From: a virus
Lineage: Duplodnaviria > Caudoviricetes
Reading direction: 5' to 3' (one strand)
IMG/VR virus record: IMGVR_UViG_3300037692_000137
Span: 128,001 to 192,000 of that record
Length of the DNA: 64,000 nt
Part shown: positions 1-64,000 of the stretch, piece by piece
How positions within the stretch are numbered: position 1 is the first letter of the stretch
How the letters are laid out: each line of letters begins with the position of its first letter
Notes under the pieces: generated by a model
The model's database searches: none
What the model saw: the letters and a program-made list of their open reading frames with translations, nothing else
What the model was told of the DNA's origin: nothing
Made by a program: the position numbers and the translations under genes

Positions 1-3000
1 GTATTCCTCAAAATCTTTTTTCCAAGATTTTTGAAATGGGGACTCACCAAAGTCTTTACCTGGGGTGGCGGTGACTGTGGGGGTATACCCTTTACCTGAC
101 TGTAACAGCGTGGTAGTGGCTACGTCACTAAAAAAACGCTCCCCTAGGTCAAACTCTTTTTTGAAATCTTTTGCTGATATAGCTCTAATACCTGCTCCGG
201 CGCCGGCTACAAACTCGTTAAGTATTTCTATTTTGTCAGTTAACTCATCTTGTATATGATTAGCTGGGAAAATATTCTCAACCAGTTGTTGCATGTTTTT
301 ATCAAAAGAGCGTTCTTCCACCTTTAATGTTTTTGTATTAAAATACTGTGCTACCCATTCAAACACACCATCAGAAGTTTCTTTAAGTTTAACTATTGCC
401 TGTTTACCGGCCATATTGTACTTTGCTGTTACATCATCCATAAAGAGTACTATATCATTATTAAGCACTTTACCCTGACGTTCAAAAAGGCCGGCAGACT
501 CTAGTTTACCCTTAGTTAACTCTTTTGTAAAACCCAACGACTTAGCTTCGGGTAAAGCTCTTTGCATAACTGTTTGGCCTAAAACATCCTGCCAATTAAT
601 TTTACCTTTAAGGGAGGCCACATTTAGCCTGGGCTCCATATTTACAATAACATCATAGCCTTCTTTTAATCTAGGATCGGCAAATATCTTGGCAACCTCA
701 TTTGGGTCTAGGCCCTTAGTATTAATATTACCTAATACATTACTAAATTCTTTGTAAGTAGATGCGTAGTCAGTTCTAAGTGCCTTTAAGGCTTCTTGGT
801 ATTTTTTAATATCTTTGTCAATAGCAGAGGACATAGGGGACTTTGCTTTTATTGCCAGTAACTTATTTAATTGTGCAGTTATGTCAGCAATAGCTTTGGC
901 AGGTGCCACTTTAATACCTTTGGCTAGCATTTCACCAATAACAGGTATTTCACTGGCCATATCTTTAAGCATTTTTTTAGTATTTTCAGAGCCTCCTGTT
1001 TTAGTTAAATCTTCTATAAATTTAGAAGCTACGTCTACTTCGGACTCAGCTAATTGTTTGGTCTTAGACTTATCAAGCACTTTAAAGTAGTCAGCAAAGT
1101 TTGTACTAACTTTAAGCACCGCATTACCCACTTTATCATAGCCTAATACCAAGTTGCTGTTAGATTCTGCTAACTGATTTGCTAAGCTTATGACATCTTC
1201 TTGCGCTTTACCTAAAGTAACTATTGGCGCTTCATACGTACTTAAGGACTTTCTACGTTCTTGAACACCAGGATCTCTTAATTTATTTAAGTCCTCTATC
1301 TTATTTTGTAAAACATCGTAGGAAGCGGCCATATTTTTAATATTAGTGAGACTGTCCTCTTGAACGCTACGGGTATTGTACATAGAATCTGCGTAGTCTT
1401 GCGCAGACTGTGTCATTCTATGGTATTGGTCCCCTAATACTTTTATAGCAGGCACTAAAGCTGCTATTGTGGTCAGTAATGGGGCTACGGCAGCTACAAA
1501 TGATGTATCATCAGTAGCTAGATTCTCAGTTAACTTTTTGCCTATATCGCCCAGAGAGTCACCAAAACCTTTTACAGCCATACCCCCTAAATATGATCCC
1601 ATTCCAGCTACTTCAGCGCCCATGGCCAAACCACCAGAAACTAGTTTCTTTAAAGCCTGATGTATACCTAGTTCTTTTACTGTTTTTTCTACATCCTCTT
1701 TGGTCATACTATTACGTTTTCTAATGTCTGCTACGGTTTCACCTATACCAGCGGTACTACTAAGTTTGGTACCCACTGTTTTACCAGCAGATCCGAAGGA
1801 CGCTATACCTTTACCTGTAGTAGAAATGCTATCAGCAACAAAGCTATTAAATACTTTACCAACTTCTTGTAATTTAAAAGCCAGCTTACCAAAAGATGAA
1901 TGAAAGTCAGATAGTTTAACACCTCTGGCTACGTCTGTTTTTTCGCCTTCTGGGCCAGCAGTAGTAAATTTACCTAATGTCTTTAAACCAGCAGTGGCCA
2001 GTTTACCACCACCTAAACCAAACAGCTCATACTTAGTCTTAGCCAGTTCTTTACTGAACTGTGCTCCAGCGCCGGATATACCTAAAAAGTCTTTACCACC
2101 AGCAAGCATGTCACCTAAGGATTCAGCTAACTGCTGCCCTTTAGTCATATAGGCTAACAAGGTCACAAAAGCAGCTCCGGCAGCTTTAATTGGTGCGGGT
2201 ATAGCTGATAATGCCTCTAAAAATGTTTTAACACCGCTTAAGCCAATTTTAAACGCAGGGAGCGCTACTTTACCAATAGACATCTGCAGTTCTACTAAAG
2301 CAACTTTAGTTTGTTCAAGTTGTTTCCTATAAGTGCCCATTAATTCAGCATTACGCCTTTCTGCCGAACCTTTGGAGTTCATACTATCTTTGGTGGCTCT
2401 TAAAGCTTGGTCCCAGTTATCCATTAAAGCTATAAGAGAGTTGTATTGTCTAGTACCACCAAGTGCTTGGGAGGTGGTTAATTTTTGTGCATTGCTAAGG
2501 TCTTTCCATTTTTTGCTTAGGTCATCTAAAACATTAAACCCAGCCCTTAATTGCCCAGTAGGCTCCATAACAGGGATACCAAGTTTACCTAGTTGCTGTG
2601 GCCCTTTTTCTGCGGAGAGCCTACGTAAAATAAATCTAAGTGAGGTACCAACCTCTTTACCTGACTGCCTTGTAGTTGAACCTATAGCAGCTACAATACC
2701 ATTTAATTGGTCAAAAGTAACACCGGCAATTTTAGCTGCGGAAGCAGATTTTTGGATAGCGTTAGCTAGATCACCAGCAGTAATAGCGCTCTTGGCTTCA
2801 ACCTCACTCCAAGCGTCCAAAAAGCGCATGGCACTGTTGCCCTCTTCTTGATAAATTTTCATAGCTGAGGTTAACGCTTCAGTAGCTTCAGAGGCCTTTA
2901 ATGTTGTAACATTAGCTGCTAAAGTAGATACTCTAGTTCTATCAATAATTTCTGCTTGTGTTAAACCTTGTTGTGCAAAAACGTTCATGGATTGTAGTAT

Positions 3001-6000
3001 ATCAGTTACACCGACACCGTACTGTTTAGCAAATTTAACCGCTGCTGCCGATAATCCTTCAATATCGGCTGATAAAGGGTTTAACATCATTTTAAGAGTA
3101 GCCAAACCATATTCTATTTCGGATAAGGTGCTGATGGCTTGTTTAAGCTGAGCAAAACCACCATAAACTACAGAAGAAGCGGCACCCCATTTAACCGCAC
3201 GGCCTATTGCGCCCCTAAAACCGCTATTAGATCCCTGCATAGCGGCGGCTAAGTCTCTCTCTTTTATAGTTATATCGCTTAATGACTTACCATATTTAGC
3301 AAAGTCTACTACTACATTACGCACAATTTGACCGGTTTGATCAAGTACTTTAATAGGATACGATCTAACCTCACCTACACGAGCACCACCAGCCTCTTGT
3401 GGTTTCTCAAAATATTCTTTTACTTTCTCTACATTACTTGTATGCATCGCAAGCTGTTCTTTTGGTGCTAACCACTTAGGAACTGGCACGGCACCGGCCT
3501 CACCCCAGTCTTTATTAGCAGACTGATTTATCATGGTGTATGAGTTCTCTACCGATTTTAGATACTTTATGACAGTTTCTAAATTCTTCTTTTGGGCTGC
3601 TCCAAAATCGTCTGTTAAATTATACTTCATATAACGTTCGAGAGAAGCACGAAGCCTGCTTAATTTTTCTGCTAAAAGGTCAAAGTCCCAAGCATGCATA
3701 ACATCTGAGCCCATTCTAGTAAGCATCTCAGCGTTCTGCATCATGTCTACCATTTCTCTTTTAACATTGGACCCTGTTATTGTGGATACTGCTGTGCGCG
3801 CTTTTTCTACTGCAGGTGTCATGGTGTTATCTTTTTGTAAGTCAGCCACTATATTTTCAAACATAGCTTGCAGTTGTTTATCGTCACCCAAAGGTGTGGT
3901 AGATTTAGTAGCCAGTTCTCCTGGTGTCTGATAAACGTTTAGTCTACGTGCCATTTCTGGCATTACAAACTTTTTATCTTCTGTGTAAATGTCTGTTCTA
4001 GAACCAGCTACCCTACTAACAAACTTACGCATCCTAGCAATAGCAGATTGTGCTTTACCGTAACTTGCAGTCTCTGATTCAAAGTCTTTTGACGTACTGG
4101 CAGCTTCGTATGCTTTTTTAGCTTCTTTGGCCTGTGATAAATAGTAGTCACCTTCAGCCATTCTGTACAACTTCCAGGCTTTATTTAATTGTGCGCCGGC
4201 TTTACGTTCACCCTCAGGACCTCCTTGATCGGTAGCAAGCTGTTTAAATTTATCTGTTGCTGCTCTGAATTTATCCATATCAGGGCCGGTTTTGCCCGTA
4301 CCCCTAATTATGTCTGACAAATCTTTACTTACTTTTTCTAGATTATTAAGTTCTTCATCATAGTTAATATTACGTACCTGCCGTTGAAATTCTTTGGCAG
4401 CTGTATGAAACGTGATAAAGTTCTCCAAATCAGCCCACACATCTTTACCAGATGCTATTTTAGGGCTGTATAATTTATCTATATCACTAATTGAATCGGT
4501 TTCGTCAAGTTTAAACCCTTTAACTTTCTCTTCATTTTCTTTAGGTGTCATCGGTCTGTAAGAAGAGGTTCTTTGTCGCCCCCCACCAGCACTTTTAATT
4601 GACTCAAAATGTTTTGAGGACTCATCTAACATACTTTTTAAATCAGACTCACTTATGTTTAAAGGACTGGCCTTCTTTGCTGCATTCTCCTGTTCTTCTA
4701 AGCTACCGGTGGTTCTAAACTTACCAGCAAATCTTCTGGCTTTGGATATAGCATCTACATCTTTAGCCAGTAATGCTGGGTCTTGTTTAAACTTTACAAC
4801 TTCTGGTGTATCAGTTCCCTTACTAGTACTACTATAATAGTTAGCCTCGCCTTTAGAGGAGCCAATAGCTGACATATAAACATTTAATTGTGATGCCACG
4901 TCGAGCAGTTTATAGGCCGCGGCCAAACTAGGTTTATCCCCTTTTTCAATTAGTTTAGCATAAACCTCTGGAAAATCGGATGTGCCCGCAGCCTGTATAG
5001 CGACCCCTATGGCGTTTTTAACACCCTCACCTACTGTCTTTATATCTATGGGATACTTTTCACCTGTTGTTTCATTTTTCATTACAACATCTATGTGCCC
5101 AGTTATAGTACCGGCTTTTGTAGTTAAAGCTACAAATTGCTCTATCGCCGATGATGGGTCCATAGACATTATATCTTTTTGTATTTTAGCATGTATAGCT
5201 TGACCAACAAGTGCTGAGGCTTCTAAAAAGTCGTTTGGAACACCACCCTTTTCTCCGCGCATGGCTGCTACTATAGCGGTCAGCTGGCTACTATTTAATT
5301 CTTTTTCGGAGAAATCTTCTCTTTTAAAACCGCTTTTATACTCACCTCCGCCAGCTAAGGCGCTGGCCCGATACATTGTTTCGTATGTAGCCCCATTAAG
5401 TTCATTATTACCACCTGTTATTTGGTTGGACCATTTTTTAAGTTGTTCCACGTCAACAGCCGGCTCGGAGGCCATTTTAGTTTTAGAAGAAGGTGGTGTG
5501 TCCCCTACAAACAGCCCTATACCAGAAGCTATGCTTTGTAAATGTACATTTAAAGCACCGCCTGTAAAAGTAAAAGGGCCGCCAGGAACGCCTGCCCCTG
5601 GAGCACTTATTCCAGGAGTAACGGGTGGTGGTGTGCCACCTACAGAGCCAGTAAGATCCGCATCCATTATAGGAGATGCTACCTTAACTGCTTCTATACC
5701 GGCTGCTGAAGGATAGGCGGTACCCTTTGCGCTACGTCCCGAAGAAACAGGCGGTAACATAGCAGCCACATCCATACCTGAAGCACTTGAGGTCTTAAAT
5801 ACCTTTAAGGCCCTATCTAATGAATACAGTGACTTCATTTTTTCTGAGAATACTTTTACATATTCATCAACTTTGGTTTGCAGTTCTTCTGGGGTTAATC
5901 CTTGATCTTTAAATTTTGTTTCAGCTATCTTGCTAAGTTCGCTCTTACCTAATAACTCTATTTCTTGTAGCACTGAAGGCTCTACTACAGGTAGTCCAGC

Positions 6001-9000
6001 CAGTGTGGTATAGTAATCTACAACATCACGCATGCGCATTAGATCTTTAGCTGAAGATCTATCTTTAAATACCTGCTCATGTATTGGTGACATATCAGCT
6101 AGGTCACCAGTAGTTAATTCAGTAAGTTTACCTATACTGTCTTGTATTGACTTAACATCTAGCGGCTCATAATTAGCTATGGCCGCAGTTGCTGCCTGGA
6201 CGTCCTTCTGAGAATTTTTCAGCCTGTCTGCGGATGTCTTTACTAGTTCACCGTATGCCCCAGATCCGGATACTTCATATAGCTGATTGAGTTCATCCTC
6301 TAAATTGGCTGCTGTAGCTACTGCTTTTGCCATGCTAGAAGAATATCGGGCTTCTTCTTTTTTGCCATAAGACCCTGGCTGTAATTTAGCTATACCCACA
6401 TCTAAGTCTAATGAGCCCTTACCATGTTTACTAATGTAAGCACCAGCTTGGCTTTCTGTGGTAGCACCGGCAGTTCTAAACTTATATAAAGGGGCCTCTT
6501 TACTGGTTATGAGGCTTGAGGCTACCGCAGATGGACTTGACTCTTTTAGTCTACGTGTGTATTCTTCCTCGGCCGCGGCTTTAAGAGTATCAGGAGACAT
6601 CCCTTTACCTCTTGTAGCGGCTATTTGTTTTTGTAATGTATCTAGAGCCGAATTTCTAATAGACTGCTCTAACCGTGTTAGAAAGCCTCTAAAACCCATC
6701 TTGTCTACCATCTCAGCAGTAAACTTATCTATGTCAGATAAATCGGCGGTTACACCGTAGGCAGAGGCCATGCTTTGAACATCCTCTGTCATACCCTTAG
6801 ATAGCATACTATGTATTCTGTCTGTTATAGCCTGTGCGTCTGCTTTAACAAAGTCTTTAAGATCTTCATAGTCTTTGTTGTTTAAAACATTCTTATAAAC
6901 TTTTTCTCCGCCGCCTAGTTCCATTATATCTTTAGTGATGTCTGAAGATACTGATGCCGCGCCAGCATGTTTAACATCCATACCTTTTTGTAGACTAAAT
7001 CTGGTTAGCTCATTCATTCTAGATTGTTCGTCTCTAGAGAACTTCTGGTCGCCCTTGGCGCCTATTAAACTTGAACCGCCCGATACATCTTTATTATAGG
7101 AAAGACTTAGTCTAGTAAAAGCCTCTGTTTCAGGACCAGTGTGTATTTTAAATAACTGCGCTGCCACAGCAGACTTAGTACGCTCATTAGCTAGAGTAGC
7201 TCCGGTTTGAAACTTAAAAGACTTTTTAAACTTGTCATCTAGCGTCTCTACTACCTCAGCTATTTTATCTGCGTTATTTTTTAATTCATCAGCGTTGCTA
7301 AGATCTTTTATATTAGATACAGCAGTTTCTAGTTTATCGGCATCGGTTTTATCCAACATATTGCTTACTTGCTCTAATACTTTGTTTAAATCTTTAGAAT
7401 CCCCAGCCAAAGCTTGGAGTTGCTCTGATAAAGATAAAAAGCCCATATCTTCTGTAGCAAAAGGTTTCTGCATAAAGCTAAAACCTTTTTCTGTTGGGAA
7501 CTTTTTAGCAAAAGATTCACCCATTTCAGCCAGTGTATATTCTGAAGCAGGTGGTTGAACAGCGCCGTAAGTAAACTGGTCTCTAAACACTGATGCTGTA
7601 TCAGTCAAATCTTGAGTTAGTGTGTCGTAATGCTTTTTAATGTCATTTCTAGACTTAAGATTAATAGCAGAGTGGATTTCTATTGCGTCACCGTCAAAGT
7701 CTAGTTTTTGTTGGTGTGCTATATACTTGGGCAGTAAATTAGATATAGCCGCATTAAGACCATCTATCAAATCAGTTAGTTTTGCAAGTTTTTCAGGGGA
7801 GGCCGCAGCACCTTTACCTAATTCTGTTGCCCGCACCGTGGACAAAGATTCTCTCTGTTTTGTCACTCTCTGGATAACCCCAGATAAAGCATCCATAGGT
7901 AAATTAGGCATGCCAGGGACAGCTAGTACATTACTAGCCATACCACCCTTACCTTCACCCAATAATTTAGCTTTATATGGTTGTATGGATGAGGTTCCTG
8001 TAAAGGGGTAACGTAAACTCTCTATATAGGGGGCTAGTTCTTCCTCTATATACTTCTTTATGGTTGCTTTTTCTTCGGAGGTATTACCTTTACCTTGCAG
8101 GTCTTGCGTATAACGCAGCATGTCTAGTAAAGTGCCTTCTACCTTAGTAGCTGGAGCAGCTTCTCCTTCTTTTGTAAATTTCTTGGTGAAGGATACAGGT
8201 ATCTTTCTGGCTATTTCCGCAGGGACTCCAATTTCATGCTGGCCTAATATTGGCAGACCTAACTCACTTGTGCGTTTTAAGCGCTCAGAATGTTTTTCTT
8301 TTATGGACTGTGTTTGTTCTTGTAGTGTTTTTAAATATTTAATACTTTTTTCTGATATCCCCATCTCTTGTTGCATTTCTGGTGATAGGCCCTCTAAATC
8401 ACTTATGATGGCGGACATCTGTGTATCAAATGTTTCTAGATCTTTTGTCTTATCAACAGTGGCGGAAACTGCCTTAGCCATAACAGCTGGAATTTTTCTG
8501 GTAAACAATGTTTCAGCTACAGAGCCACTCTTGCCCAATGTAGTTTCAGCTAAAGTCTCTAAGTAATTTATTTTAGCTTTTTGTACGGCCGCTAATTTAT
8601 TATTCATCTCTTGTTCTAGCATACCCTTACCACCAGAAAAGTCTTTACTGATGGTATTTAGTTGCTCAAGTAAATTACCCTTTGGATCTGTTTTAAACGG
8701 TACTTTACCCTCACTTAATTGACTAGAAACAGTGGCGCCAGCATGTCTAAGCGATTTAAGTATAGCATTATACCTTTTTTCAGCATAGTTAGCTTGTGAT
8801 TGAACAACACCTTCCATAGAACTAGCGTAAGATTTATTCATAGATTCAGATAGGGCATCATTTATATTTTTCTTAAATGTGATCCACATCTGTTCTAGCT
8901 CTTTTACATATTTAGGATCGTAGGTAGATAGTCTTCCACCTTTTACCCTTATATCACTAGTGGTGGATAAAACAGAGGATTTCAACATACCGGCAGCAGC

Positions 9001-12000
9001 CTCTTTCATAACTGCTTCAGCTGTTTTACGAGAGTCTACATTTTTAGCCATGTAGTATTGTTCAGTATTAGTTACAAAATCTTGATAGTCCTTAGCGGAG
9101 TTTATTAAGTTTTGTAACACACGTGTGGGTTCCTCAGGACCAAACTCACCCGCTACCAACGGCTCAGGGTAAACACCTCTACCGGCCGGGGAGGGCACGT
9201 AAAAGTCCTCAAAAGCTGTGGGCTTTTGCCCTAGCTTAGCTTTAGAAGCATCTGGGGAAGGTAGTTGCAACATGAATGGTTTATTGAATTTCTCAACATC
9301 CATAACGGTACCAAGCATGCTGCGTTTACCCTTATCCAGTGTTCCAGTAGAGTAGTCAAAAGAGTTCAATTCGTCTACTGATACCTTATCCAATTTATTT
9401 CGTAAGGCACCTAAAACCTCTGAGTCTTTATTAGTATTGGCTATTAAAGTTTTTATATATTCCCAATGTTTTTTATCAGTATCACTCAACTGCTCAACAA
9501 GGTCCGCCTGACTACCAGCACCTTGAATTGGTGTTTGGTTTATTTCCTTCATCAACTCAGAATCTTTGCCAAACACATTCAGGTAAGCAGTATAAGCAGG
9601 CACGTTTAACTTAGCGCCTTTTACACGTTTGCGCACGTCGGTGGTAGACCATGCCTCGGTAGCTGTGGGTTCTTCTACTACCTGTAAGAATTTTTGACCT
9701 ACTAGACTTTTTCGTTTTTCTCCAAATTCGTCTATAACCTCTGAGTAGAAATTAGACATTTCTTCAAGAGCTGCACCACGCTTTGCCATTACGGCGGCTT
9801 GATCAGACTGCTTACCACGCTGCATAAATATTTTTGTCAATTCTTTTTCTGCTTTACCTGGGTCTGTTCCCTTAAAACCCAAGGCGGAACTATATGTAGA
9901 TAAGGACTCTTTGCCGCCACCAAGTAATTTTTTATACATGTCAGGATCAAAAGTGTCACGTAGTGTGGTATGTGCCTCATCTTTTTCCGAGGCTTTCTGA
10001 ACGTTAGCTACGTTGTTAAGTATTGTTTCTAATACCTCTGTCTGTAAACCACGTTTACCAGCACCTAAAGAGCTAATTCTAACATCGATAGGTTTTAGTT
10101 CGTATAAACCACCCTCTTTAATCATACTACTATATGTTTGTTTTAGGTTGTTTATGCCGTCTACACCGTCTGTTATAGCTATACCGATAGAGCTAAACAG
10201 CTCTTTGGCCTTATTGTATATATCTTGCTGTATTGTGGCCTCCTCTGGAACTGTCAACCCTGAAGTAGCATCTTTAAAATACTCTATCATAAACTTATTA
10301 CCGGAATTTATGAGTTGTGATTTTAGTCCTTCTACTTCTGATTGAGAAGCGCCAGATGCTGTAAGCCCCTCTATTTGACTATCTAGTAATTCAGCTGCCA
10401 ACTGTCCCATACTTTTAGGCATTTTGGCAGTACCTAAACCAGCGTTTACCTGCTCTTCACTAGTGAGCACTTTTATGTTTTTATCACCCCAAGTTTTAAG
10501 AATATCTGACATTTTAGATGTGTCAGTAGAGGTCATAGAAACACCTTTTGAACCAAAACGAGTAGTAAATTTTCTACCGAAATGATTCATAAAAACTTCG
10601 GCCACTTTTGCTGCCTGTACTTCTACATTCTCAGAACGTACCGTAGCCATACTTTTCTGTACTTCTGTAATAAAAGCTTTATCAGCCCGGCCTTTATACG
10701 TATTACTGACCCCCATCATATCTTGAAACTGGCTATATACTTTATTAATAGCGTCAGCTGAGTCTACATCTTTTAATACGCCTGGCTTAACATCAGATAC
10801 AGCCTCAGTACCTTTACCAGAAGTACTTAGCTCCTTACCGAGCATTCTACCGCCGGCGGCAGGTAAAACTAACGTCTTTGTTAAAGAAGTAACAGCATCA
10901 GCTAATTTACCAGATACAAGTATCTGGTCCTCAAAAGTACCAGAAGTGTGTCGTAGCTCCGCAGTTACATTGAACCCATAGCCCTTCTCACCATAACGAC
11001 CGCCTTCTATTAAAGATTTTTCACGCTCTGTTCTTAATGTGGGTGTTGTTGTGCCTAGACCCTTTACACGGGATACACCAAATTTATCAGTAAGCCCGTT
11101 TATCTCATCTATAGAAGAAGACATAGCGTTAGTAACGCCGGCTATGTTACGCCCCAGTTGTTGAAATTCACCAAAAGGTGCCATGCTTGTTAAGTCATCA
11201 ACAAACATTTTTATGTTAGTTCCACCTAGCGCTTTTAGATAAGATAACCCCTCTTCATAATCTTTGTTATCTTCATCTGCGCCTCTAACTTTATTAGACT
11301 TAAGATAGGCTATAGAGCTGGCCTGGGATTCAGGTATACCCAAAGAGGCTAGTTTTCTTCCTTGCGAGGGTAATTCCTGTAATCGTTTAACAATCAGTGT
11401 AGACTCCGGAGATTCTGTGGCTAGTTTAGCTAGCATATCTCTTTCAGCGTACATTTCTTTGAAACGTAGATTTAAGTCTTTAATATAGTTTTTATGCTCT
11501 TCTGGTTTTAACTCATAATCTCTCTCAGTAGGATATAGTCCTGGAGTACCTCTAGAAAGAAGATTAACCACGTTGGACTGTTGTAATCCTCGGCGAGGTT
11601 TGCCTGGTTCTATTAGAGGCATTAGCTGCTCTACTTGCTTTGTGGCACTTTCAAAGCCTCTGGCACCACTTTGGTATGCTGGTTTTTCTACTAATTTTTT
11701 AAGTGGTGCTTCTAAAACCTTACCATAGATATCATATATATTTTTAAATTCTACCTTGTCCAAAGCTTTAGCAAAATCGTATGCGGATACTTGGGCCGCG
11801 TTCATTATATTGACAAATGACATAACCTGTGTTTTAAGGTCTTTATTTGGATCAAGTGTAAACTGATCTATTTGCTTATTTATATTGGTTAATGTAGGCT
11901 GTATATCTAAGTCAGGGTCTATGCGTTTTTTCTGAACCATTGTTGAAACTGCGGCTGCCTTGTACCCCTCCTTAATACCCGAGAATTCCTTTGTTACACG

Positions 12001-15000
12001 GGCGTGCTCAGTTACTGGTGATTCATTTGGTTTAAAGGTGCTTATGTCAGCCAGTAACTTAGTTACCAAGTCAGATACAGCACTCTGCTCTAAACGTGTT
12101 TGTGGATTAACACCTATAGATTGTATTTTAGATGTGTAGTCTTCCTCGCGACGCAGCGTTCCGGCTTGTAAAGCTTTGCTATAGAGCTTCTCTAGACCTG
12201 TTTCAAACATGGCAAATTTAGATAAGGCCCTCTCTGATCCGTGTGCAGTTTCTAATATAGGGGTTCCGGAAGGAGTCATTCTAGCGGCAGGCAGTGCTAC
12301 ATTACGTATGTAGGGTGCAGGGTGCTCTCTCCTTGTGGTGTCTACGTCGGCTAGGCCTCTATTAACCTCAGCCACAGCATAGGTCTGTCTAGTGAGTTGT
12401 GTTAGAGGACCAAGCTGGCTACCTACTGCTTTTTTCACGCCCTCTACTAAATTGACACTACCTTTAGAAGTTTCATAAGCGGTTTTAAGATCAAGCAATG
12501 CTTTTTTAATTTCAGGATCTGACACAGTGGTCCAACCAGCTATATTTTCTTTTGACGCAGATTTCATCCATGTGGCTACTTTACTAGCCAGTAAGTCTGT
12601 ATTTTCGTCAGTACTTCCGCCATGAGTTATACCAGCCATCAATTTATCAAGTTGAAGTTCTTTAAATGCTGATACTATTTGGTTTGGATCTCCTGTAGCA
12701 GTTCTTTTACTTTTTGTAAGTTCCTTTTGCATAGACTTTATATCTGCTATCTGCATGGTCCACATCTTAGAGTTAGTCTGATTTAGACTATTACTTACAT
12801 TTGTAAAGTATTTGCTGCTTTCCGGAGCGCCGGGCATTTCTAAAGGCTTCCAGTCAGACTTACCAAGCTGCTCGGTAACTGTTTTAGTAATATCTTTTAG
12901 TAGGGCATTCAATGAATTAGATAGTTGGCGCTCCATAGCATGGACGTCGAGGGAGGCTCTTGACGTGGATATACCTTTAAGTATGTCTTGTACGGACTCA
13001 GCCATCTGATCTTTTGCAGCCGATACTTTATCAAACTCTTGTTTCATACTATCAGGACTATAACTACCCGCTGCTGGTTTTATTACTTTAGACCCATAAA
13101 TAGCCCGTTGTTCTGGTATATTACCTATGGATTTAATTCTTGCTACGTTAACATCGGGTATAGTGGGTGACTTGACGCCAACGTTAGTACCACTTTTTGT
13201 AGTAGGTGCCGCCAAGACAGTATGTTTAGTACTATCAGATAGTTTAGTTAAAGAAGCGGCTACCTCGGCTACATTACGTTCTAATGCCTCAAATTTGCTG
13301 CTTAAATCATCTGTTTTTATAGCTCTAACTTTAGTTACTAAACTATCAACAACCTGAGACCCGGCTTTGGCTTGATTGACCATAGCAACCTCAGTTGTAT
13401 TTTGTAGTTCCTCAATTAAAGAGCGTAGTGCTGCAATCTCACCTGAAGCTTTTTTCACCTCTGGGCTATTAAAAGAACCAGTTCTTATAGCCTTATTTAT
13501 AGCCTCAGTTTTAACACTTAAAGAGTCTGTAAGAACTCCTTTTAAAGATTCTAAATTCTTTTTTAAATTAGATATAGCCTGTTTATAGTTATTAAAATAA
13601 CCACTTAAAGCTTTGGCAGCCTCATCCGCATTTAAATCAAGCAGTACATCTAATTTTACATTATCTGGGAATTTAGCTGTTATTAGTTTCTCTATATTTT
13701 CTAACTTGGGGGATACTATAATTTCAGCTGTCCCAGAAGAAATTTCTTTTATTACAGAGTTAAGTTCTTTTTTAATATCAGCTGTATCAATTGTTACATC
13801 TAATGAGGCGGCCTTATCAATAATAGTTAGTAGTGCGGTTATCTCTTTTAATTTTTTATTGAGAGCACCATCTACACCTATTTTAAGATCTCTGTCCTTT
13901 ACTAAAGAGTCAATTTCTTTTTCGGCGGTTTTAGTATCAGCAGCAACCTGTACAGTAACTTTACCACTAAGAGAGTTTACTAAGGAGTCAACTGTTTTTC
14001 TTAACTCTTTATCATCAATATCAACGGATATAGTTAACTTTTCTGAAAGTTTGCTAAGCTTATTAATTATATCTTTATCGTTGAGCGCTACATCTAATTG
14101 TTGTTTAGCCCTCTTAGTAACAATGCCAACATCTTTTATATTACCGGTAGCGCCACTAGCTTTTAAAAGTTTAGGTAATTCCTCTAATGACTTGCTTATA
14201 TTATGTAACTCAGCAATCATAGAAACTAGCGCCTTGTCTGTTTGTTTAGAGGGCTCTTTACTACCGGTACTTGCTTGCTTAACAGCGGTTAATGCCGTTA
14301 GTCCTTTTTCTACTGATTTGGTTATAGCTGATGCTAGTTTGTCTGCATCAATATTTCCTCCGGCGGAGGAACGTTGTTTTGTGGTCTCTTCTTTTACAGC
14401 CTTTTTTATTTGACTTAATTCTTTTATAACGTCGGCACTAGCTGCTGGTGAGGATTCCACTACTTTGGATAGCCTTGTCAGGCCGGAAGTAAGTTGTTTA
14501 ATCTCTGAATATAATTTTGATAGTCCGGCACTCACTGCCTTTACATCTGATGTGTCTTTGGTAGTGGTAACTGTAGATTTGTAGGAGTTGTCTACACTTT
14601 TAGCTAAACCATCTATAGCTGTTTGTAATTTAGTTAGTTTACCAAAATCTGCGGAAGCTGGATCTTTTTTAATGGCTGTTAGAATGGAGGCGTTAAGATC
14701 GCGGATACTTTTTTCGATAGATGCTTTGTCGGATTTTCCTGACGCAGCACTTAGTACTTTTGTTAAAGCGCCTAATTCCTTTGTTACAACTGATTCTAGT
14801 GCTTTGGTATCTAATGCTGTGGTTGATTTACCAGAAGCTGTGGTACCCGTCATAGTAACGCTTCTTTGGAACTCCTTGGCTATTGTTTTGGAAATGGTAT
14901 CCGCTATAATCTTTGCTTGCTGCGCAGTAGCTTTTGTAGCAGTACTTGCCTGAGCCTTACCATTTATGTCGATAAGTCCGTCTCTTAGCGCTTTTTTAAT

Positions 15001-15141
15001 AGAAGAAGCTAACTTGTCATTTAAATTATTAAATGCTTTTGTTAGTGTACTATCTAAAGTAGTTGCAATATTATCAGACTTAGTACTTCCTGCGCTTGAT
15101 CCACTTATTATGTGAGATACTGTAATGTCGTGCTTAGCCAA
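1..15141 (-). CDS. Giant tail tape measure protein fused to a two-barrel RNA polymerase and a PD-(D/E)xK nuclease (>=5047 aa, runs off the left edge)
   Basis: TTG start at 15139-15141 with AGGAGG 7 nt upstream (MAKHDITVSHIISGS...). All motifs checked from 15141 to base 1 (...KKDFEEY) are in the same frame. It is absent from the ORF track, consistent with no stop inside the window. TP901-type core at ~2300-3240 (GAIGRAVKWGAASSVVYGGFAQLKQAI...AKQYGVGVTDILQSMNVFAQQG...RQSGKEVGTSLRFILRRL). Position follows major tail protein and chaperones. Confidence 0.93.
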   Translation of the reverse strand, partial: MAKHDITVSHIISGSSAGSTKSDNIATTLDSTLTKAFNNLNDKLASSIKKALRDGLIDINGKAQASTATKATAQQAKIIADTISKTIAKEFQRSVTMTGTTASGKSTTALDTKALESVVTKELGALTKVLSAASGKSDKASIEKSIRDLNASILTAIKKDPASADFGKLTKLQTAIDGLAKSVDNSYKSTVTTTKDTSDVKAVSAGLSKLYSEIKQLTSGLTRLSKVVESSPAASADVIKELSQIKKAVKEETTKQRSSAGGNIDADKLASAITKSVEKGLTALTAVKQASTGSKEPSKQTDKALVSMIAELHNISKSLEELPKLLKASGATGNIKDVGIVTKRAKQQLDVALNDKDIINKLSKLSEKLTISVDIDDKELRKTVDSLVNSLSGKVTVQVAADTKTAEKEIDSLVKDRDLKIGVDGALNKKLKEITALLTIIDKAASLDVTIDTADIKKELNSVIKEISSGTAEIIVSPKLENIEKLITAKFPDNVKLDVLLDLNADEAAKALSGYFNNYKQAISNLKKNLESLKGVLTDSLSVKTEAINKAIRTGSFNSPEVKKASGEIAALRSLIEELQNTTEVAMVNQAKAGSQVVDSLVTKVRAIKTDDLSSKFEALERNVAEVAASLTKLSDSTKHTVLAAPTTKSGTNVGVKSPTIPDVNVARIKSIGNIPEQRAIYGSKVIKPAAGSYSPDSMKQEFDKVSAAKDQMAESVQDILKGISTSRASLDVHAMERQLSNSLNALLKDITKTVTEQLGKSDWKPLEMPGAPESSKYFTNVSNSLNQTNSKMWTMQIADIKSMQKELTKSKRTATGDPNQIVSAFKELQLDKLMAGITHGGSTDENTDLLASKVATWMKSASKENIAGWTTVSDPEIKKALLDLKTAYETSKGSVNLVEGVKKAVGSQLGPLTQLTRQTYAVAEVNRGLADVDTTRREHPAPYIRNVALPAARMTPSGTPILETAHGSERALSKFAMFETGLEKLYSKALQAGTLRREEDYTSKIQSIGVNPQTRLEQSAVSDLVTKLLADISTFKPNESPVTEHARVTKEFSGIKEGYKAAAVSTMVQKKRIDPDLDIQPTLTNINKQIDQFTLDPNKDLKTQVMSFVNIMNAAQVSAYDFAKALDKVEFKNIYDIYGKVLEAPLKKLVEKPAYQSGARGFESATKQVEQLMPLIEPGKPRRGLQQSNVVNLLSRGTPGLYPTERDYELKPEEHKNYIKDLNLRFKEMYAERDMLAKLATESPESTLIVKRLQELPSQGRKLASLGIPESQASSIAYLKSNKVRGADEDNKDYEEGLSYLKALGGTNIKMFVDDLTSMAPFGEFQQLGRNIAGVTNAMSSSIDEINGLTDKFGVSRVKGLGTTTPTLRTEREKSLIEGGRYGEKGYGFNVTAELRHTSGTFEDQILVSGKLADAVTSLTKTLVLPAAGGRMLGKELSTSGKGTEAVSDVKPGVLKDVDSADAINKVYSQFQDMMGVSNTYKGRADKAFITEVQKSMATVRSENVEVQAAKVAEVFMNHFGRKFTTRFGSKGVSMTSTDTSKMSDILKTWGDKNIKVLTSEEQVNAGLGTAKMPKSMGQLAAELLDSQIEGLTASGASQSEVEGLKSQLINSGNKFMIEYFKDATSGLTVPEEATIQQDIYNKAKELFSSIGIAITDGVDGINNLKQTYSSMIKEGGLYELKPIDVRISSLGAGKRGLQTEVLETILNNVANVQKASEKDEAHTTLRDTFDPDMYKKLLGGGKESLSTYSSALGFKGTDPGKAEKELTKIFMQRGKQSDQAAVMAKRGAALEEMSNFYSEVIDEFGEKRKSLVGQKFLQVVEEPTATEAWSTTDVRKRVKGAKLNVPAYTAYLNVFGKDSELMKEINQTPIQGAGSQADLVEQLSDTDKKHWEYIKTLIANTNKDSEVLGALRNKLDKVSVDELNSFDYSTGTLDKGKRSMLGTVMDVEKFNKPFMLQLPSPDASKAKLGQKPTAFEDFYVPSPAGRGVYPEPLVAGEFGPEEPTRVLQNLINSAKDYQDFVTNTEQYYMAKNVDSRKTAEAVMKEAAAGMLKSSVLSTTSDIRVKGGRLSTYDPKYVKELEQMWITFKKNINDALSESMNKSYASSMEGVVQSQANYAEKRYNAILKSLRHAGATVSSQLSEGKVPFKTDPKGNLLEQLNTISKDFSGGKGMLEQEMNNKLAAVQKAKINYLETLAETTLGKSGSVAETLFTRKIPAVMAKAVSATVDKTKDLETFDTQMSAIISDLEGLSPEMQQEMGISEKSIKYLKTLQEQTQSIKEKHSERLKRTSELGLPILGQHEIGVPAEIARKIPVSFTKKFTKEGEAAPATKVEGTLLDMLRYTQDLQGKGNTSEEKATIKKYIEEELAPYIESLRYPFTGTSSIQPYKAKLLGEGKGGMASNVLAVPGMPNLPMDALSGVIQRVTKQRESLSTVRATELGKGAAASPEKLAKLTDLIDGLNAAISNLLPKYIAHQQKLDFDGDAIEIHSAINLKSRNDIKKHYDTLTQDLTDTASVFRDQFTYGAVQPPASEYTLAEMGESFAKKFPTEKGFSFMQKPFATEDMGFLSLSEQLQALAGDSKDLNKVLEQVSNMLDKTDADKLETAVSNIKDLSNADELKNNADKIAEVVETLDDKFKKSFKFQTGATLANERTKSAVAAQLFKIHTGPETEAFTRLSLSYNKDVSGGSSLIGAKGDQKFSRDEQSRMNELTRFSLQKGMDVKHAGAASVSSDITKDIMELGGGEKVYKNVLNNKDYEDLKDFVKADAQAITDRIHSMLSKGMTEDVQSMASAYGVTADLSDIDKFTAEMVDKMGFRGFLTRLEQSIRNSALDTLQKQIAATRGKGMSPDTLKAAAEEEYTRRLKESSPSAVASSLITSKEAPLYKFRTAGATTESQAGAYISKHGKGSLDLDVGIAKLQPGSYGKKEEARYSSSMAKAVATAANLEDELNQLYEVSGSGAYGELVKTSADRLKNSQKDVQAATAAIANYEPLDVKSIQDSIGKLTELTTGDLADMSPIHEQVFKDRSSAKDLMRMRDVVDYYTTLAGLPVVEPSVLQEIELLGKSELSKIAETKFKDQGLTPEELQTKVDEYVKVFSEKMKSLYSLDRALKVFKTSSASGMDVAAMLPPVSSGRSAKGTAYPSAAGIEAVKVASPIMDADLTGSVGGTPPPVTPGISAPGAGVPGGPFTFTGGALNVHLQSIASGIGLFVGDTPPSSKTKMASEPAVDVEQLKKWSNQITGGNNELNGATYETMYRASALAGGGEYKSGFKREDFSEKELNSSQLTAIVAAMRGEKGGVPNDFLEASALVGQAIHAKIQKDIMSMDPSSAIEQFVALTTKAGTITGHIDVVMKNETTGEKYPIDIKTVGEGVKNAIGVAIQAAGTSDFPEVYAKLIEKGDKPSLAAAYKLLDVASQLNVYMSAIGSSKGEANYYSSTSKGTDTPEVVKFKQDPALLAKDVDAISKARRFAGKFRTTGSLEEQENAAKKASPLNISESDLKSMLDESSKHFESIKSAGGGRQRTSSYRPMTPKENEEKVKGFKLDETDSISDIDKLYSPKIASGKDVWADLENFITFHTAAKEFQRQVRNINYDEELNNLEKVSKDLSDIIRGTGKTGPDMDKFRAATDKFKQLATDQGGPEGERKAGAQLNKAWKLYRMAEGDYYLSQAKEAKKAYEAASTSKDFESETASYGKAQSAIARMRKFVSRVAGSRTDIYTEDKKFVMPEMARRLNVYQTPGELATKSTTPLGDDKQLQAMFENIVADLQKDNTMTPAVEKARTAVSTITGSNVKREMVDMMQNAEMLTRMGSDVMHAWDFDLLAEKLSRLRASLERYMKYNLTDDFGAAQKKNLETVIKYLKSVENSYTMINQSANKDWGEAGAVPVPKWLAPKEQLAMHTSNVEKVKEYFEKPQEAGGARVGEVRSYPIKVLDQTGQIVRNVVVDFAKYGKSLSDITIKERDLAAAMQGSNSGFRGAIGRAVKWGAASSVVYGGFAQLKQAISTLSEIEYGLATLKMMLNPLSADIEGLSAAAVKFAKQYGVGVTDILQSMNVFAQQGLTQAEIIDRTRVSTLAANVTTLKASEATEALTSAMKIYQEEGNSAMRFLDAWSEVEAKSAITAGDLANAIQKSASAAKIAGVTFDQLNGIVAAIGSTTRQSGKEVGTSLRFILRRLSAEKGPQQLGKLGIPVMEPTGQLRAGFNVLDDLSKKWKDLSNAQKLTTSQALGGTRQYNSLIALMDNWDQALRATKDSMNSKGSAERRNAELMGTYRKQLEQTKVALVELQMSIGKVALPAFKIGLSGVKTFLEALSAIPAPIKAAGAAFVTLLAYMTKGQQLAESLGDMLAGGKDFLGISGAGAQFSKELAKTKYELFGLGGGKLATAGLKTLGKFTTAGPEGEKTDVARGVKLSDFHSSFGKLAFKLQEVGKVFNSFVADSISTTGKGIASFGSAGKTVGTKLSSTAGIGETVADIRKRNSMTKEDVEKTVKELGIHQALKKLVSGGLAMGAEVAGMGSYLGGMAVKGFGDSLGDIGKKLTENLATDDTSFVAAVAPLLTTIAALVPAIKVLGDQYHRMTQSAQDYADSMYNTRSVQEDSLTNIKNMAASYDVLQNKIEDLNKLRDPGVQERRKSLSTYEAPIVTLGKAQEDVISLANQLAESNSNLVLGYDKVGNAVLKVSTNFADYFKVLDKSKTKQLAESEVDVASKFIEDLTKTGGSENTKKMLKDMASEIPVIGEMLAKGIKVAPAKAIADITAQLNKLLAIKAKSPMSSAIDKDIKKYQEALKALRTDYASTYKEFSNVLGNINTKGLDPNEVAKIFADPRLKEGYDVIVNMEPRLNVASLKGKINWQDVLGQTVMQRALPEAKSLGFTKELTKGKLESAGLFERQGKVLNNDIVLFMDDVTAKYNMAGKQAIVKLKETSDGVFEWVAQYFNTKTLKVEERSFDKNMQQLVENIFPANHIQDELTDKIEILNEFVAGAGAGIRAISAKDFKKEFDLGERFFSDVATTTLLQSGKGYTPTVTATPGKDFGESPFQKSWKKDFEEY
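2300..3240 (-). other. Tape-measure core domain (TP901-like), residues ~3970-4280 of the giant ORF
   Basis: Typical helical tape-measure motifs: LDAWSEVEAKSAITAGDLANAIQKSASAAKIAGVTFDQLNGIVAAIG, LGKLGIPV..PTGQLRAGFNVLDDL, SAERRNAELMGT. Confidence 0.85.
4780..5230 (-). other. PD-(D/E)xK (Cas4/RecB-like) nuclease domain within the giant ORF
   Basis: GQAIHAKIQ (H3317), IEQFV, GHID (D3351), PIDIKT (D3366/K3368), SQLNVY (Q3418/Y3422) in canonical order. Confidence 0.75.
6950..11190 (-). other. Single-chain double-psi beta-barrel RNA polymerase domain within the giant ORF (residues ~1320-2730)
   Basis: Beta-like: MAPFGEFQQLGRN, TFEDQILVS (10912-10938), GRKFTTRFGSKGVS (10537-10578), PIDVRISSLGAGKRGLQTEVLE. 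Beta'-like: GQHEIGVP, LRYPFTGTSSIQ, KLDFDGDAIEIH (DFDGD at 7687-7701), LQKGMDVKHAG trigger-loop pattern (6961-6990). Confidence 0.9.
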
Positions 15142-15220
15142 AGCTGTGCCTCCTAGGTAGTGTTACTTTGATCAATTAAACATTCTTTTGTTCATAATAA
15201 TAGAATGGTTACCTTATTAC

Positions 15221-16243
15221 TTAACTCCGGCGAGTGCGTTTTTTAATATCCGTTCTATCCTTTATTTTCTGGGCTTCTTTAGGTTTGTCATATTTTATAT
15301 CTTGATATAGATCATTAGACTGAGTAATTATTACTTCCTCTTTATTAAAGGCGGACATTCTACCTTTATTGGTCTTATTACTTTTTCTAGCAGCAGCCTC
15401 TTTTGTACGCTCATTATAGTAATCAGTCATATATGCATCTAATGCTTCATCATCATCTATTATACTGTCCGGGGGTCTGTCCTCGGGCATCATTTCATAT
15501 ATGTTAGAGTAGTAACTTGACCAATATATCAAATTCAACTGATCATTGGAGTATTCTACTGTAGGTATACCAAATAGGGCCTCATTAACTTTTTGGCTAT
15601 GTACATAACGTATACGCCATAAGTTGTGCCTTGCTATAAGCCTAATATTCTTCATTGGGATTCCATGATAAAAATGCAGAAAAGTATTCATAACTTTAAT
15701 CTTAAAGGCTATGTTTTTTTCTAACACCAAACTGTCAACGTTGTCCCAATAGTGCTTATCACCTTGTTCTGTGTAGGTGCAGGCCCAGCACAAGTAATTA
15801 TGCCTTTCTTCGTCAGCTTTTGTTTCGGCGGACATGACTAACCTAGAGTTCTTTTTATATTCTATTTCATTTATTTGATCTTTAATTTTATTGATAAGCC
15901 GTTTAATTCTTTCTGCATTAGCTTTTACTTTGGTGGTTTTAGACAGAAGCGCTTCTTGTGCTTCTAATTGTGACTTGAGTTTGTCAACTTTTGCTATGTC
16001 TTCTTCTGTATATAAACCACGCTCACTTAGTAACTGCTCTAGCTCAGTTATAGAGTACAACCCTTCACGGGTTGCTTGCTTATAGGCCCTCTCATAAACT
16101 AATGTAGCTCTAAGACGTATTTCAGAAGTTGGTTGCTTAAATATTAAGTATACATCTTCTGAACCTATAGTAATGTTTACTATTTCCTTTCCTGTGAAAA
16201 TCTTAAGTAGACAACTATCGACTTCTTCATAAGATAGTTCCAT
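15221..16243 (-). CDS. Putative tail assembly chaperone (340 aa), paralogue of the adjacent gene
   Basis: Immediately upstream of the tape measure gene; shares PT..R.A...Y...Y....EG.....E...L..RG pattern with 16303..17061. Confidence 0.55.
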   Translation of the reverse strand: MELSYEEVDSCLLKIFTGKEIVNITIGSEDVYLIFKQPTSEIRLRATLVYERAYKQATREGLYSITELEQLLSERGLYTEEDIAKVDKLKSQLEAQEALLSKTTKVKANAERIKRLINKIKDQINEIEYKKNSRLVMSAETKADEERHNYLCWACTYTEQGDKHYWDNVDSLVLEKNIAFKIKVMNTFLHFYHGIPMKNIRLIARHNLWRIRYVHSQKVNEALFGIPTVEYSNDQLNLIYWSSYYSNIYEMMPEDRPPDSIIDDDEALDAYMTDYYNERTKEAAARKSNKTNKGRMSAFNKEEVIITQSNDLYQDIKYDKPKEAQKIKDRTDIKKRTRRS

Positions 16244-16265
16244 GCGTGGCCTTATATATAGTTAT

Positions 16266-16285
16266 GGGGCTGTATAAACAGCCCC
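16266..16285 (-). terminator. GC-rich hairpin between the two chaperone genes
   Basis: GGGGCTGT-TTAT-ACAGCCCC; no clear U tract. Confidence 0.4.
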
Positions 16286-16302
16286 TTACAACAGACAATT
16301 CT

Positions 16303-17061
16303 TTATTTGGACTTTTTGCGGACTACTTTTGGTTTTGATATCTCAGAGTCAATGGCTGCATTGTGCTCCTCAACAGCAACTTGTTCTTCTTTAAGTTCTC
16401 CAACAAGCTCTTCTTCAGCGGCTGCTTTGGCGGCTTCCAAGGCGGCACGTGCGCGCCCCATAAGATCCTCTTCTACTTCTTTCATAGCCACTGCTTCCGG
16501 TGATTTTTCCATAAAGTTTGAGTCCAGCCCTTGTAGAAATAGCATTACTTCAAAGCGAGATCTCATTGCTAAATCCTTATTCTTTGACTTTAGAAAAACA
16601 TCATAAGTCTCCCATACCCTTTTACCAGTAGCATCTTTGGTGATGCTTGAAGTTAGATGTTCCAATCTGGCATCATCAGCCATCTGTTCACAAGTATTTG
16701 ACAAGGGGCCATTTAAGCGTTGATTCCATTGGAAAAGTTCCTCTCTGGCTATAGATACCTCTACAGCTAGATTTCTCTTATCTTCCATTGTTTCTGCTGA
16801 TTCTAGCTGATCGATCTTAGAACGTAGGTCCATTATAAGCTCTTGAGCTCTTTGTTCAAACTCAGGACCGATGATGCCTCTACGCATAAGGATATCCTGC
16901 ATTTCTGCAGCAGTTGTTATGCCCTCTACTAAACACTTGGTATATGTTTTGCTGTATTGCCAATCGGCACCGCGGATGTCTTCTGCGGTGGGGGATGAGA
17001 TAAAATATTCAGTGGTGCCATCAGCACCCATGAATTTGCGGTCTACACTGTTGTCACTCAT
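16303..17061 (-). CDS. Putative tail assembly chaperone (252 aa)
   Basis: Between major tail protein and tape measure gene; helical and acidic; AAGGAG RBS. Confidence 0.55.
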   Translation of the reverse strand: MSDNSVDRKFMGADGTTEYFISSPTAEDIRGADWQYSKTYTKCLVEGITTAAEMQDILMRRGIIGPEFEQRAQELIMDLRSKIDQLESAETMEDKRNLAVEVSIAREELFQWNQRLNGPLSNTCEQMADDARLEHLTSSITKDATGKRVWETYDVFLKSKNKDLAMRSRFEVMLFLQGLDSNFMEKSPEAVAMKEVEEDLMGRARAALEAAKAAAEEELVGELKEEQVAVEEHNAAIDSEISKPKVVRKKSK

Positions 17062-17100
17062 AATAGTCTCCTTTACCTTTAAATTAAAAACCTTAACCTT

Positions 17101-17352
17101 TTACTTCCTATTATTTGAAACTTCTATAATGTCCTCTGAGTTGATTTTTAATACCATCTCGTATTGATCTGACTTGTTTTTCAGATTTCTAATACAGTTG
17201 TTACCAACCCTGAGGATTTTGGCTCGAAGCGCTTTGAACGTTCCTTGATGTTCGCAGGCTACCTGAGCAAAGTCTAAAGCAGATTCAAATAGTCTTGTTA
17301 CTTCTTTTTCTATTTCTCTCTTAAATCTATCCCTGCTTTTTAGATTGTCCAT
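17101..17352 (-). CDS. Hypothetical protein (83 aa)
   Basis: ORF with GGAGG/AAGGA RBS in the tail operon. Confidence 0.6.
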   Translation of the reverse strand: MDNLKSRDRFKREIEKEVTRLFESALDFAQVACEHQGTFKALRAKILRVGNNCIRNLKNKSDQYEMVLKINSEDIIEVSNNRK

Positions 17353-17374
17353 TCCTTTAATCCTCCAAATATAT

Positions 17375-17404
17375 AAAAAGGGGTAGGGTGTTACCCCTAC
17401 CCCC
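17375..17404 (-). terminator. Intrinsic terminator after the major tail protein gene
   Basis: AGGGGTAGGG-GTAACA-CCCTACCCC followed by TTTTT on the minus strand. Confidence 0.8.
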
Positions 17405-17420
17405 TCCAGTTAATTAAAAA

Positions 17421-19001
17421 TTAACCATTACGTCTTACTTTGAAGTCACCTGTAATGTGTGAAACATCAAGGTCACCCTTAACTACATAAAGGTCGTTGG
17501 TTGACCTGAAACCAAATGTCTGAGTCATATTAGCACCCATATCAAGTGTTGAACCCTCATCAGTAATCTTGAGGTGTTCTACGATGATGGTTTTAAGAGC
17601 ATACTCTGTGTCGCCCGCAACATATGTGCCCATAACACCGTTGTTCCAGTAATTCTGACCAATAAGATCGGAACCAACTCTAACTGTTCTAACACTACCT
17701 GTGCCTTTAGCTTCCTCATCAGTTTGTGCGTAAACTTTAACAACAAGTTTAAGATCTTCAGAGGCCATAAGGTCGGCCAGGTTGATGTCATCTAAAGAGT
17801 CAGCATCAAACTCATTAAGACGGTTGGCTACTTTTGACCAGTTCTCCAAATCACCAGCTGTAGAATCTACAGTTACAGTAATCGGAATAGGAAGCGTAAG
17901 AGGTCTATCATAAGGTCCTAAATGACCAAGCTCTGATAGAGGCTCACGTGTAAGGTCAGAAGAAATAGTACAACCAGTCAAACGCCATGCTATATCCCAC
18001 TCAGCAGCATCATTAGCTACAATGTAAACTGCAACTTGTCCCTGACGAAGAGCCCCTAGGAAGTCAGGTCTTGAGGTAGCATCAAGTACTTGGAAGTATG
18101 TGTTTTGAGTTGTGTCTCCGTACCCATTAGCTGCGTACAGCATTTCTAACCTGTCTCCGGCAGCAAATGTGGTGCCTGTAGGGAAATAAAGTACGTGCCC
18201 TGTGCTGTTATATACAAAAGTAGTGGTTGCAGCAGCAGTCCCTGCTACAACAGCAACATTTTTCATCTCATTAGCTACGGAGTCATACCAAGTTACAGCA
18301 GGAGACCCGTTGTCATCTTTTCTTAAGAACCCAGGGTTTGCCGATGAAAGCTCGGCTACTACATAAGCTCCAGCAGATAAAGTTGTGGAGGTCTCTGAAC
18401 CGGTTGTAAAAGTGAAAGTATCCATGTTTACAAAGCGACCAGCATTCAGCAGCCACATCTTGTTATCAGTTTCAGCGCCATAGTTCTCTGTAGCGTTGGC
18501 GCCTGTGGTGTAACTAAATTCGAGACTATTAACATAAACTTCATCCATAAACAGAGTTTGGTCGATGTTATTAGCAAGTGTACCAATAGAGCACTCATCC
18601 TGTACAGGCGCCCAAATTGTAACACCGGGTAAATTACCGCATACTATTGAAAAGTCAGCCAGTGAAACACCATGCAGATAAGTACTGGTTTCTGCAAGCT
18701 GGGTACCACTTACAACAATTAAATTACCATTTGCACTTGTAGCAGTAGCACTCATAGCTGCTTTTACAGGTGAAACTTGCGCTAGTGTAGCCAGTGTTTT
18801 GACATCACCGAAGTCATTTGTGTTCAAGGTCACTGCCACTGCTGGAACGTCATCAACAACGTCGATGATATCCAGATGACCGAGTTCAAAAATATCTTCA
18901 CTGGTAAATGTCGTGGTGCTTCCTAAAGATTGTACACGGTAGAGAACCTCACCGTTACACCACACCGATTGGCTCGCATAAATTATTCTATTCCTTGCCA
19001 T
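17421..19001 (-). CDS. Major tail (tube) protein (526 aa)
   Basis: MARNRIIYASQSV N-terminus, RVQS, ELG motifs repeated in both halves (IFELGHL; LSELGHL), strong AGGAGG RBS, terminator downstream, position between tail terminator and chaperones. Confidence 0.75.
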   Translation of the reverse strand: MARNRIIYASQSVWCNGEVLYRVQSLGSTTTFTSEDIFELGHLDIIDVVDDVPAVAVTLNTNDFGDVKTLATLAQVSPVKAAMSATATSANGNLIVVSGTQLAETSTYLHGVSLADFSIVCGNLPGVTIWAPVQDECSIGTLANNIDQTLFMDEVYVNSLEFSYTTGANATENYGAETDNKMWLLNAGRFVNMDTFTFTTGSETSTTLSAGAYVVAELSSANPGFLRKDDNGSPAVTWYDSVANEMKNVAVVAGTAAATTTFVYNSTGHVLYFPTGTTFAAGDRLEMLYAANGYGDTTQNTYFQVLDATSRPDFLGALRQGQVAVYIVANDAAEWDIAWRLTGCTISSDLTREPLSELGHLGPYDRPLTLPIPITVTVDSTAGDLENWSKVANRLNEFDADSLDDINLADLMASEDLKLVVKVYAQTDEEAKGTGSVRTVRVGSDLIGQNYWNNGVMGTYVAGDTEYALKTIIVEHLKITDEGSTLDMGANMTQTFGFRSTNDLYVVKGDLDVSHITGDFKVRRNG

Positions 19002-19204
19002 ATCGTTTTTTCCTCCTAAAAATTAATTTTTAACTTCTTACTTTTAAGTAAAGTGTAATTCTATAAAGTTTGGTTGGTATGTTTACTACTTCCTTTGTAT
19101 TTAATAAGAGCTGAGGCGGCCCTATATTAAACCAAAGCCGTTTCCTCCCGCGCACTGCGGGAAATTTAAAACTTATATTATTCTACTATATCTTAATAGG
19201 TTAG

Positions 19205-20611
19205 TTAATTATTATGCATTATGTATTTTAAATTACCACAATCCCATATACGATTATAGCCCTGTGCTTTACGTAAAGTACGCTCTGACATAGTGGAGCC
19301 ATTAGGTTTTCTGAGGCCATATCTATGATAACGTTTAGTATTATTTTTAAAATACCAATAGTTACAAGCAGTGCTATATGAGTAGTTAAAGCCTATATTT
19401 GCGTATAACTCACCAGTAGACCAGCGTCGATCAGCAAAAGAAAACACACTTTCCCAAATGTGATTACGTTTAAAGTAGGTAAGTAGTTTAGAGGCTATAC
19501 CAACAACACGTAGATTTAATTTAGAACAAAATCTATGTAGTTCCCAAGTATCTTTATACTTGTCTTTTGCCCCCTTAGCCAAAGATGGTTTTGAAAAGGT
19601 CATCACTGCTATTAAAGTCTGGTTATAAAAGGCACCGATTTTTATAGAAGCGCCGGCACCGTAACCCTGAAGATGGTTTTCTTCACAAAACATACGCGCC
19701 TCTTTTACAGAAATTTCTTGTATACGGCATTTTCTGGCATATACACTAGTTAATTTAATCCCTATTAAACTTGAAAGGCGCGATAAAACTATAGGTTTCT
19801 TAGTTATATACTCATCTTCAAAAATAGTTATTAGTCTGTAACCAGCTTCTAAACAACGTTCTAGTTTGTTTATATGATAAGAGCTGTCTTTATTACAGGC
19901 ATCAGAGTGCCAATATAAACCGCAATATTCAATAGCAATTTTTTTGTCAGGGATTACTATATCAAGTTCATATGGGCTTATAATGTCACGTACTCCGGTA
20001 TGTACAGTTATACCAAAATTTTTGATAAAAGCAATCAGCTCTAATTCTGGTTTTGAGCTTCCTGCTAAAGAGCATGTAGGACACCTAGAACCACAACTAT
20101 TCCAATTATCCCAACTAACTTTATAAACATGGTTGTTAGGGCACACACATTCTAATTTAGTTTTATTGTTGATATAAGAAGTTGTTACTAATGCGTAACC
20201 TTCTAATGACAGTTGTTGTCCTATATTGTCTAAGTAGTTTGGACTATTATGTGCACAGTGCGGGCATCTATGTCCAGATACCCAGTTGCTCATTACAACC
20301 TCGTACTTATGTCCTTTTGGGCATAAAACTTGTAAAGGGGTTTTATTATTAATATAAACAGCACTTAATAATTTGTACCCTTCCAATGCTATACGTTTGG
20401 CAATTTCTTCGATGGTTGGTGTATTATTACCGGCACAATAAGGACATCTAGCGCCGTCACGCCAATGATCCCACTTGATACTATGTTTGTGTCCATTAGG
20501 ACACTCATATAATAGTTTTGTAGCGCTATTTATGTACTCTTCACTAATTAACTTATACCCGGCTATATTAAATGATCTGCTTATGTAATCGTAAGTAATT
20601 TTTTTAGGCAT
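19205..20611 (-). CDS. Free-standing homing endonuclease: 3 Zn-finger repeats + PD-(D/E)xK/Vsr-like domain + Hef-like C-terminal domain (468 aa)
   Basis: Three ~58-aa CPxGH...RCPxC repeats; ELDIVIPDKKIAIEYCGLYWHS; ARKC..EIS, NHLQG, WELHRFCS, FADRRWS, RIWDCG as in T4 Hef-like proteins. Confidence 0.75.
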   Translation of the reverse strand: MPKKITYDYISRSFNIAGYKLISEEYINSATKLLYECPNGHKHSIKWDHWRDGARCPYCAGNNTPTIEEIAKRIALEGYKLLSAVYINNKTPLQVLCPKGHKYEVVMSNWVSGHRCPHCAHNSPNYLDNIGQQLSLEGYALVTTSYINNKTKLECVCPNNHVYKVSWDNWNSCGSRCPTCSLAGSSKPELELIAFIKNFGITVHTGVRDIISPYELDIVIPDKKIAIEYCGLYWHSDACNKDSSYHINKLERCLEAGYRLITIFEDEYITKKPIVLSRLSSLIGIKLTSVYARKCRIQEISVKEARMFCEENHLQGYGAGASIKIGAFYNQTLIAVMTFSKPSLAKGAKDKYKDTWELHRFCSKLNLRVVGIASKLLTYFKRNHIWESVFSFADRRWSTGELYANIGFNYSYSTACNYWYFKNNTKRYHRYGLRKPNGSTMSERTLRKAQGYNRIWDCGNLKYIMHNN

Positions 20612-20703
20612 TATACTAAATTCTCTATATCTTTTAGATTTATATTTAAATAAACTACTTTATTGCAATTTATACAATAAATCTATACTTTAACACATAT
20701 ATT

Positions 20704-20732
20704 ATGTTAACATAGTATATAAAACTTTGCAA
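20704..20732 (-). promoter_or_regulatory. Sigma70-like promoter upstream of the Hef-like endonuclease
   Basis: TTGCAA-17 nt-TAACAT with TG extended -10. Confidence 0.5.
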
Positions 20733-20743
20733 TTAAAAAAAAA

Positions 20744-21625
20744 TTAAAAGCGGCCATCAAGATAAGAATACATATCTAACGATATCTTACTTCGGTACGC
20801 ATTTAAATCACTCAACATTACTTGGTCAACACCTCTTGACATTACTAAGGGTAGATTAACATGCCTTGCTGTTACGTTATCAAAATATAAGTTACTTACA
20901 CCTAATACTACGGATCTATCAAATAAATTGGTATCCTTGTCCATATTGTATTTCCTATTATAGAATGTGCCATCATAATCTAATACAGATCCATCTGGAA
21001 ACTCCATTAATGGTATACTTTTTAAATACAGTGCGTTGTATATAACCTCTACTATGTCATTACGTTCAGATGTGGATGAAGCAAAAACATGTATGTCCAC
21101 TTTTCTAGCATCTTTATGGCCGCCGCCTAATTGATAGCCTGTTTTATCTGTACCATTTATGTCGATAACAACCACTGGCGGATCTTCGGCTTGAATAGCA
21201 GCCCATTCATCAACTATACCAGCGTAGTGCCAGTAGTAGTCTATAGAATGAGGGGGCACGGTGCCGGATGTTACTATTCTACCATCAACATAGTCTACTA
21301 TATAACTGTTTTCATCTATTATATTACCATTAATGTCATATACCACAACACGTGCTGATTGTTCTCTTGTTGGAAGTCCTCTATAACAGTAAGGACTCGT
21401 ACCGGATACGGTATCGAAATAAACCCATCCTCGCCCGCGGGCGGTAGGTTTAGGTATCATCTCCGTAAGCGCTTCGTACACAAAACTGGTAGCTGAGGAT
21501 ATTTCAGGTATGTATTCGAGAGGTACATTTTCTTCACGCTCAATAAAATCTACTAGCGCTATCTCTTTAAGATAATGGTATAAACTCAGGTCCTCTTTAC
21601 GCAGTTTGGTCATTTCTGAACTCAT
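20744..21625 (-). CDS. Putative tail terminator / neck protein (293 aa)
   Basis: PPVVVIDI...YQLGGG...R.VDIHVFASSTSERNDIVEVIY tail-completion-like pattern; synteny. Confidence 0.55.
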   Translation of the reverse strand: MSSEMTKLRKEDLSLYHYLKEIALVDFIEREENVPLEYIPEISSATSFVYEALTEMIPKPTARGRGWVYFDTVSGTSPYCYRGLPTREQSARVVVYDINGNIIDENSYIVDYVDGRIVTSGTVPPHSIDYYWHYAGIVDEWAAIQAEDPPVVVIDINGTDKTGYQLGGGHKDARKVDIHVFASSTSERNDIVEVIYNALYLKSIPLMEFPDGSVLDYDGTFYNRKYNMDKDTNLFDRSVVLGVSNLYFDNVTARHVNLPLVMSRGVDQVMLSDLNAYRSKISLDMYSYLDGRF

Positions 21626-22263
21626 TTAATAACCTCTCCTAGCTTTAATTGCGCGTCTACTACAGCCTCTTTTAGCCACAGTGGTAATTGTGTAGCAACA
21701 TAGTCATTCACATCTTTAAATATGTCCATAGGCCCTGCGTTAGAAAAAGGGTACATAACAAAATTAGTTTTTAACTCTTTTTCTTTGCTCCTAATAAAAG
21801 CATTATATTTTAATAAGTATATCTTTTCCTTAGTTGATAAAGAACTGTCAGATAAGTGTTTTGTTACACCACTTTTGCCAAATATTTTAGCGTATTGATC
21901 CCCATTAACTTCAACATATTGCCCTACTATGCCCTCTAATATATTCTCTATTACTCTTAATTTACCACTAAAATCAAAGTTTGCCATGTCAGGAACAGTA
22001 AAAGACACTTGCCCGTTAGTAACTGTTACGTACTCAAAGTTATCTAACCTGGTTATAAAGTCTTCAATATAATCTTCGGGCCGAGTTTTACTACGCTTGT
22101 CTGTAACTACATTAGTTAGTTGTTGAGAGTAAGAGTCCACAATAACACCTTTAACCTCATCTATTCTAGAAGTCAGTTTAAAGAACAACTCTTTTTCTAT
22201 AATATTCTCAAATTTATCCGCTATTTCATGTACGGATTTAATTACTTTTACTGGTGCTGCCAT
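21622..22263 (-). CDS. Putative tail completion / neck protein (213 aa)
   Basis: Overlapping start/stop in the head-tail joining cluster. Confidence 0.45.
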   Translation of the reverse strand: MAAPVKVIKSVHEIADKFENIIEKELFFKLTSRIDEVKGVIVDSYSQQLTNVVTDKRSKTRPEDYIEDFITRLDNFEYVTVTNGQVSFTVPDMANFDFSGKLRVIENILEGIVGQYVEVNGDQYAKIFGKSGVTKHLSDSSLSTKEKIYLLKYNAFIRSKEKELKTNFVMYPFSNAGPMDIFKDVNDYVATQLPLWLKEAVVDAQLKLGEVIK

Positions 22264-22862
22264 TATGTATAGTCCTTAATTATCTCTGTAGTGTCCACTT
22301 TAGGCTTATCAGTAGTAAAAGCGGTGATTATTAGTAAGGATTGATTACCTAAACCTCTTAATAATGGGGGTTTTGATAATTTGCAGTCTACACCATCTAC
22401 TACAAGTTTAACACAATTTTTAAATAAATCAAAGTATTTAGGGTCTGTTTTTAATTGCACTATTGTAGACCCTTCTGTTCCTGCTGGTGTATATGTCATT
22501 GTATTACCACCGCCGGTAGCTGATGGGTCCCAAGTAACTAAACAGTCGGCCCAGGCTCGACGTTGTGTTTCCAAAAAACCTTTGCCAGCGCAAACTGGGC
22601 ACCTACCACGTAAAAAATATTTATAGTGTATGGTTACATTACCAGCTGCCACCCATTCTGCTTGTTTAGCTAGGGCTTCTAATGGGGTCCATGAGCACTT
22701 GCCTGTACTTGCATCTGTCATTTTATCATAGTAACAATTAGGGCACTCAGATTTTATAGGTTGCTTATACACTTGCACTTTACGTGATAATCCCTTCACT
22801 ATATTACGTATAGCTTTTTGATAACGGTCTTTAGTAAAGGATCTAATTCTATTATCTTTCAT
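22263..22862 (-). CDS. Putative head closure protein with Zn-binding motifs (199 aa)
   Basis: CPNC...C and CPVCAGKG motifs; synteny after adaptor. Confidence 0.5.
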   Translation of the reverse strand: MKDNRIRSFTKDRYQKAIRNIVKGLSRKVQVYKQPIKSECPNCYYDKMTDASTGKCSWTPLEALAKQAEWVAAGNVTIHYKYFLRGRCPVCAGKGFLETQRRAWADCLVTWDPSATGGGNTMTYTPAGTEGSTIVQLKTDPKYFDLFKNCVKLVVDGVDCKLSKPPLLRGLGNQSLLIITAFTTDKPKVDTTEIIKDYT

Positions 22863-23557
22863 TAATTAATTTCCCAAAGGTTTAAGTGTCCATCTGTTTC
22901 TGGATTGTAATGTCTACATTTATACCCTTTATATGCAGACTGCCGTGTTAAAGTAATGGTATGAAATGACTTATATTTTATACTATTACTTTTACAAAAA
23001 TTTCTTAGCCCAAAAACTACCACCTCTTTATTATTAGACAACGTTACAACATACTTTTTAGATTTCCAATTATTGTCGCCATTGTAATTTTTAGATTTAC
23101 GTGTAGCAGTCCTCTTATATATAGTTTCTGGCGACAATTTTCCGCCCATTTTTGCGGAACTTATCTTTTTACACCATTCTTCAGTACGTGGAGGTAACTT
23201 TCTACCTTTATTATTATAAGATAGTAATTTTTTTGTTTCTTCTGATAATGTATGTCCTAACGTACCTTCTCCGCCGATGGTCATATTATAACCTGATTCG
23301 AAAGTGTCATAAATATCTATATAATGCTTTTCCATTTTATTAAGGTCTTCCAAGGAAGAGCACTCACAAAGTGTTTCCCATTTAAAAGACTTAGATCCGT
23401 ATTTTCTTATAGAGTTATGAAAATAAAAATTATCAACATTACGTAAAGCAGTACTTATATGATCACTTTTCCTAGAAGATAGCCCTCTTATAGTCTGACC
23501 GATATATACTTTACCATTAACTTTATTAGTAGCTTTGTATATAATTCCGTAACTCAT
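22862..23557 (-). CDS. GIY-YIG homing endonuclease with NUMOD3 repeats (231 aa)
   Basis: GIIYKATNKVNGKVYIGQT...EKHYI...GYNMTIGGEG; HTLSEETKKLLS. Confidence 0.9.
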   Translation of the reverse strand: MSYGIIYKATNKVNGKVYIGQTIRGLSSRKSDHISTALRNVDNFYFHNSIRKYGSKSFKWETLCECSSLEDLNKMEKHYIDIYDTFESGYNMTIGGEGTLGHTLSEETKKLLSYNNKGRKLPPRTEEWCKKISSAKMGGKLSPETIYKRTATRKSKNYNGDNNWKSKKYVVTLSNNKEVVVFGLRNFCKSNSIKYKSFHTITLTRQSAYKGYKCRHYNPETDGHLNLWEIN

Positions 23558-23558
23558 A

Positions 23559-24521
23559 TTAGTCTATCCTTACTCCGCCTATACCTAGCATCTTAACGGA
23601 ATGAATAGCATCATCTAGCCTTTTCTTTATTAAATCTAGTAAATCTTTTCTAGCCCTAATTCCGGCCGAGGGGTCATATTTGCTACCCTCATCAGTTATC
23701 ACAGCGCCATCCTCAGACACATAATCCCATGTCTCTGCCATAAGTAAATCATAGGCACATGCTAACATGTATATTTCTGAGTTACAGTTGAAGGTGTTTA
23801 GTGGTGGCGGCGGAGGTGTATTATCGTAGGCCTCCATTATCTCTCTGTCAGACCAACGGAAGGTGTATATCCACACATCCACCCCCTGCTGAATCATACG
23901 TCCACCTGATATAACTGTGACAGGAGTATCAATATATTCGTTAAATCTTAAATATCTATAACCATTTATAGAAGGATTAGCAGTCTCTGTATACTGCACT
24001 CCATTCATATTTACAAAAGCAGGCCAGCCTTTTTCATCCAGCACGTAAGTTCGGCCATCAGGCATTATAGAAGACTCTGCTTCGTCCCCGTATTCTCTAT
24101 CCAAACCGACAGGATCGCCTATAAGTAAACGTATACGTTTTATTATTAACTGATCTGCTGTGCCATATTCGATCTCAGGAGGATAGGCCGGGTCGTAGTA
24201 TAAATCTTGTGCCTCTCCAAGTATAGGGTCTGTCCAACCACTTACTGACCCGGTAGATGAGCTATAGTATCTAGATGTATACCAATCCGTAGCTGCTCCA
24301 CTTGGGTCCATAAAGTAGTATTGACTATATTGTGGTAGTAATATAATCTCATCTGTATCAGTAATATTACTTATCTGGTCTGTACCAGATACAGCAGTGT
24401 AGTATGTAACATCAACAGACGTCTGTGGTATGCCTATACCAGAGTAACGCATTAGCTGTATTCTATCAAATACTGATAGTATTGTGGCTATGGAATCTAG
24501 CGTAAATGTAAGATTAATCAT
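23559..24521 (-). CDS. Putative head-tail adaptor (320 aa)
   Basis: IKRIRLLIGD...FRWSDREI...ACAYDLL adaptor-like C-terminal half; synteny. Confidence 0.55.
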   Translation of the reverse strand: MINLTFTLDSIATILSVFDRIQLMRYSGIGIPQTSVDVTYYTAVSGTDQISNITDTDEIILLPQYSQYYFMDPSGAATDWYTSRYYSSSTGSVSGWTDPILGEAQDLYYDPAYPPEIEYGTADQLIIKRIRLLIGDPVGLDREYGDEAESSIMPDGRTYVLDEKGWPAFVNMNGVQYTETANPSINGYRYLRFNEYIDTPVTVISGGRMIQQGVDVWIYTFRWSDREIMEAYDNTPPPPPLNTFNCNSEIYMLACAYDLLMAETWDYVSEDGAVITDEGSKYDPSAGIRARKDLLDLIKKRLDDAIHSVKMLGIGGVRID

Positions 24522-24538
24522 TCCTTATTCCTCTATTA

Positions 24539-26755
24539 CTATAAGTTTGTAGGTCCTGGAAACACTATATTAGTTTTTTGTACACGCATACTAGGTTTAA
24601 TTTCTAGCGCCTGAGTTGATTTTTCACCAACCTCGTGTGCATTAACTTCAGGGTCTTTTATAGAAACAACTCTGGTTATTACAGAGCCTATACCCATTAT
24701 AACATCATCTAAATAAATACTTAAAGGCCTGGTAGCTTTAAATTCTATCTCATCTATGTATACATCGGTCATATTAAAAGCGTCAAATGGTATATAAATT
24801 CTCTGCCATTCTGACATTAAGCTGCTGTTTAAATAATGTCTTAAACTAATTGGGGTTCCGTTAGTACTCCCCACACTCTTCAAAGTAACCTCTATATCTG
24901 CGGCTGCTTTCCAATCCTGTAATTTCAACTGTACTGCTATTAAATCATATTCTTCGGTGCTTATTGGAGGACCTATACGTATAAAACTAAAAGAACTGTT
25001 GGCTAGCATACCAGACGCGTCTAAACCGTTTGTACCTGATTTCATAGCATCTGGTGATTCTACACCAAAACCACTATGCAGCCAATCACCACCTATATCA
25101 GCTACACCGGTACCATTCCAAATATAGTAATAAGCTTCTGTAGGGCAAACAACATCAATTTCTTGTAGTACGCTGTCACTTGTTGTTGCTCCTGTTCCAT
25201 GAACATAGCCTATTATTTTATAGGAACCTAGAGAAGTAAAACATACCTTTTTCTCTTTTTGTTCTAAATCTACCGGACTCTCCCAAGTCAATTCCCAAAC
25301 ACCTGAATTATCTTTGTATACTTCCCAATGATACCCTGTTGTTGTACCATCAGAGGAGGTACCAGTTATTTCTAGTAAATAATAGCACTCTACTGTAGTG
25401 ATAGCAACATGTGTAGCAAATACTACGTCATAACTTACAGCTGTGTTTTGGTTGTACCAGCCGTCATTCCAGTAAGCGATTAATGTTACAGTACCTGAGT
25501 CCATCTCCGGTGTGTACCCAAATACGTAAGCATGGTTTACATTGGTAGCTGCTGTTATACTTCCATCTTCATCATATTGCCAACTGTACTTATATCCATT
25601 AGGTGTGTAAGTACCTACTCTATCGTAGTTAGTTGTGGTATTAAGAAACTGTGCCCCACTTGTAACTGTAACTTGTGCAGGTAGTTGGGTAAAGTCCACT
25701 GTTGGGCCGGAAAATAACCCTTGCTCAACCTCTATACCATAACTTATTATATGATCATTAAAGCCGTCATTCCAGAATACATCTATACCTATTGTGTGTG
25801 TGCCTGGATTAGTGAATGCTCCTGCTACATTGGTTTGTCCGTACCAAGAGGTACCTTCTCCTTCTGTATGACTTATTATATCATCTCTGCCAGAGGAAAC
25901 TATTGTTGTTGTAGAACCAAAGGCACCTGTATCCACTATGGCCCAATCTATATTAGTTATTCTATCATCTACGTCTGTTCCTGTGTATTCAAATGTTACT
26001 GGTGTATTTGGGTCCAATACAACACCTGATACTGCCTGATGACATGTTATAGCTGGAACAGGGGTATGATATAATATCTGTATACTTTTGGTGCCACTTG
26101 TTACTGTGCCACATTCATCTTCTATATTTATATCTACATTATATATACCAGCAGTAGCCCATTGGTGTGTGGATGCTGCTACACCAGAAAGGTCTAGTGT
26201 GTTTGTTGTGTCACCCCAATAGTAATCTGTTTTAAAAACACTGTTTATATTAAAAATTGTTTCTCCATATCTTGTGTACCAGTGGTACATATCTATACCA
26301 TCAAAAATCCAATTATGCACATCATAGCTTGTATTTGTAGTACTATATATAGTTTGCACTAGTCCTATTGAAGGTAGTGTCCATATCAAATTAGGGGGTA
26401 TATTACTTCTAGTCTGAACATCTAATATATAAACGTCGCTGACCGTTTTTGTAATTTCTGTTGCTGACCACTCTTCTAATAGAGAACAGTCCGCATTTCT
26501 ATTAATAGTACTGCCTTTCCAGAACGCTAATATTATTTTACCATTAGTAGCCATTATCCCAGCTTGTGATAGCCATGAGGCATCCCCACCATTAATGGAC
26601 CAATACCCTGTATGTTCACAAAGCCTCACATCACTCCAAGTAGTAGGAGAACTAGCAGTCCCATTCGGAAACCAAAGGGCTTGATAATACACATTAGCAT
26701 TGGCTAGCGTATTGTCTGCCAAGTATATGTAACCAGCAAAAGTAACATTTAACAT
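24539..26755 (-). CDS. Virion structural protein with PKD/Ig-like repeats and a C-terminal jelly-roll (738 aa)
   Basis: YYWGD...HQWATAGIYNV, FTNPGTHTI, Y.W..D PKD-like repeats; C-terminal WQRIYIPF...IYLDDV sugar-binding-like motif. Confidence 0.55.
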   Translation of the reverse strand: MLNVTFAGYIYLADNTLANANVYYQALWFPNGTASSPTTWSDVRLCEHTGYWSINGGDASWLSQAGIMATNGKIILAFWKGSTINRNADCSLLEEWSATEITKTVSDVYILDVQTRSNIPPNLIWTLPSIGLVQTIYSTTNTSYDVHNWIFDGIDMYHWYTRYGETIFNINSVFKTDYYWGDTTNTLDLSGVAASTHQWATAGIYNVDINIEDECGTVTSGTKSIQILYHTPVPAITCHQAVSGVVLDPNTPVTFEYTGTDVDDRITNIDWAIVDTGAFGSTTTIVSSGRDDIISHTEGEGTSWYGQTNVAGAFTNPGTHTIGIDVFWNDGFNDHIISYGIEVEQGLFSGPTVDFTQLPAQVTVTSGAQFLNTTTNYDRVGTYTPNGYKYSWQYDEDGSITAATNVNHAYVFGYTPEMDSGTVTLIAYWNDGWYNQNTAVSYDVVFATHVAITTVECYYLLEITGTSSDGTTTGYHWEVYKDNSGVWELTWESPVDLEQKEKKVCFTSLGSYKIIGYVHGTGATTSDSVLQEIDVVCPTEAYYYIWNGTGVADIGGDWLHSGFGVESPDAMKSGTNGLDASGMLANSSFSFIRIGPPISTEEYDLIAVQLKLQDWKAAADIEVTLKSVGSTNGTPISLRHYLNSSLMSEWQRIYIPFDAFNMTDVYIDEIEFKATRPLSIYLDDVIMGIGSVITRVVSIKDPEVNAHEVGEKSTQALEIKPSMRVQKTNIVFPGPTNL

Positions 26756-27576
26756 AGCCCTTCCATCCAGATAGGTATGTTTTTATCTAATTTTTCGTTA
26801 TAATAACTACATTTATACTTTTTATGGTGGGCTAATTTACCTTTAGCGCAGGCGCTTAAATGGTTATCTGCCAACTTAGCCTTAGTATACAATTTACAAA
26901 AATGCCTTAAGCCTATTACAACAAAAGTTACATTTTCTGGGGTAGTTATTACATATTTCTTAGAACTACCATTTTCTGATCCATATTTACCATAACTAGC
27001 GTTTTTATGTCCTTTTTGGGCCAGGGCCATTTTATGTTTAGTATCTAAAGAAACTATTTTTCCTGTATGAACTTTTGATATATTATTTTTTTCTTCTTCC
27101 GAAAGGATTCTCCCTTTTTTGCCCATATGTGCTATACTAATCTTTTTACGTGCTTCTTCGGACACTATTTTACCTTTATTGCCTAAACTTATTAGTTTTT
27201 TAGTAGCCATAGATAATTTTCTACCTTTACGTTGTTTAGACATTAGTAATCTAGCTTCTTTTGAGTGTTTGTAACCTAAAATACCTTCTCCACCTAAGGT
27301 CAAATTATACCCAAAACCGCTGTTTATACTATTATACTGCTTTATATAGTGAAATTCCATCTCGTCTAGTTCTAATTTACTAGCACAATATTCAATAACT
27401 TCCCACTCGAAACTATTTAAGCCGTAGTATTTTAAAGCTCTGTTAAAGTGGTAGTCGTTGTTGGAACAAAGATGTTCTCTCTTACGTTTATTTAAAGTAT
27501 AGGTTGTTTGCCCTATGTATACTTTATCATTAACCGTATTAGTTGCTTTATATATAATGCCAAAAGGTGCCATCAT
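26749..27576 (-). CDS. GIY-YIG homing endonuclease with NUMOD3 repeats (275 aa)
   Basis: GIIYKATNTVNDKVYIGQT...GYNLTLGGEG; several S.E.K.KIS..H.GK repeats. Confidence 0.9.
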   Translation of the reverse strand: MMAPFGIIYKATNTVNDKVYIGQTTYTLNKRKREHLCSNNDYHFNRALKYYGLNSFEWEVIEYCASKLELDEMEFHYIKQYNSINSGFGYNLTLGGEGILGYKHSKEARLLMSKQRKGRKLSMATKKLISLGNKGKIVSEEARKKISIAHMGKKGRILSEEEKNNISKVHTGKIVSLDTKHKMALAQKGHKNASYGKYGSENGSSKKYVITTPENVTFVVIGLRHFCKLYTKAKLADNHLSACAKGKLAHHKKYKCSYYNEKLDKNIPIWMEGLC

Positions 27577-27998
27577 TCACCCCAACTAATAATCATTATG
27601 GCCGTGTGTAAACTTTTTACCCAAAAACCAGAAATCTCTTCGGAATCATTATCAGTATACACGAGTTGAAAGTTATGAACACTGTTTTCAGGTGTTATTC
27701 CTGGAATAAAAGAATAGAATGCCTGTATATCACCTAAATATGCATTGGCCACCTCAACTTTACCTATACCATACAGATCCTCTATCTGGTCCAACACATA
27801 GTTTTTGAACTTAGCTGTTGTTACTCCATCGTGTTCATGTCGATGTAAGGCTGTGCTCCAAAAGCCGTACTGTATGGGTATAGCTACTAGTTGCCACGTC
27901 AATGGCTCGAATTCTATGGTGCCCCTACCCCCAACAGAAACCCCGGCTCCGCCGCCATATAAATCGTAGCCTGCACTAGCTACAAATCGCATGTCCAT
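27573..27998 (-). CDS. Hypothetical virion-associated protein (141 aa)
   Basis: Tightly packed ORF in the structural operon. Confidence 0.5.
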   Translation of the reverse strand: MDMRFVASAGYDLYGGGAGVSVGGRGTIEFEPLTWQLVAIPIQYGFWSTALHRHEHDGVTTAKFKNYVLDQIEDLYGIGKVEVANAYLGDIQAFYSFIPGITPENSVHNFQLVYTDNDSEEISGFWVKSLHTAIMIISWGE

Positions 27999-27999
27999 T

Positions 28000-28530
28000 T
28001 TAGAAAGGTCCTCCCATTAGATAAGGAACAGTATCTGCGTCGGTTCTGTAATGGGCATGCACTGTCCCACTAGCTACAGGGCTACTCCAATCCATAGCGT
28101 CGTCTGCTTTAATTTTAGTTATTACATAATCTGTTCTATTTAAGGGGACGTTACGGGCTGTTTGTGATGAGGTAGAAACAGTGTTTGTTCTTATTACATC
28201 TTCTACTGATATATTATAGTGTCTTGTGTTATTAACTAAATTGTAAACATTTTGTTCATTTACTAAAATTTCTTCGCTGGATGTTAAAAACCCTGAGCAT
28301 GTAGCGTAGCATATAAATATACCTGCCTCGTCTATGGAAACGGCTGTTTTATATAGGCCGGATTCTACCGTAGACTCAACCAGAGCACCGTTTATAGGGG
28401 GTATTAAAGCGCTGTCGTCAATACGACGCACGTCATAGTATACAGTTTCGCCGGCCGCTAAACTGTTATCTTCCTCATTAAACAATGATACTAATATAGG
28501 GAAGCTTTCGCCAACATTAGCCCTGATCAT
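28000..28530 (-). CDS. Hypothetical virion-associated beta-rich protein (176 aa)
   Basis: Tightly packed ORF; ESGLYKT..I...G.F Ig-like pattern. Confidence 0.5.
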   Translation of the reverse strand: MIRANVGESFPILVSLFNEEDNSLAAGETVYYDVRRIDDSALIPPINGALVESTVESGLYKTAVSIDEAGIFICYATCSGFLTSSEEILVNEQNVYNLVNNTRHYNISVEDVIRTNTVSTSSQTARNVPLNRTDYVITKIKADDAMDWSSPVASGTVHAHYRTDADTVPYLMGGPF

Positions 28531-28539
28531 TTAAAGTCC

Positions 28540-29106
28540 TTATTCCTTCTTCCAAACCACTTCAAATATAGTTCCTAATAAGTCATCTGGTAGTATAAGT
28601 TTATCAATTTGTTTATTTTCATATTTTAAATTCCCATAACAATAGTCAATAAACTCTGTACAGTACATTGCTTCTTCATTATTAAAATTAAATTCATAAT
28701 CATACGCTATATCTTTATATAGATAGTTAAATGCTTTTTCAATGGCACTAGCTTTTTTGCTACTGTCCGCGCAGCGTAGTATACATATGTCGTCACAGCG
28801 TAAAAAAGTTAATATGTCTTCCTTGTTTATGCCTTGTCCCAACATGTGGATAACATAGCCATCTCCAACATACATAGCCGCGTGAGACCAATATCCTGGA
28901 ATTAAGATACTACCTAAGTAATGATCATACCTTCTTAAAAGAACATCCCCTGGTTCAAGTACATTTAATACATAACGTGTATCTGGTCCTTTTATACTGT
29001 AAGAAGAATTACCAAAAAGTACAAACCCTCCTACATATACACGTATATCAGCAAACCAAGCAATTGTGGTATTTTTAATTTTGTAAAAAATATTAGGAAG
29101 CGTCAT
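28540..29106 (-). CDS. Permuted papain-like amidase (YiiX/YebB-like NlpC/P60) (188 aa)
   Basis: LEPGDVLL, WSHAAMY (His), YDYEF, YCTEF (Cys) in permuted order. Confidence 0.85.
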   Translation of the reverse strand: MTLPNIFYKIKNTTIAWFADIRVYVGGFVLFGNSSYSIKGPDTRYVLNVLEPGDVLLRRYDHYLGSILIPGYWSHAAMYVGDGYVIHMLGQGINKEDILTFLRCDDICILRCADSSKKASAIEKAFNYLYKDIAYDYEFNFNNEEAMYCTEFIDYCYGNLKYENKQIDKLILPDDLLGTIFEVVWKKE

Positions 29107-29121
29107 AATAGTAACTCCTTA

Positions 29122-30108
29122 TTATACAGAACGTGCTCTATGCATACATAGTATACTAGCCATTGACCAAGTATGATCCCCTGATATAGTGGTATTGGTA
29201 TCAGCTATCACTTTAAGCCTCATTCCATTACCTATTTGATCAGTGTCTGAAGAATTTAAAGCTATAAACCCACTTGCCAGTAAAGGAACCTTGTTTATAA
29301 ATCTGGCTAATGTTACTTCTACTGAAAACATGTTGTATCTACCATTACCATACGGGGCAGGGGTTATATTTTCATAACGTTTGGTTGTAGTATTCCAAGT
29401 GGCATTCCAAAAAGCTAATGGGGTATTATGTTGATCATCATCTGGTATATAAACTAAACCACCTGTATGTGTGGTTATATCTGATGTTATTGCCACTGTT
29501 CCATTACCCGCGGCCGGTACTATTAAATAACCCCCATATAAATTATAATTTGTATTAGACCCTACAATAGTAGTTGTAACTATTGGCACCATTTCAAGTG
29601 TTATTGTATCCAGCAGTGCATCTTTCCATGTAATATAACCTTCATGCAACCAAGTCTCATTTTCTACAATATTAAAGTCTATATAGATGGGTTCAGGATC
29701 TGGATCTCCTATAATATGATTAACTACTATTGGGGCGCCTCCGCCAACCATTGTTGGGTTTGTTATATCATCCCCTTCTCCAGTCCAATAAACAGCTGTT
29801 CCTAGTTTTCTAGATGTTTGATGCACCCTTAATTTACCAGACAAGTCTCTATATTCATCTACTATACTTACATTAGCAAACTCACCTAAACAGTATTTTA
29901 TGCCTTCAGTGGGCGCTAATGTTGATACGCCGTTGCTAACAGTGATGTCTCCTACGGCTATTTTAGCTACTAAAACAGCAGATTGTGTTATTTCGCGCTG
30001 GGTCAGATAGTCAGTAATAGTAATGGCACTGGAAGCAGGTATGTTAAACCCCCTTACATCTAATTCTATGTCTTCTGTTGTATTATTAGTAAGTATTATA
30101 GTAATCAT
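29122..30108 (-). CDS. Hypothetical virion protein (328 aa)
   Basis: T/G-rich beta-type ORF in the structural cluster. Confidence 0.5.
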   Translation of the reverse strand: MITIILTNNTTEDIELDVRGFNIPASSAITITDYLTQREITQSAVLVAKIAVGDITVSNGVSTLAPTEGIKYCLGEFANVSIVDEYRDLSGKLRVHQTSRKLGTAVYWTGEGDDITNPTMVGGGAPIVVNHIIGDPDPEPIYIDFNIVENETWLHEGYITWKDALLDTITLEMVPIVTTTIVGSNTNYNLYGGYLIVPAAGNGTVAITSDITTHTGGLVYIPDDDQHNTPLAFWNATWNTTTKRYENITPAPYGNGRYNMFSVEVTLARFINKVPLLASGFIALNSSDTDQIGNGMRLKVIADTNTTISGDHTWSMASILCMHRARSV

Positions 30109-30605
30109 ATATCATATCTCCAGGCAGTTTCTACACGACACACTGTGTTAGTAATGGCTGTAGAACTTTTAGCAACATACACTTGTATTTTTTCCATGGG
30201 CTCTATGTTTAAATTTAAGCTGTTGGTTAAAAACACCCTATCTGTATTACCACCATAACTAAAAGTGTATATAGTAACACTGTTTTTCTTTAACTCAAAG
30301 TCTGCATAGAGGTCGCCGGCTTTACTTCTACAAAATATACCTAAAATGGTAGAGGACCTATTAGGCATATAAACATCATCTACATCATCTAAGTCCCCTA
30401 ATAAAGGTAGATAAATCCCTTTAGCCGCACCTTTTCTTGCATATTCGAACACTGGTTTCTCAGCAGATAACCACTTGTTTCTGGCAGCGTCATAACTATA
30501 TGTTATGTTTGTAATTGGGTCTATCCATAATATATCCCCTATTGTAGGCTGGCCGCCGTAAGCCACCAGACCTTTAGTGTGTCCTTGAAAAATACCCTTT
30601 GCCAT
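30105..30605 (-). CDS. Hypothetical virion protein (166 aa)
   Basis: PTIGDILWID...YSYD....KWLS fibre-like N-terminus. Confidence 0.45.
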   Translation of the reverse strand: MAKGIFQGHTKGLVAYGGQPTIGDILWIDPITNITYSYDAARNKWLSAEKPVFEYARKGAAKGIYLPLLGDLDDVDDVYMPNRSSTILGIFCRSKAGDLYADFELKKNSVTIYTFSYGGNTDRVFLTNSLNLNIEPMEKIQVYVAKSSTAITNTVCRVETAWRYDI

Positions 30606-30607
30606 CT

Positions 30608-32569
30608 TTAAACTACCTCCGTTAATATGTCAAATGTGAGTAATAGTAAAATAGCGTCATTACTCATAGTGTCAGTAGCATTAGTACTATCTCTGTAAAC
30701 TCTAAAACTAACCGCGCTGTTTCTGTTTAAAGGGTTATTAGTATCGTTGTGTGGGATGTAGGATACACATTTTAAAAAAGTGTCCGCTGATGCATTATCA
30801 GGTATACTTTTATCTATTACCAAGGTGGATGTGATTTTATTCGCTACTACATCGAGTTCGTTGAATATTTGGTAGTCTAAAGCCCATCTGCATGCTGTTG
30901 TTCCGGTCTGTGAGTAGTCATTAAAAAAGCTTATCTTTACTAATATGTCTGTATATCTTTTCCAGTTTCCTGGTATTTCAAATGTTCCATACATAGACTC
31001 TTCTATAGTGTCATCGTAGGCTAAACCTGTTATAGGACATCCGGAAGCAGTAGTTTTATGTGGAAAGGCTGTTATACCCTCCGTTAAGCTACCGGCCCTA
31101 AATGTTAAGCTACGCACGTTATCTGCGGTTGATTTACTTATACAACATGTCTCTGCAGCGGAAGAAAAATCTAGTACAAGCTTACCAAAGTCAAGATACC
31201 GTAAGTATATGTCAGTATCTGCGGTGTTTACTTGCACTGATGGAGATGGACTCCATTCTCTACCTAAACCTTCGGTTTTAGGCCTATTCCAATAAGTAAC
31301 CGCTGCTGAGTTGGCGCCATAGTAAACGTCAGATGTTCCAAAAGCGTCCAAATTCCACATCATAGCAGAAACAAAACCAAAGTTAAATAGTTCCTGCCCT
31401 TCACCATTACTGTTGTTTATAATACCTACTGCAGCTACATTGATGTTATATTCATATCTTTTTAGGTTGGCTTTTGAACCCCTTGCAGCCCAATCAGTTT
31501 TTGATTCGTACCCGGCGGTAGAAGTGTATGAAGAAGTATTTATAGGAAAACTTTCTAAAAGACACCAGTCATTAGCAGTAAGATTTGATGTGCCTGATGT
31601 AGTATTATAGATGCTATTAGGGTAGTTTACATCATTTTCAACACCTAATATGTGATCTAAATTCCAAGCATTTACAAAGCATATTTTGGTATATGTTTTA
31701 TTATGCACATAGTCTATCCTACTATTTAACTCATCTCTAGTTACACCGTAATCGTACCCAGCTTCATCTATAAGGATACCCTCTATATTTAGAGTATCCC
31801 AATTATCTACCTTAGTTTGAAAGGCAGCAAGATCTTGATTAGCTGTTACGTAACCAAAAATTTGGGTTCTTGGGTTTAAAGCTTTGACTCTTGGTATTAT
31901 TACTTGTGCGTTTGAGTAGTCGCCGTGAGTTGGCAACTGCACACCGTCACCTAACACAACATAATTGTATTTGGCAATGTCCTGAGCCACCTTCTCGTTT
32001 GTCCAAGCATTGGTGTCAGAATTAAATGAACTTAGCCAGCCATAGTAAATAAGTAGATCCACAGGACTTGGATAAGTCCAACTTTTTATGTAATCAGTGT
32101 ACCAACCATCATCGGATAAAGCAGTATTAAGTGCCGCTAAATTATCCGCATGATTTTGTAGCATACCATTAGCACCAAGAATAGGCTGGTGGCCCTCTAT
32201 GTATAGTGGGCTATCTTCATCGTTGTATAGGTCTCTTCTATTTACTAGCACCTGCATAGGTATAAATGTACCAGATATACCAGTATAAGGGTCCACAACA
32301 ATAGCGTCATCGGTTAAAAAGTACTCTAAATCACCTATAAATTCCGTTATTGGTTGGCCAGTATGGTTAGCAATTAGAGCGTCTAACGCGTTTTTACTGT
32401 CGGCAGGCAGGGTGTCTTGATAGCATACATGTAAGTCAGAGGGCTCATTAAAGGAGAGACAGTCTAATGTACCACTGATATTAGTAGCTTGGCCTAATTC
32501 ATAGTGGAGCGTGCCTAAGTCAACAGTTGCCTTTACATAAGAATAGTCTTGCATTAAGTAACTCTCCAA
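30608..32569 (-). CDS. Virion protein with a central glycoside-hydrolase TIM barrel (spherulin-4/GH135-like) (653 aa)
   Basis: LLIYYGW, YVVLGDG, KALNPRTQIFGYV, EGILIDEAGYDYG, FVNAW, LLESF; C-terminal jelly-roll (GTFEIPGNW). Confidence 0.6.
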   Translation of the reverse strand: MESYLMQDYSYVKATVDLGTLHYELGQATNISGTLDCLSFNEPSDLHVCYQDTLPADSKNALDALIANHTGQPITEFIGDLEYFLTDDAIVVDPYTGISGTFIPMQVLVNRRDLYNDEDSPLYIEGHQPILGANGMLQNHADNLAALNTALSDDGWYTDYIKSWTYPSPVDLLIYYGWLSSFNSDTNAWTNEKVAQDIAKYNYVVLGDGVQLPTHGDYSNAQVIIPRVKALNPRTQIFGYVTANQDLAAFQTKVDNWDTLNIEGILIDEAGYDYGVTRDELNSRIDYVHNKTYTKICFVNAWNLDHILGVENDVNYPNSIYNTTSGTSNLTANDWCLLESFPINTSSYTSTAGYESKTDWAARGSKANLKRYEYNINVAAVGIINNSNGEGQELFNFGFVSAMMWNLDAFGTSDVYYGANSAAVTYWNRPKTEGLGREWSPSPSVQVNTADTDIYLRYLDFGKLVLDFSSAAETCCISKSTADNVRSLTFRAGSLTEGITAFPHKTTASGCPITGLAYDDTIEESMYGTFEIPGNWKRYTDILVKISFFNDYSQTGTTACRWALDYQIFNELDVVANKITSTLVIDKSIPDNASADTFLKCVSYIPHNDTNNPLNRNSAVSFRVYRDSTNATDTMSNDAILLLLTFDILTEVV

Positions 32570-33087
32570 ATATCAATCATTGCATTTTTTATATAAGCAA
32601 CTGTAGACCCCATAGAGCTGCTATAGTCTATAGTTATAGTCAAGGTCTGTTCCGAAGGTATACTGCCATACATAAAACCAGAAACAAGCTCGTAATAGTT
32701 CTGTTTTAATGGCGCTTGGGCTTGAGCAAAGATAGTCTGATTTATGCTTGTTCCTATTACTACTACTTGTGCATTGTATTCACTGGAGGTTTTATTCTGT
32801 GCCCATTGATAACTAAAGCCTACCCTATAATTACCTATAGGTAAAGTATTAGTGGTCAAAGTAAGCTTATTTTGCCAGCTAGTGCTTGTAGTAGAGCTAA
32901 CCGTGTCAGATATACCATTACTAAAGCTTGACCCAAAGTTAATATTACTTACCGGGTTAAGTAGTATGTTGGATACACCATCACCAATAAATAATTCTTT
33001 TGTGTCTGTAGCAAAGCCTAGCTCTGCTAAATCTAACGCTGGTAAGGTAGCTTTACTCCCACGTTTTATTTTTATCTTGGAGGACAT
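32554..33087 (-). CDS. Fibre protein with Mtd_N-like N-terminal domain (177 aa)
   Basis: KIKIKRGSKATLPALDLAELGFATDTKELFIGDG. Confidence 0.65.
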   Translation of the reverse strand: MSSKIKIKRGSKATLPALDLAELGFATDTKELFIGDGVSNILLNPVSNINFGSSFSNGISDTVSSTTSTSWQNKLTLTTNTLPIGNYRVGFSYQWAQNKTSSEYNAQVVVIGTSINQTIFAQAQAPLKQNYYELVSGFMYGSIPSEQTLTITIDYSSSMGSTVAYIKNAMIDIWRVT

Positions 33088-33105
33088 GTCATCCCTTTAA
33101 GCGTA

Positions 33106-34263
33106 TTATGCGAACGTTCCGCCGTCCACTAGAGCTACCTTTATAATTCCATTAGTATGTGTTAAGGAACTATTATCCACTACAACACCCACACCATTAG
33201 CCGTGACCGATACTGGAGCAACGGTGGCGCCAGTTGTGCTGTCAGCAGCTACAGCTATGGTTGTACCATTACCCCCTGTTAACCCATTACCTTGACTACC
33301 TATGCGTATATTGTTTGAGGCGTCCTCAGATAAACCAGTGCCTATTATATCAGTTACGTCAACCGATATTGAATCAGCAGCAACGTCTATACCATCACCA
33401 GCCCCTACGTTAAGTGTATTAAGTAGTTTTGTTAAACCATCACCAGCTGTAACACCACTTAGGCCGCCGAATTCAGCCCAACTTGACCCATCAAAACGTT
33501 GGTAAGTATTAGAAGCTCTATCCCAAGTAAGTGCACCCTCACCTGCCACAGAAACATCGTATGACACAACAAAAGCCGTGCCATTATATTCCACTATATC
33601 GTTATTACCTAAACCAGTGATTGTTCCAAAATTAGCATGTAGGGTAGACGCTACTGTTATTATGTAACGTGCGCCGGCTGCGGGGGAGGCTCCTGGATCT
33701 AAGGTAGCATCTGTTTGTATATCAAGAACGTCTGGCTGAAAGTCCATTCCGGATATTGCTGATTCAATCTCTGAATTAATTTTACTAGCTGACCACAAAT
33801 CTGTAGTAGCTGTACCAGAGTCATTGATAGCCCTATGTATTGTTACATCATCTAGGTGTGTGCTTAGTACTGTTCCTGTAATTGTGCCTGATGTAACTGT
33901 GTCATATAGTTGAGTTACCCTCCCGCTATCTAACTCTGAGGCTAGTACTCTAGCATAGGTGGTGCCGTCAGTGATATCATCCAAATCTGATACACCTGAT
34001 AACACCCAAGCGGCACCGTTATCAACATAAGTGTCGCCTGTATCTGAGGCATGGAATAGCCTACCTGATACACCTGCCACTGGTCTGCTGGATAAAATAT
34101 CTACTACCACCCTACCAACTAGATAAGCACTTGTCCCATCAGACACAAATACTTCTTTAGTATCAGTAGTAAAACCTAATTCACCGCTGGCCATAGGTGT
34201 ACCAGACATTAATGTGTCTAGCTGTGCTTTTGTGCCTCTACGTAGTTTAATTATTGCTGCCAT
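33106..34263 (-). CDS. Fibre protein with Mtd_N-like N-terminal domain (385 aa)
   Basis: IIKLRRGT...GELGFTTDTKEVFVSDG; AGDGL/GDGI shaft-like repeats; ends DGGTFA. Confidence 0.65.
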   Translation of the reverse strand: MAAIIKLRRGTKAQLDTLMSGTPMASGELGFTTDTKEVFVSDGTSAYLVGRVVVDILSSRPVAGVSGRLFHASDTGDTYVDNGAAWVLSGVSDLDDITDGTTYARVLASELDSGRVTQLYDTVTSGTITGTVLSTHLDDVTIHRAINDSGTATTDLWSASKINSEIESAISGMDFQPDVLDIQTDATLDPGASPAAGARYIITVASTLHANFGTITGLGNNDIVEYNGTAFVVSYDVSVAGEGALTWDRASNTYQRFDGSSWAEFGGLSGVTAGDGLTKLLNTLNVGAGDGIDVAADSISVDVTDIIGTGLSEDASNNIRIGSQGNGLTGGNGTTIAVAADSTTGATVAPVSVTANGVGVVVDNSSLTHTNGIIKVALVDGGTFA

Positions 34264-34273
34264 TAGTTATCTC

Positions 34274-34546
34274 CTAAGTAAAAGTGCCGCCGTCAATAGT
34301 GTTGGTGTATTCAATACCAGTTTCATCTTCTTTAATCACAAGATATTTACCTGCTTGACCAGCATAGGATATTGGTGTATCTATAAGATCTATGAAAGAC
34401 ATACTCTCTATTCTGTCAATTAATTCACCAGACACTGTAATTATTTTATTATGTATGGTTCCTGATATTACATCATTTGCGAACTCTTGTTCTGACAAAA
34501 AATCATAGTCGTCTACTTGCTCCTCTCTTATTCTACTTCTAGCCAT
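34274..34546 (-). CDS. Small virion/fibre protein (90 aa)
   Basis: FIDLIDTPISYAGQAGKYLVIK motif common in phage fibres; ends DGGTFT like the downstream gene. Confidence 0.55.
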   Translation of the reverse strand: MARSRIREEQVDDYDFLSEQEFANDVISGTIHNKIITVSGELIDRIESMSFIDLIDTPISYAGQAGKYLVIKEDETGIEYTNTIDGGTFT

Positions 34547-34815
34547 TATTGGTAAACCTCGTAGTGGGCTTTTAAAACGTCGGTTACATCTGGAGCAATA
34601 GCTGTGAATGTTATCTGTGTGGTTGTGTTTTCTATAAAGTCATCTGGACTATATAAGGACTGCCCGTTGTAGTCTATCACTATTTTGCCGTATTTAAAGG
34701 CTGTTGTAGTGCTAAATATCCTATTAATACCATTCTGAATACCTATGAGTGCTTCAGCAAGTTTAATATAAGAAGTCTTTTTTACTTTTCTAAGAATTAT
34801 CATAATAAACCCCAA
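34546..34815 (-). CDS. Small beta-sandwich virion protein (89 aa)
   Basis: G..NG.N..F...YNGQ...DDF.E....ITF pattern. Confidence 0.55.
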   Translation of the reverse strand: MGFIMIILRKVKKTSYIKLAEALIGIQNGINRIFSTTTAFKYGKIVIDYNGQSLYSPDDFIENTTTQITFTAIAPDVTDVLKAHYEVYQ

Positions 34816-34881
34816 GTGGTAGTAGCCGGGCTAAAGCCTAAGTAAGGCCTTAACCCAGGCGTAATAACCATAAAATAGTTG

Positions 34882-35286
34882 CTATTCGACAGAATTGTCA
34901 AGCACTTCATCAACTAAGTCGCTATCAATATCTTCGGACATCGTGGTGTCGTCTGTTAAAGTAGTATCATTTTCTAAGTCAATATTGTCCTCTATAATGA
35001 CTCCACGTAATTTAGCCATTGTATTTTGTCTAGCCTTATCACGTTCAGCAGCGCGAATGATGCTGTCTACCAGGTCAACAATTATTTTCTCATTAGCCCT
35101 TAATTGGCCAAGTTCACCTTGTAACAAACTAAGCTGTCTTTGTTTCTTTTCAACTTCTTGTCTAAAACGTTCAATTAAAGTTACTACAAAACCAGCTTCA
35201 GATCGTGACATTAACTTCTCTTCTTCTGCTTTCATCATAACTTTACGAAGTCTGTTTCTCTCATCTCTATCCTGTACACCTTCCAT
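34882..35286 (-). CDS. Coiled-coil hypothetical protein (134 aa)
   Basis: AAGGAG RBS; heptad-like central region, acidic tail. Confidence 0.6.
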   Translation of the reverse strand: MEGVQDRDERNRLRKVMMKAEEEKLMSRSEAGFVVTLIERFRQEVEKKQRQLSLLQGELGQLRANEKIIVDLVDSIIRAAERDKARQNTMAKLRGVIIEDNIDLENDTTLTDDTTMSEDIDSDLVDEVLDNSVE

Positions 35287-35322
35287 AATAAATCTCCTTT
35301 ATTCCGTTTGTATTAATTATGA

Positions 35323-35346
35323 AAGGAGGGGCTTACGCCCCTCCTT
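35323..35346 (-). terminator. Hairpin/terminator after the 501-aa virion protein gene
   Basis: AAGGAGGGGC-GTAA-GCCCCTCCTT perfect 10-bp stem. Confidence 0.7.
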
Positions 35347-35357
35347 ATTTTACATCA

Positions 35358-36863
35358 TTACTGTTTAACTACATAAGTGATATTTCTACCTGGTTGTATA
35401 TTAAATCTAAAAGTAATACTAGAAGTAGAAGTTTCAGCATAGTCACGATCAGCGTTAACCCCCGCTGCGCCTGTATCGGCCGCAAGCAACTGACCATCTA
35501 CGTACACGTCCATATTAGCACCTTCCTGGCCGGCAGTAGCTACTGGTGTATAGGTTATACTATAAGGCAGTGTATGGGCTGTATTAAAATCAATTTGTGT
35601 ATCAACAGATTCTACATATTTAGCTCCAGATGTGGCATCAAGGGAGTCTTGTAGTGTATTAAGAGCACCATCTAAAGTACTAATAGCATCTACTAGATTA
35701 GAACCGTCAGCCACGTAGTAGTTGTTAGTGAAATCAACTGTACCTGAAGAGGTAGCACCAACAGCCCCCTGTAGATCTGATACGTCACTATTAATATTAA
35801 ATATAGAGGTATCAATACCACCAATATCTGCTACGATGCTTGAAATGTCACCATCATTGGATATAATGGCTTCACTTAAAGCGTCCAAAGAGACTGTGAT
35901 GTCTTCACCATCAGTAAGATAGGTAGCGGTAGTGTAAGTCGCGTCACCAATACCAGTATTTAATGCGTCAATAGCAGATTTTAAACTGGTTGGTGAGGCG
36001 TTTAACAGATAGTTACCTGTAATACTATCCCAAGGAGTAGCACTACCATCATTATCTGTAGCACCAGTGAATGTCCAGATGTTGTGGATATCCTCAACAA
36101 GCTCAACGTCGCCTTCCCATGAGCTAACAAAGTCTGTACGTAGCCACTCATACTCTGACATTTCAGACATTAGTTTACGGTAAGGATACACGAAAGCTAC
36201 GGCTGCGGGAACGGCCCCTTCCAAAGTAGATAGGTCTGTAGCAACACCGTCAGCATAAAATTTGGCATACACATCGGTACCAGCACCTGTACCGCCGAAA
36301 TCAGCGCCGTCATGGAACTTAGCATAAATAGTATTACCGCTAGCATCCTGCATTTCATTGCCGGTATCCAGATTAATAACATCAACTCTAACTACTCTGT
36401 CAAGACCGCCCTCGTCAAAATAGCTACCAGCATTAGCTGTACTAGCAAAAATAGGTAAACCACGTCTGTCAGTAGGTGTAGCATAGGCCGTAGTTGCGAA
36501 AATAAGTGCGCCTGCGGTAGTACCGGATACGGTATAGCCAGCACCAGAATTATCCTCTGACACAGCTAAAATTACCGTCTTAGCGTCTAGGGTGTTATTT
36601 TTAATGTTTGTAAGATTAAGATCTTTATTGGCAGCGCTTCCAGCGTCAGTATTAGACGGGTCAAAGTAGTTGCCCAAATCTCCGAACCAATCGGAAGTAC
36701 CTTTTAACTCTTTTACCAAGGTGCGCATAACGTTTAAATCTTGTTCAAGTGAACCGGATACAGTGGGCTCGGCTACACCTGCTGTATAAACACTAGTTAC
36801 AGCATCATCATAAGTCGCTGAACGTCGAATTTGTTCTAGTTGTCTAAGTAAACTTCTAGCCAT
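35358..36863 (-). CDS. Abundant virion fibre/collar-like protein (501 aa)
   Basis: GGAGG RBS, own terminator, acidic A/D/T-rich, coiled-coil segments, C-terminal VYVDGQ...DYAE...ITF beta-sandwich. Confidence 0.55.
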   Translation of the reverse strand: MARSLLRQLEQIRRSATYDDAVTSVYTAGVAEPTVSGSLEQDLNVMRTLVKELKGTSDWFGDLGNYFDPSNTDAGSAANKDLNLTNIKNNTLDAKTVILAVSEDNSGAGYTVSGTTAGALIFATTAYATPTDRRGLPIFASTANAGSYFDEGGLDRVVRVDVINLDTGNEMQDASGNTIYAKFHDGADFGGTGAGTDVYAKFYADGVATDLSTLEGAVPAAVAFVYPYRKLMSEMSEYEWLRTDFVSSWEGDVELVEDIHNIWTFTGATDNDGSATPWDSITGNYLLNASPTSLKSAIDALNTGIGDATYTTATYLTDGEDITVSLDALSEAIISNDGDISSIVADIGGIDTSIFNINSDVSDLQGAVGATSSGTVDFTNNYYVADGSNLVDAISTLDGALNTLQDSLDATSGAKYVESVDTQIDFNTAHTLPYSITYTPVATAGQEGANMDVYVDGQLLAADTGAAGVNADRDYAETSTSSITFRFNIQPGRNITYVVKQ

Positions 36864-36939
36864 AGTATGTTTCCTCCAAAGTTGTATAAATTGTTAGACG
36901 CCAGCGTAGATTAGTTCAAAAACCTAGTAGAATTTTATA

Positions 36940-37443
36940 CTACCTGGCCATTTTTAATTCTGTAATACGTTTTCTCAAAACGCGACAAAGGCTGTCTTTG
37001 TTTGCCAATGAAGAAGCCTGTTGAAGAGCATACTGTAGAAGCTTTACATCTGTTAGTTGTGGCATCATATCTCTTGCCTTTCTAACTGGAAGTCCTACTA
37101 AATCAGAGACCGATATCCCTTTGGGCACTAATGGAGCTACATGGTCTGTTTTTCTATCGTTAACTTTACTTTCTTCTTTTACTACACCTTCTACAGTGTT
37201 ATTTACTTCAACGGCCACTTCGGGGATGACTCTTGTTCCGTCATCGTAAACTATTTTCCATCTGTTAGGATCACGTAATTTTATAGATTTTAACCATTCT
37301 ACAAAAGGTACACCCTCCTCTATAGCGTGCTTACTGCCATATTGTTTATACAGTTCGTCCAAATCAATTTTACCGCCGGGCCTGATAGCACGTTTCATAG
37401 CGTGGGCCCACCCAGATGTAATATTTTGCACATAACCAATCAT
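36940..37443 (-). CDS. Hypothetical protein (167 aa)
   Basis: AAGGAG RBS; ORF downstream of the capsid cluster. Confidence 0.6.
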   Translation of the reverse strand: MIGYVQNITSGWAHAMKRAIRPGGKIDLDELYKQYGSKHAIEEGVPFVEWLKSIKLRDPNRWKIVYDDGTRVIPEVAVEVNNTVEGVVKEESKVNDRKTDHVAPLVPKGISVSDLVGLPVRKARDMMPQLTDVKLLQYALQQASSLANKDSLCRVLRKRITELKMAR

Positions 37444-37493
37444 AGTAATCTCCTTTTCTTTTAGTTTGCCTTTTCCTGTAGTTTACCTTAATT

Positions 37494-37817
37494 CTAGTTG
37501 TGCTTATTAATTCTATCAATAATGAAGTGTAGTACGTTAGCCATTCTATGTATAATTAATGGAAATAAAATACTAACAAAAATACTCCCTTTATCTAATG
37601 GTAGTCCATAAACAGATAAGTATAATATGTAGGCTATCCAGACAGAACTACAGTAACCACAATCTAGTAACTCATGTAAAAATTTACATGCTTTATAATC
37701 CCGTCTAATAAAGAAAAACTTTCTTACTGGTTCAAATATGCTAGACTTGACTAAAAGCTCTGTTATAGCTTCAGTTAGTATAATTAAAAGTGATATAAGT
37801 AAAAAATTTATCTTCAT
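37494..37817 (-). CDS. Small membrane protein, DUF1360-like (107 aa)
   Basis: Hydrophobic helices and ELLDCGYCSSVW motif. Confidence 0.6.
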   Translation of the reverse strand: MKINFLLISLLIILTEAITELLVKSSIFEPVRKFFFIRRDYKACKFLHELLDCGYCSSVWIAYILYLSVYGLPLDKGSIFVSILFPLIIHRMANVLHFIIDRINKHN

Positions 37818-37863
37818 TCTATATATATAAATAGGTTACTTAATTATTGAATTTGTATAACGT

Positions 37864-37907
37864 AAAATACCTCATACCTAGATCATAAATCTAAGTATGA
37901 GGTATTT
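37864..37907 (-). terminator. Long hairpin downstream of the major capsid gene
   Basis: aaatacctcatac(c)tagat-cataa-atcta(a)gtatgaggtattt inverted repeat. Confidence 0.65.
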
Positions 37908-37922
37908 ATATAACAACAACTA

Positions 37923-38993
37923 TTACAGAGAACGATCTATGATACCCATACCTAACATACGGCTATCAAGACATGCGAACCCAATTTCCGCCCAACCAAA
38001 AAAGCCTTGTTTCTGGACACGGAGTAAAACAGGATCTTCAATAGCTTCGTAATCTTTTCTAATTGGCATTACAAGAGAGTCATTTACAGACATATCAAAG
38101 CCATAAATCTGAGTCTCGCCAAGTGTGGCTACTGTACCGTCAGCCGCAGTGACATTACCATGCTCTAACGTATAGGAGTTATACTGGTTGCTACTATCAG
38201 CAATAAACTTACCATAAGCGGCAGTATTGTCGTTGATGTTGTAAAGACCAGTGGCGCCCAGGTGTTGTACTTCATGTAGCGTAACATTCCAAATACGGCC
38301 CATGCCAGCTGCCTGAAAAATTTCTCTACGTGTTACTGGATCGATGTCAGTTTCTGTCCACTCACGGATGTCAGCAGCGTCTTCTGGTGATACATAAAGA
38401 TCAGTAAGTGTACGACCTGTACGTTTGAAACCAACCATCATTTTATTGATAAGTTCTTTAGACAAGTAGCCTGCACCAGTTGAGCCGGGTGAAATCTCAT
38501 AGATAGGAGCAGGTCTTGAACCAAGCAGACCTTTACCTGAAAAAGACGAAGTAGCGGCAGGTACAATTACGCGCCAGCCACACTCTTCTTCAAAGTTTGC
38601 CAAGTCTTTAGCTGCGCGGGCGGCGGCTCGCTGAGGAATATCAATACGTGAATCCCTTGCGTAGGTTATTTTCCAGTCGCCAGCGGCAGATATACTAAAA
38701 GTAGGTACATATACTTCTTCGCCGATACCCTCAATGAAGTTCTGGGCGATATAACCAAGACCAGGGAGAACCCAAACAGGGATCTCAAAGTCTTCTGCTA
38801 CAGGATAAACAGCCTGTGCACCTGCAGCAAGACGCTCGACTGTGAACATCTGACGCATAATTGACTCTAACTCAATTTTTTGCAAAATCGGTGTAGTCAA
38901 AGCAGCAGCGAACGCTCTATAAGCGGCCAGACCTTCTGCAGTCTGCACATTAGCTGTGGCCTTAAAAAGTTCTTGCATTTCATGTTTTTCCAT
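37923..38993 (-). CDS. Major capsid protein, HK97-fold (356 aa)
   Basis: After protease/scaffold/decoration genes; P-domain-like LYVSPEDAADIREW; strong AAGGAG RBS; terminator downstream. Confidence 0.85.
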   Translation of the reverse strand: MEKHEMQELFKATANVQTAEGLAAYRAFAAALTTPILQKIELESIMRQMFTVERLAAGAQAVYPVAEDFEIPVWVLPGLGYIAQNFIEGIGEEVYVPTFSISAAGDWKITYARDSRIDIPQRAAARAAKDLANFEEECGWRVIVPAATSSFSGKGLLGSRPAPIYEISPGSTGAGYLSKELINKMMVGFKRTGRTLTDLYVSPEDAADIREWTETDIDPVTRREIFQAAGMGRIWNVTLHEVQHLGATGLYNINDNTAAYGKFIADSSNQYNSYTLEHGNVTAADGTVATLGETQIYGFDMSVNDSLVMPIRKDYEAIEDPVLLRVQKQGFFGWAEIGFACLDSRMLGMGIIDRSL

Positions 38994-39060
38994 GATTTAT
39001 TTGCTCCTTTAAATATTTATTTTCGGAAGTACTAATTTACTTTAATCCGATTTAACTTTA

Positions 39061-39696
39061 TTAGATTAATAGTTTTATTCTAATAGGGTACATAACAGTG
39101 TTGTCGATATTAGCCTGACATTTAGCAACGCTAGCGCCCTTAACTACACGCGCTACAACAGTAGTGTTACCAGTACATCTAGCACCAGTAGTGACATCTG
39201 TGGTGCCGTCTGAATTAGCAGTACTGTTTGTTACTTTAGCCTCATCGGCAGCTGCAAACAGCGCTAGACCAGGAGTCATGGCGGTTTGAACAACACCCGC
39301 AGCCATGGTACATGTATAATGTACTGTATCCCAAATACCTAAATGCGCTACACCAACAGGAACTTCTTTCGTACCAGTAATAACACCGGCAGAGCTATAA
39401 GTAGGCTGAGCAATAGCGTCGCTTGAACCTAGGTCACCTGGCATAGCATAACCAGCAGGATGAACCTGATGATAGCCAGTCTTAACTTTCTGCATGATAA
39501 AACCAAAAGGTACTTCAGCAGCAGCAGTATGTGACATCTTAATAACCTCTGCTTCCTGATTTACAGCAGTAGGGTTCAAATATACAACAGAGCCTGCGTA
39601 TGCAACTACACCACCAACACCAGCGGAGCCGGTTGCTGTTTGAGCTGCATATTTACAGAATTGATTTTCTACTACGGAGTGTCTTGGTATAAACAT
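39061..39696 (-). CDS. Capsid decoration/cement protein (211 aa)
   Basis: Between scaffold and capsid genes; PFGF...V, G.WDT, PG..L.A beta-tulip-like pattern. Confidence 0.6.
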   Translation of the reverse strand: MFIPRHSVVENQFCKYAAQTATGSAGVGGVVAYAGSVVYLNPTAVNQEAEVIKMSHTAAAEVPFGFIMQKVKTGYHQVHPAGYAMPGDLGSSDAIAQPTYSSAGVITGTKEVPVGVAHLGIWDTVHYTCTMAAGVVQTAMTPGLALFAAADEAKVTNSTANSDGTTDVTTGARCTGNTTVVARVVKGASVAKCQANIDNTVMYPIRIKLLI

Positions 39697-39720
39697 ATCT
39701 ATTTGCCTCCTTACCTCTAA

Positions 39721-40449
39721 TTATTCAGATTTTTTAAACATATCTGCCATTGCCTGGCCTAGTTTATTGTATTTATTCTTCACGTCATCTGAAGGTGCCA
39801 TCTCCATGTTTAAAGCGGCTGATACAGCCTTAGTAGGATCTATATTAGCCGGTGGGGTGTCTCCTATAGCTTGATTTGAAGAACTATCGGCGGCGGCAGC
39901 AGCTTTAGTAGCTGCTTCCTCTTTAACTTTGGCTTCAGCGGCTGCAACAGCGGCTTTTTCATCAGCTTCTTTTTTAGCTGCTTCCATCTCAGCCAGAACA
40001 GCCTCTCTAATAGAAACCAACTCGTCTCTATAAGAAGCGAACTCCTCGTCAGACATCTCTCTAACTTTAGCGGCCTGGCCTTCTTTGTCCTTACGAACAA
40101 TACCGGCAACCTCTAACTCACTCATTCTGATTTCGGTAGCTTTATCTTTGTGCATCTTTTCTAACTCAGCCTCTACACCAGCTAATTTATCCGCAACAGT
40201 CGATGTCTCAAGTTTAGCTGCCTCAAGCTCACTTTTAAGATCGTCAACTGTTTTGGTTAGAGTAGCCACTGTTTCTTCTTTTACAAGAAGATCCGCGCTT
40301 TTTTCTTCTAAAGCGGTGGCCAGCTCATCAATGGTGTTAGCAGAGGTTTGAAGAGCTTCTTCCGTTTTCTGCTTCATGGCGGCCTCTTCTTTTTCTGAAA
40401 AGATTGCCTTTATTAAAACTTCGACATCTTTTTTGAATTTATCTTCCAT
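39721..40449 (-). CDS. Capsid scaffolding protein (242 aa)
   Basis: E/A/K-rich coiled coil just upstream of the capsid genes; AGGAGG RBS. Confidence 0.7.
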   Translation of the reverse strand: MEDKFKKDVEVLIKAIFSEKEEAAMKQKTEEALQTSANTIDELATALEEKSADLLVKEETVATLTKTVDDLKSELEAAKLETSTVADKLAGVEAELEKMHKDKATEIRMSELEVAGIVRKDKEGQAAKVREMSDEEFASYRDELVSIREAVLAEMEAAKKEADEKAAVAAAEAKVKEEAATKAAAAADSSSNQAIGDTPPANIDPTKAVSAALNMEMAPSDDVKNKYNKLGQAMADMFKKSE

Positions 40450-40548
40450 TTATAAACCTCCTAATGTTCTTTAAATATATAAAATTTAGAATTATTTTTT
40501 AATACCAACCTTTAATCCTTTTCCAAACCAACTAGTTTAAAAACCAAA

Positions 40549-40971
40549 CTACGGTAGCATCTGAGAAGCGCCAGTGTTGCCGCGGCAACTCATATTTGCT
40601 AAGTCAGGATTTACGCCTAACTGTGCGTGAACAACTACAACTGTATCTCCGGCTGCAGCTGTTGAACACACTAAAGTAACTACATTATTTACTTTATCTT
40701 TTGATATATAACAACTACCTACGTCACCTTCGGGAGTAGCTACAAATTTACCATAAGAAGCCAGGTCATAACCATGAAATTTAATACCGCTAGCAACAAC
40801 AACTGACGTTGTTCCGCTGACTACAGTGATTTCATCTGCCCACAAATAAGGGACTGAGTGGTTATTACCTAAATTACGGTAAGTTATAGTAGCTCTATCA
40901 TCACCCATTATCTTACATACTTTAGGTGTGCTGGCTCTTTCACCAGTCAACGGTTGTCCGATAGAACCCAT
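40549..40971 (-). CDS. Hypothetical virion protein (140 aa)
   Basis: AGGAGG RBS; beta-rich; in head module. Confidence 0.55.
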   Translation of the reverse strand: MGSIGQPLTGERASTPKVCKIMGDDRATITYRNLGNNHSVPYLWADEITVVSGTTSVVVASGIKFHGYDLASYGKFVATPEGDVGSCYISKDKVNNVVTLVCSTAAAGDTVVVVHAQLGVNPDLANMSCRGNTGASQMLP

Positions 40972-40997
40972 AATTTAATCCTCCTTAACTTATTTTA

Positions 40998-42137
40998 TTA
41001 ATATAAACCTTGTTTAGCCTTGCTAACTTTATTCATTAAGTTATCAATCAACTGGCTGCGCTTAACTTCTGACTCTTTCTTATTTAACAACTCATTTACA
41101 TACGCGGTGGCAATCGCTGGTATCTGGTTTCTTAGACATTCAGGGTCAGAAGTATCCCTAGAAAAAGAAGTGCACGACCTATCATAAGCTGTACACCAAT
41201 TTTCTTTCATAATGTTACTATCTTGATCTTGTGTTATACTATCTGTAAGTCTTTTTTTGTAATTTATACATATCCCAATTGTGTCTGTATATACTAACTC
41301 AGAATTTTCTTTACTAGCACTACCTGATTTATCTGCTTCTATATTAGGTAAGGTTACATTATTAGCTATTTCAATTACTTTGTCATAATTCAATACTAAT
41401 ATGTTGTCGGGAGTTGTTTTGTCTAGGCCATTTTGGGTAGCGGTCTCTAAAATTACAGAAGGTGGATTAGCCGGATTTTTAACAATACCTACACCAGAGA
41501 AGCATATACCTCTAAGGACCCTTGCAGCTTTACCACTGGCTATTTCAACACCTTTCTTTATCACTTTAACCATAGTGCCAAAAGCCGCTGAATTTTCTGT
41601 AGGAAAACCCAGTAGGTCTGCCTCTTTCTTATCCAATATTAGATTACCTATTTTTACGTCATAGTTTTGGTAATAAGCTTCCATACTTACTTTCCACTGA
41701 CTTTCAGCTACTTCTTTAGCTATGTTAGGGAATCTACTTTTATAGATAATACCAGCTATCAGTATATGCATATCTGAAGTATCCAATGACGCTTTTTCCA
41801 TATTAGCTAACTCTTGAACATCCAACTTATTACCGGCGGCGTCTACAAAAGCATAGTCATAGATATGCCCTATAATTTCAGCCTCCTCATGTTCTACATC
41901 TACTGCCTTACTAGTTATTGACCCAGCAGCGAGTACCAGTTCTGATGGCAAAAAGTGTGCTAAGTTTAGGTTAGTACCACTACTAACAAATAATGCACTA
42001 AAGTATTGAAGATCTGGTTGTTTATTGCTTTTGTCTGGAAGCTTAATTACAGAGGAGGCCTCTTTTCTGAGAGCCTCAGTCTCTTCAACCAAATCTATTT
42101 TGGCCTCCATATAAAATTTATTATTAATTTCGTTCAC
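40998..42137 (-). CDS. Prohead maturation protease (379 aa)
   Basis: HEEAEIIGH, VSMEAY (Ser), R.LRGICFSGVGIVKNPA; Cys-rich C-terminal extension. Confidence 0.75.
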   Translation of the reverse strand: MNEINNKFYMEAKIDLVEETEALRKEASSVIKLPDKSNKQPDLQYFSALFVSSGTNLNLAHFLPSELVLAAGSITSKAVDVEHEEAEIIGHIYDYAFVDAAGNKLDVQELANMEKASLDTSDMHILIAGIIYKSRFPNIAKEVAESQWKVSMEAYYQNYDVKIGNLILDKKEADLLGFPTENSAAFGTMVKVIKKGVEIASGKAARVLRGICFSGVGIVKNPANPPSVILETATQNGLDKTTPDNILVLNYDKVIEIANNVTLPNIEADKSGSASKENSELVYTDTIGICINYKKRLTDSITQDQDSNIMKENWCTAYDRSCTSFSRDTSDPECLRNQIPAIATAYVNELLNKKESEVKRSQLIDNLMNKVSKAKQGLY

Positions 42138-42211
42138 AATTAAACCTCCGGATAATTATATAATAACTTCTTATTTAAATACTTAAACTTTATACTTACT
42201 TAGTAAGTTAG

Positions 42212-44014
42212 TTAATTATTGTTCCTAATAGAATCCAATTGCTGTAAAAAAGTATTGTACTCTTCTTCTGATAAATCTTTTACTATGTATTCTAGCGTGT
42301 TCAACGATGCTTCTGACTTAGGTGTTTTTGCAGGTTTTTTAGTTAATTTCTGTGGGTCTGTTTCTTTTTTATTAGTTGGTGATGTGACTTTACCAGATGG
42401 TCTACCATTGGAGGGTGTTCCAATAGGAGCACCTTGCACATCTTGTGTTTTAGCTTGCTGCCATGGGCTACCAACAATACCAAATATACCATCCTGCACT
42501 AATTGAAATTCGTTTGTCATGTTACTGAGCTCATTAGGATAATCAAAACCTAATAACTCAAGAGCTGTTTGGTAGCTAAGCATTCTTCTGTCCACTAATT
42601 GAGAAATGGTACTCATGTACAGAATTATGTCTTTTAATATACTATTATCCCATCTAACTTTTGGGAATCTTTCAAATCCCATAGCCTCTGCTATCTGTCT
42701 AAACTCTTTATACAGCCAGCGACTAACTTGTCTACGGGCATACTCAATTTCTTCTAGTATGCCTTTAATAGCCATGTTCACACTATCGGAACTAAATTCC
42801 CCTACACCGTCTATAAGTGCTCTAGTCATACCAAGACCGCCAGTAATATCCTCATTAACTTGTTCATACTTGGCTTTTCCTAAAATAGAGCTAATTTCGG
42901 GACTAACTATCTTCTCTACCTTCAGAGTGTGATTCCATACAACATCAAAAGACTTACTTGGGGTATTAAATAAGTCAGCTACAGCCTCTAACTCTGCCTG
43001 AGATGTTACAGGAAATTCATCATTACCAATAGTTATTTTTAGTATGTAATTAGATATACCATCTAATGTACTTAAGTCAGCCTCACGTAATGCTTTCTTG
43101 TAGTTTAATGAGTCAAATATTCTGGTAAGTTTAGGTCTTGCATAGCGCTCATAAGGTTGTTTTCTATACGTAATTGTACTAACTAACCTAGAGTCTAGTT
43201 GTAGTTCTTTACCACTTTCAGCAGCAGCCCTTAAGTCACTTGGTAATGATTTAACTAACACTTTTTCTTCTTCTGTCATAGTGCTAGATGGCTTCTTAAG
43301 TAGATCTTTTAACTCTGTGGGGGCAGTTAATTTTACAGAAACACTGTCAAACAGTAAGTTGCCATCTATAGTCACTAAGGCTGGATTTAGAACTGTGTAG
43401 GCTATAGGAAGATGCCCTTTGGACCATATCTTTTTAGCAGCACCAGTTTCAAGATTGGCTGTCTTTTTTAGAGCTTTGCCGGGAGCTGGAGATAATGTGG
43501 ATACCCTAGGCTCATACTTTGCTATGACTTTGTAGGTGGTTACCTGACCTACCTTAAAGAAGTCTAAAAATATCCATTCTAAGACCTCATCCATGGCTAT
43601 GTCAAATACCCAAGTGTCATAAAAGTTTTTTATGTTCTCATCATCAATGTCTAATTCAAAACCTTTTACTGCCAAAGAAGCAAGTAGGTTAGTAGTAGTG
43701 CCTACAATAGGATCAGTGTAGTAGTACCTGATGGCCTTCTTATAAGCATCTTGTGGTGCTTCGTCGTAAGGATCTTTAGACAGCCCTATATCTAGTAAGG
43801 ACCTACTTATAGCATCTCTTGTTATAGTAGAGGCCTGTGACTTATGTACCCTTGGTGTTATAGCTGTCCCTGGTTGCTCTAAAAAAGCTAAGGACTTTTT
43901 AGTAGGTTGTAGATAAAAAGTTGATTTACCACTTACCTCATCCAGCTCTATACTTCTTATGCCTACATCAGGATACTTCTCTTGTAGCTCACTTGTTATT
44001 TTATTTAAATCCAT
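42212..44014 (-). CDS. Portal protein (600 aa)
   Basis: YYYTDPIVG, FFKVGQV, LKITIGNDEFP, EIEYARRQV..W, LELLGFD; between terminase and protease. Confidence 0.8.
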   Translation of the reverse strand: MDLNKITSELQEKYPDVGIRSIELDEVSGKSTFYLQPTKKSLAFLEQPGTAITPRVHKSQASTITRDAISRSLLDIGLSKDPYDEAPQDAYKKAIRYYYTDPIVGTTTNLLASLAVKGFELDIDDENIKNFYDTWVFDIAMDEVLEWIFLDFFKVGQVTTYKVIAKYEPRVSTLSPAPGKALKKTANLETGAAKKIWSKGHLPIAYTVLNPALVTIDGNLLFDSVSVKLTAPTELKDLLKKPSSTMTEEEKVLVKSLPSDLRAAAESGKELQLDSRLVSTITYRKQPYERYARPKLTRIFDSLNYKKALREADLSTLDGISNYILKITIGNDEFPVTSQAELEAVADLFNTPSKSFDVVWNHTLKVEKIVSPEISSILGKAKYEQVNEDITGGLGMTRALIDGVGEFSSDSVNMAIKGILEEIEYARRQVSRWLYKEFRQIAEAMGFERFPKVRWDNSILKDIILYMSTISQLVDRRMLSYQTALELLGFDYPNELSNMTNEFQLVQDGIFGIVGSPWQQAKTQDVQGAPIGTPSNGRPSGKVTSPTNKKETDPQKLTKKPAKTPKSEASLNTLEYIVKDLSEEEYNTFLQQLDSIRNNN

Positions 44015-44032
44015 AGCTTAGTCACCCTAATA

Positions 44033-44401
44033 TTAATATCTTGTAGATCTTTCATAAACTCTTACTTCGGAATCCTCACCAGTACTGATTATATACAAGG
44101 GCGCACTTGTTGTATCCTCCCACTCACCACCTGAACCAGCCACTAGTAGTCCGGAGGCGGCCAGTGTACCTGAAGTATACATTATTGCTACGTCAAAAGA
44201 ACCGGTGTTTATAACCTTTATATAAGTGCGGTTAAGTAGTGGGTTTGTAGGCAGTAGCGTAGCGGTGCCGCTAGTAACAGTCATGCTGGAAGTGACTACC
44301 TTACTGTAGTTATCTCTACGTCCTATCATATCATCTATCTCATACGGTGGTGGAACACCTATCGCTCTTGATCTTGTGTAATCGTCTGTCCATGAAGGCA
44401 T
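44033..44401 (-). CDS. Small beta-rich virion protein (122 aa)
   Basis: NRTYIKVINTG pattern of small jelly-roll proteins. Confidence 0.5.
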   Translation of the reverse strand: MPSWTDDYTRSRAIGVPPPYEIDDMIGRRDNYSKVVTSSMTVTSGTATLLPTNPLLNRTYIKVINTGSFDVAIMYTSGTLAASGLLVAGSGGEWEDTTSAPLYIISTGEDSEVRVYERSTRY

Positions 44402-44414
44402 AATATGTATCTCC

Positions 44415-45377
44415 TTAAAATAAAGTGCTTATAGATACACCAGCACTATAGTTAGAATCTTTATCTAAATAAACTGTTGGGCCAATAAATAAGTTTTCCA
44501 TTAGAGGTAATAGTTTTCCTATATTATATTTAACTGGGGTAAAGTACATCAACTCAGTATCTGATGCTTTTGCGGCGCCGAATGCTATAAACTGCCAGTC
44601 GCTGTCCGCCCTTGTCTTACCGTAACTGAATATACCTAAGTCTAAACCTACAGCAGTATCTGTACCAAATATACCAGAAAAGCCTATTCTTGGGCTATAC
44701 CAAAACTTCTTTTCTTTCTCGACCCTTTTAGCCCAGTTGTCTATTGTTAGGTCTATTGGAAACTTTTTATATGTACCATCCTCATTTTTACCTAATGATG
44801 ACCAATGGTTTTCTACCCATGCCTCAGCGTACCTTTTAGGGTTACCATCGTCATCTGTTGTTTCTACTATGTCAGTTTTTACTTCAAGTTTGTGTGGCTC
44901 TACCGACCAACGTTCTGCACCTTGTATGTTTGGGCTTAGCCTTACTACTGCTACAGGATATGGACTGCCTTCTGCGTCATTTAAGTTAACCGTTACTTCT
45001 TCTAAATCCCTTTTAGGGTTTTCAGGATCTTTATATGTGGTTGCTTTTGATAGCCAGTCAACTTTTCCTGAAAGTGTAGCAGTAACTTTACCTATCTCAT
45101 CGACACGCTCGTTGTTAGCCTTTATAGTTTTTAGCAACACACTATTTTGGGCCGCTAGTTGTTCTGTTAGTTTTTTGATATCAGCATTATTAGCTGCCAC
45201 TGTAGCTACGGCAGCGTTAGTAGCTATGTTTTCTATTGTGGTAATATCCACAGGGTTCTTGTCGTCGCGCCCGGTAAAATTACTTACCATTTTAGGTATT
45301 TCCATAAATAGAAATACTACCAGAGCTATTAATGCCAGCGACTTAGTTATGTCAAATATACTTGAATCTAATTTCAT
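44415..45377 (-). CDS. Membrane protein, possible spanin (N-terminal TM, coiled coil, beta-rich C-terminus ending in Phe) (320 aa)
   Basis: SLALIALVVFLFM TM; overlaps the holin-like gene; C-terminus YSAGVSISTLF. Confidence 0.4.
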   Translation of the reverse strand: MKLDSSIFDITKSLALIALVVFLFMEIPKMVSNFTGRDDKNPVDITTIENIATNAAVATVAANNADIKKLTEQLAAQNSVLLKTIKANNERVDEIGKVTATLSGKVDWLSKATTYKDPENPKRDLEEVTVNLNDAEGSPYPVAVVRLSPNIQGAERWSVEPHKLEVKTDIVETTDDDGNPKRYAEAWVENHWSSLGKNEDGTYKKFPIDLTIDNWAKRVEKEKKFWYSPRIGFSGIFGTDTAVGLDLGIFSYGKTRADSDWQFIAFGAAKASDTELMYFTPVKYNIGKLLPLMENLFIGPTVYLDKDSNYSAGVSISTLF

Positions 45378-45652
45378 TTATCAGTATCCATACCGTCAGA
45401 ATCTTCTGTTAGTGATGTCTTTGCTATAATACGTGTTGTAGCTAAAGTTATAAAACCGCCTGACAAAAAACTTAGCCCTAACGTAGCGGATATCCAAGGC
45501 TCACCTTGTTTCAATCCTTCATTAAACATACCATATACAATAGGTGCATAAATAAAAAGTAACCATTGGTATTTAACGGAGGCTACATTTCTCAAGCATT
45601 TTTGTATCCAAGCATCCCAAAACGTTCTATTAAAAATTGTATACGTCTCCAA
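45374..45652 (-). CDS. Putative holin (92 aa, two TM helices)
   Basis: WLLFIYAPIVYGMF and WISATLGLSFLSGGFITLA hydrophobic segments; acidic C-terminus; TTG start. Confidence 0.5.
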   Translation of the reverse strand: METYTIFNRTFWDAWIQKCLRNVASVKYQWLLFIYAPIVYGMFNEGLKQGEPWISATLGLSFLSGGFITLATTRIIAKTSLTEDSDGMDTDK

Positions 45653-45712
45653 CGTGTTATTCCCCTAGATATAATATGCTATTAAATTAATAAATCTTTA
45701 TTTATATAGAGG

Positions 45713-47443
45713 TTACTTTATTTTTTTCTTTAATATAGCCATAGATATATTAGGATTACCTACTGCCGCGGTAGCAGTTCTGGATATCTCTCTAAAAGAA
45801 GCATTTGGGCTTCTTTCTCTAACCATACCACCACAACTATGTAATACAGGATCTAAAACAGTATCCACCGGCTTACTTAATTCTTTTGCTCCATACCCAG
45901 CTAAAATTAAAGAAGAGTATAAGTCTTTGTTTTGTCCTTTCTTAGGTGTGTCAAAATGTAGAACGCCACTGCCAGTTTGAGTTAATATAATACTGAGCAG
46001 TTGTTTTTTAAGTTCATATATGGCTGCGTATTGCTCATCTAATTGATCAGACCCGTCCGGCATGCGCTCTGGAAATAGTAAAAGTCTGTCTTCAAACAAG
46101 GATAATGTTGAATAGTTAGCTTCTTGTATCCACTGTGGCGTAAAATTTATTAACTCTAATATATGCTTGCCTTTCCAATGAGAATGATCTAGATTAGTTC
46201 TATCTATAATAGGTGTTGCACCATTATAACCTTCTTCTAACAAATCACATATAGCTTTACCACCGCCGGCCTTATCCATATATATACGAATAACATTATA
46301 GGTTTTGCAAACACTCTGTAAAGTAGTCACCATACTTTGTGTCGTGCCATTCTTTACTTCTAACATATTTACTATTCTATTTGGTTGTCCTAATTTAACT
46401 ATGGACACACCACAGCTTGCTGAGCCACCTTGATTAGGGTCTACGCCAATGACATATTCAGCCTTACTATCTCCACTTAGTTCTAAGTAGTGCCCACTGT
46501 TACTTGTACATGCTTCTAGCATAGAAGCTTTAAAAAAGCCTTCGGAATCAGACACCATCTCTGCTTCATATTCCATACGAAATTCATGGTCAGACATTAC
46601 CCGGCGGGCCTCTTCAATGTTGTTCTCGTCCAAGAAACCTTTTGGTAAAAACCAGTGAGGTATCTGATGCACCATAACATTAGACCCTTCTTCACCTTCC
46701 TGTATAATTTTATCCCAATACGCACGCATACGCCTATACATATGATTGAATTTATAGAAACCAGAAGAAGTCATTACCATCTTATTAACCTGCTCATCAT
46801 CAAAGTCCTCTTCTGTGGCTAGTCCGGACTCAATTAGCAAACGCATCTGCTCAAGGCGTCTAACATTAGCCATAGGATCTTGCTTTGTAGCTCCCATAGG
46901 CCGGAGAACCATATCTAATATCTTATCTGGAACTTGAGCCAACTCATCAATACATATTAAATAAAAACGGGAACCACGTATTTTGGCGCCATCATTACCT
47001 AACGGTATAGCCTCAATAAAAGAACCATTACTAGAACCAACTGATTTAAATTTAAGATAAGCGGTGTCAGATCCTCTAATTGGTTTCTTTTCTGTGGCTT
47101 CCCTGAGGATGGCTGATTTTGTATAGTGTTTTTCTACTTCGGAAAAAATCATTTTGGACTGTCTAAAGGAGGGACCTACTAAGCCAACCCTATACCCTGG
47201 GTATAGCATAGCACGTAGTGCGGCTAGTGTACCTAAAAGAAAGGACTTACCAAAACCACGGCCGGCCACGGTAATTGTATAGTCTCTAAACCACATATCT
47301 TCAAATACGATACGTTGTATAGGAGCTAAATCTACGCCAAGTAAGTCATAGGCGGCGATACAAGGATTATTTCTGTAGAATTCTATTAACATAGGACCCT
47401 GCCCCATTACAGCGTCCATCATTCTACCTTTCTTAGGAGCCAT
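45713..47443 (-). CDS. terL: Terminase large subunit (576 aa)
   Basis: Walker A AGRGFGKS, Walker B LICIDE, RG motif, nuclease GVDP and KDLYSSL. Confidence 0.93.
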   Translation of the reverse strand: MAPKKGRMMDAVMGQGPMLIEFYRNNPCIAAYDLLGVDLAPIQRIVFEDMWFRDYTITVAGRGFGKSFLLGTLAALRAMLYPGYRVGLVGPSFRQSKMIFSEVEKHYTKSAILREATEKKPIRGSDTAYLKFKSVGSSNGSFIEAIPLGNDGAKIRGSRFYLICIDELAQVPDKILDMVLRPMGATKQDPMANVRRLEQMRLLIESGLATEEDFDDEQVNKMVMTSSGFYKFNHMYRRMRAYWDKIIQEGEEGSNVMVHQIPHWFLPKGFLDENNIEEARRVMSDHEFRMEYEAEMVSDSEGFFKASMLEACTSNSGHYLELSGDSKAEYVIGVDPNQGGSASCGVSIVKLGQPNRIVNMLEVKNGTTQSMVTTLQSVCKTYNVIRIYMDKAGGGKAICDLLEEGYNGATPIIDRTNLDHSHWKGKHILELINFTPQWIQEANYSTLSLFEDRLLLFPERMPDGSDQLDEQYAAIYELKKQLLSIILTQTGSGVLHFDTPKKGQNKDLYSSLILAGYGAKELSKPVDTVLDPVLHSCGGMVRERSPNASFREISRTATAAVGNPNISMAILKKKIK

Positions 47444-47967
47444 TATTCGTCGTTCTCCTTTTTAACATGTCCATCGACGTCATATTTATTACCAGGATTT
47501 TCCATAATTAATTTTTTAGACATTTCGTCTTCTTCTTTAAGTTGTCTTACTTTGCTCTCTAGTGTGCCACGTTTGGTTTGGTCATATGCAAAAGCTAGGT
47601 CTACTATGGAAAAGCCTTTATGCTCATTAGGGTTAATTCTATCTTTTCTTCTGGAAGATAAGCTCTCTTTAATTTTTTCTGTTTGTTTACGTAGTTTTTC
47701 TATACTTGCTGTTATGTCTAGTTGGCGATTAGCATCCCCTTTACTGGTGCGTAGTAATCTTATTTCTAAAACCTTATTAGTGGCCAAGGTCATTACGTCA
47801 TCTAAGTCACTTGCTGACAAGTCCTCATCATCGAAGTCTTTTATGTAGATATCTACTAGTGATGTATAGATATTAAGCTCGTCTTCGGCGAATATTTCCC
47901 CTACAGGCATAATCTCTGTTAAAAGTTGCCTAACGCTGGGCGGGTTTTTTGGTCTTCCTGCTGCCAT
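47443..47967 (-). CDS. Putative terminase small subunit (174 aa)
   Basis: Overlaps terL start; MAAGRPK N-terminus; helical with coiled coil. Confidence 0.6.
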   Translation of the reverse strand: MAAGRPKNPPSVRQLLTEIMPVGEIFAEDELNIYTSLVDIYIKDFDDEDLSASDLDDVMTLATNKVLEIRLLRTSKGDANRQLDITASIEKLRKQTEKIKESLSSRRKDRINPNEHKGFSIVDLAFAYDQTKRGTLESKVRQLKEEDEMSKKLIMENPGNKYDVDGHVKKENDE

Positions 47968-47968
47968 G

Positions 47969-48385
47969 TTATATATCCATATAGTCGTTTATATCAATAC
48001 CTAACTCCGTGCAACGTTCTTTAAGTAGTAATATTGTTTCCGGTGTTAAATCATGACTAAAATAATCTATGTTATCCCCATAAACTAGCTCTGTTTTGCG
48101 AGTATTACGCATAGACCTATCAGTCAATATGTCTTCAAACTCATCTAATTCTTCTCTAATATCTGTAATCCAAGAGCATAAGCTGTCGTCGTCTGATCGA
48201 CAGTATTTATTAATTAGCTCTGTGGACAAAGGGTTAAGACGCCTAAAGTAGATCATCAATGTTCTTGATATTTTATTTTTAGTTTCTTGTGTATGTAGTT
48301 GCCCTTTTTTAGACTCACTTATTGCCATTTTACTGATATCGCTTAGTCTATACCCAGTAGGGCGACCGCGTTTTTTATTATTCAT
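47969..48385 (-). CDS. NUMOD3-motif DNA-binding protein (138 aa)
   Basis: GRPTGYRLSDISKMAISESKKGQLHTQETKNKISRT; no nuclease motif seen. Confidence 0.55.
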   Translation of the reverse strand: MNNKKRGRPTGYRLSDISKMAISESKKGQLHTQETKNKISRTLMIYFRRLNPLSTELINKYCRSDDDSLCSWITDIREELDEFEDILTDRSMRNTRKTELVYGDNIDYFSHDLTPETILLLKERCTELGIDINDYMDI

Positions 48386-48707
48386 TATCTACCTCCTGAA
48401 CAGCAGCATATACTTTACAACTTGAGCATATAATACCTACGGTAGTCTTATTAACATATTTAATGGTGCCACAGTTTGTGCATTTAACAAACTTACTTCT
48501 ACTATCTTTTTTAGGCTTAGAGAACGTAAAAGGTAGATTACCATAAGTATCCATACACTTACTTTCTCTCTGTATACGCGCGTTATGCTGAGCCACACCA
48601 CCATGAGGGTCATACCTACGTCCAGTAACTCCTGGAGTTAATTCCTGTTTACCTACATCGGAGTTAATAACACCTTTAGTTAAATCTTTAATAAACTCAT
48701 TATTCAT
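48378..48707 (-). CDS. Zn-ribbon protein (109 aa)
   Basis: CTNC...CSSC. Confidence 0.55.
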   Translation of the reverse strand: MNNEFIKDLTKGVINSDVGKQELTPGVTGRRYDPHGGVAQHNARIQRESKCMDTYGNLPFTFSKPKKDSRSKFVKCTNCGTIKYVNKTTVGIICSSCKVYAAVQEVDNE

Positions 48708-49275
48708 TAACTTGCCTCTTAAAATATACCTCTATACATTTTTTAGATGCTACGTAATCAGATAAATAAACACATAATTCCTCTGGTGTAAACTCAGACA
48801 AAGGCTTTTTCCACGCGCCTGAGGACCAAGGACCATAGTGGTGACCTACAGCATTACGTATAATAGTGAAAGATTTATCACTTAGTATTTGTGTAGCCTC
48901 CTGCACCTCTTCTACAAGCTTGGCTCCAAGTAGTGGGTGAGTTTTAGCAGTATGACCAGACTTTTCTAAACCTTGTTTTCTTAAATCATGTATTATAGCA
49001 GCTGATAAAATCTCATCTCTATTATCTTCGCAGTCCAACCCTCTGCTTAATTCATAAGCAACTGTAAACACTTTCTTTGTATGTAAAATAGTCCCATCAG
49101 GACCTAACTCAGATATTGGATGATATTTACCAGTACTACTGGCTGGACAGTCCAAAAAAATATAATCAGGGGCCGACATGATACACAAACGTGTGAACTC
49201 TCTTATCGACGGATCAAATATTAACTCTAATTCCTGTTCAAAAACTACTACTTTATCGTCTGGTGTAATACCCAT
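48700..49275 (-). CDS. HD-domain phosphohydrolase (191 aa)
   Basis: PASSTGKYH, LHTKKV, AAIIHDLRK, HP, GHHYGPW, SDYVAS. Confidence 0.8.
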   Translation of the reverse strand: MGITPDDKVVVFEQELELIFDPSIREFTRLCIMSAPDYIFLDCPASSTGKYHPISELGPDGTILHTKKVFTVAYELSRGLDCEDNRDEILSAAIIHDLRKQGLEKSGHTAKTHPLLGAKLVEEVQEATQILSDKSFTIIRNAVGHHYGPWSSGAWKKPLSEFTPEELCVYLSDYVASKKCIEVYFKRQVNE

Positions 49276-49284
49276 TTAAAAACC

Positions 49285-49515
49285 TCACCTTGATTTCAGA
49301 GTGTAGTCATCACTCTCTAAGTTAATTTTCTCTACTCTTGTTGATTGGTGGTGGGGGTTATAGCCAGCCTGCGGGAAAGTGCCGCCTACACCCCTATAGT
49401 TTCTTGGGTAAGTGTCAAATTTAATAAACCTGTCTTTTTTATCAGTGCTTAGCGGATATCTTTCTTGCATTTTTATAAATGTAGGTTCTCTAAATTCACT
49501 AATGTCTATAGGCAT
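49285..49515 (-). CDS. Hypothetical protein (76 aa)
   Basis: GGAGG RBS. Confidence 0.5.
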   Translation of the reverse strand: MPIDISEFREPTFIKMQERYPLSTDKKDRFIKFDTYPRNYRGVGGTFPQAGYNPHHQSTRVEKINLESDDYTLKSR

Positions 49516-49542
49516 AATTAGTAACCCTCCAGGTTAAGTTTA

Positions 49543-49590
49543 TTAACAACCACCTTTCTTACCACCCTTCTTAGTGTCTTTCTTAGCCAT
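49543..49590 (-). CDS. 15-aa basic peptide MAKKDTKKGGKKGGC (not in ORF track)
   Basis: ATG at 49588-49590 with AAGGGG 7 nt upstream, TAA at 49543-49545; fills the intergenic gap. Confidence 0.5.
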   Translation of the reverse strand: MAKKDTKKGGKKGGC

Positions 49591-49601
49591 AGTAAAACCC
49601 C

Positions 49602-49886
49602 TTACTTATTTTTAGTAAGCTCCTCATACTCTTCTTTGTATGAAGCCACGGCTTTATCAATAGATTCTTTGTTGGACTGAATAAACCCCATTAAATCGAA
49701 AGCAAAGTCAGGGATTGTGGTTCCCTTCCACTCATAGTTAATGGAAATGTACTCACCCTCACCTTTCTTGGCTACCGCTGAAGCGTAGTTATAACCATCT
49801 GCACTTTTTGATATACTTGTATGCATAATTTCTTCGGGGTTAATCATAAGTGTCATTGCTTTACCTGTCATTGTTTTGCTTGCCAT
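49602..49886 (-). CDS. Hypothetical protein (94 aa)
   Basis: AAGGAG RBS. Confidence 0.55.
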   Translation of the reverse strand: MASKTMTGKAMTLMINPEEIMHTSISKSADGYNYASAVAKKGEGEYISINYEWKGTTIPDFAFDLMGFIQSNKESIDKAVASYKEEYEELTKNK

Positions 49887-50494
49887 TTTTTTGTCTCCTT
49901 TATGTTTATAACATTTTCTACAAAGTAGTCTAGCTTCTTGTACAAATCATCTGTGCTACCATTGTTAGCAATAACGTAGTGTGTAGGAAGATTGTTATCA
50001 TCTAAAGCTGTCTCAGTTTCGTGCTCTTCACCATTTATGAAGGGCCTATTATTTCTTGTAATACGGATGTGGTAACCACCCCTATCTAGTACAGCCTTAA
50101 CTTCATTAGGTTGTCTTAAGTCTGTAATAATAACATTCCCAGCAACAACGTTACGAAATAGCGCTTTGACCCAGTAATCATTATCAAAGGAACGCATAAA
50201 TTGACCATATGCCTGCATCATTTCTCTTGGAGTCCAAAACCCTCCAGTTTGTTTAGGATAACGCTCGTCTTGAATTTCCTTTAAATCACCATATACCTGT
50301 GTGTAGCTTAAATTAAACTTTTCTATTAAATCTTGTTTCAATGTGTTGGCATACGCTGTTATATAAGTGTTGTAATATACAGCGCCTATTTTGTTATACA
50401 GATAAGTACCAGCGGTATCTTTACCCACCCGCGCCTTTCCTGAAATACCTATTAAAATACTTTCTTTGTCCTTTACCGTCTCCATGTAAATCAC
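49868..50494 (-). CDS. Deoxynucleoside monophosphate kinase (208 aa)
   Basis: IGISGKARVGKDT P-loop, TPREMMQAYG, W, VIITDLR..NE, HETE. Confidence 0.88.
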   Translation of the reverse strand: MIYMETVKDKESILIGISGKARVGKDTAGTYLYNKIGAVYYNTYITAYANTLKQDLIEKFNLSYTQVYGDLKEIQDERYPKQTGGFWTPREMMQAYGQFMRSFDNDYWVKALFRNVVAGNVIITDLRQPNEVKAVLDRGGYHIRITRNNRPFINGEEHETETALDDNNLPTHYVIANNGSTDDLYKKLDYFVENVINIKETKKWQAKQ

Positions 50495-50507
50495 CTTATA
50501 TGTATTG

Positions 50508-50786
50508 CTATATTGTTAGGTAGAATGCATTACCTTGTCTAGATACCTTACCCCATCGACTGTTGTCTTGTTGCACTGGAGTATCATAATGATATCTAGG
50601 TTTTATTACTTTGTTATTATAGCATATACATTTGCTACTGTCAACCATATTCTTTTCAATTACTGTAGTATCTACAGTACAGTTAACTATAACTGGCATA
50701 TCATTGATAAGTAATAATATTGTTTTATACCTAATACCTAAACATATAGCATATATTCTTTTTAAAACGCCGGATGCTAAAGTCAT
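50508..50786 (-). CDS. Hypothetical protein (92 aa)
   Basis: Packed ORF on the coding strand; start uncertain. Confidence 0.35.
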   Translation of the reverse strand: MTLASGVLKRIYAICLGIRYKTILLLINDMPVIVNCTVDTTVIEKNMVDSSKCICYNNKVIKPRYHYDTPVQQDNSRWGKVSRQGNAFYLTI

Positions 50787-51046
50787 ATTTTAAATCCTTT
50801 TAGTTTTTTAATGCTTTTCTTTAACTCGTTACTTTCTTTTTTTATACTAGTAAGTAGTTTACTGGCTGTATTAGTTAACTGCTTGTCTATAGCAGGTAAA
50901 TCTTGTCTGTCTATTTCAATTAATTTAACTATGTGTTCTCGACACATGTCACTATCAACACAGTGCTTATCTTTACACAAACACTTTATATTCAAACCTT
51001 CAAATTGTACCCAATACTTATCAAGCAAGTTCGGTGCTCCAATCAC
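50783..51046 (-). CDS. Hypothetical protein with Cys cluster (87 aa)
   Basis: CLCKDKHC...C; overlaps neighbours. Confidence 0.5.
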   Translation of the reverse strand: MIGAPNLLDKYWVQFEGLNIKCLCKDKHCVDSDMCREHIVKLIEIDRQDLPAIDKQLTNTASKLLTSIKKESNELKKSIKKLKGFKI

Positions 51047-51449
51047 TGGCTTTTATATGCCGTATTAATTTTAAGTAGTCCTCTAATAAAACATTCCTAT
51101 CCTTCATAGTAGTTAAAACATCTATATGAGAGGCGTCACTATTTATTAAAGTGGTATACAAGTTTAGCCTACTTTCTAACGTAGCAGCTATTTCCAAAGC
51201 ATCTGTAATACTAATTTTATTATCTCCTATAACTACGGTGTTAGCGGTATTACATTTTTTTAATACAACCTTTTGACTTTGTATCTGATCGTACAAACTA
51301 AATAATTTACTAATACAATCTTTATATACTCTAGATAAACTATCTGTATCCCCAGTCATATTTTGTAGCTTATTGATGTAGGATTCTAGCTCTCTAATTT
51401 CATCTTGTGTTTGTAATTTACGTAAAACTAATTCAGCTACTAACATCAT
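51021..51449 (-). CDS. Coiled-coil hypothetical protein (142 aa)
   Basis: GAGG RBS; helical. Confidence 0.55.
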   Translation of the reverse strand: MMLVAELVLRKLQTQDEIRELESYINKLQNMTGDTDSLSRVYKDCISKLFSLYDQIQSQKVVLKKCNTANTVVIGDNKISITDALEIAATLESRLNLYTTLINSDASHIDVLTTMKDRNVLLEDYLKLIRHIKASDWSTELA

Positions 51450-51458
51450 AATACCTCA

Positions 51459-52142
51459 TTATAAGTAAGTACCACAACTACCACAATACTTTATGTAAGA
51501 CTTCCAACGTTTACCACAGGATGAACACTGTTTTTTAGTTTTAGTCATTATAGGTTTTTTAACTTCACGTTTAAAGTCATCATATCCTTGTAGTTTAAGT
51601 GTAATAACATATGACTGTGTCTCTAAAACACCTGTATGGGTTGTTATAAAATCTTGTTTTGTTGGGGTTCCTTTTACAGTTATACCAGACGAACTATATG
51701 TATTAGAAGCACCAGCTACATCTGACCTATAGCCTATCACGTCATAACTTGATTTAAAGCCCGACAACTCTTTAATAACATCTCTAAAAGGTATCGATGG
51801 TTTTTCAAAAGTGTACTCTACTCTAACTATACCATCATCTAGCCTGTCTCCTCTAAAATCTGATATAGCCTTGGTCTTCTGTATAAATCTAAACTTATTA
51901 TTTACCCTTAAATTGTCTAAGGCACCTTTTAATTCTACTATATCATTAGCCGGAACAACTAGCTGGTTATCATTTAGTACAGATAGACCATCAATGTCCA
52001 CAGACACTACCGCTCTACGTGAATCGTAGTTTTTTAATACAATGGTGTAGTCTGAACCAAAAGGAACAGTAACTACACCATCTACTTCTCTAAGTACTTT
52101 ACCATTGTGTTTTAATATAACTAAAAAATTGTTTTTATACAT
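51459..52142 (-). CDS. Hypothetical protein with C-terminal Zn ribbon (227 aa)
   Basis: VPFGSDY.I.LKN...RAVV.V.IDG beta domain; CSSCG...YCGSCG. Confidence 0.65.
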   Translation of the reverse strand: MYKNNFLVILKHNGKVLREVDGVVTVPFGSDYTIVLKNYDSRRAVVSVDIDGLSVLNDNQLVVPANDIVELKGALDNLRVNNKFRFIQKTKAISDFRGDRLDDGIVRVEYTFEKPSIPFRDVIKELSGFKSSYDVIGYRSDVAGASNTYSSSGITVKGTPTKQDFITTHTGVLETQSYVITLKLQGYDDFKREVKKPIMTKTKKQCSSCGKRWKSYIKYCGSCGTYL

Positions 52143-52203
52143 AATGTTCTCCTTTAAAGACCTCCAACAATGGTCTTGGTTTATGCTGGATGGATAATTG
52201 TTA

Positions 52204-52683
52204 TTATAAAATCTTTACTTCTGTTGCCTGAATACCCTTCTCTGTGTTCTTTAAAATAAAACTTACTGGTTGGCCTGCTTTAAGTGTTTTATAGCCATCC
52301 ATATCAATACTTGTAAAGTGGATAAAATACTCTGCATCGGGGTTACCATCAATTAGTACAAAACCATATCCCATATATATTCGAGTAAGATCGTTAAACT
52401 TACCCCGTCTATAATTTCTAGACAGCTGCATGTTTCCATACAGATTAGACTATATCACCAACCAATCTGGTTGCTACGCGCTTCCACTCACTTGAGTGTA
52501 CTTCCTTTCGGAATAGTCGTTGCAGGTTCCTCATTAATAGAGGCTTCCCTCAGGATTGTCCTCGACTTGACGTTAGGATATTCCCTGAATTCACGTAGTT
52601 TTTCAAATCACATTACTGTAAAAAGCCGCCTATGGACGGTCGTTAGAAAACCATTTTACAACACCATTAATTCTTTCTTCCAT
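52204..52683 (-). CDS. csp: Cold-shock domain protein, spliced (exon 1 52636-52683, exon 2 52204-52371; 71 aa)
   Basis: Joined exons give MEERINGVVKWFSNDR|GYGFVLIDGNPDAEYFIHFTSI...YKTLKAGQPVSF, with intact RNP1 and RNP2; AAGGAG RBS before exon 1. Confidence 0.92.
52372..52635 (-). ncRNA. Group I self-splicing intron (subgroup IA-like, 264 nt, no endonuclease ORF)
   Basis: 5' exon ends in U, intron ends in G; P1 CCGU/C-GGCGG with U.G at the splice site; P3 CUACGU/GCGUAG; P4 UCAGG/CCUGA; P7 GACUA/UAGUC; P7.1 UUCC-GAAA-GGAA; P7.2 CACUC-AAGU-GAGUG; P9 with GAAA loop. Confidence 0.92.
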
Positions 52684-52741
52684 AACTCAAACTCCTTTAG
52701 TTTTTTATTTATATTATGATGATTGTAAGTCACCACGTAGT

Positions 52742-53185
52742 TTAACTTAGAAACAATGCTTTCTCTGATTCTCTCCTATTTACTAAACCTTGAGATACTT
52801 TACCGTTAGCTTTTCGCCACTGCCAAAAATTATTAGCCACACCAGTATAGTCTCCAACATTAAGCCTTCTCAGTACGGTTGATTTAGCAAAGTTAGCTAA
52901 ACCTATGTTGTAAGCCAGGCTGGTTAAAGCGTTAAACTGATTCTGTGTAACTTTAATTTTTACCAGCTCATTTACACTTTCAGAAAAGTCTCCGGCAGTG
53001 AACGTGAGTAATTCAGTAGCGCGTTCTTTTGTTATAGGAGGGTCACTTAGGCGTACCTTTGTGCCGTCCTCATAATAAGTAGAACCAAAACCTATTGTAG
53101 GTATACCCGATGGGCATAAGTAAGGCTTAGAACTAAAACCCTCAAACCTCTTTATTAAGTCTACTCCAGCTATATCTATTTTCAT
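52742..53185 (-). CDS. Endolysin, GH24 lysozyme (147 aa)
   Basis: IKRFEG..KPYLCPSGIPTIGFG, QNQFNALTSLAYNIG, GLVNRRESE. Confidence 0.92.
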   Translation of the reverse strand: MKIDIAGVDLIKRFEGFSSKPYLCPSGIPTIGFGSTYYEDGTKVRLSDPPITKERATELLTFTAGDFSESVNELVKIKVTQNQFNALTSLAYNIGLANFAKSTVLRRLNVGDYTGVANNFWQWRKANGKVSQGLVNRRESEKALFLS

Positions 53186-53231
53186 TAATGTAACCTCCCT
53201 TGTACTATTTATTATAGAGGGTAGTTAATTA

Positions 53232-54221
53232 TTATAGCTGTGCAGCCATTAAACACCCGGCAGCGACACAGGTCATAGGTGAGGTGGCTCTTCTAATTTC
53301 GCTAATAGCCATAGGAAGTACTATACCAGACAAACGGTCTTCAAACATTTTAGTAAAGCCGTCAGCCAACGTCAGTCCGCCAGAAACAATGATTGGTACA
53401 GGCTCTCTAAAGATAGGTAGTTTCTTTTCTTGCTTTTTTAACTCATATGAAATATTTTGAAGCACGTAATTAATTACTGAAGAATAGTAAACTGATATAG
53501 CCTCAGAAATTTTATCTTTGGGGTTGTACAAATCTATACCTGCTTCTTTTTCTAACTGAACTAATGATGGTGACATATCTAAAGCAGTGCCAACTGAATG
53601 GTCAATAAAATCTCCTGATCTTGTTACAGAAAATTCTACTAAGGGGTCACCTTGATGAATTACAGCTATGTTGCACATACCAGCGCCAAAAGACAGTGTA
53701 ATACCAGTTAAAGAGTCGTCTAACAACTCACTTAAAGCTATAGCAAAGGCTTCATTTATTGGCTGCCCTATAAAACCTTTTTCACGCATGAACATGTTTA
53801 GTATCTCTGTGTGGTAAACGATATCAAAATTACCGTCTACTGGTTTTGCTGGGACACTGTATACTAAAGGCTCGTCGCCGGAGCCTTTACCAATTAAGCT
53901 ACTTAGCAACAATTTAAGCATTGGAAGGCTGCTTTTTTCTTTAGGGGATATTACCCCCTTAGACATAGGGCGGCTAGATACATCATTACGTTCCATTGCT
54001 ATATGTAGAGCATCTTCTCCTACTACAATGAAGTCATTACCTTCTTCTATAAAGTTGGAGCCTCTTTTTTCTAGTGACTTTTTGATGGCTTGTTTATTAA
54101 CGTCACTCTTTGGAACTATTCTATAAAAAGCATCACGCTCCATCTTAAATACGGGATTACCCTCTTTATCTATAGAACCACACACCAACATATTAGTACC
54201 AACATCAACACCTTTTGACAT
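53232..54221 (-). CDS. Actin-like ATPase (MamK/MreB-like) (329 aa)
   Basis: Phosphate-1 GVDVGT, VVGEDA, RPMSKGV, SVPA, connect-1 INEAFA, phosphate-2 SFGAG, SGDFID, adenosine VSGG, connect-2 VAAGCL. Confidence 0.82.
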   Translation of the reverse strand: MSKGVDVGTNMLVCGSIDKEGNPVFKMERDAFYRIVPKSDVNKQAIKKSLEKRGSNFIEEGNDFIVVGEDALHIAMERNDVSSRPMSKGVISPKEKSSLPMLKLLLSSLIGKGSGDEPLVYSVPAKPVDGNFDIVYHTEILNMFMREKGFIGQPINEAFAIALSELLDDSLTGITLSFGAGMCNIAVIHQGDPLVEFSVTRSGDFIDHSVGTALDMSPSLVQLEKEAGIDLYNPKDKISEAISVYYSSVINYVLQNISYELKKQEKKLPIFREPVPIIVSGGLTLADGFTKMFEDRLSGIVLPMAISEIRRATSPMTCVAAGCLMAAQL

Positions 54222-54239
54222 AAATTAATCCTCCTAGTA

Positions 54240-55205
54240 TTATTCCGGTAGAGAACCTAGTAAGTCCTTAAGTTTAGCTACCTTACTAGACATTTTTTCT
54301 TGTTCTGCTATTTTAACATCTTTAAAATTTAAATGAGGAGCCATACTTTTTTTAGTATCGCTTGGATCTATAAATACCTGCTCCATTTTAGGGCGGGCAC
54401 TCTCAGGTATAGCTGTTTTTGTAGTTTGTGAGTCAGTAATTTGTATATTAACTGGTGTACTTTTTAGGGTACTTATTGTATCATCTTTAATTTTGATAAT
54501 TTCATCTTTGGATTCTAGTTTGGAGTTGGATACAGCTAAGTCAGTTTTTAATTGTGCTAATTCAACTTTTAAGACGTCTATATCAGCTACCAATTTACTA
54601 CTATCACCAGAATTACTGGCAGTATTGTTTTTTAAAGATGTTAGTTGGGACTTAGTTACTTCCAGGGTTGATCTAAGCTTATCAGCCTCAAGCGCCTTAG
54701 GTTCATACAAATTAACTTGTTTTTTAAGTTCTATTACTTTATCCTCTGCTAAGTGTAGTTCTCTAGTTAACTTAGCTACACTTTCTTGTAATAGAAACAA
54801 TTGGGCTTGATTCTCACTTTTAGCTTCCTCAACGGCTTTATTAACAATAAGGTTAATATCCGACTCTTTAATACCGGGTTTGATGCCAGTATCCAGCTGT
54901 CTTCGTAGTTTAAGTATTTCTTCTTGTTGTTCCTTAATACGAGCACTATATTTATTTTCCATCTCTGATGAAACCTGTAATATAACCTTGTTTAACTCAT
55001 CATCAAAGTCCTCTGCCGTGTATTTTGCAACCGGCGGTCCAGCTACGGATATTTGCTTTGTTAATAGGTTTATTTGTTCTTTAAGTTCATTTACAGCATA
55101 AGAGTTTTGTACTTCTTTTTGTTTACGCTGTAAATCACGTGGCCCAGAGCCACTTTTAAAGGCCCTGGACTTATCACGTGTATCTCTTTCTTTATTGTAT
55201 TCCAT
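54240..55205 (-). CDS. Long coiled-coil protein (321 aa)
   Basis: Extended heptad repeats; conserved-looking C-terminus RPKMEQVFIDP...SKVAKLKDLLG; directly upstream of the actin-like gene. Confidence 0.7.
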   Translation of the reverse strand: MEYNKERDTRDKSRAFKSGSGPRDLQRKQKEVQNSYAVNELKEQINLLTKQISVAGPPVAKYTAEDFDDELNKVILQVSSEMENKYSARIKEQQEEILKLRRQLDTGIKPGIKESDINLIVNKAVEEAKSENQAQLFLLQESVAKLTRELHLAEDKVIELKKQVNLYEPKALEADKLRSTLEVTKSQLTSLKNNTASNSGDSSKLVADIDVLKVELAQLKTDLAVSNSKLESKDEIIKIKDDTISTLKSTPVNIQITDSQTTKTAIPESARPKMEQVFIDPSDTKKSMAPHLNFKDVKIAEQEKMSSKVAKLKDLLGSLPE

Positions 55206-55210
55206 TATAG

Positions 55211-55798
55211 TTATTTTCTTTTGTACTCTACTTGATCAATTAAACCGTAGATTTTAGCTTCTTCTGAGGACATGAAGTAGTCACGATGCATATCTACTTT
55301 AACCTTTCCAACATCCTGTCCAGTCATTACAGAATATTGAGAAGCCATCTTATCGTACAACTTCTTGGTGTGTTCCATGGTTTGGAATATATCCCCAGCT
55401 TTGCCTTGAACACCGGTGGATAACTCATGTATCATAATCTCACAATTTGGTAAGGCATAACGCTTGCCCTTAGTACCGGCGGTTAAAATAAATGACCCCG
55501 CACTGGCTACCTGACCGTAGCCGATGGTTACTATATCAGGTTTAATGTAGTTCATGGTGTCGTAGATGGCATACATAGCTGTAATCTGCCCACCTGGGCT
55601 GTTGATATACATGTAAATGTCCGCCCCAGAATCGTCAGTTTCTAAAAATAGAAGTTGTGCTACAACCAAATCAGCCATGTCTTGGTTAAACTCACCAGAG
55701 ATAAAGATGATTCTATCTTTTAGCATTCTTGAGAATGGGTCGTAAGCTCTTTCGGATTCTTCTCGGCTTGATTTTTCAAAAATGTAGGGTGTTCTCAT
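55211..55798 (-). CDS. clpP: ATP-dependent Clp protease proteolytic subunit (195 aa)
   Basis: SRMLKDRIIF, YINSPGG, ASAG (Ser), MIHE (His), RDYFMS (Asp), YGLID. Confidence 0.95.
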   Translation of the reverse strand: MRTPYIFEKSSREESERAYDPFSRMLKDRIIFISGEFNQDMADLVVAQLLFLETDDSGADIYMYINSPGGQITAMYAIYDTMNYIKPDIVTIGYGQVASAGSFILTAGTKGKRYALPNCEIMIHELSTGVQGKAGDIFQTMEHTKKLYDKMASQYSVMTGQDVGKVKVDMHRDYFMSSEEAKIYGLIDQVEYKRK

Positions 55799-55855
55799 AG
55801 TTAGGTAATTCTCCTTAGTTCTAGTTAAAATCTTAAATAACCTTATGTTCTGTAT

Positions 55856-55884
55856 ACTTTAACAATAAAAAAGACGTTTGTCAA
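55856..55884 (-). promoter_or_regulatory. Sigma70-like promoter of the clpP-coiled-coil-actin operon
   Basis: TTGACA-17 nt-TAAAGT with TG extended -10. Confidence 0.7.
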
Positions 55885-56182
55885 GTTTTTTATCATTATC
55901 AAAGCTGCGGGTAAAGCCCCCAGAATATTTTATATGTGAATGCTGCCTAGGTTGTTTGCTACAATGCCTCAGCAATGTGGTTTAAATTGACCACACGCTG
56001 ATTTTGTATAACTAACCGAACTACCACTCACCCTAAACATAAAACAAGCTCTACGGAGTTTGTATTGATTTATATCATTTGCAAATGGTGTATTAAAAAT
56101 CAGTTAGCTTGTTTTTCGGCTTTATATTTTTTGTAAAAAAAATTAAAAGCCTATATTTTTATTATTAAACTATATTTAAATA

Positions 56183-56264
56183 CTAGTATACCGTTATTCT
56201 AGTATACTTGTTATTCTGGGAGGGCGTTCATGCCTGGTGGCCAACAGGCGTTCATGCCTGGTGG
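56183..56264. repeat. Two pairs of direct repeats beside an AT-rich tract (possible replication origin)
   Basis: GGCGTTCATGCCTGGTGG x2 (56223-56240, 56247-56264); CTAGTATAC..GTTATTCT x2 (56183-56217); AT-rich run ~56120-56180. Confidence 0.6.
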
Positions 56265-56280
56265 TACCCCTATTTAATCC

Positions 56281-56736
56281 CTACTTAATCTGCTGTTTTT
56301 CCGCACGTTCAGCTAAAGCTAACTTCATAAAGTGTGCTTCGAAAAACAAATTTTCTTTTACCTTACCCAGAGAATCAAACTCCCAAGTGCCCAGGATATA
56401 TATATTGTATGTCTTGTTATAACGTACTACTTTTTCTACCTTGATAAATCCCTGTTCTTTTAGCTTTTTTATTTGTCTGTGTATAGATGTGACATTACAA
56501 CCAGCTATCTCGGCCAGCGCTTCCTGCGACCAACTGGTCGCTAGAACATTCTTTTTATAGTGTGTGTGATATAAATCAAACTCACCTTTGTGCGCACTAA
56601 ATCCTCTAATAATATTGGCTTTAAGAAATCTAAGTAATGCACTTTCAGGTGTTATATTAAATCTGAAGAAGGATGTACTTTTTTCTATTAATAAATGGGT
56701 AGTAACGTGTAAATTGTATAAATGCTTTTGGCTCAT
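56281..56736 (-). CDS. Winged HTH protein, replication-initiator-like (likely start ATG 56736)
   Basis: WSQEALAEIAGCNVTSIHRQIKKLKEQGFI HTH; AAAGG RBS before MSQK; ORF track extends it to 56778. Confidence 0.65.
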   Translation of the reverse strand: MSQKHLYNLHVTTHLLIEKSTSFFRFNITPESALLRFLKANIIRGFSAHKGEFDLYHTHYKKNVLATSWSQEALAEIAGCNVTSIHRQIKKLKEQGFIKVEKVVRYNKTYNIYILGTWEFDSLGKVKENLFFEAHFMKLALAERAEKQQIK

Positions 56737-56752
56737 AGTAATACCTTTTCTT

Positions 56753-57064
56753 TTAAACAAACCACGGGTTAGTGTCATCTAACACGTGCTCATAATACTC
56801 AAATATACTCTCATCAGATACAAGGGCTATGGCGCTGTTATATAGATCCATAGCCTCATCATGTTTTCCTTCATCAAATAGTGCAACTATGGCTTGAACT
56901 TCTTCAAACTTTTCATGTAGTAAAGCTACGCCAGACATACGTAGTATATTACATTCAGAATTCTCCTGTTTACTGTAATTACATAAATCCCAGCCGTTCT
57001 GAGCAAGGTAGTCTATCAACTTAGTTAAGTATACTTTTTTGTCTTTTAATTTCATTTTGACCAT
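56753..57064 (-). CDS. Hypothetical protein (103 aa)
   Basis: GAGG RBS. Confidence 0.5.
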   Translation of the reverse strand: MVKMKLKDKKVYLTKLIDYLAQNGWDLCNYSKQENSECNILRMSGVALLHEKFEEVQAIVALFDEGKHDEAMDLYNSAIALVSDESIFEYYEHVLDDTNPWFV

Positions 57065-57131
57065 TTATATTTACCTCTTAAAATAAAGTATTAGTAGTTA
57101 AGTACAATACTACTACTAATACATATATTTG

Positions 57132-57383
57132 TCAATAAATATATTGACGAGGTATAAGTTCTGGTAGTTTTTTAGTAAACTTATTACACTCTAAAACATC
57201 ATAACCTAAGTCCATACCTAAGATTAAACATGTCACGTGAGCAACAGGCTCTCCGCCATTTTCATCAAAGTCATCAGGGTCTAACCCTAACATCTCCGCT
57301 GATTCAGGGGAATTGGGCATTATAACACGTTCCATGTAGTGGTAGCAATTAGGGCACAGAAATGTTACGTCTTCCGTTTCCAT
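57132..57383 (-). CDS. Cys-containing hypothetical protein (83 aa)
   Basis: CPNC...C...C; AAGGAG RBS. Confidence 0.55.
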   Translation of the reverse strand: METEDVTFLCPNCYHYMERVIMPNSPESAEMLGLDPDDFDENGGEPVAHVTCLILGMDLGYDVLECNKFTKKLPELIPRQYIY

Positions 57384-57404
57384 AGCACACTCCTTAATAT
57401 TTAA

Positions 57405-57617
57405 CTACATATGTCGCTGTTTGTAGGCTCTATCTATTACTTCCTCTTTTTTACCCTCTACTATTTTACCTAAAGACTTTAATCTTTTAATTTTACAATT
57501 TATACTATCTGCCTGTCTACCAGGGATTAATTCCTCTAGTTCTTTTATAGTCATACTATCATAGTTTTCTATCAATAAACGCTCTTCTGTGTATGACCAC
57601 CCACGTCTTCTTGCCAT
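57405..57617 (-). CDS. Myb/SANT-like HTH protein (70 aa)
   Basis: WSYTEERLL...L.GR...I..K...L; likely start MARRRG at 57617. Confidence 0.6.
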   Translation of the reverse strand: MARRRGWSYTEERLLIENYDSMTIKELEELIPGRQADSINCKIKRLKSLGKIVEGKKEEVIDRAYKQRHM

Positions 57618-57618
57618 A

Positions 57619-57795
57619 TTAAAACCCCTTGTCCTCAAAAAATTCTTCCATAGTATTAACAACTTTGGTGTTATTAACTAGCTCTTTCATAATAGCCAGT
57701 ACTTCCTTGTTTTTACTTCTTTCTAAAGCAGTGTCAATACTCTCTAACAATTCGTGCTTCTTTTCCTCCCATAAATAATCTGTTAAACTTTTCAT
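57619..57795 (-). CDS. Hypothetical protein (58 aa, not in ORF track)
   Basis: MKSLTDYLWEEKKHELL...FEDKGF; AAGGTGAGG RBS; abuts next gene. Confidence 0.55.
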   Translation of the reverse strand: MKSLTDYLWEEKKHELLESIDTALERSKNKEVLAIMKELVNNTKVVNTMEEFFEDKGF

Positions 57796-57808
57796 AGCCT
57801 CACCTTAT

Positions 57809-58249
57809 CTAAGTTTGTAGTTTTAAGACGCTCTCTATTTCTCTATCTTCCCAGCCTATGTACACTTCTTCTTGAGCATCCGTAAGAGCTAAAAAATAAA
57901 TATTATTTAGTACTGTTTGTACAACTTCATACATCAAAGTACTATTAACCATAGAATATCTATGTAGAAAACCTTCAGAGCTATTTAAAGAACTATCTAT
58001 GTTGGAGAACACCTCCCCTGTTAGAAACTCTTCACGTTCTATAATAAAGGTTAGATAATTATCATGATTAGGAGCCTCTACATATAGCTGAACACCTTTC
58101 AATTGTGGTATACCCTCAACAATAAATAAGCCCTTTGTTACAGGCATCCATAAACCGTTCTTCCGCAGGTAACTTATAGCTGAAGGACCCAAACCTTTAA
58201 ATAAGTTGTCATTATCTAATGTATGTATTACTTTTAATAAGTCAAGCAT
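57809..58249 (-). CDS. Hypothetical protein (146 aa)
   Basis: Packed ORF on the coding strand. Confidence 0.5.
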   Translation of the reverse strand: MLDLLKVIHTLDNDNLFKGLGPSAISYLRKNGLWMPVTKGLFIVEGIPQLKGVQLYVEAPNHDNYLTFIIEREEFLTGEVFSNIDSSLNSSEGFLHRYSMVNSTLMYEVVQTVLNNIYFLALTDAQEEVYIGWEDREIESVLKLQT

Positions 58250-58261
58250 AAAAAACCTTAT

Positions 58262-59542
58262 TTAACATAATCTTTTATCTTGTAGTAAGTCTGCAAGCTC
58301 TATTAAGCCTCCCCTATGTGAATTAGGTAACTCAACATAAGCTAAACTTTTGTGTGGTAGTATCCTAAGTAATTTTAATAAACCAGACTCTGACGGTCTT
58401 ACAACATTATAAGTTTGCGCTAAGTCACCAAGTAGTATTAGTTTACTACCTTTATTAGCTCTTGATAGTATCATGCTCATGGTATCAATATCAATTAGTT
58501 GACACTCATCACAAATCATTATGTCTGACTCTAATATACTCATGCCCTGAATAACATTTATTGGAACAACCTCAAATTTATCCTGAAAGTATCTGTCCTT
58601 AACAATGTCATATTTAATACTACCTTGGTCTTTACTGGAACCTTGACTTCTGGTGTTAGCGTATAGGTAGTACAACGCGCTTAGTATGCCAGCAAACCAT
58701 GCTTCCATTTTTGCTTGTTTGTCGCCGGGCAAGAAGCCTATGTCATATTTATGACTTATACCAATTGGGGGTCTTGTAATAAATACTTTGTTATCACTGT
58801 TGCACGATAAAGCGTAAGCTGTGCTTAGTAACGTTTTACCAGTCCCCCACTTACCTGTTATTAAAACACCATCTGCCTCAGTCATTGCATATATAGCACA
58901 TATCTGGTATATATCCAAAGCCTTAAGTTTATTACCTTCTACATTGACAGTTCTATACTCAGGAACATTATCTATGCGTGATACTGTAAGGTCAATAGGG
59001 TTGGTGGCATATACATAGGCGTTATTTAATATAATAAATTTCCAGCACTCTTTGTCTATGTCTAATTTTAGTAGTTTATTAAAATCATCTAAGCTGTAAT
59101 TTTGTAGATAATTAAACTCCTCTGGTAAATCTTTAATATCTAAATATATGTATGGTTTAAATATACCATTTGGAACAACGTCATAGAGTACTGTGGCTAC
59201 TCCCTTAGTGTTAGCTATTACTGACATAGATAAGTCTTTTGTAGCTAAGTCAGCTTTATTTTTTAAAGCGGCGTCAATTATTAAGGTATCGTTAGTCTTT
59301 AACTCATTATCGTCAGCCGACAAAATTAATCTGTCGGGGTAAGCGTCTCTAAAAGCAATTATCTCATAAATGGCTGTTCTGGCACTGTAAGATAAATCAG
59401 GATTGAATTTATGTTTATCCAATTCCTTTAACACTGTTAATGGGACTATTATTTTTTCATACTTAGTCAGGGATTTAAATAATATTTTAGGGTCGTCTAA
59501 TAATATGTTGGTGTCAATTAAAATGTTTTTATTTTTTAACAT
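58262..59542 (-). CDS. phoH: PhoH-family ATPase with N-terminal PIN domain (426 aa)
   Basis: IDTNILL...ELD..K PIN; GKWGTGKT; RP...IGFLPGD; DECQ; RANKGSKLILLGD..Q. Confidence 0.9.
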   Translation of the reverse strand: MLKNKNILIDTNILLDDPKILFKSLTKYEKIIVPLTVLKELDKHKFNPDLSYSARTAIYEIIAFRDAYPDRLILSADDNELKTNDTLIIDAALKNKADLATKDLSMSVIANTKGVATVLYDVVPNGIFKPYIYLDIKDLPEEFNYLQNYSLDDFNKLLKLDIDKECWKFIILNNAYVYATNPIDLTVSRIDNVPEYRTVNVEGNKLKALDIYQICAIYAMTEADGVLITGKWGTGKTLLSTAYALSCNSDNKVFITRPPIGISHKYDIGFLPGDKQAKMEAWFAGILSALYYLYANTRSQGSSKDQGSIKYDIVKDRYFQDKFEVVPINVIQGMSILESDIMICDECQLIDIDTMSMILSRANKGSKLILLGDLAQTYNVVRPSESGLLKLLRILPHKSLAYVELPNSHRGGLIELADLLQDKRLC

Positions 59543-59559
59543 ATATTGTGTATATCTCC

Positions 59560-60123
59560 TTATATATTTTTAGTTAATTCTACATAAAATACAGAAAACG
59601 TAAGTAGTTCCACTACTTTAGTGTTTATGTCATCTAGCTCCCTGTTGATGTTATTAATAATATATGACGTATCTTTTAAATGCCATTTAACAAAGTCATA
59701 TGGTGTAAGTGGGTTAATTAAACTAAGAGTTTCGTGCAGTCTATTTACCATTTTTATAGTAAACGCTTCTTGACTAATAGTGTTTAAATATTTGACTAAC
59801 TGTGTTTTTTTATTTACAATATTGTCGTCTTTAAGAAGGAGGGTTAATTCCAGAACAAGATTGGTTATCTTATTACCAAATAAATTCTGTATATCTTGTA
59901 CTTCTACCCCATCGTAGGTCAGTATATTTTGTAATATAGCGGCAGCTACTATATACTCATCTTCTACAAATCTAGCTAATAAACAAGCCACATATTCTGG
60001 ATGCACTAATTTAGAGTTGGATGTAGTTGTTCTTTCCTGACTTACTTTTGAAAAAAGTAAATAAGCATCTCTAATTGTAGAGGATACTTCTAAATCATTT
60101 AGTTCATTCATAATTATCACCAT
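59560..60123 (-). CDS. SpoT/Mesh1-like HD-fold protein with degenerate active site (187 aa)
   Basis: HP..VA.LL...AAILQNILTY...FG..I..LV.ELT...KMVNRLHE aligns to (p)ppGpp hydrolases, but HD>QN, ED>TY, D>N, N>E. Confidence 0.7.
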   Translation of the reverse strand: MVIIMNELNDLEVSSTIRDAYLLFSKVSQERTTTSNSKLVHPEYVACLLARFVEDEYIVAAAILQNILTYDGVEVQDIQNLFGNKITNLVLELTLLLKDDNIVNKKTQLVKYLNTISQEAFTIKMVNRLHETLSLINPLTPYDFVKWHLKDTSYIINNINRELDDINTKVVELLTFSVFYVELTKNI

Positions 60124-60185
60124 TAAATAATGAAGTTCTTTAATACCTTGTATATCTATACAATGGTTAGATTAATATAAACAAA

Positions 60186-60590
60186 CTATTTACTTGTGTA
60201 GGCAAAATTGTTGACTATATTAGGTAGAGTTATACTTTTAACTGCTGATGGCATCTCATAGGTGGGCTCCGCAGCCCCCTCGGCATTTAATTCAATAGCC
60301 GATATGACAAAGTAAGTAATTGTTTTTAATTCAACGTTAGGACAAATTATTGTAGTTGCATTTTTATCTACTACATTACAAGCTAGCCTTTTGTCTAACA
60401 TGTCTGGATAATAGGAACAGTATAAGTTATATCCTAGCGTACTTTCGGTATTATTATTATATGACCACGTAGCAGTTACTCCTTTTTTAATAGCGCCAGT
60501 TGGCGTAGAGTAACACATAGCAAGTGTAAATAAAAGCATGGACATTAAAATTTTCATACTATTAGCAGTCCACGTATAAGACTTTTTCAT
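60186..60590 (-). CDS. Exported fibronectin-III-like protein (134 aa)
   Basis: Hydrophobic signal then W...GYNLY...TYFVISA...G. Confidence 0.5.
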   Translation of the reverse strand: MKKSYTWTANSMKILMSMLLFTLAMCYSTPTGAIKKGVTATWSYNNNTESTLGYNLYCSYYPDMLDKRLACNVVDKNATTIICPNVELKTITYFVISAIELNAEGAAEPTYEMPSAVKSITLPNIVNNFAYTSK

Positions 60591-60849
60591 AACCTTGTTT
60601 ACCTATACTATATAAAACATGCGCATCTATGGGTAGTAACATTCTTATATACTTTACGTGGTTATCAATGTTAACAGTCCATTCACTAACTGTGGCTTTA
60701 ACTATATCTATGTTATTGTGTTCTAATAAGGTACACAGCATAGGTCCAGCTTCTTTTCTACATGCGCATGAGTCAAACACCAGGTAAAATATACTCTGTT
60801 TATCGAAAGCTATGTCTAGTATAATCGGGTATAAAGCTGATTGAGTCAT
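60562..60849 (-). CDS. Hypothetical protein (95 aa)
   Basis: Packed ORF. Confidence 0.45.
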   Translation of the reverse strand: MTQSALYPIILDIAFDKQSIFYLVFDSCACRKEAGPMLCTLLEHNNIDIVKATVSEWTVNIDNHVKYIRMLLPIDAHVLYSIGKQGYEKVLYVDC

Positions 60850-60860
60850 TGTTATTGCCT

Positions 60861-61340
60861 TTATAGTACAGCGTATATTATTAACGGTTCTACAACTATG
60901 TATTTAGTAGAGTCATCATAACCAAAAGCTAGTTTACCTGATTTATCTGGGGTAGCTCTAAATTCAATGGTGGCTACACCATTTACAAACGCTACTTCTA
61001 AAGCACCGTAACCTTGTATTACCGCATAGTCCAGTACATTAACCCCAGTAAGTACATTACCAGTCATATCTTTGAGTGTAGCAGTAACAACAGCTGTATC
61101 ATAACCGTCGGCTTTTATTGTGGTTTTATCTGCAGTAACATAAAGATAAGGCTTAGTAGATACAAACACAGAACTTTCTTTAAATGTGGTTCCATCATAT
61201 AACCACCCTACCTTTGGTTCTGGTATTACTACTGCTGTTTTAGGAATTAACGCTGATTTAGCAGAGTCAAGCGTCATTATATTTACTACAATACCGTTCT
61301 CTATAATAGCATATCTGTTTATGCTCATATAATTCTCCAA
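60861..61340 (-). CDS. Fibre-associated small domain fused to an Ig-like (Big-1) domain (159 aa)
   Basis: YAIIENGIVVNI...VGWLYDGTTF; TADKTTIKADGYDTAVVTATLKD..GN...NGVAT. Confidence 0.6.
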   Translation of the reverse strand: MENYMSINRYAIIENGIVVNIMTLDSAKSALIPKTAVVIPEPKVGWLYDGTTFKESSVFVSTKPYLYVTADKTTIKADGYDTAVVTATLKDMTGNVLTGVNVLDYAVIQGYGALEVAFVNGVATIEFRATPDKSGKLAFGYDDSTKYIVVEPLIIYAVL

Positions 61341-61360
61341 GTAGTTTGTTTATTAATATA

Positions 61361-61606
61361 TTATAAAATGGCTTCGTTAGTAATAAGTGCTTTTATATGC
61401 ACCTGATTACTATTTATATCAACTACTTTTCCGAAGGCCTCACAAGCTTGGTTGTAACATGTGAATAGAACAACCATTTCATTAACTCCCCCTGCCCTAA
61501 AAAATTGACCTATAGGTTCTAAGCTGGTTTCTCCACAACACTCACAATAATGCTTGCTACTATTACACATACCTTTATTCATACAGTTCTGACAACTTAA
61601 GTTCAT
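61361..61606 (-). CDS. Cys-rich hypothetical protein (81 aa)
   Basis: CQNC...CECC...C...C. Confidence 0.5.
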   Translation of the reverse strand: MNLSCQNCMNKGMCNSSKHYCECCGETSLEPIGQFFRAGGVNEMVVLFTCYNQACEAFGKVVDINSNQVHIKALITNEAIL

Positions 61607-61628
61607 TTATAGTCCTCCTTTAAAACAA

Positions 61629-62480
61629 TTAAAACATTACAAGCGATTTTAGTATATCTAATAATGTCATTTTTTCATTTAGTCCTATAGCTTTTAGGTA
61701 AACTTCTCCAACAATCCAGCGTTCTTTTGAATAAAGCCTATCTTTATATAGTATTTTAACAAATACAATATTATCTGGGTATATCCTTACTATGTATATA
61801 TCACCGTCATTTAGTACGGTGCGCTCAATAAATGTGGTTTTACTTACTACATCACTTTGTTTAAAGCTTTTAAATGTTTTTTCACAATAAGCTATTTTCT
61901 CTTGTTCAAATTTAAGATGTTGTTTGTAACTAAAATATTTAGCTGTTGTATTGGTTGTTGTAGGTAATATAAGTATAAAGCTTATTATAGCTATCCAACC
62001 TTTAAAAGAAAGCCCTAAAATCCACCGTTTAATTCTATGTAAAACACGTTTATCACTAAGTTTAGCTACATTAGCAGTTGGTATAATTATGTTGTCAGGA
62101 GATATTTCACCTCTTAAATGTTTGTTGGCTATGACTATAAACGCCTTAGCATCAGGTGGCTTTACCATAACCATTTCTCTAGGTACCTTATGAAACTCTA
62201 CTAACTCTTTTACTACCTCTTCTGGTAAATTTCTAGATAATATTAGACATTTATCTGGATCAGCCCCTCCCCTACCAACAAGTTCTAAGCCACTCTCTCT
62301 ATTTTCTAGTATTGTGTCAATGATATACAAATCATAGTCATACCGCATCATACGTTCTCGGGCTTCTTTTAAACTACTAACTGAATGCACTACACAGTCG
62401 TATGGCGCCAGTAATCCTTTGTATAGTTGTATCATAGCTAAACTTTCTTCAGCTACCAGCACTGCCCTTTTATTGGCCAT
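61629..62480 (-). CDS. Response-regulator receiver fused to a TM helix and an extracytoplasmic domain (283 aa)
   Basis: VLVAEE, DLYIID (phospho-acceptor), ILS, VKP; TM WIAIISFILILP. Confidence 0.75.
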   Translation of the reverse strand: MANKRAVLVAEESLAMIQLYKGLLAPYDCVVHSVSSLKEARERMMRYDYDLYIIDTILENRESGLELVGRGGADPDKCLILSRNLPEEVVKELVEFHKVPREMVMVKPPDAKAFIVIANKHLRGEISPDNIIIPTANVAKLSDKRVLHRIKRWILGLSFKGWIAIISFILILPTTTNTTAKYFSYKQHLKFEQEKIAYCEKTFKSFKQSDVVSKTTFIERTVLNDGDIYIVRIYPDNIVFVKILYKDRLYSKERWIVGEVYLKAIGLNEKMTLLDILKSLVMF

Positions 62481-62493
62481 AGTTATAACCCCG

Positions 62494-63570
62494 TTATTTA
62501 AATATAATATCTAAATCATAATTACAGGCTTTTATAACTGCCAAGCAAGCCTCCACCACTTTATCGTCATACAATTTTCCAGAGCCCTTAGTTATCTCCT
62601 CCATAGCCACATTAATACCTAGAGACGCCCTATAAGGTCTATGCGATGCCATAGCTTCTACTGTATCTGCTACACCTAGTATCCTAGATTCTATAGATAT
62701 CTGATCCCCTCTTAAACCATTTGGATATCCAGATCCGTCTAGTCTTTCATGATGCTGTAATACCATTCTAGCTATTGGTGCTTCAAAAGGAATGTCACTA
62801 ATTATATTGTATCCTTCTATAACATGTTTTTTTAATAATTTAAACTCTGTCTCATTCAATTTGGTTGGTTTAACCAGTAGCTCTTGTGGCACATAAAACT
62901 TTCCTATGTCATGCAACATGCCAGCCAACTTTATATTTTCTATTTGTGTTTCATCTAAACCATAATACTCAGAAATTTTTACGGCCAGGGCTGTAACACG
63001 CTTTTGATGACCGGCCGTATATGGATCTCGTATCTCCATAGTTTTTGATAAGGCCTCTACAGTTTTATATAAAATACTACTTAAGTCTTTATTGGCCACT
63101 GCTAATTTTTCATTTGTTGCTGCTAAATTATCTGTTCTTTCTTTAACAAGCTTTTCTAGTTGTTGTTGATACATTTGGTTATCTCTAACCAAGTCATGTT
63201 TCTCTAAACACTGGGTTACAGAATGCTTTAATATTTCTAACGTTATTGGCTTAGTTATAAAGTCACAGGCACCTTTTCTCAGGGCCTCCACCACGAATTC
63301 ATTACATGTATTACCTGTTATTATAATAATCTGTGATGGAGGGTACAATGCTTTAATTTTATCCATTAAGTCTAGGCCCATAGCATCAGGAAGACCTATG
63401 TCTAATAGCACTATTGGTGGAGAGTACTTTTTAAACGCAACTATACCGTCCACCCCTTTAGTAGCATTAATTATATTATCGAACCCAATTACAGATAACA
63501 TTGTACTTATAACAGATAATATAGACTGGTCGTCGTCTATTACAAGTATAGGTTCTTTTATTCTTGTCAT
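62494..63570 (-). CDS. REC-HD-GYP cyclic di-nucleotide phosphodiesterase (RpfG-like) (358 aa)
   Basis: ILVIDDD, LLDIGLP, IITG, KP receiver; RDPYTAGH..RV, LHDIGK, HHERLDGSGYP.GL, VADTVEAM...RPYR. Confidence 0.92.
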   Translation of the reverse strand: MTRIKEPILVIDDDQSILSVISTMLSVIGFDNIINATKGVDGIVAFKKYSPPIVLLDIGLPDAMGLDLMDKIKALYPPSQIIIITGNTCNEFVVEALRKGACDFITKPITLEILKHSVTQCLEKHDLVRDNQMYQQQLEKLVKERTDNLAATNEKLAVANKDLSSILYKTVEALSKTMEIRDPYTAGHQKRVTALAVKISEYYGLDETQIENIKLAGMLHDIGKFYVPQELLVKPTKLNETEFKLLKKHVIEGYNIISDIPFEAPIARMVLQHHERLDGSGYPNGLRGDQISIESRILGVADTVEAMASHRPYRASLGINVAMEEITKGSGKLYDDKVVEACLAVIKACNYDLDIIFK

Positions 63571-63603
63571 TTAAAGTCTCCAAAAAATCTGTAGAGTGTT
63601 TAC

Positions 63604-63918
63604 TTACGGAGTAGTTAGTATAGACAATAACGTATCAATTTGTTCTATACTTAAACCTAATTTTATAGCTAGATCTGCTTTTGCTTCTAGCTTACTATCT
63701 TCTGTTACAGTACCGACCAGTAATAACTCATATACGGTAGGTGGTGACGGCACCGGATCTAAAGCGTTATGTGCTTCTTCTTCTGTATCAAACCAATACC
63801 ACCCGTCCATAGGGTAAGTATATGTTTCATGCAAGTCCGCGCGTAGTGTAAAAGTGGGGGCATACACAAAGTTGTCTGCTACTAATAGTATTTGGCTATC
63901 CATTTTATAGAACGACAT
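63604..63918 (-). CDS. Fibre-associated hypothetical protein (104 aa)
   Basis: L..A.NFVYAP...TYPMDGWYWFD.EEEA; follows the fibre fragment; AAGGAG RBS. Confidence 0.55.
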   Translation of the reverse strand: MSFYKMDSQILLVADNFVYAPTFTLRADLHETYTYPMDGWYWFDTEEEAHNALDPVPSPPTVYELLLVGTVTEDSKLEAKADLAIKLGLSIEQIDTLLSILTTP

Positions 63919-63928
63919 AATAATCTCC

Positions 63929-64000
63929 TTATGATCCTGCTACTGTCCAACCTTTTGCAGTAGCTATAGATGGGGTATCTAAAGGTATACCGTGGTTCCC
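63929..64000 (-). CDS. C-terminal fragment of a probable tail fibre/LRR-type virion protein
   Basis: ...GNHGIPLDTPSIATAKGWTVAGS stop; IATAKGWTV is a common ending of phage LRR-like fibre proteins. Confidence 0.45.
   Translation of the reverse strand, partial: GNHGIPLDTPSIATAKGWTVAGS

Follow-up and report, generated by a model that had tools for sequence, protein, structure and literature searches.

A RecB-family nuclease domain within the giant, polymerase-bearing tape measure protein of an uncultured phage

Tape measure proteins have long been regarded as passive rulers that carry cell-wall-cutting additions at most, and the length of the tape measure sets the length of the tail. Thermus phage P23-45 (Oshimavirus) encodes a 5,002-aa tape measure protein, gp96, with a fused virion RNA polymerase; virions contain this DFDGD two-barrel enzyme, which is responsible for transcribing the first phage genes (PMC10770324). 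Phages and conjugative elements also encode long multi-enzyme chains, the polyvalent proteins, for which delivery with the DNA and action in the earliest moments of invasion have been proposed (Iyer et al. 2017, PMC5512222). Among nucleases, the characterised Cas4 proteins Sulfolobus SSO0001 (PDB 4ic1) and Pyrobaculum Pcal_0546 (4r5q) are Mn/Mg-dependent 5'-3' ssDNA exo- and endonucleases. Cas4 is defined by four conserved cysteines holding an Fe-S cluster ([4Fe-4S] or [2Fe-2S]), and the metal ligands named for SSO0001 are His62, Asp99 and Glu113 (PMC4176176). Here we describe a nuclease domain located between an RNA polymerase module and the ruler part of a giant tape measure protein.

The giant tape measure protein and its polymerase module

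The stretch of DNA analysed (64,000 nucleotides, hereafter the window) belongs to the linear, 89% complete record of an uncultured 234-kb phage. Its low end is occupied by a giant minus-strand ORF, whose reading frame stays open over 5,047 codons between 15141 and the edge of the window; the complete product has 7,715 residues, none of them cysteine. The following features were located in this part of the gene:

1..15141, minus strand: giant tape measure gene, first 5,047 codons, with a TTG start at 15141, leaving the window at its low end (PhageMin_Tail and PHROG tape-measure matches)
6742..8754, minus strand: beta-prime-like RNA polymerase active-site module, residues 2130-2800 (alignment A2, model and VIA matches)
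7687..7701, minus strand: DFDGD, the polymerase metal-binding Asp triad, residues 2481-2485 (sequence and alignment A2)
2455..3048, minus strand: canonical tape-measure core, residues ~4032-4229 (Pfam PF10145, E 4.5e-27, and PHROG tape-measure families)
2155..2211, minus strand: hydrophobic membrane-type segment 1, residues 4311-4329 (sequence)
1444..1500, minus strand: hydrophobic membrane-type segment 2, residues 4548-4566 (sequence)

The match to PF10145 (TP901-type PhageMin_Tail) was above the curated cut-off, and PHROG tape-measure families matched the ORF down to E 2e-76. Hydrophobic segments were also present, and the gene lies in a structural block with head and virion genes upstream. 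The nuclease is encoded on the same polypeptide as the PF10145 core, and its placement inside a tape measure protein by the first-pass annotation was thus correct. The entire protein has only three hydrophobic segments, the third at residues 6676-6694, and all are C-terminal to the nuclease. An HNH homing-type endonuclease gene was found close by in the structural block.

Along the chain, the beta-prime-like RNA polymerase module is followed by a linker, the nuclease cassette and the tape-measure core. When a model of residues 2130-2800 was compared with known structures using VIA, the top 50 matches were all largest RNAP subunits (Z ~11). Consistent RNAP matches came from VIA only: a phmmer search of PDB sequences with the polymerase region gave no match, and Foldseek of the model gave nothing at E <= 0.001. 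The stretch L-D-F-D-G-D was invariant in alignment A2. A co-occurrence of the nuclease with DFDGD, proposed for checking in the first-pass annotation, was borne out: the motif was present in 74/74 full-length relatives, including every full-length carrier of the nuclease, in one case as DHDGD. The ruler thus shares its chain with a predicted two-barrel-type polymerase with a DxDxD metal site, of which one barrel was modelled. The nuclease profile match begins 653-1,182 residues (median 828) after the Asp triad.

Fold, motifs and inheritance of the nuclease domain

Residues ~3272-3491 form a RecB-family PD-(D/E)XK nuclease domain with the full predicted metal-binding and catalytic set. The domain is flanked by flexible linkers and lies N-terminal to every membrane-type segment. 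Its features are:

5557..5649, minus strand: Pro/Gly-rich flexible linker before the cassette, residues ~3165-3195 (sequence; poorly conserved)
4594..5481, minus strand: nuclease cassette, the insertion/deletion unit, residues 3221-3516 (block absent from relative P0032; collinear BLASTP with a clean gap)
4669..5328, minus strand: PD-(D/E)XK (RecB-family) nuclease domain core, residues 3272-3491 (profile envelope, model and structural matches)
5191..5205, minus strand: motif I, G3313-x3-H3317, with the His in line with metal ligand His62 of Cas4 SSO0001
5140..5142, minus strand: E3334, invariant Glu in the first core strand (alignment of copies)
5089..5100, minus strand: motif II, G3348-H-I-D3351, with the Asp in line with Asp99 of SSO0001
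5038..5046, minus strand: motif III, D3366-I-K3368, in line with Glu113-x-Lys115 of SSO0001
4876..4890, minus strand: QhxxY motif, Q3418-L-N-V-Y3422 (alignment of copies)

The RecB-family motifs had been listed in this order, and their residue numbering was exact on recount. A span of 4780-5230 had been given for the domain, which located it properly and was too narrow, as the profile envelope covers 4669-5328 and the insertion/deletion unit 4594-5481.

The AlphaFold2 model of the domain (mean pLDDT 85) contains the restriction-endonuclease-like alpha-beta-beta-beta-alpha-beta core, with a helix at 35-58 and strands at 63-72, 75-86 and 93-101, followed by a helix and more strands. All top structural matches were of the PD-(D/E)XK fold, so the suggested fold check returned a confident prediction, with Cas4, RecB-type and lambda-exonuclease-type enzymes matching best. 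In Foldseek, the best matches were Cas4 SSO0001 (4ic1; E 2e-5), MGME1, EXO5, RecE, AdnAB and lambda exonuclease, and VIA-align gave Z scores of 12.3 for 4ic1, 11.0 for LHK-Exo and ~10 for lambda exonuclease and MGME1. The closest Atlas clusters were viral PDDEXK_1, Cas4, YqaJ and RecE-like proteins (TM 0.57-0.67). A three-copy complex prediction of the domain, aimed at a lambda-exonuclease-like ring, scored 0.00 and spoke neither for nor against such a ring.

At the sequence level, the single domain had no significant match in Pfam, NCBIfam or PDB sequences; PF12705 (PDDEXK_1) did not match the window's own domain in the Pfam search and was matched by 8 of 29 homologues (best E 5.7e-5). The relationship was exposed only by PHROGs, the family profile and structure comparison. 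PHROG 1706, a phage Cas4-like family, matched the nuclease region at E 7e-9, and a profile of the 29 homologues matched the SSO0001 sequence at E 1e-5 with every motif in register. Taken together, the sequence and fold matches lie well outside chance. By spacing in this profile alignment, the H, D and (D/E)xK of the nuclease correspond to His62, Asp99 and Glu113 (+Lys115). Judged from these searches, the domain is a divergent branch of the PDDEXK_1 clan, marginally recognised by curated models.

Conservation was analysed in 72 copies of the domain with a median identity of 26% to the query. E3334, D3351, K3368, Q3418 and Y3422 were invariant, D3366 was Asp in 71 copies and Glu in one, and H3317 was present in 70. 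The catalytic residues that had been called intact (D3351, D3366 and K3368) are thus near-invariant, and the suggested check of conservation found the acidic residues, the Lys and QhxxY essentially unchanged across homologues. Conservation of the domain stands out against the poorly conserved linkers on both sides, and its dN/dS against the closest relative is 0.068. From its motif set, the nuclease is apparently active.

The family was found solely inside giant RNA-polymerase/tape-measure proteins and never in a stand-alone form. These proteins constitute a lineage of at least 74 members, each ~5,000-8,000 residues long and encoded by contigs that reach ~325 kb; tblastn against 50,697 GenBank phages gave no match, and hence no cultured carrier was identified. 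The domain is carried by 60 of the 74 full-length relatives, and the other 14 have the polymerase without it, indicating that neither transcription nor infection strictly needs the nuclease. One nuclease-less relative, P0032, is 56-61% identical overall and collinear except for a clean gap of ~296 residues. At least 6-8 independent clean losses were found, with polymerase and ruler retained. The nuclease tree mirrors the polymerase tree in its deep split (SH-aLRT 99) and in all nine well-supported subclades, and in 46 related records there was one copy per genome, at a constant site, and none elsewhere. The nuclease is thus inherited vertically under strong purifying selection. Its co-divergence with the polymerase, combined with several clean deletions, identifies it as an old accessory module, and its repeated loss as one that is helpful but dispensable. 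In one subclade, an RNase_T/DEDD exonuclease that is unrelated to the nuclease described here is added close to the N-terminus of the tape measure.

The same genome encodes a separate, canonical PDDEXK_1 exonuclease adjoining RuvC, which by this gene context would serve ordinary recombination. A recent internal duplication from this stand-alone protein was rejected, as the profile-profile match comprised just 13 columns at motif I (probability 1.7%).

Proposed processing of the phage's own genome ends and alternative roles

A conserved, apparently active nuclease within a tape measure implies that the phage probably injects the nuclease together with its DNA. The roles suggested in the first-pass annotation, namely attack on host DNA or defence loci, processing of genome ends and action together with the polymerase, are all candidates. 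We consider it likely that the domain is an active Mg/Mn-dependent DNA nuclease, which would be harmless while the tape measure is extended in the tail tube and would fold only after ejection, on the polymerase side of the membrane. Lambda exonuclease, RecE and Cas4 start at DNA ends and proceed in the 5' to 3' direction; entering phage DNA has such ends, whereas the host chromosome is circular. The affinity of the domain to this end-acting clade, together with a tether at the mouth of the entry channel, points to the linear genome ends of the phage itself as the first and main substrates. Accordingly, we tentatively hypothesize, with a probability of roughly 0.4, that the nuclease processes these ends before phage expression. 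Anchored at the cytoplasmic opening of the entry channel, it would attack the leading genome end first and the trailing end last, and would resect the 5' strand ahead of all phage gene expression. This would leave 3' single-stranded tails, which would shut out host end-dependent nucleases of the RecBCD/AddAB type, would permit annealing of terminal repeats and thereby circularisation, and might offer a single-stranded template to the adjoining polymerase. The presence of a stand-alone recombination exonuclease, unrelated to the tape-measure copy, favours such a pre-expression role for the latter.

In vitro, duplex DNA is a far poorer template than single-stranded or denatured DNA for the crAss-like virion polymerase gp66 (bioRxiv 10.1101/2020.03.07.982082), a preference that would by analogy count for the single-stranded template. 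The absence of the domain from 14 of the 74 polymerase-bearing relatives weakens this branch in particular. It is unlikely, in our estimate, that the tape measure is a self-contained machine that injects, resects and transcribes, in which the nuclease-resected end would template an ssDNA-preferring polymerase in cis and the first transcripts would arise from resected DNA at the entry-channel mouth without any host factor.

The main rival to end processing, possible though doubtful, is a host-takeover or counter-defence effector, in which the injected nuclease would attack host DNA, plasmids, prophages, co-infecting phages or defence DNA intermediates such as CRISPR prespacers rather than the phage's own ends. 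The patchy loss of the domain is also expected of such an effector, and at least 6-8 clean independent losses with polymerase and ruler kept are the typical pattern of arms-race cargo. Cas4/RecB nuclease domains also cut ssDNA endonucleolytically, and ends are therefore not the sole possible substrate. The RNase_T/DEDD exonuclease of one subclade suggests a theme of nuclease payloads, and injected polyvalent proteins that carry DNase domains have been put forward as conflict effectors (PMC5512222). However, the structural clade mainly needs DNA ends, which the phage DNA provides on the spot and the circular chromosome does not, and the incoming genome would itself be at risk from an unspecific DNase fixed at its point of entry. 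Pfam, PHROGs and BLASTP found no targeting or recognition domain in the cassette, and the strictly vertical divergence with very conserved surface motifs differs from the fast diversification of many effectors.

We regard as improbable a partnership with the polymerase on RNA, in the form of transcript 5'-end processing, cleavage or primer making as known from DXO/Rai1 and from the cap-snatching endonucleases that are fused to some viral RNA polymerases. The covalent link to an RNA polymerase would fit this, and the weaker VIA matches included the Hantaan L endonuclease (Z 6.9), DXO1 (6.5) and DXO (6.1). DNA exonucleases matched far better (Z 10-12 vs 6-7), QhxxY and the sequence-level matches are specific to the RecB/Cas4 DNA-nuclease lineage, and 14 lineages have kept the polymerase without this domain.

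Still less probable is a catalytically dead structural or DNA-binding spacer that adds ruler length or holds the DNA end. Any insert alters a ruler whose length determines that of the tail, and end-binding ejection proteins exist, as exemplified by 80alpha gp44 (PMC7290940). An intact metal site would be needless for a spacer, and 70-72 of 72 copies keep the catalytic residues at 26% median identity, with a dN/dS of 0.068. The clean presence or absence of a ~296-residue block at a single site and the nearby HNH gene might recall a selfish homing-endonuclease-like cassette or intein, a very remote prospect that was rejected because the nuclease and polymerase trees agree (including the deep split with SH-aLRT 99 and all nine subclades) and the domain occurs as a single copy at a single site with none elsewhere in 46 related records, and which also conflicts with the strong purifying selection and a model without any Hint or intein fold.

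Comparison with known systems

Cas4 (DUF83) is the best profile and structural match, with RecB motifs I, II and III, QhxxY and the metal ligands in register. In contrast to Cas4, the domain has no cysteine (none in 71 of 72 copies) and hence no Fe-S "iron staple", and it scored 13.1 bits against TIGR00372, for which the cut-off is 65 (E 0.065). It is encoded in a tape measure gene of the virion structural block and not beside cas genes, as part of a 7,715-aa structural protein instead of a free enzyme of ~200 aa. The original description as "Cas4/RecB-like" therefore holds for the RecB-like fold and motifs and not for Cas4 in the strict sense, whose four Fe-S cysteines are absent. The domain shows that a Cas4-like fold can dispense with the Fe-S cluster, and at 25 kDa and free of cysteine it should express easily.

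The established job of the lambda Exo/RecE/YqaJ/LHK-Exo type is 5'-3' resection of linear DNA ends. The domain resembles these enzymes in having the same fold (Z 9-11), no cysteine and a phage origin, and its closest predicted-structure clusters are viral. However, sequence similarity to them is detectable through profiles only, and they are expressed after infection, whereas the nuclease described here would be pre-made and delivered with the virion. Pfam and PHROGs revealed no annealase (Red-beta, RecT or Erf) as a partner within the 400-900 flanking residues, and the cassette boundaries leave no space for one.

With polyvalent proteins the tape measure shares a single long polypeptide bearing several enzymatic domains. 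It differs in that the carrier is a tail ruler and the nuclease a PD-(D/E)XK enzyme; tape measure proteins are unmentioned in PMC5512222.

The closest counterpart of the whole protein is P23-45 gp96, likewise a giant tape measure with a DFDGD polymerase N-terminal to the membrane and ruler parts. The polymerase of gp96 lies at the N-terminus (DFDGD at 779), whereas here the motif is at 2481, with a long variable region before it and the nuclease cassette after it, in a polymerase without detectable sequence similarity to solved structures. The nuclease family profile found nothing at E<=1, and thus no close relative, in the complete P23-45 genome; it also missed that phage's own RecB-family exonuclease, and is therefore narrow. 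No nuclease is reported in gp96, and a literature search turned up no nuclease domain within a tape measure protein, in agreement with the first-pass annotation, which gave the RNAP-tape fusion as a precedent but none that also carries this nuclease. The best literature match on nuclease and tape measure concerned a nuclease of the host, by which tape measure proteins are recognised, rather than one encoded by a phage. The predicted nuclease thus appears to be new, with no publication found describing one in a tape measure protein. Its arrival ahead of phage gene expression would represent a novel type of activity in the first minute, for which end processing, evasion of RecBCD-type nucleases and attack on resident DNA are candidates. 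P23-45 showed that a tape measure can bear an RNA polymerase; the present lineage adds a second nucleic-acid enzyme, and one subclade a third, suggesting that the ruler is used as a delivery vehicle for enzymes.

Architecture of the giant tape measure protein

The putative nuclease lies within a tape measure protein of 7,715 residues when complete, encoded on a linear virus record of 234,228 bp with an estimated completeness of 89% (IMG/VR). The window covers bases 128,001-192,000 of this record. The genes around its start are listed first, followed by the order of regions along the chain.

15141 to the low-numbered window edge, minus strand: tape measure ORF, TTG start, 5,047 codons within the window
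15221-17061, minus strand: two ORFs (340 and 252 aa) directly upstream of the tape measure gene, in the tail-assembly-chaperone position
19205-20611, minus strand: HNH/homing-endonuclease-like ORF, 468 aa (phrog_559, E 1.5e-113; weaker Mom-like match)
Residues 1 to ~950: variable region
Residues ~950-2750: conserved polymerase block, DFDGD at 2481
After the polymerase: stretch of weak conservation, with a Pro/Gly-rich linker (~3165-3195) at its end
Residues 3272-3491: nuclease
Between nuclease and tape-measure core: second weakly conserved stretch
Tape-measure core: strongly conserved, PF10145 at ~4032-4229
Residues 4311-4329, 4548-4566 and 6676-6694: the chain's only hydrophobic, membrane-type segments
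C-terminal to these segments: long variable tail

The 340- and 252-aa ORFs matched no PHROG family at E<=0.001. The 468-aa HNH ORF lies a few kb upstream of the tape measure ORF, within the block of tail and structural genes.

The polymerase reading of the region around DFDGD was checked in part, by alignment and modelling. LDFDGD was invariant among 25 diverse relatives, and the best 50 VIA rows for a model of residues 2130-2800 (pLDDT 69) were all largest subunits of cellular or viral multisubunit RNA polymerases (Z ~11); Foldseek E-values for this model were not significant on their own. Both polymerase and nuclease are N-terminal to every hydrophobic segment and should therefore reach the same compartment.

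A RecB-like nuclease lacking cysteines

The motifs noted in the first-pass annotation were placed exactly: G3313-x3-H3317, E3334, G3348-H-I-D3351, D3366-I-K3368 and Q3418-L-N-V-Y3422. As a single sequence, the domain gave no or marginal matches to Pfam, NCBIfam and PDB sequences, and residues 3305-3372 matched PHROG 1706, a Cas4-like phage family (E 7e-9). A profile built from 29 copies matched the Sulfolobus Cas4 protein SSO0001 (PDB 4ic1; E 1e-5), the His, Glu, Asp and (D/E)xK positions all lining up, and 8 of these copies touched Pfam PDDEXK_1. The SSO0001 metal ligands named in PMC4176176 correspond in this profile alignment to H3317, D3351 and D3366. An AlphaFold2 model based on the same 29 copies (mean pLDDT 85, core >95) predicted a restriction-endonuclease-like fold. 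Its best Foldseek matches were SSO0001 (E 2e-5), MGME1, EXO5, RecE, AdnAB and lambda exonuclease, and VIA-align Z scores were 12.3 (SSO0001), 11.0 (LHK-Exo), 10.7 (DinG nuclease domain), 10.5 (Cas4-Cas1) and ~10 (lambda exonuclease and MGME1). The closest ESM-Atlas structure clusters were viral PDDEXK_1, Cas4, YqaJ and RecE-like, in agreement with a language-model feature search.

The domain had been described as "Cas4/RecB-like", of which the RecB-like part stands and true Cas4 does not. Cas4 is defined by an Fe-S cluster held by four cysteines (PMC4176176). Cysteine is absent from the domain and from the entire 7,715-residue protein, and TIGR00372 scores the domain at 13 bits where its cut-off is 65. 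When a search with the polymerase region widened the family to 72 proteins, 71 of the 72 nuclease copies also lacked cysteine. The most fitting description is a PD-(D/E)XK nuclease of the RecB / Cas4 / lambda-exonuclease branch that is divergent and contains no iron. Cysteine avoidance is family-wide: 57 of 71 giant homologues contain none and the maximum is 4, where ~75 would be expected. This avoidance accounts for the missing Cas4 Fe-S cluster, and may itself reflect unfolded passage through tail and periplasm.

Selection, distribution and history

The 72 nuclease copies have a median identity to the query of 26%, and G3313, E3334, G3348, D3351, K3368, Q3418 and Y3422 are invariant among them. 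Asp occupies position 3366 in 71 copies and Glu in the remaining one, and H3317 is present in 70, in line with the earlier view that the catalytic residues appear intact. Compared with the closest lineage (loci L004-L007, 94% polymerase identity), dN/dS was 0.068 for the nuclease at a near-saturated dS of ~1.1, vs 0.04-0.05 for its flanks. Along the whole protein the domain stands out as an island of conservation, with weakly conserved linkers on both sides. Given the retained catalytic residues, the low dN/dS and this island, an inactive relic is very unlikely.

When 1.84 billion representatives were searched exhaustively with HMMER, the domain matched only 27 clusters, mostly proteins of 3,700-7,900 residues; of seven shorter matches, five were fragments of giant proteins and two spanned little besides the domain. 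No phage in the GenBank collection matched it by tblastn. The lineage comprises at least 74 full-length RNAP-tape-measure proteins (~5,000-8,000 aa) and 47 IMG/VR loci, on contigs reaching ~325 kb, one record of 268,764 bp being rated 100% complete. The nuclease is found in 60 of the 74 full-length relatives and missing from 14. In the suggested check for co-occurrence with DFDGD, all full-length carriers have the aspartate triad (DHDGD in one), and the profile match begins 653-1,182 residues (median 828) past it.

Absence is precise. P0032, a relative with 56-61% identity throughout, aligns collinearly and lacks exactly residues 3221-3516, and P0035 and P0043 show the identical clean gap. In quick tree searches with midpoint roots, absence required at least 8 changes on the polymerase-core tree, at least 6 of them forced by well-supported branches, and the nuclease-only tree recovered the deep split (SH-aLRT 99) and 9/9 well-supported polymerase-tree subclades. 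Among related IMG/VR records, mostly fragments, 37 of 46 had exactly one profile match, always within the giant frame; the large nuclease-less records (228, 161 and 238 kb) had no profile match anywhere. The simplest history suggested by these sequences is a single old acquisition followed by vertical descent and repeated clean loss, pointing to a useful yet dispensable module. A mobile cassette, or a gene moving out to stand alone, was rejected in favour of this history.

Possible role during genome entry

The catalytic set is complete, is under purifying selection, and sits beside a polymerase, ahead of membrane segments, in a structural protein of the kind that is ejected. Tape measure proteins are the first to exit the tail and probably line or open the way for the DNA. 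Enzymes of the RecB / Cas4 / lambda-exonuclease clade start from DNA ends, which the host chromosome lacks, while both phage genome ends would pass the channel mouth where the nuclease is tethered. For these reasons we tentatively favour, at a probability of roughly 40%, resection of the 5' strands of the phage's own ends ahead of any gene expression. As part of an extended, unfolded ruler the nuclease would be unable to harm the packaged genome, gaining activity only upon refolding inside the cell. The resulting 3' tails could block entry of RecBCD/AddAB-type nucleases, let terminal repeats anneal, and perhaps serve the polymerase. In phage P23-45 the polymerase part is carried in the virion by full-length gp96 and is responsible for transcribing the earliest genes (PMC10770324). 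In vitro, a crAss-like virion polymerase shows a strong preference for single-stranded templates (bioRxiv 10.1101/2020.03.07.982082). The 14 lineages with polymerase and no nuclease count against the polymerase-template version.

The main rival, a host-attack or counter-defence effector, is somewhat less likely: the patchy loss of the nuclease fits it, but end-dependent chemistry and the absence of any targeting domain fit it less well. Also in keeping with such an effector, one subclade (P0074, P0076-P0080, P0082, P0083) carries an extra RNase_T/DEDD exonuclease domain near the N-terminus (residues ~200-410; PF00929, E 4e-7 to 7e-8), and P0082 has this domain and no PD-(D/E)XK domain. The same phage also encodes, outside the window at ~72,800-75,250 (locus L002), an unrelated stand-alone canonical PDDEXK_1 exonuclease of 384 aa (E 1e-23), immediately next to genes for a RuvC resolvase and a complete DnaJ chaperone. 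Its service in later, ordinary recombination would fit a separate task for the tape-measure nuclease at an earlier stage.

A full-text literature search found no nuclease embedded in a tape measure protein. The P23-45 study reports none in its tape measure protein (PMC10770324), and a survey of polyvalent proteins mentions no tape measure and, as DNases, ParB-like ones only (PMC5512222). The tape-measure-embedded nuclease is new to the literature searched.

Follow-up and report, generated by a model that had tools for sequence, protein, structure and literature searches.

An ORF-less intron of group I in the RNP1-coding sequence of a phage cold-shock protein gene, and its probable spread by homing

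The stretch of DNA analyzed here (the window, 64,000 nt) is part of an uncultured 234,228-bp sediment phage contig of IMG/VR, with a CheckV completeness of about 89%. On its minus strand (-), to which all coordinates of the locus below refer, it carries a cold-shock protein gene (csp) in two exons. A Shine–Dalgarno sequence, AAGGAG, can be read at 52692..52697, 8 nt 5′ of the ATG of exon 1 (52683). Exon 1 (52636..52683) has 16 codons, MEERINGVVKWFSNDR, and ends in CGU, the last base of which takes part in the U.G pair of helix P1. Exon 2 (52204..52371), recognized by its translation and its match to the CSD profile, reads GYGFVLIDGNPDAEYFIHF...KIL before the stop codon (that is, GYGFVL...KIL). 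An in-frame TAG (52630..52632) occurs after CCA, two codons inside the intron, so that translation of the unspliced message would give a peptide of 17 aa.

The two exons join in frame, with GGA UAU GGU UUU following the junction (predicted ligated sequence AACGACCGU/GGAUAUGGU, the slash marking the joint), and encode a cold-shock protein of 71 aa. The intron stands between the codons for R16 and G17 of the RNP1 motif (RGYGFV). With Pfam CSD (PF00313), the joined protein scores 69 bits (cut-off 27) over profile positions 2–64 of 66; with the CspB structures 1c9o and 1hz9, it aligns at an E-value of 1e-15 and gap-free across the junction ('VKWFNNEKGYGFI' against 'VKWFSNDRGYGFV'). Both RNP1 and RNP2 (YFIHF) are present in the spliced product and align to CspB. 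The bacterial CspA and CspB proteins (PDB 1mjc, 1c9o, 1csp) likewise consist of a single CSD with RNP1 and RNP2, but the csp gene of the window is phage-encoded and interrupted within RNP1. The junction peptide KWFSNDRGYGF is read contiguously in an intronless allele of a related phage (L015). Exon 1 of the window lacks a Ser codon that is present in relatives. No other CSD gene occurs in the whole phage genome.

The intron (52372..52635, 264 nt, ORF-less) belongs to group I, subgroup IA2 type, an assignment based on RF00028, covariation, and identical copies elsewhere. With cmscan, RF00028 (Intron_gpI) matches positions 52645..52426 (-) over the full model (1–253) with 86.0 bits (gathering threshold 50). 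A search of the whole phage genome with RF00028 gave only an intron in a glycosyltransferase gene; cmscan clearly detects the csp intron. The P1 hairpin (52624..52641) is formed by the exon sequence GACCGU (52641..52636) and the internal guide GCGGCU (52629..52624), and the Rfam alignment places the 5′ splice site after U52636, in a wobble pair with G52629. The 5′ strand of P3 (52598..52593) and the P4–P5–P6 domain follow (together 52524..52598; RNAalifold and pair counts). P7 pairs GACUA (52518..52514) with UAGUC (52452..52448) and covaries, with U–A replaced by C–G in 3 of 19 introns. Within its span (52448..52518) lie P7.1 (52513..52502), P7.2 (52498..52485), the 3′ strand of P3 (52479..52474), and P8 (52473..52459). 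The hairpins P9, P9.1, and P9.2 (52383..52443; RNAalifold and pair counts) stand 5′ of the 3′ splice site, and the terminal G (ωG, 52372) is the sole G that allows an in-frame join. There are no sense-strand ORFs in the 264 nt apart from a mis-called csp frame.

For the covariation analysis, 19 related introns were taken from viral and metagenome contigs. From these, RNAalifold recovers P3, P4, P5, P6, P7.1, P7.2, P8, P9, P9.1, and P9.2 unaided; P7 (100% paired) was entered as a pseudoknot before the pairs were counted. Over 12 helices, 98.4% of 1,110 cells are paired, versus 74.1% in shuffles, none of which (0 of 500) reaches 98.4%. Sliding the partners by 1–3 columns lowers the paired cells to 35%–45%. 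Compensatory changes occur in 47 of the 59 pairs, and in P7.1 and P7.2 all 8 pairs covary. Flanked by P7 and by the 3′ strand of P3, P7.1 and P7.2 make the intron one of the IA2 type, common in phages. The same core with P7.1/P7.2 is found in the phage IA2 introns of T4 (td, nrdB, nrdD), of Staphylococcus phages (Twort/K-like), and of Bacillus phages (SPO1-like); compared with these known compact introns, the host gene here is csp and the phage an uncultured one of 234 kb. With blastn, the core is 70%–79% identical to introns of Staphylococcus, Vibrio, Escherichia, and Pseudoalteromonas phages.

An earlier note on this DNA had described a compact group I intron at these positions, exactly in RNP1, and the Rfam score and the in-frame exons bear this out. 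All the elements it named (P1 with its U.G pair, P3, P4, P7, P7.1, P7.2, P8, P9, and the terminal G) are present, and the Infernal comparison with a group I model that it proposed yields the RF00028 match at an E-value of 1.7e-20. Judged on its sequence, the ribozyme is structurally intact. External guanosine would attack after U52636, and ligation of the exons after G52372 would yield the normal 71-aa cold-shock protein. Self-splicing of the csp pre-mRNA by the standard group I mechanism is the most likely fate of the transcript, an activity that we infer from the sequence.

In uncultured relatives, the genes occur in the syntenic order volactin, lysozyme, csp, orf227 (227 aa), and orf142 (142 aa). 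The actin-like volactin (53232-54221 (-) in the window; Pfam Volactin, 217 bits) stands beside the csp locus in all of them. At csp itself, three states are found. Intronless genes occur in L015 (72% protein identity), L016-18 (56%), and L052 (62%) and read KWF(S/N)(N/D)(D/A)RGYGF. At site A (TGG T/TY, the slash marking the insertion point), introns occur in L012-14/L056/L061, L051, L055, L058, L059/L087, L067, L069/L083, L081, L082, and L156. Site A is 14 nt 5′ of site B, inside the Phe codon of KWF, and its guide is GCCCUU. Site B (CGT/GGA) is occupied in the window, L080, L146-L155, and L158-L160; the intron of L050 is left out of both lists. The site-A contigs L012-14/L056/L061 share 95% identity with the window in exon 2. 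The intron of L051 is a 207-nt short form. At the RF00028 gathering threshold, the introns of L051, L059/87, L081, and L082 are not called; even so, the introns of L059, L081, and L082 can be aligned with the others and show the same pairing.

Two side observations concern site-A contigs. In L082 (Ga0315533_1000988), which has both volactin and the site-A csp intron, a match to the class-A bacterial RNase P RNA (RF00010, 172 bits) at L082:12001-12264 (-) adjoins an array of 9 tRNA genes and may be a phage-borne RNase P RNA. In L070 (12381-12636 (-) and flanks), exon 1 of a glycosyltransferase gene (MSEKIKLLVYADTPSCATG) is followed by a site-A-type intron and then by csp exon 2, an arrangement that reflects either recombination of one intron copy with another or a chimeric assembly made at a repeated intron.

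In the contigs of four groundwater DNA runs, the L013-type allele is the major one (depth 576–699) and the window type the minor one (6–28). There, the resemblance between the L013 type and the window breaks off exactly at 52371/52372. Among these same contigs, we observed neither a joint skipping exactly 52372..52635 nor a near-identical intronless allele. A pattern scan of 185,579 species genomes found no split csp gene: all 31 matches were false positives, 30 of them contiguous csp genes, mostly of Paenibacillus and Brevibacillus, and one (L116) not csp. The pattern demands the exact sequence GATATAGTC and so undercounts; L156, for example, carries GATATGGTC. As a separate matter, csp genes of Paenibacillus, Brevibacillus, and other Bacillota (L088-L117) share the exact GATATAGTC 5′ of the start codon, 83–90 nt before the GYGF codons, where it may be a conserved leader element; these shared copies account for the false matches of the scan.

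Between the lysozyme gene and csp, L080 carries, at L080:1281-2159 (-), an ORF of 292 aa with an HNH motif that ends 22 nt before the csp ATG; its score with Pfam HNH (18.6 bits, E 0.002) lies under the cut-off of 21.4. A gene of 290–292 aa (with one call of 281 aa) is present directly 5′ of csp in all 13 of the other site-B contigs inspected, in two of which the nuclease gene is cut by the contig end. These belong to 19 further contigs, from several groundwater and sediment samples, that were reached through a mis-called 75-aa protein. The gap to csp is 22 nt where measured. The site-B intron is 100% identical in 10 of 10 other contigs tested, and the nuclease in 4 of 4 (two of these cut by the contig end). 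In the window, no nuclease gene adjoins csp, and the lysozyme gene ends 58 nt 5′ of it. The earlier note had suggested a search for intronless alleles and for a trans-acting endonuclease; the former exist at the syntenic locus (L015, L016-18, L052), and for the latter there is a candidate in the HNH-type gene directly 5′ of csp in the site-B relatives.

Nucleases also stand near csp elsewhere in the series. The layout recurs in site-A lineages, with nucleases of another family: ORFs that combine CapR-like repeats with HNH adjoin csp in L051, L058, L067, L081, and L083, and in L058, L059, L067, and L083 the matches to HNH_2/HNH are over the Pfam cut-off. In L059/87, a frameshifted copy of the CapR-HNH ORF lies beside csp. 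L082 has CapR-like repeats in this place, joined to another C-terminal domain whose motifs look Vsr-like. L069 and L083 have identical csp introns, and an HNH gene separates the amidase gene from csp in L083 only, a second instance of one intron occurring both with and without a nuclease. An HNH gene is found as well 5′ of the intronless csp of L016-18, which means that the adjacency of the nuclease does not need the intron. Paralogs with CapR repeats and HNH occur in the genome of the window phage, at 20045-20605 (-) in the window and at 50266-50745, 101069-101605, and 113009-113889 of G000. Over G000 113009-113326, identity with the C-terminal part of the nuclease linked to csp in L080 reaches 55%, and this paralog is a candidate for a trans-acting enzyme on grounds of that similarity.

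A 317-nt tract of the window (52364..52680), which takes in exon 1 beginning with its second codon, the whole intron, and the first 8 nt of exon 2, is 100% identical to the L080-type phages. Over the 932 nt that follow, the window shares 93.4% identity with L080 and 92.8% with L013, and L080 shares 97.0% with L013; the informative sites of this flank split 49:15:10. By our own arithmetic, zero mismatches over 317 nt at a divergence of 6.65% have a probability of about 3e-10. Since so long an identity is set in flanks diverged by about 7%, the intron cassette has a history different from that of its flanks, and we read the tract as a probable co-conversion tract. The spacer 5′ of the csp ATG in the window is short, like that of the nuclease-less L013 type. 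The cassette would have entered the backbone of the window by recombination, with a conversion tract ending before the nuclease gene.

In the genome of the window phage, a second group I intron interrupts a GT4 glycosyltransferase gene (L005:13291-13554 (-); about 71.8–72.8 kb of G000), with exons reading ...DTPTC and ATGFG... on the two sides (MERKTKILCYMDTPTC and ATGFGTV...). A free-standing CapR-HNH gene (L005:13612-14301 (-)) lies 57 nt 5′ of the glycosyltransferase gene. The two introns, both of 264 nt, are 78% identical over their whole length. By comparison, the window intron shares 52%–63% with the site-A csp introns and 57%–76% with other members of this widespread family. Between the two sister introns, P1 shows a compensatory change from C–G to U–A (ACCGU/GCGG in csp, CCUGU/GCAG in the glycosyltransferase gene). 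In a maximum-likelihood tree, the site-A introns form one clade (100/99) and the window intron pairs with the glycosyltransferase intron (92/92). Forcing all the csp introns into one clade is 7.4 log-likelihood units worse (AU p 0.031), a marginal test in which the group was named after the similarities had been seen. The csp gene would thus have been colonized by introns at least twice, by two lineages at two sites. An exact 35-nt module of P7.1–P7.2 (TTCCGAAAGG...GGAAGCG) is common to the introns of 26 IMG/VR contigs (L119-L144), which by their flanks lie in different genes (DNA polymerase, capsid-like) and the remainder of which diverges. Because it is so common, in 26 contigs and many genes, this module was rejected as evidence of kinship between the two introns of the genome, and the whole-intron identity and the tree were used instead. 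The same genome, outside the window, contains a match to the Pistol ribozyme (RF02679, 65 bits; L009:12162-12231 (+), about 203662-203731 of G000), 1.4 kb 5′ of a c-di-GMP-I-GGC riboswitch (L009:13591-13669).

Taken together, these comparisons favor an intact ORF-less IA2 intron, likely self-splicing, that is probably present because of selfish collaborative or trans homing and not because of regulation. The intron would be the partner of the free-standing HNH-type homing endonuclease encoded directly 5′ of csp in relatives. By analogy with the S-PM2 and T4 precedents, the nuclease would cut intron-less csp alleles near the conserved RNP1-coding sequence, repair would then copy the intron in, and the intron would shield its carrier from cutting. 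The footprint of lateral transfer is there, in the 317-nt tract and in the intronless/site-A/site-B polymorphism at a syntenic locus. The window phage would have received the cassette without the nuclease gene; since the tract of conversion stops at the start codon of csp, the intron is in this sense an ‘orphan’ in the window and, with no nuclease adjoining csp there, the homing partnership is deduced from the relatives.

Such arrangements have precedents. In the case of Zeng, Bonocora, and Shub (2009), as set out in PMC6083498 and PMC3984707, the psbA intron of cyanophage S-PM2 and the adjoining free-standing F-CphI undergo collaborative homing. There, as in the relatives here, the nuclease gene lies beside the intron-bearing gene and intronless alleles occur in related phages; in the present case, however, the host gene is csp, the nuclease is of the HNH and not of the Endo VII type, and the window has no adjoining nuclease. 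In T4, the nrdB intron, with its defunct I-TevIII, is mobilized in trans by the free-standing HNH enzyme MobE (PMC2790892). The likeness is in an intron without a nuclease of its own, apparently moved by a neighboring HNH gene with co-conversion of the flanks. Unlike the nrdB intron, that of csp has no remnant of an ORF at all, and the evidence is a comparative identity tract here and genetic crosses there.

Other readings of the locus touch on its product, its activity, its purpose, and its origin. A 75-aa ORF (52204..52431, product MQLSRNYRRGKF...) was predicted by gene callers; its frame is uninterrupted and starts with an ATG, and it could be the true product, in which case there would be no splicing. 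Its first 19 codons, however, come from the intron (P9 to the 3′ end, P9 to P9.2), no Shine–Dalgarno sequence is seen before its ATG, its N-terminus is absent from homologs with the other intron or with none, and the strand β1 (KWF) is missing. With Pfam CSD, this product reaches 48.6 bits over positions 13–64 only (69 for the joined protein). We hold it to be next to impossible as a real protein; the earlier note had already called it wrong, and with its start inside the intron and CSD positions 1–12 absent, it is an artifact. The mis-call recurs in a public protein collection (a cluster of 3 members; 21 contigs read). A dead intron, with an inactive ribozyme and a csp that would here be a pseudogene or a source of fragments only, might be suspected from the missing ORF and adjoining nuclease in the window and from the missing Ser codon of exon 1. 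But the Rfam match is full-length, the window forms all the recovered core helices, P7 included, the exons are in frame with the ribosome-binding site intact and both RNP motifs kept, and the intron recurs unchanged in 11 or more contigs of several samples, so that we find inactivity very improbable.

The earlier note had gone further and proposed that a cold-shock protein behind a ribozyme could form a feedback loop or a temperature sensor: splicing would depend on temperature or on RNA chaperones, perhaps on the cold-shock protein, and would gate csp. Cold-shock proteins melt nucleic-acid structure, the phage has no CSD gene besides csp, and csp was invaded at least twice, all of which can be counted for this proposal. 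For the td group I intron of T4, folding is rescued by RNA chaperones (PMC3017892). The Ll.LtrB group II intron is reported to act as a cold sensor (PMC7293003), a precedent for temperature-gated ribozyme splicing that controls host-gene expression; that intron is of another class, and cold sensing is experimentally supported there and only proposed here. Against the proposal, the relatives L015, L016-18, and L052 manage without an intron, two different introns occupy two different sites, the family is found also in unrelated genes (DNA polymerase, capsid, glycosyltransferase), and the association with homing nucleases, together with the identity tract, accounts for the presence of the intron without any function. 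The comparative data are those that a selfish mobile intron predicts: presence and absence at a syntenic locus, two lineages 14 nt apart, nucleases 5′ of csp in most intron-bearing relatives, and a 317-nt identical tract. The sensor part of the earlier note finds no support in these comparisons, and we regard a regulatory role as improbable. A different doubt concerns how the intron came to csp. The glycosyltransferase intron of the same lineage could have entered csp by reverse splicing at the RNA level (ACCUGU to ACCGU) and spread later by ordinary recombination, with the nuclease uninvolved. The two introns are each other's closest (78%; 92/92) and of the same length, the 5′ exon ends are alike, and the guides differ by one compensatory change; yet an identity of 78% means an old split, and the close coupling of identical intron and nuclease gene (in 13 of 13 contigs inspected) points to homing at the DNA level in the current spread. 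Reverse splicing we consider a tentative, rather unlikely route; it would bear on the origin alone and leaves room for the main reading of how the intron spread afterwards. The identity of the intron copies could also reflect a very recent shared descent of the segment by ordinary recombination, without the nuclease.

A selfish intron moved by homing remains, then, the reading that we prefer. Homing elements aim at the most conserved stretches of conserved genes, and an intron in the RNP1-coding sequence fits this rule. A 2014 review gives genes for DNA polymerase, ribonucleotide reductase, and terminase as the typical intron hosts in phages (PMC3984707). We found no report of a csp gene interrupted by a group I intron in the literature searched, that review included, in agreement with the earlier note, which knew of none. 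The csp gene, and specifically its RNP1-coding part, thus joins the short list of phage group I intron hosts. For annotation, the locus is a case in which gene callers get intron-split csp genes wrong, with the 75-aa artifact already in a public collection. The improbable regulatory proposal could be tested at little cost and, if true, would deserve notice: production of the only cold-shock RNA chaperone of the phage would hang on the correct folding of a ribozyme, the cold-shock protein or the temperature would tune synthesis of that protein in a positive or negative loop built from a mobile intron, and such autoregulation could help explain the at least two colonizations of csp. With regard to mobility, one locus offers an unusually complete natural series, with csp free of introns, introns of two lineages at sites 14 nt from each other, an orphan copy in a mosaic background, and nucleases that are present, absent, or frameshifted. 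This series could help in studying how ORF-less introns and free-standing nucleases cooperate and compete.
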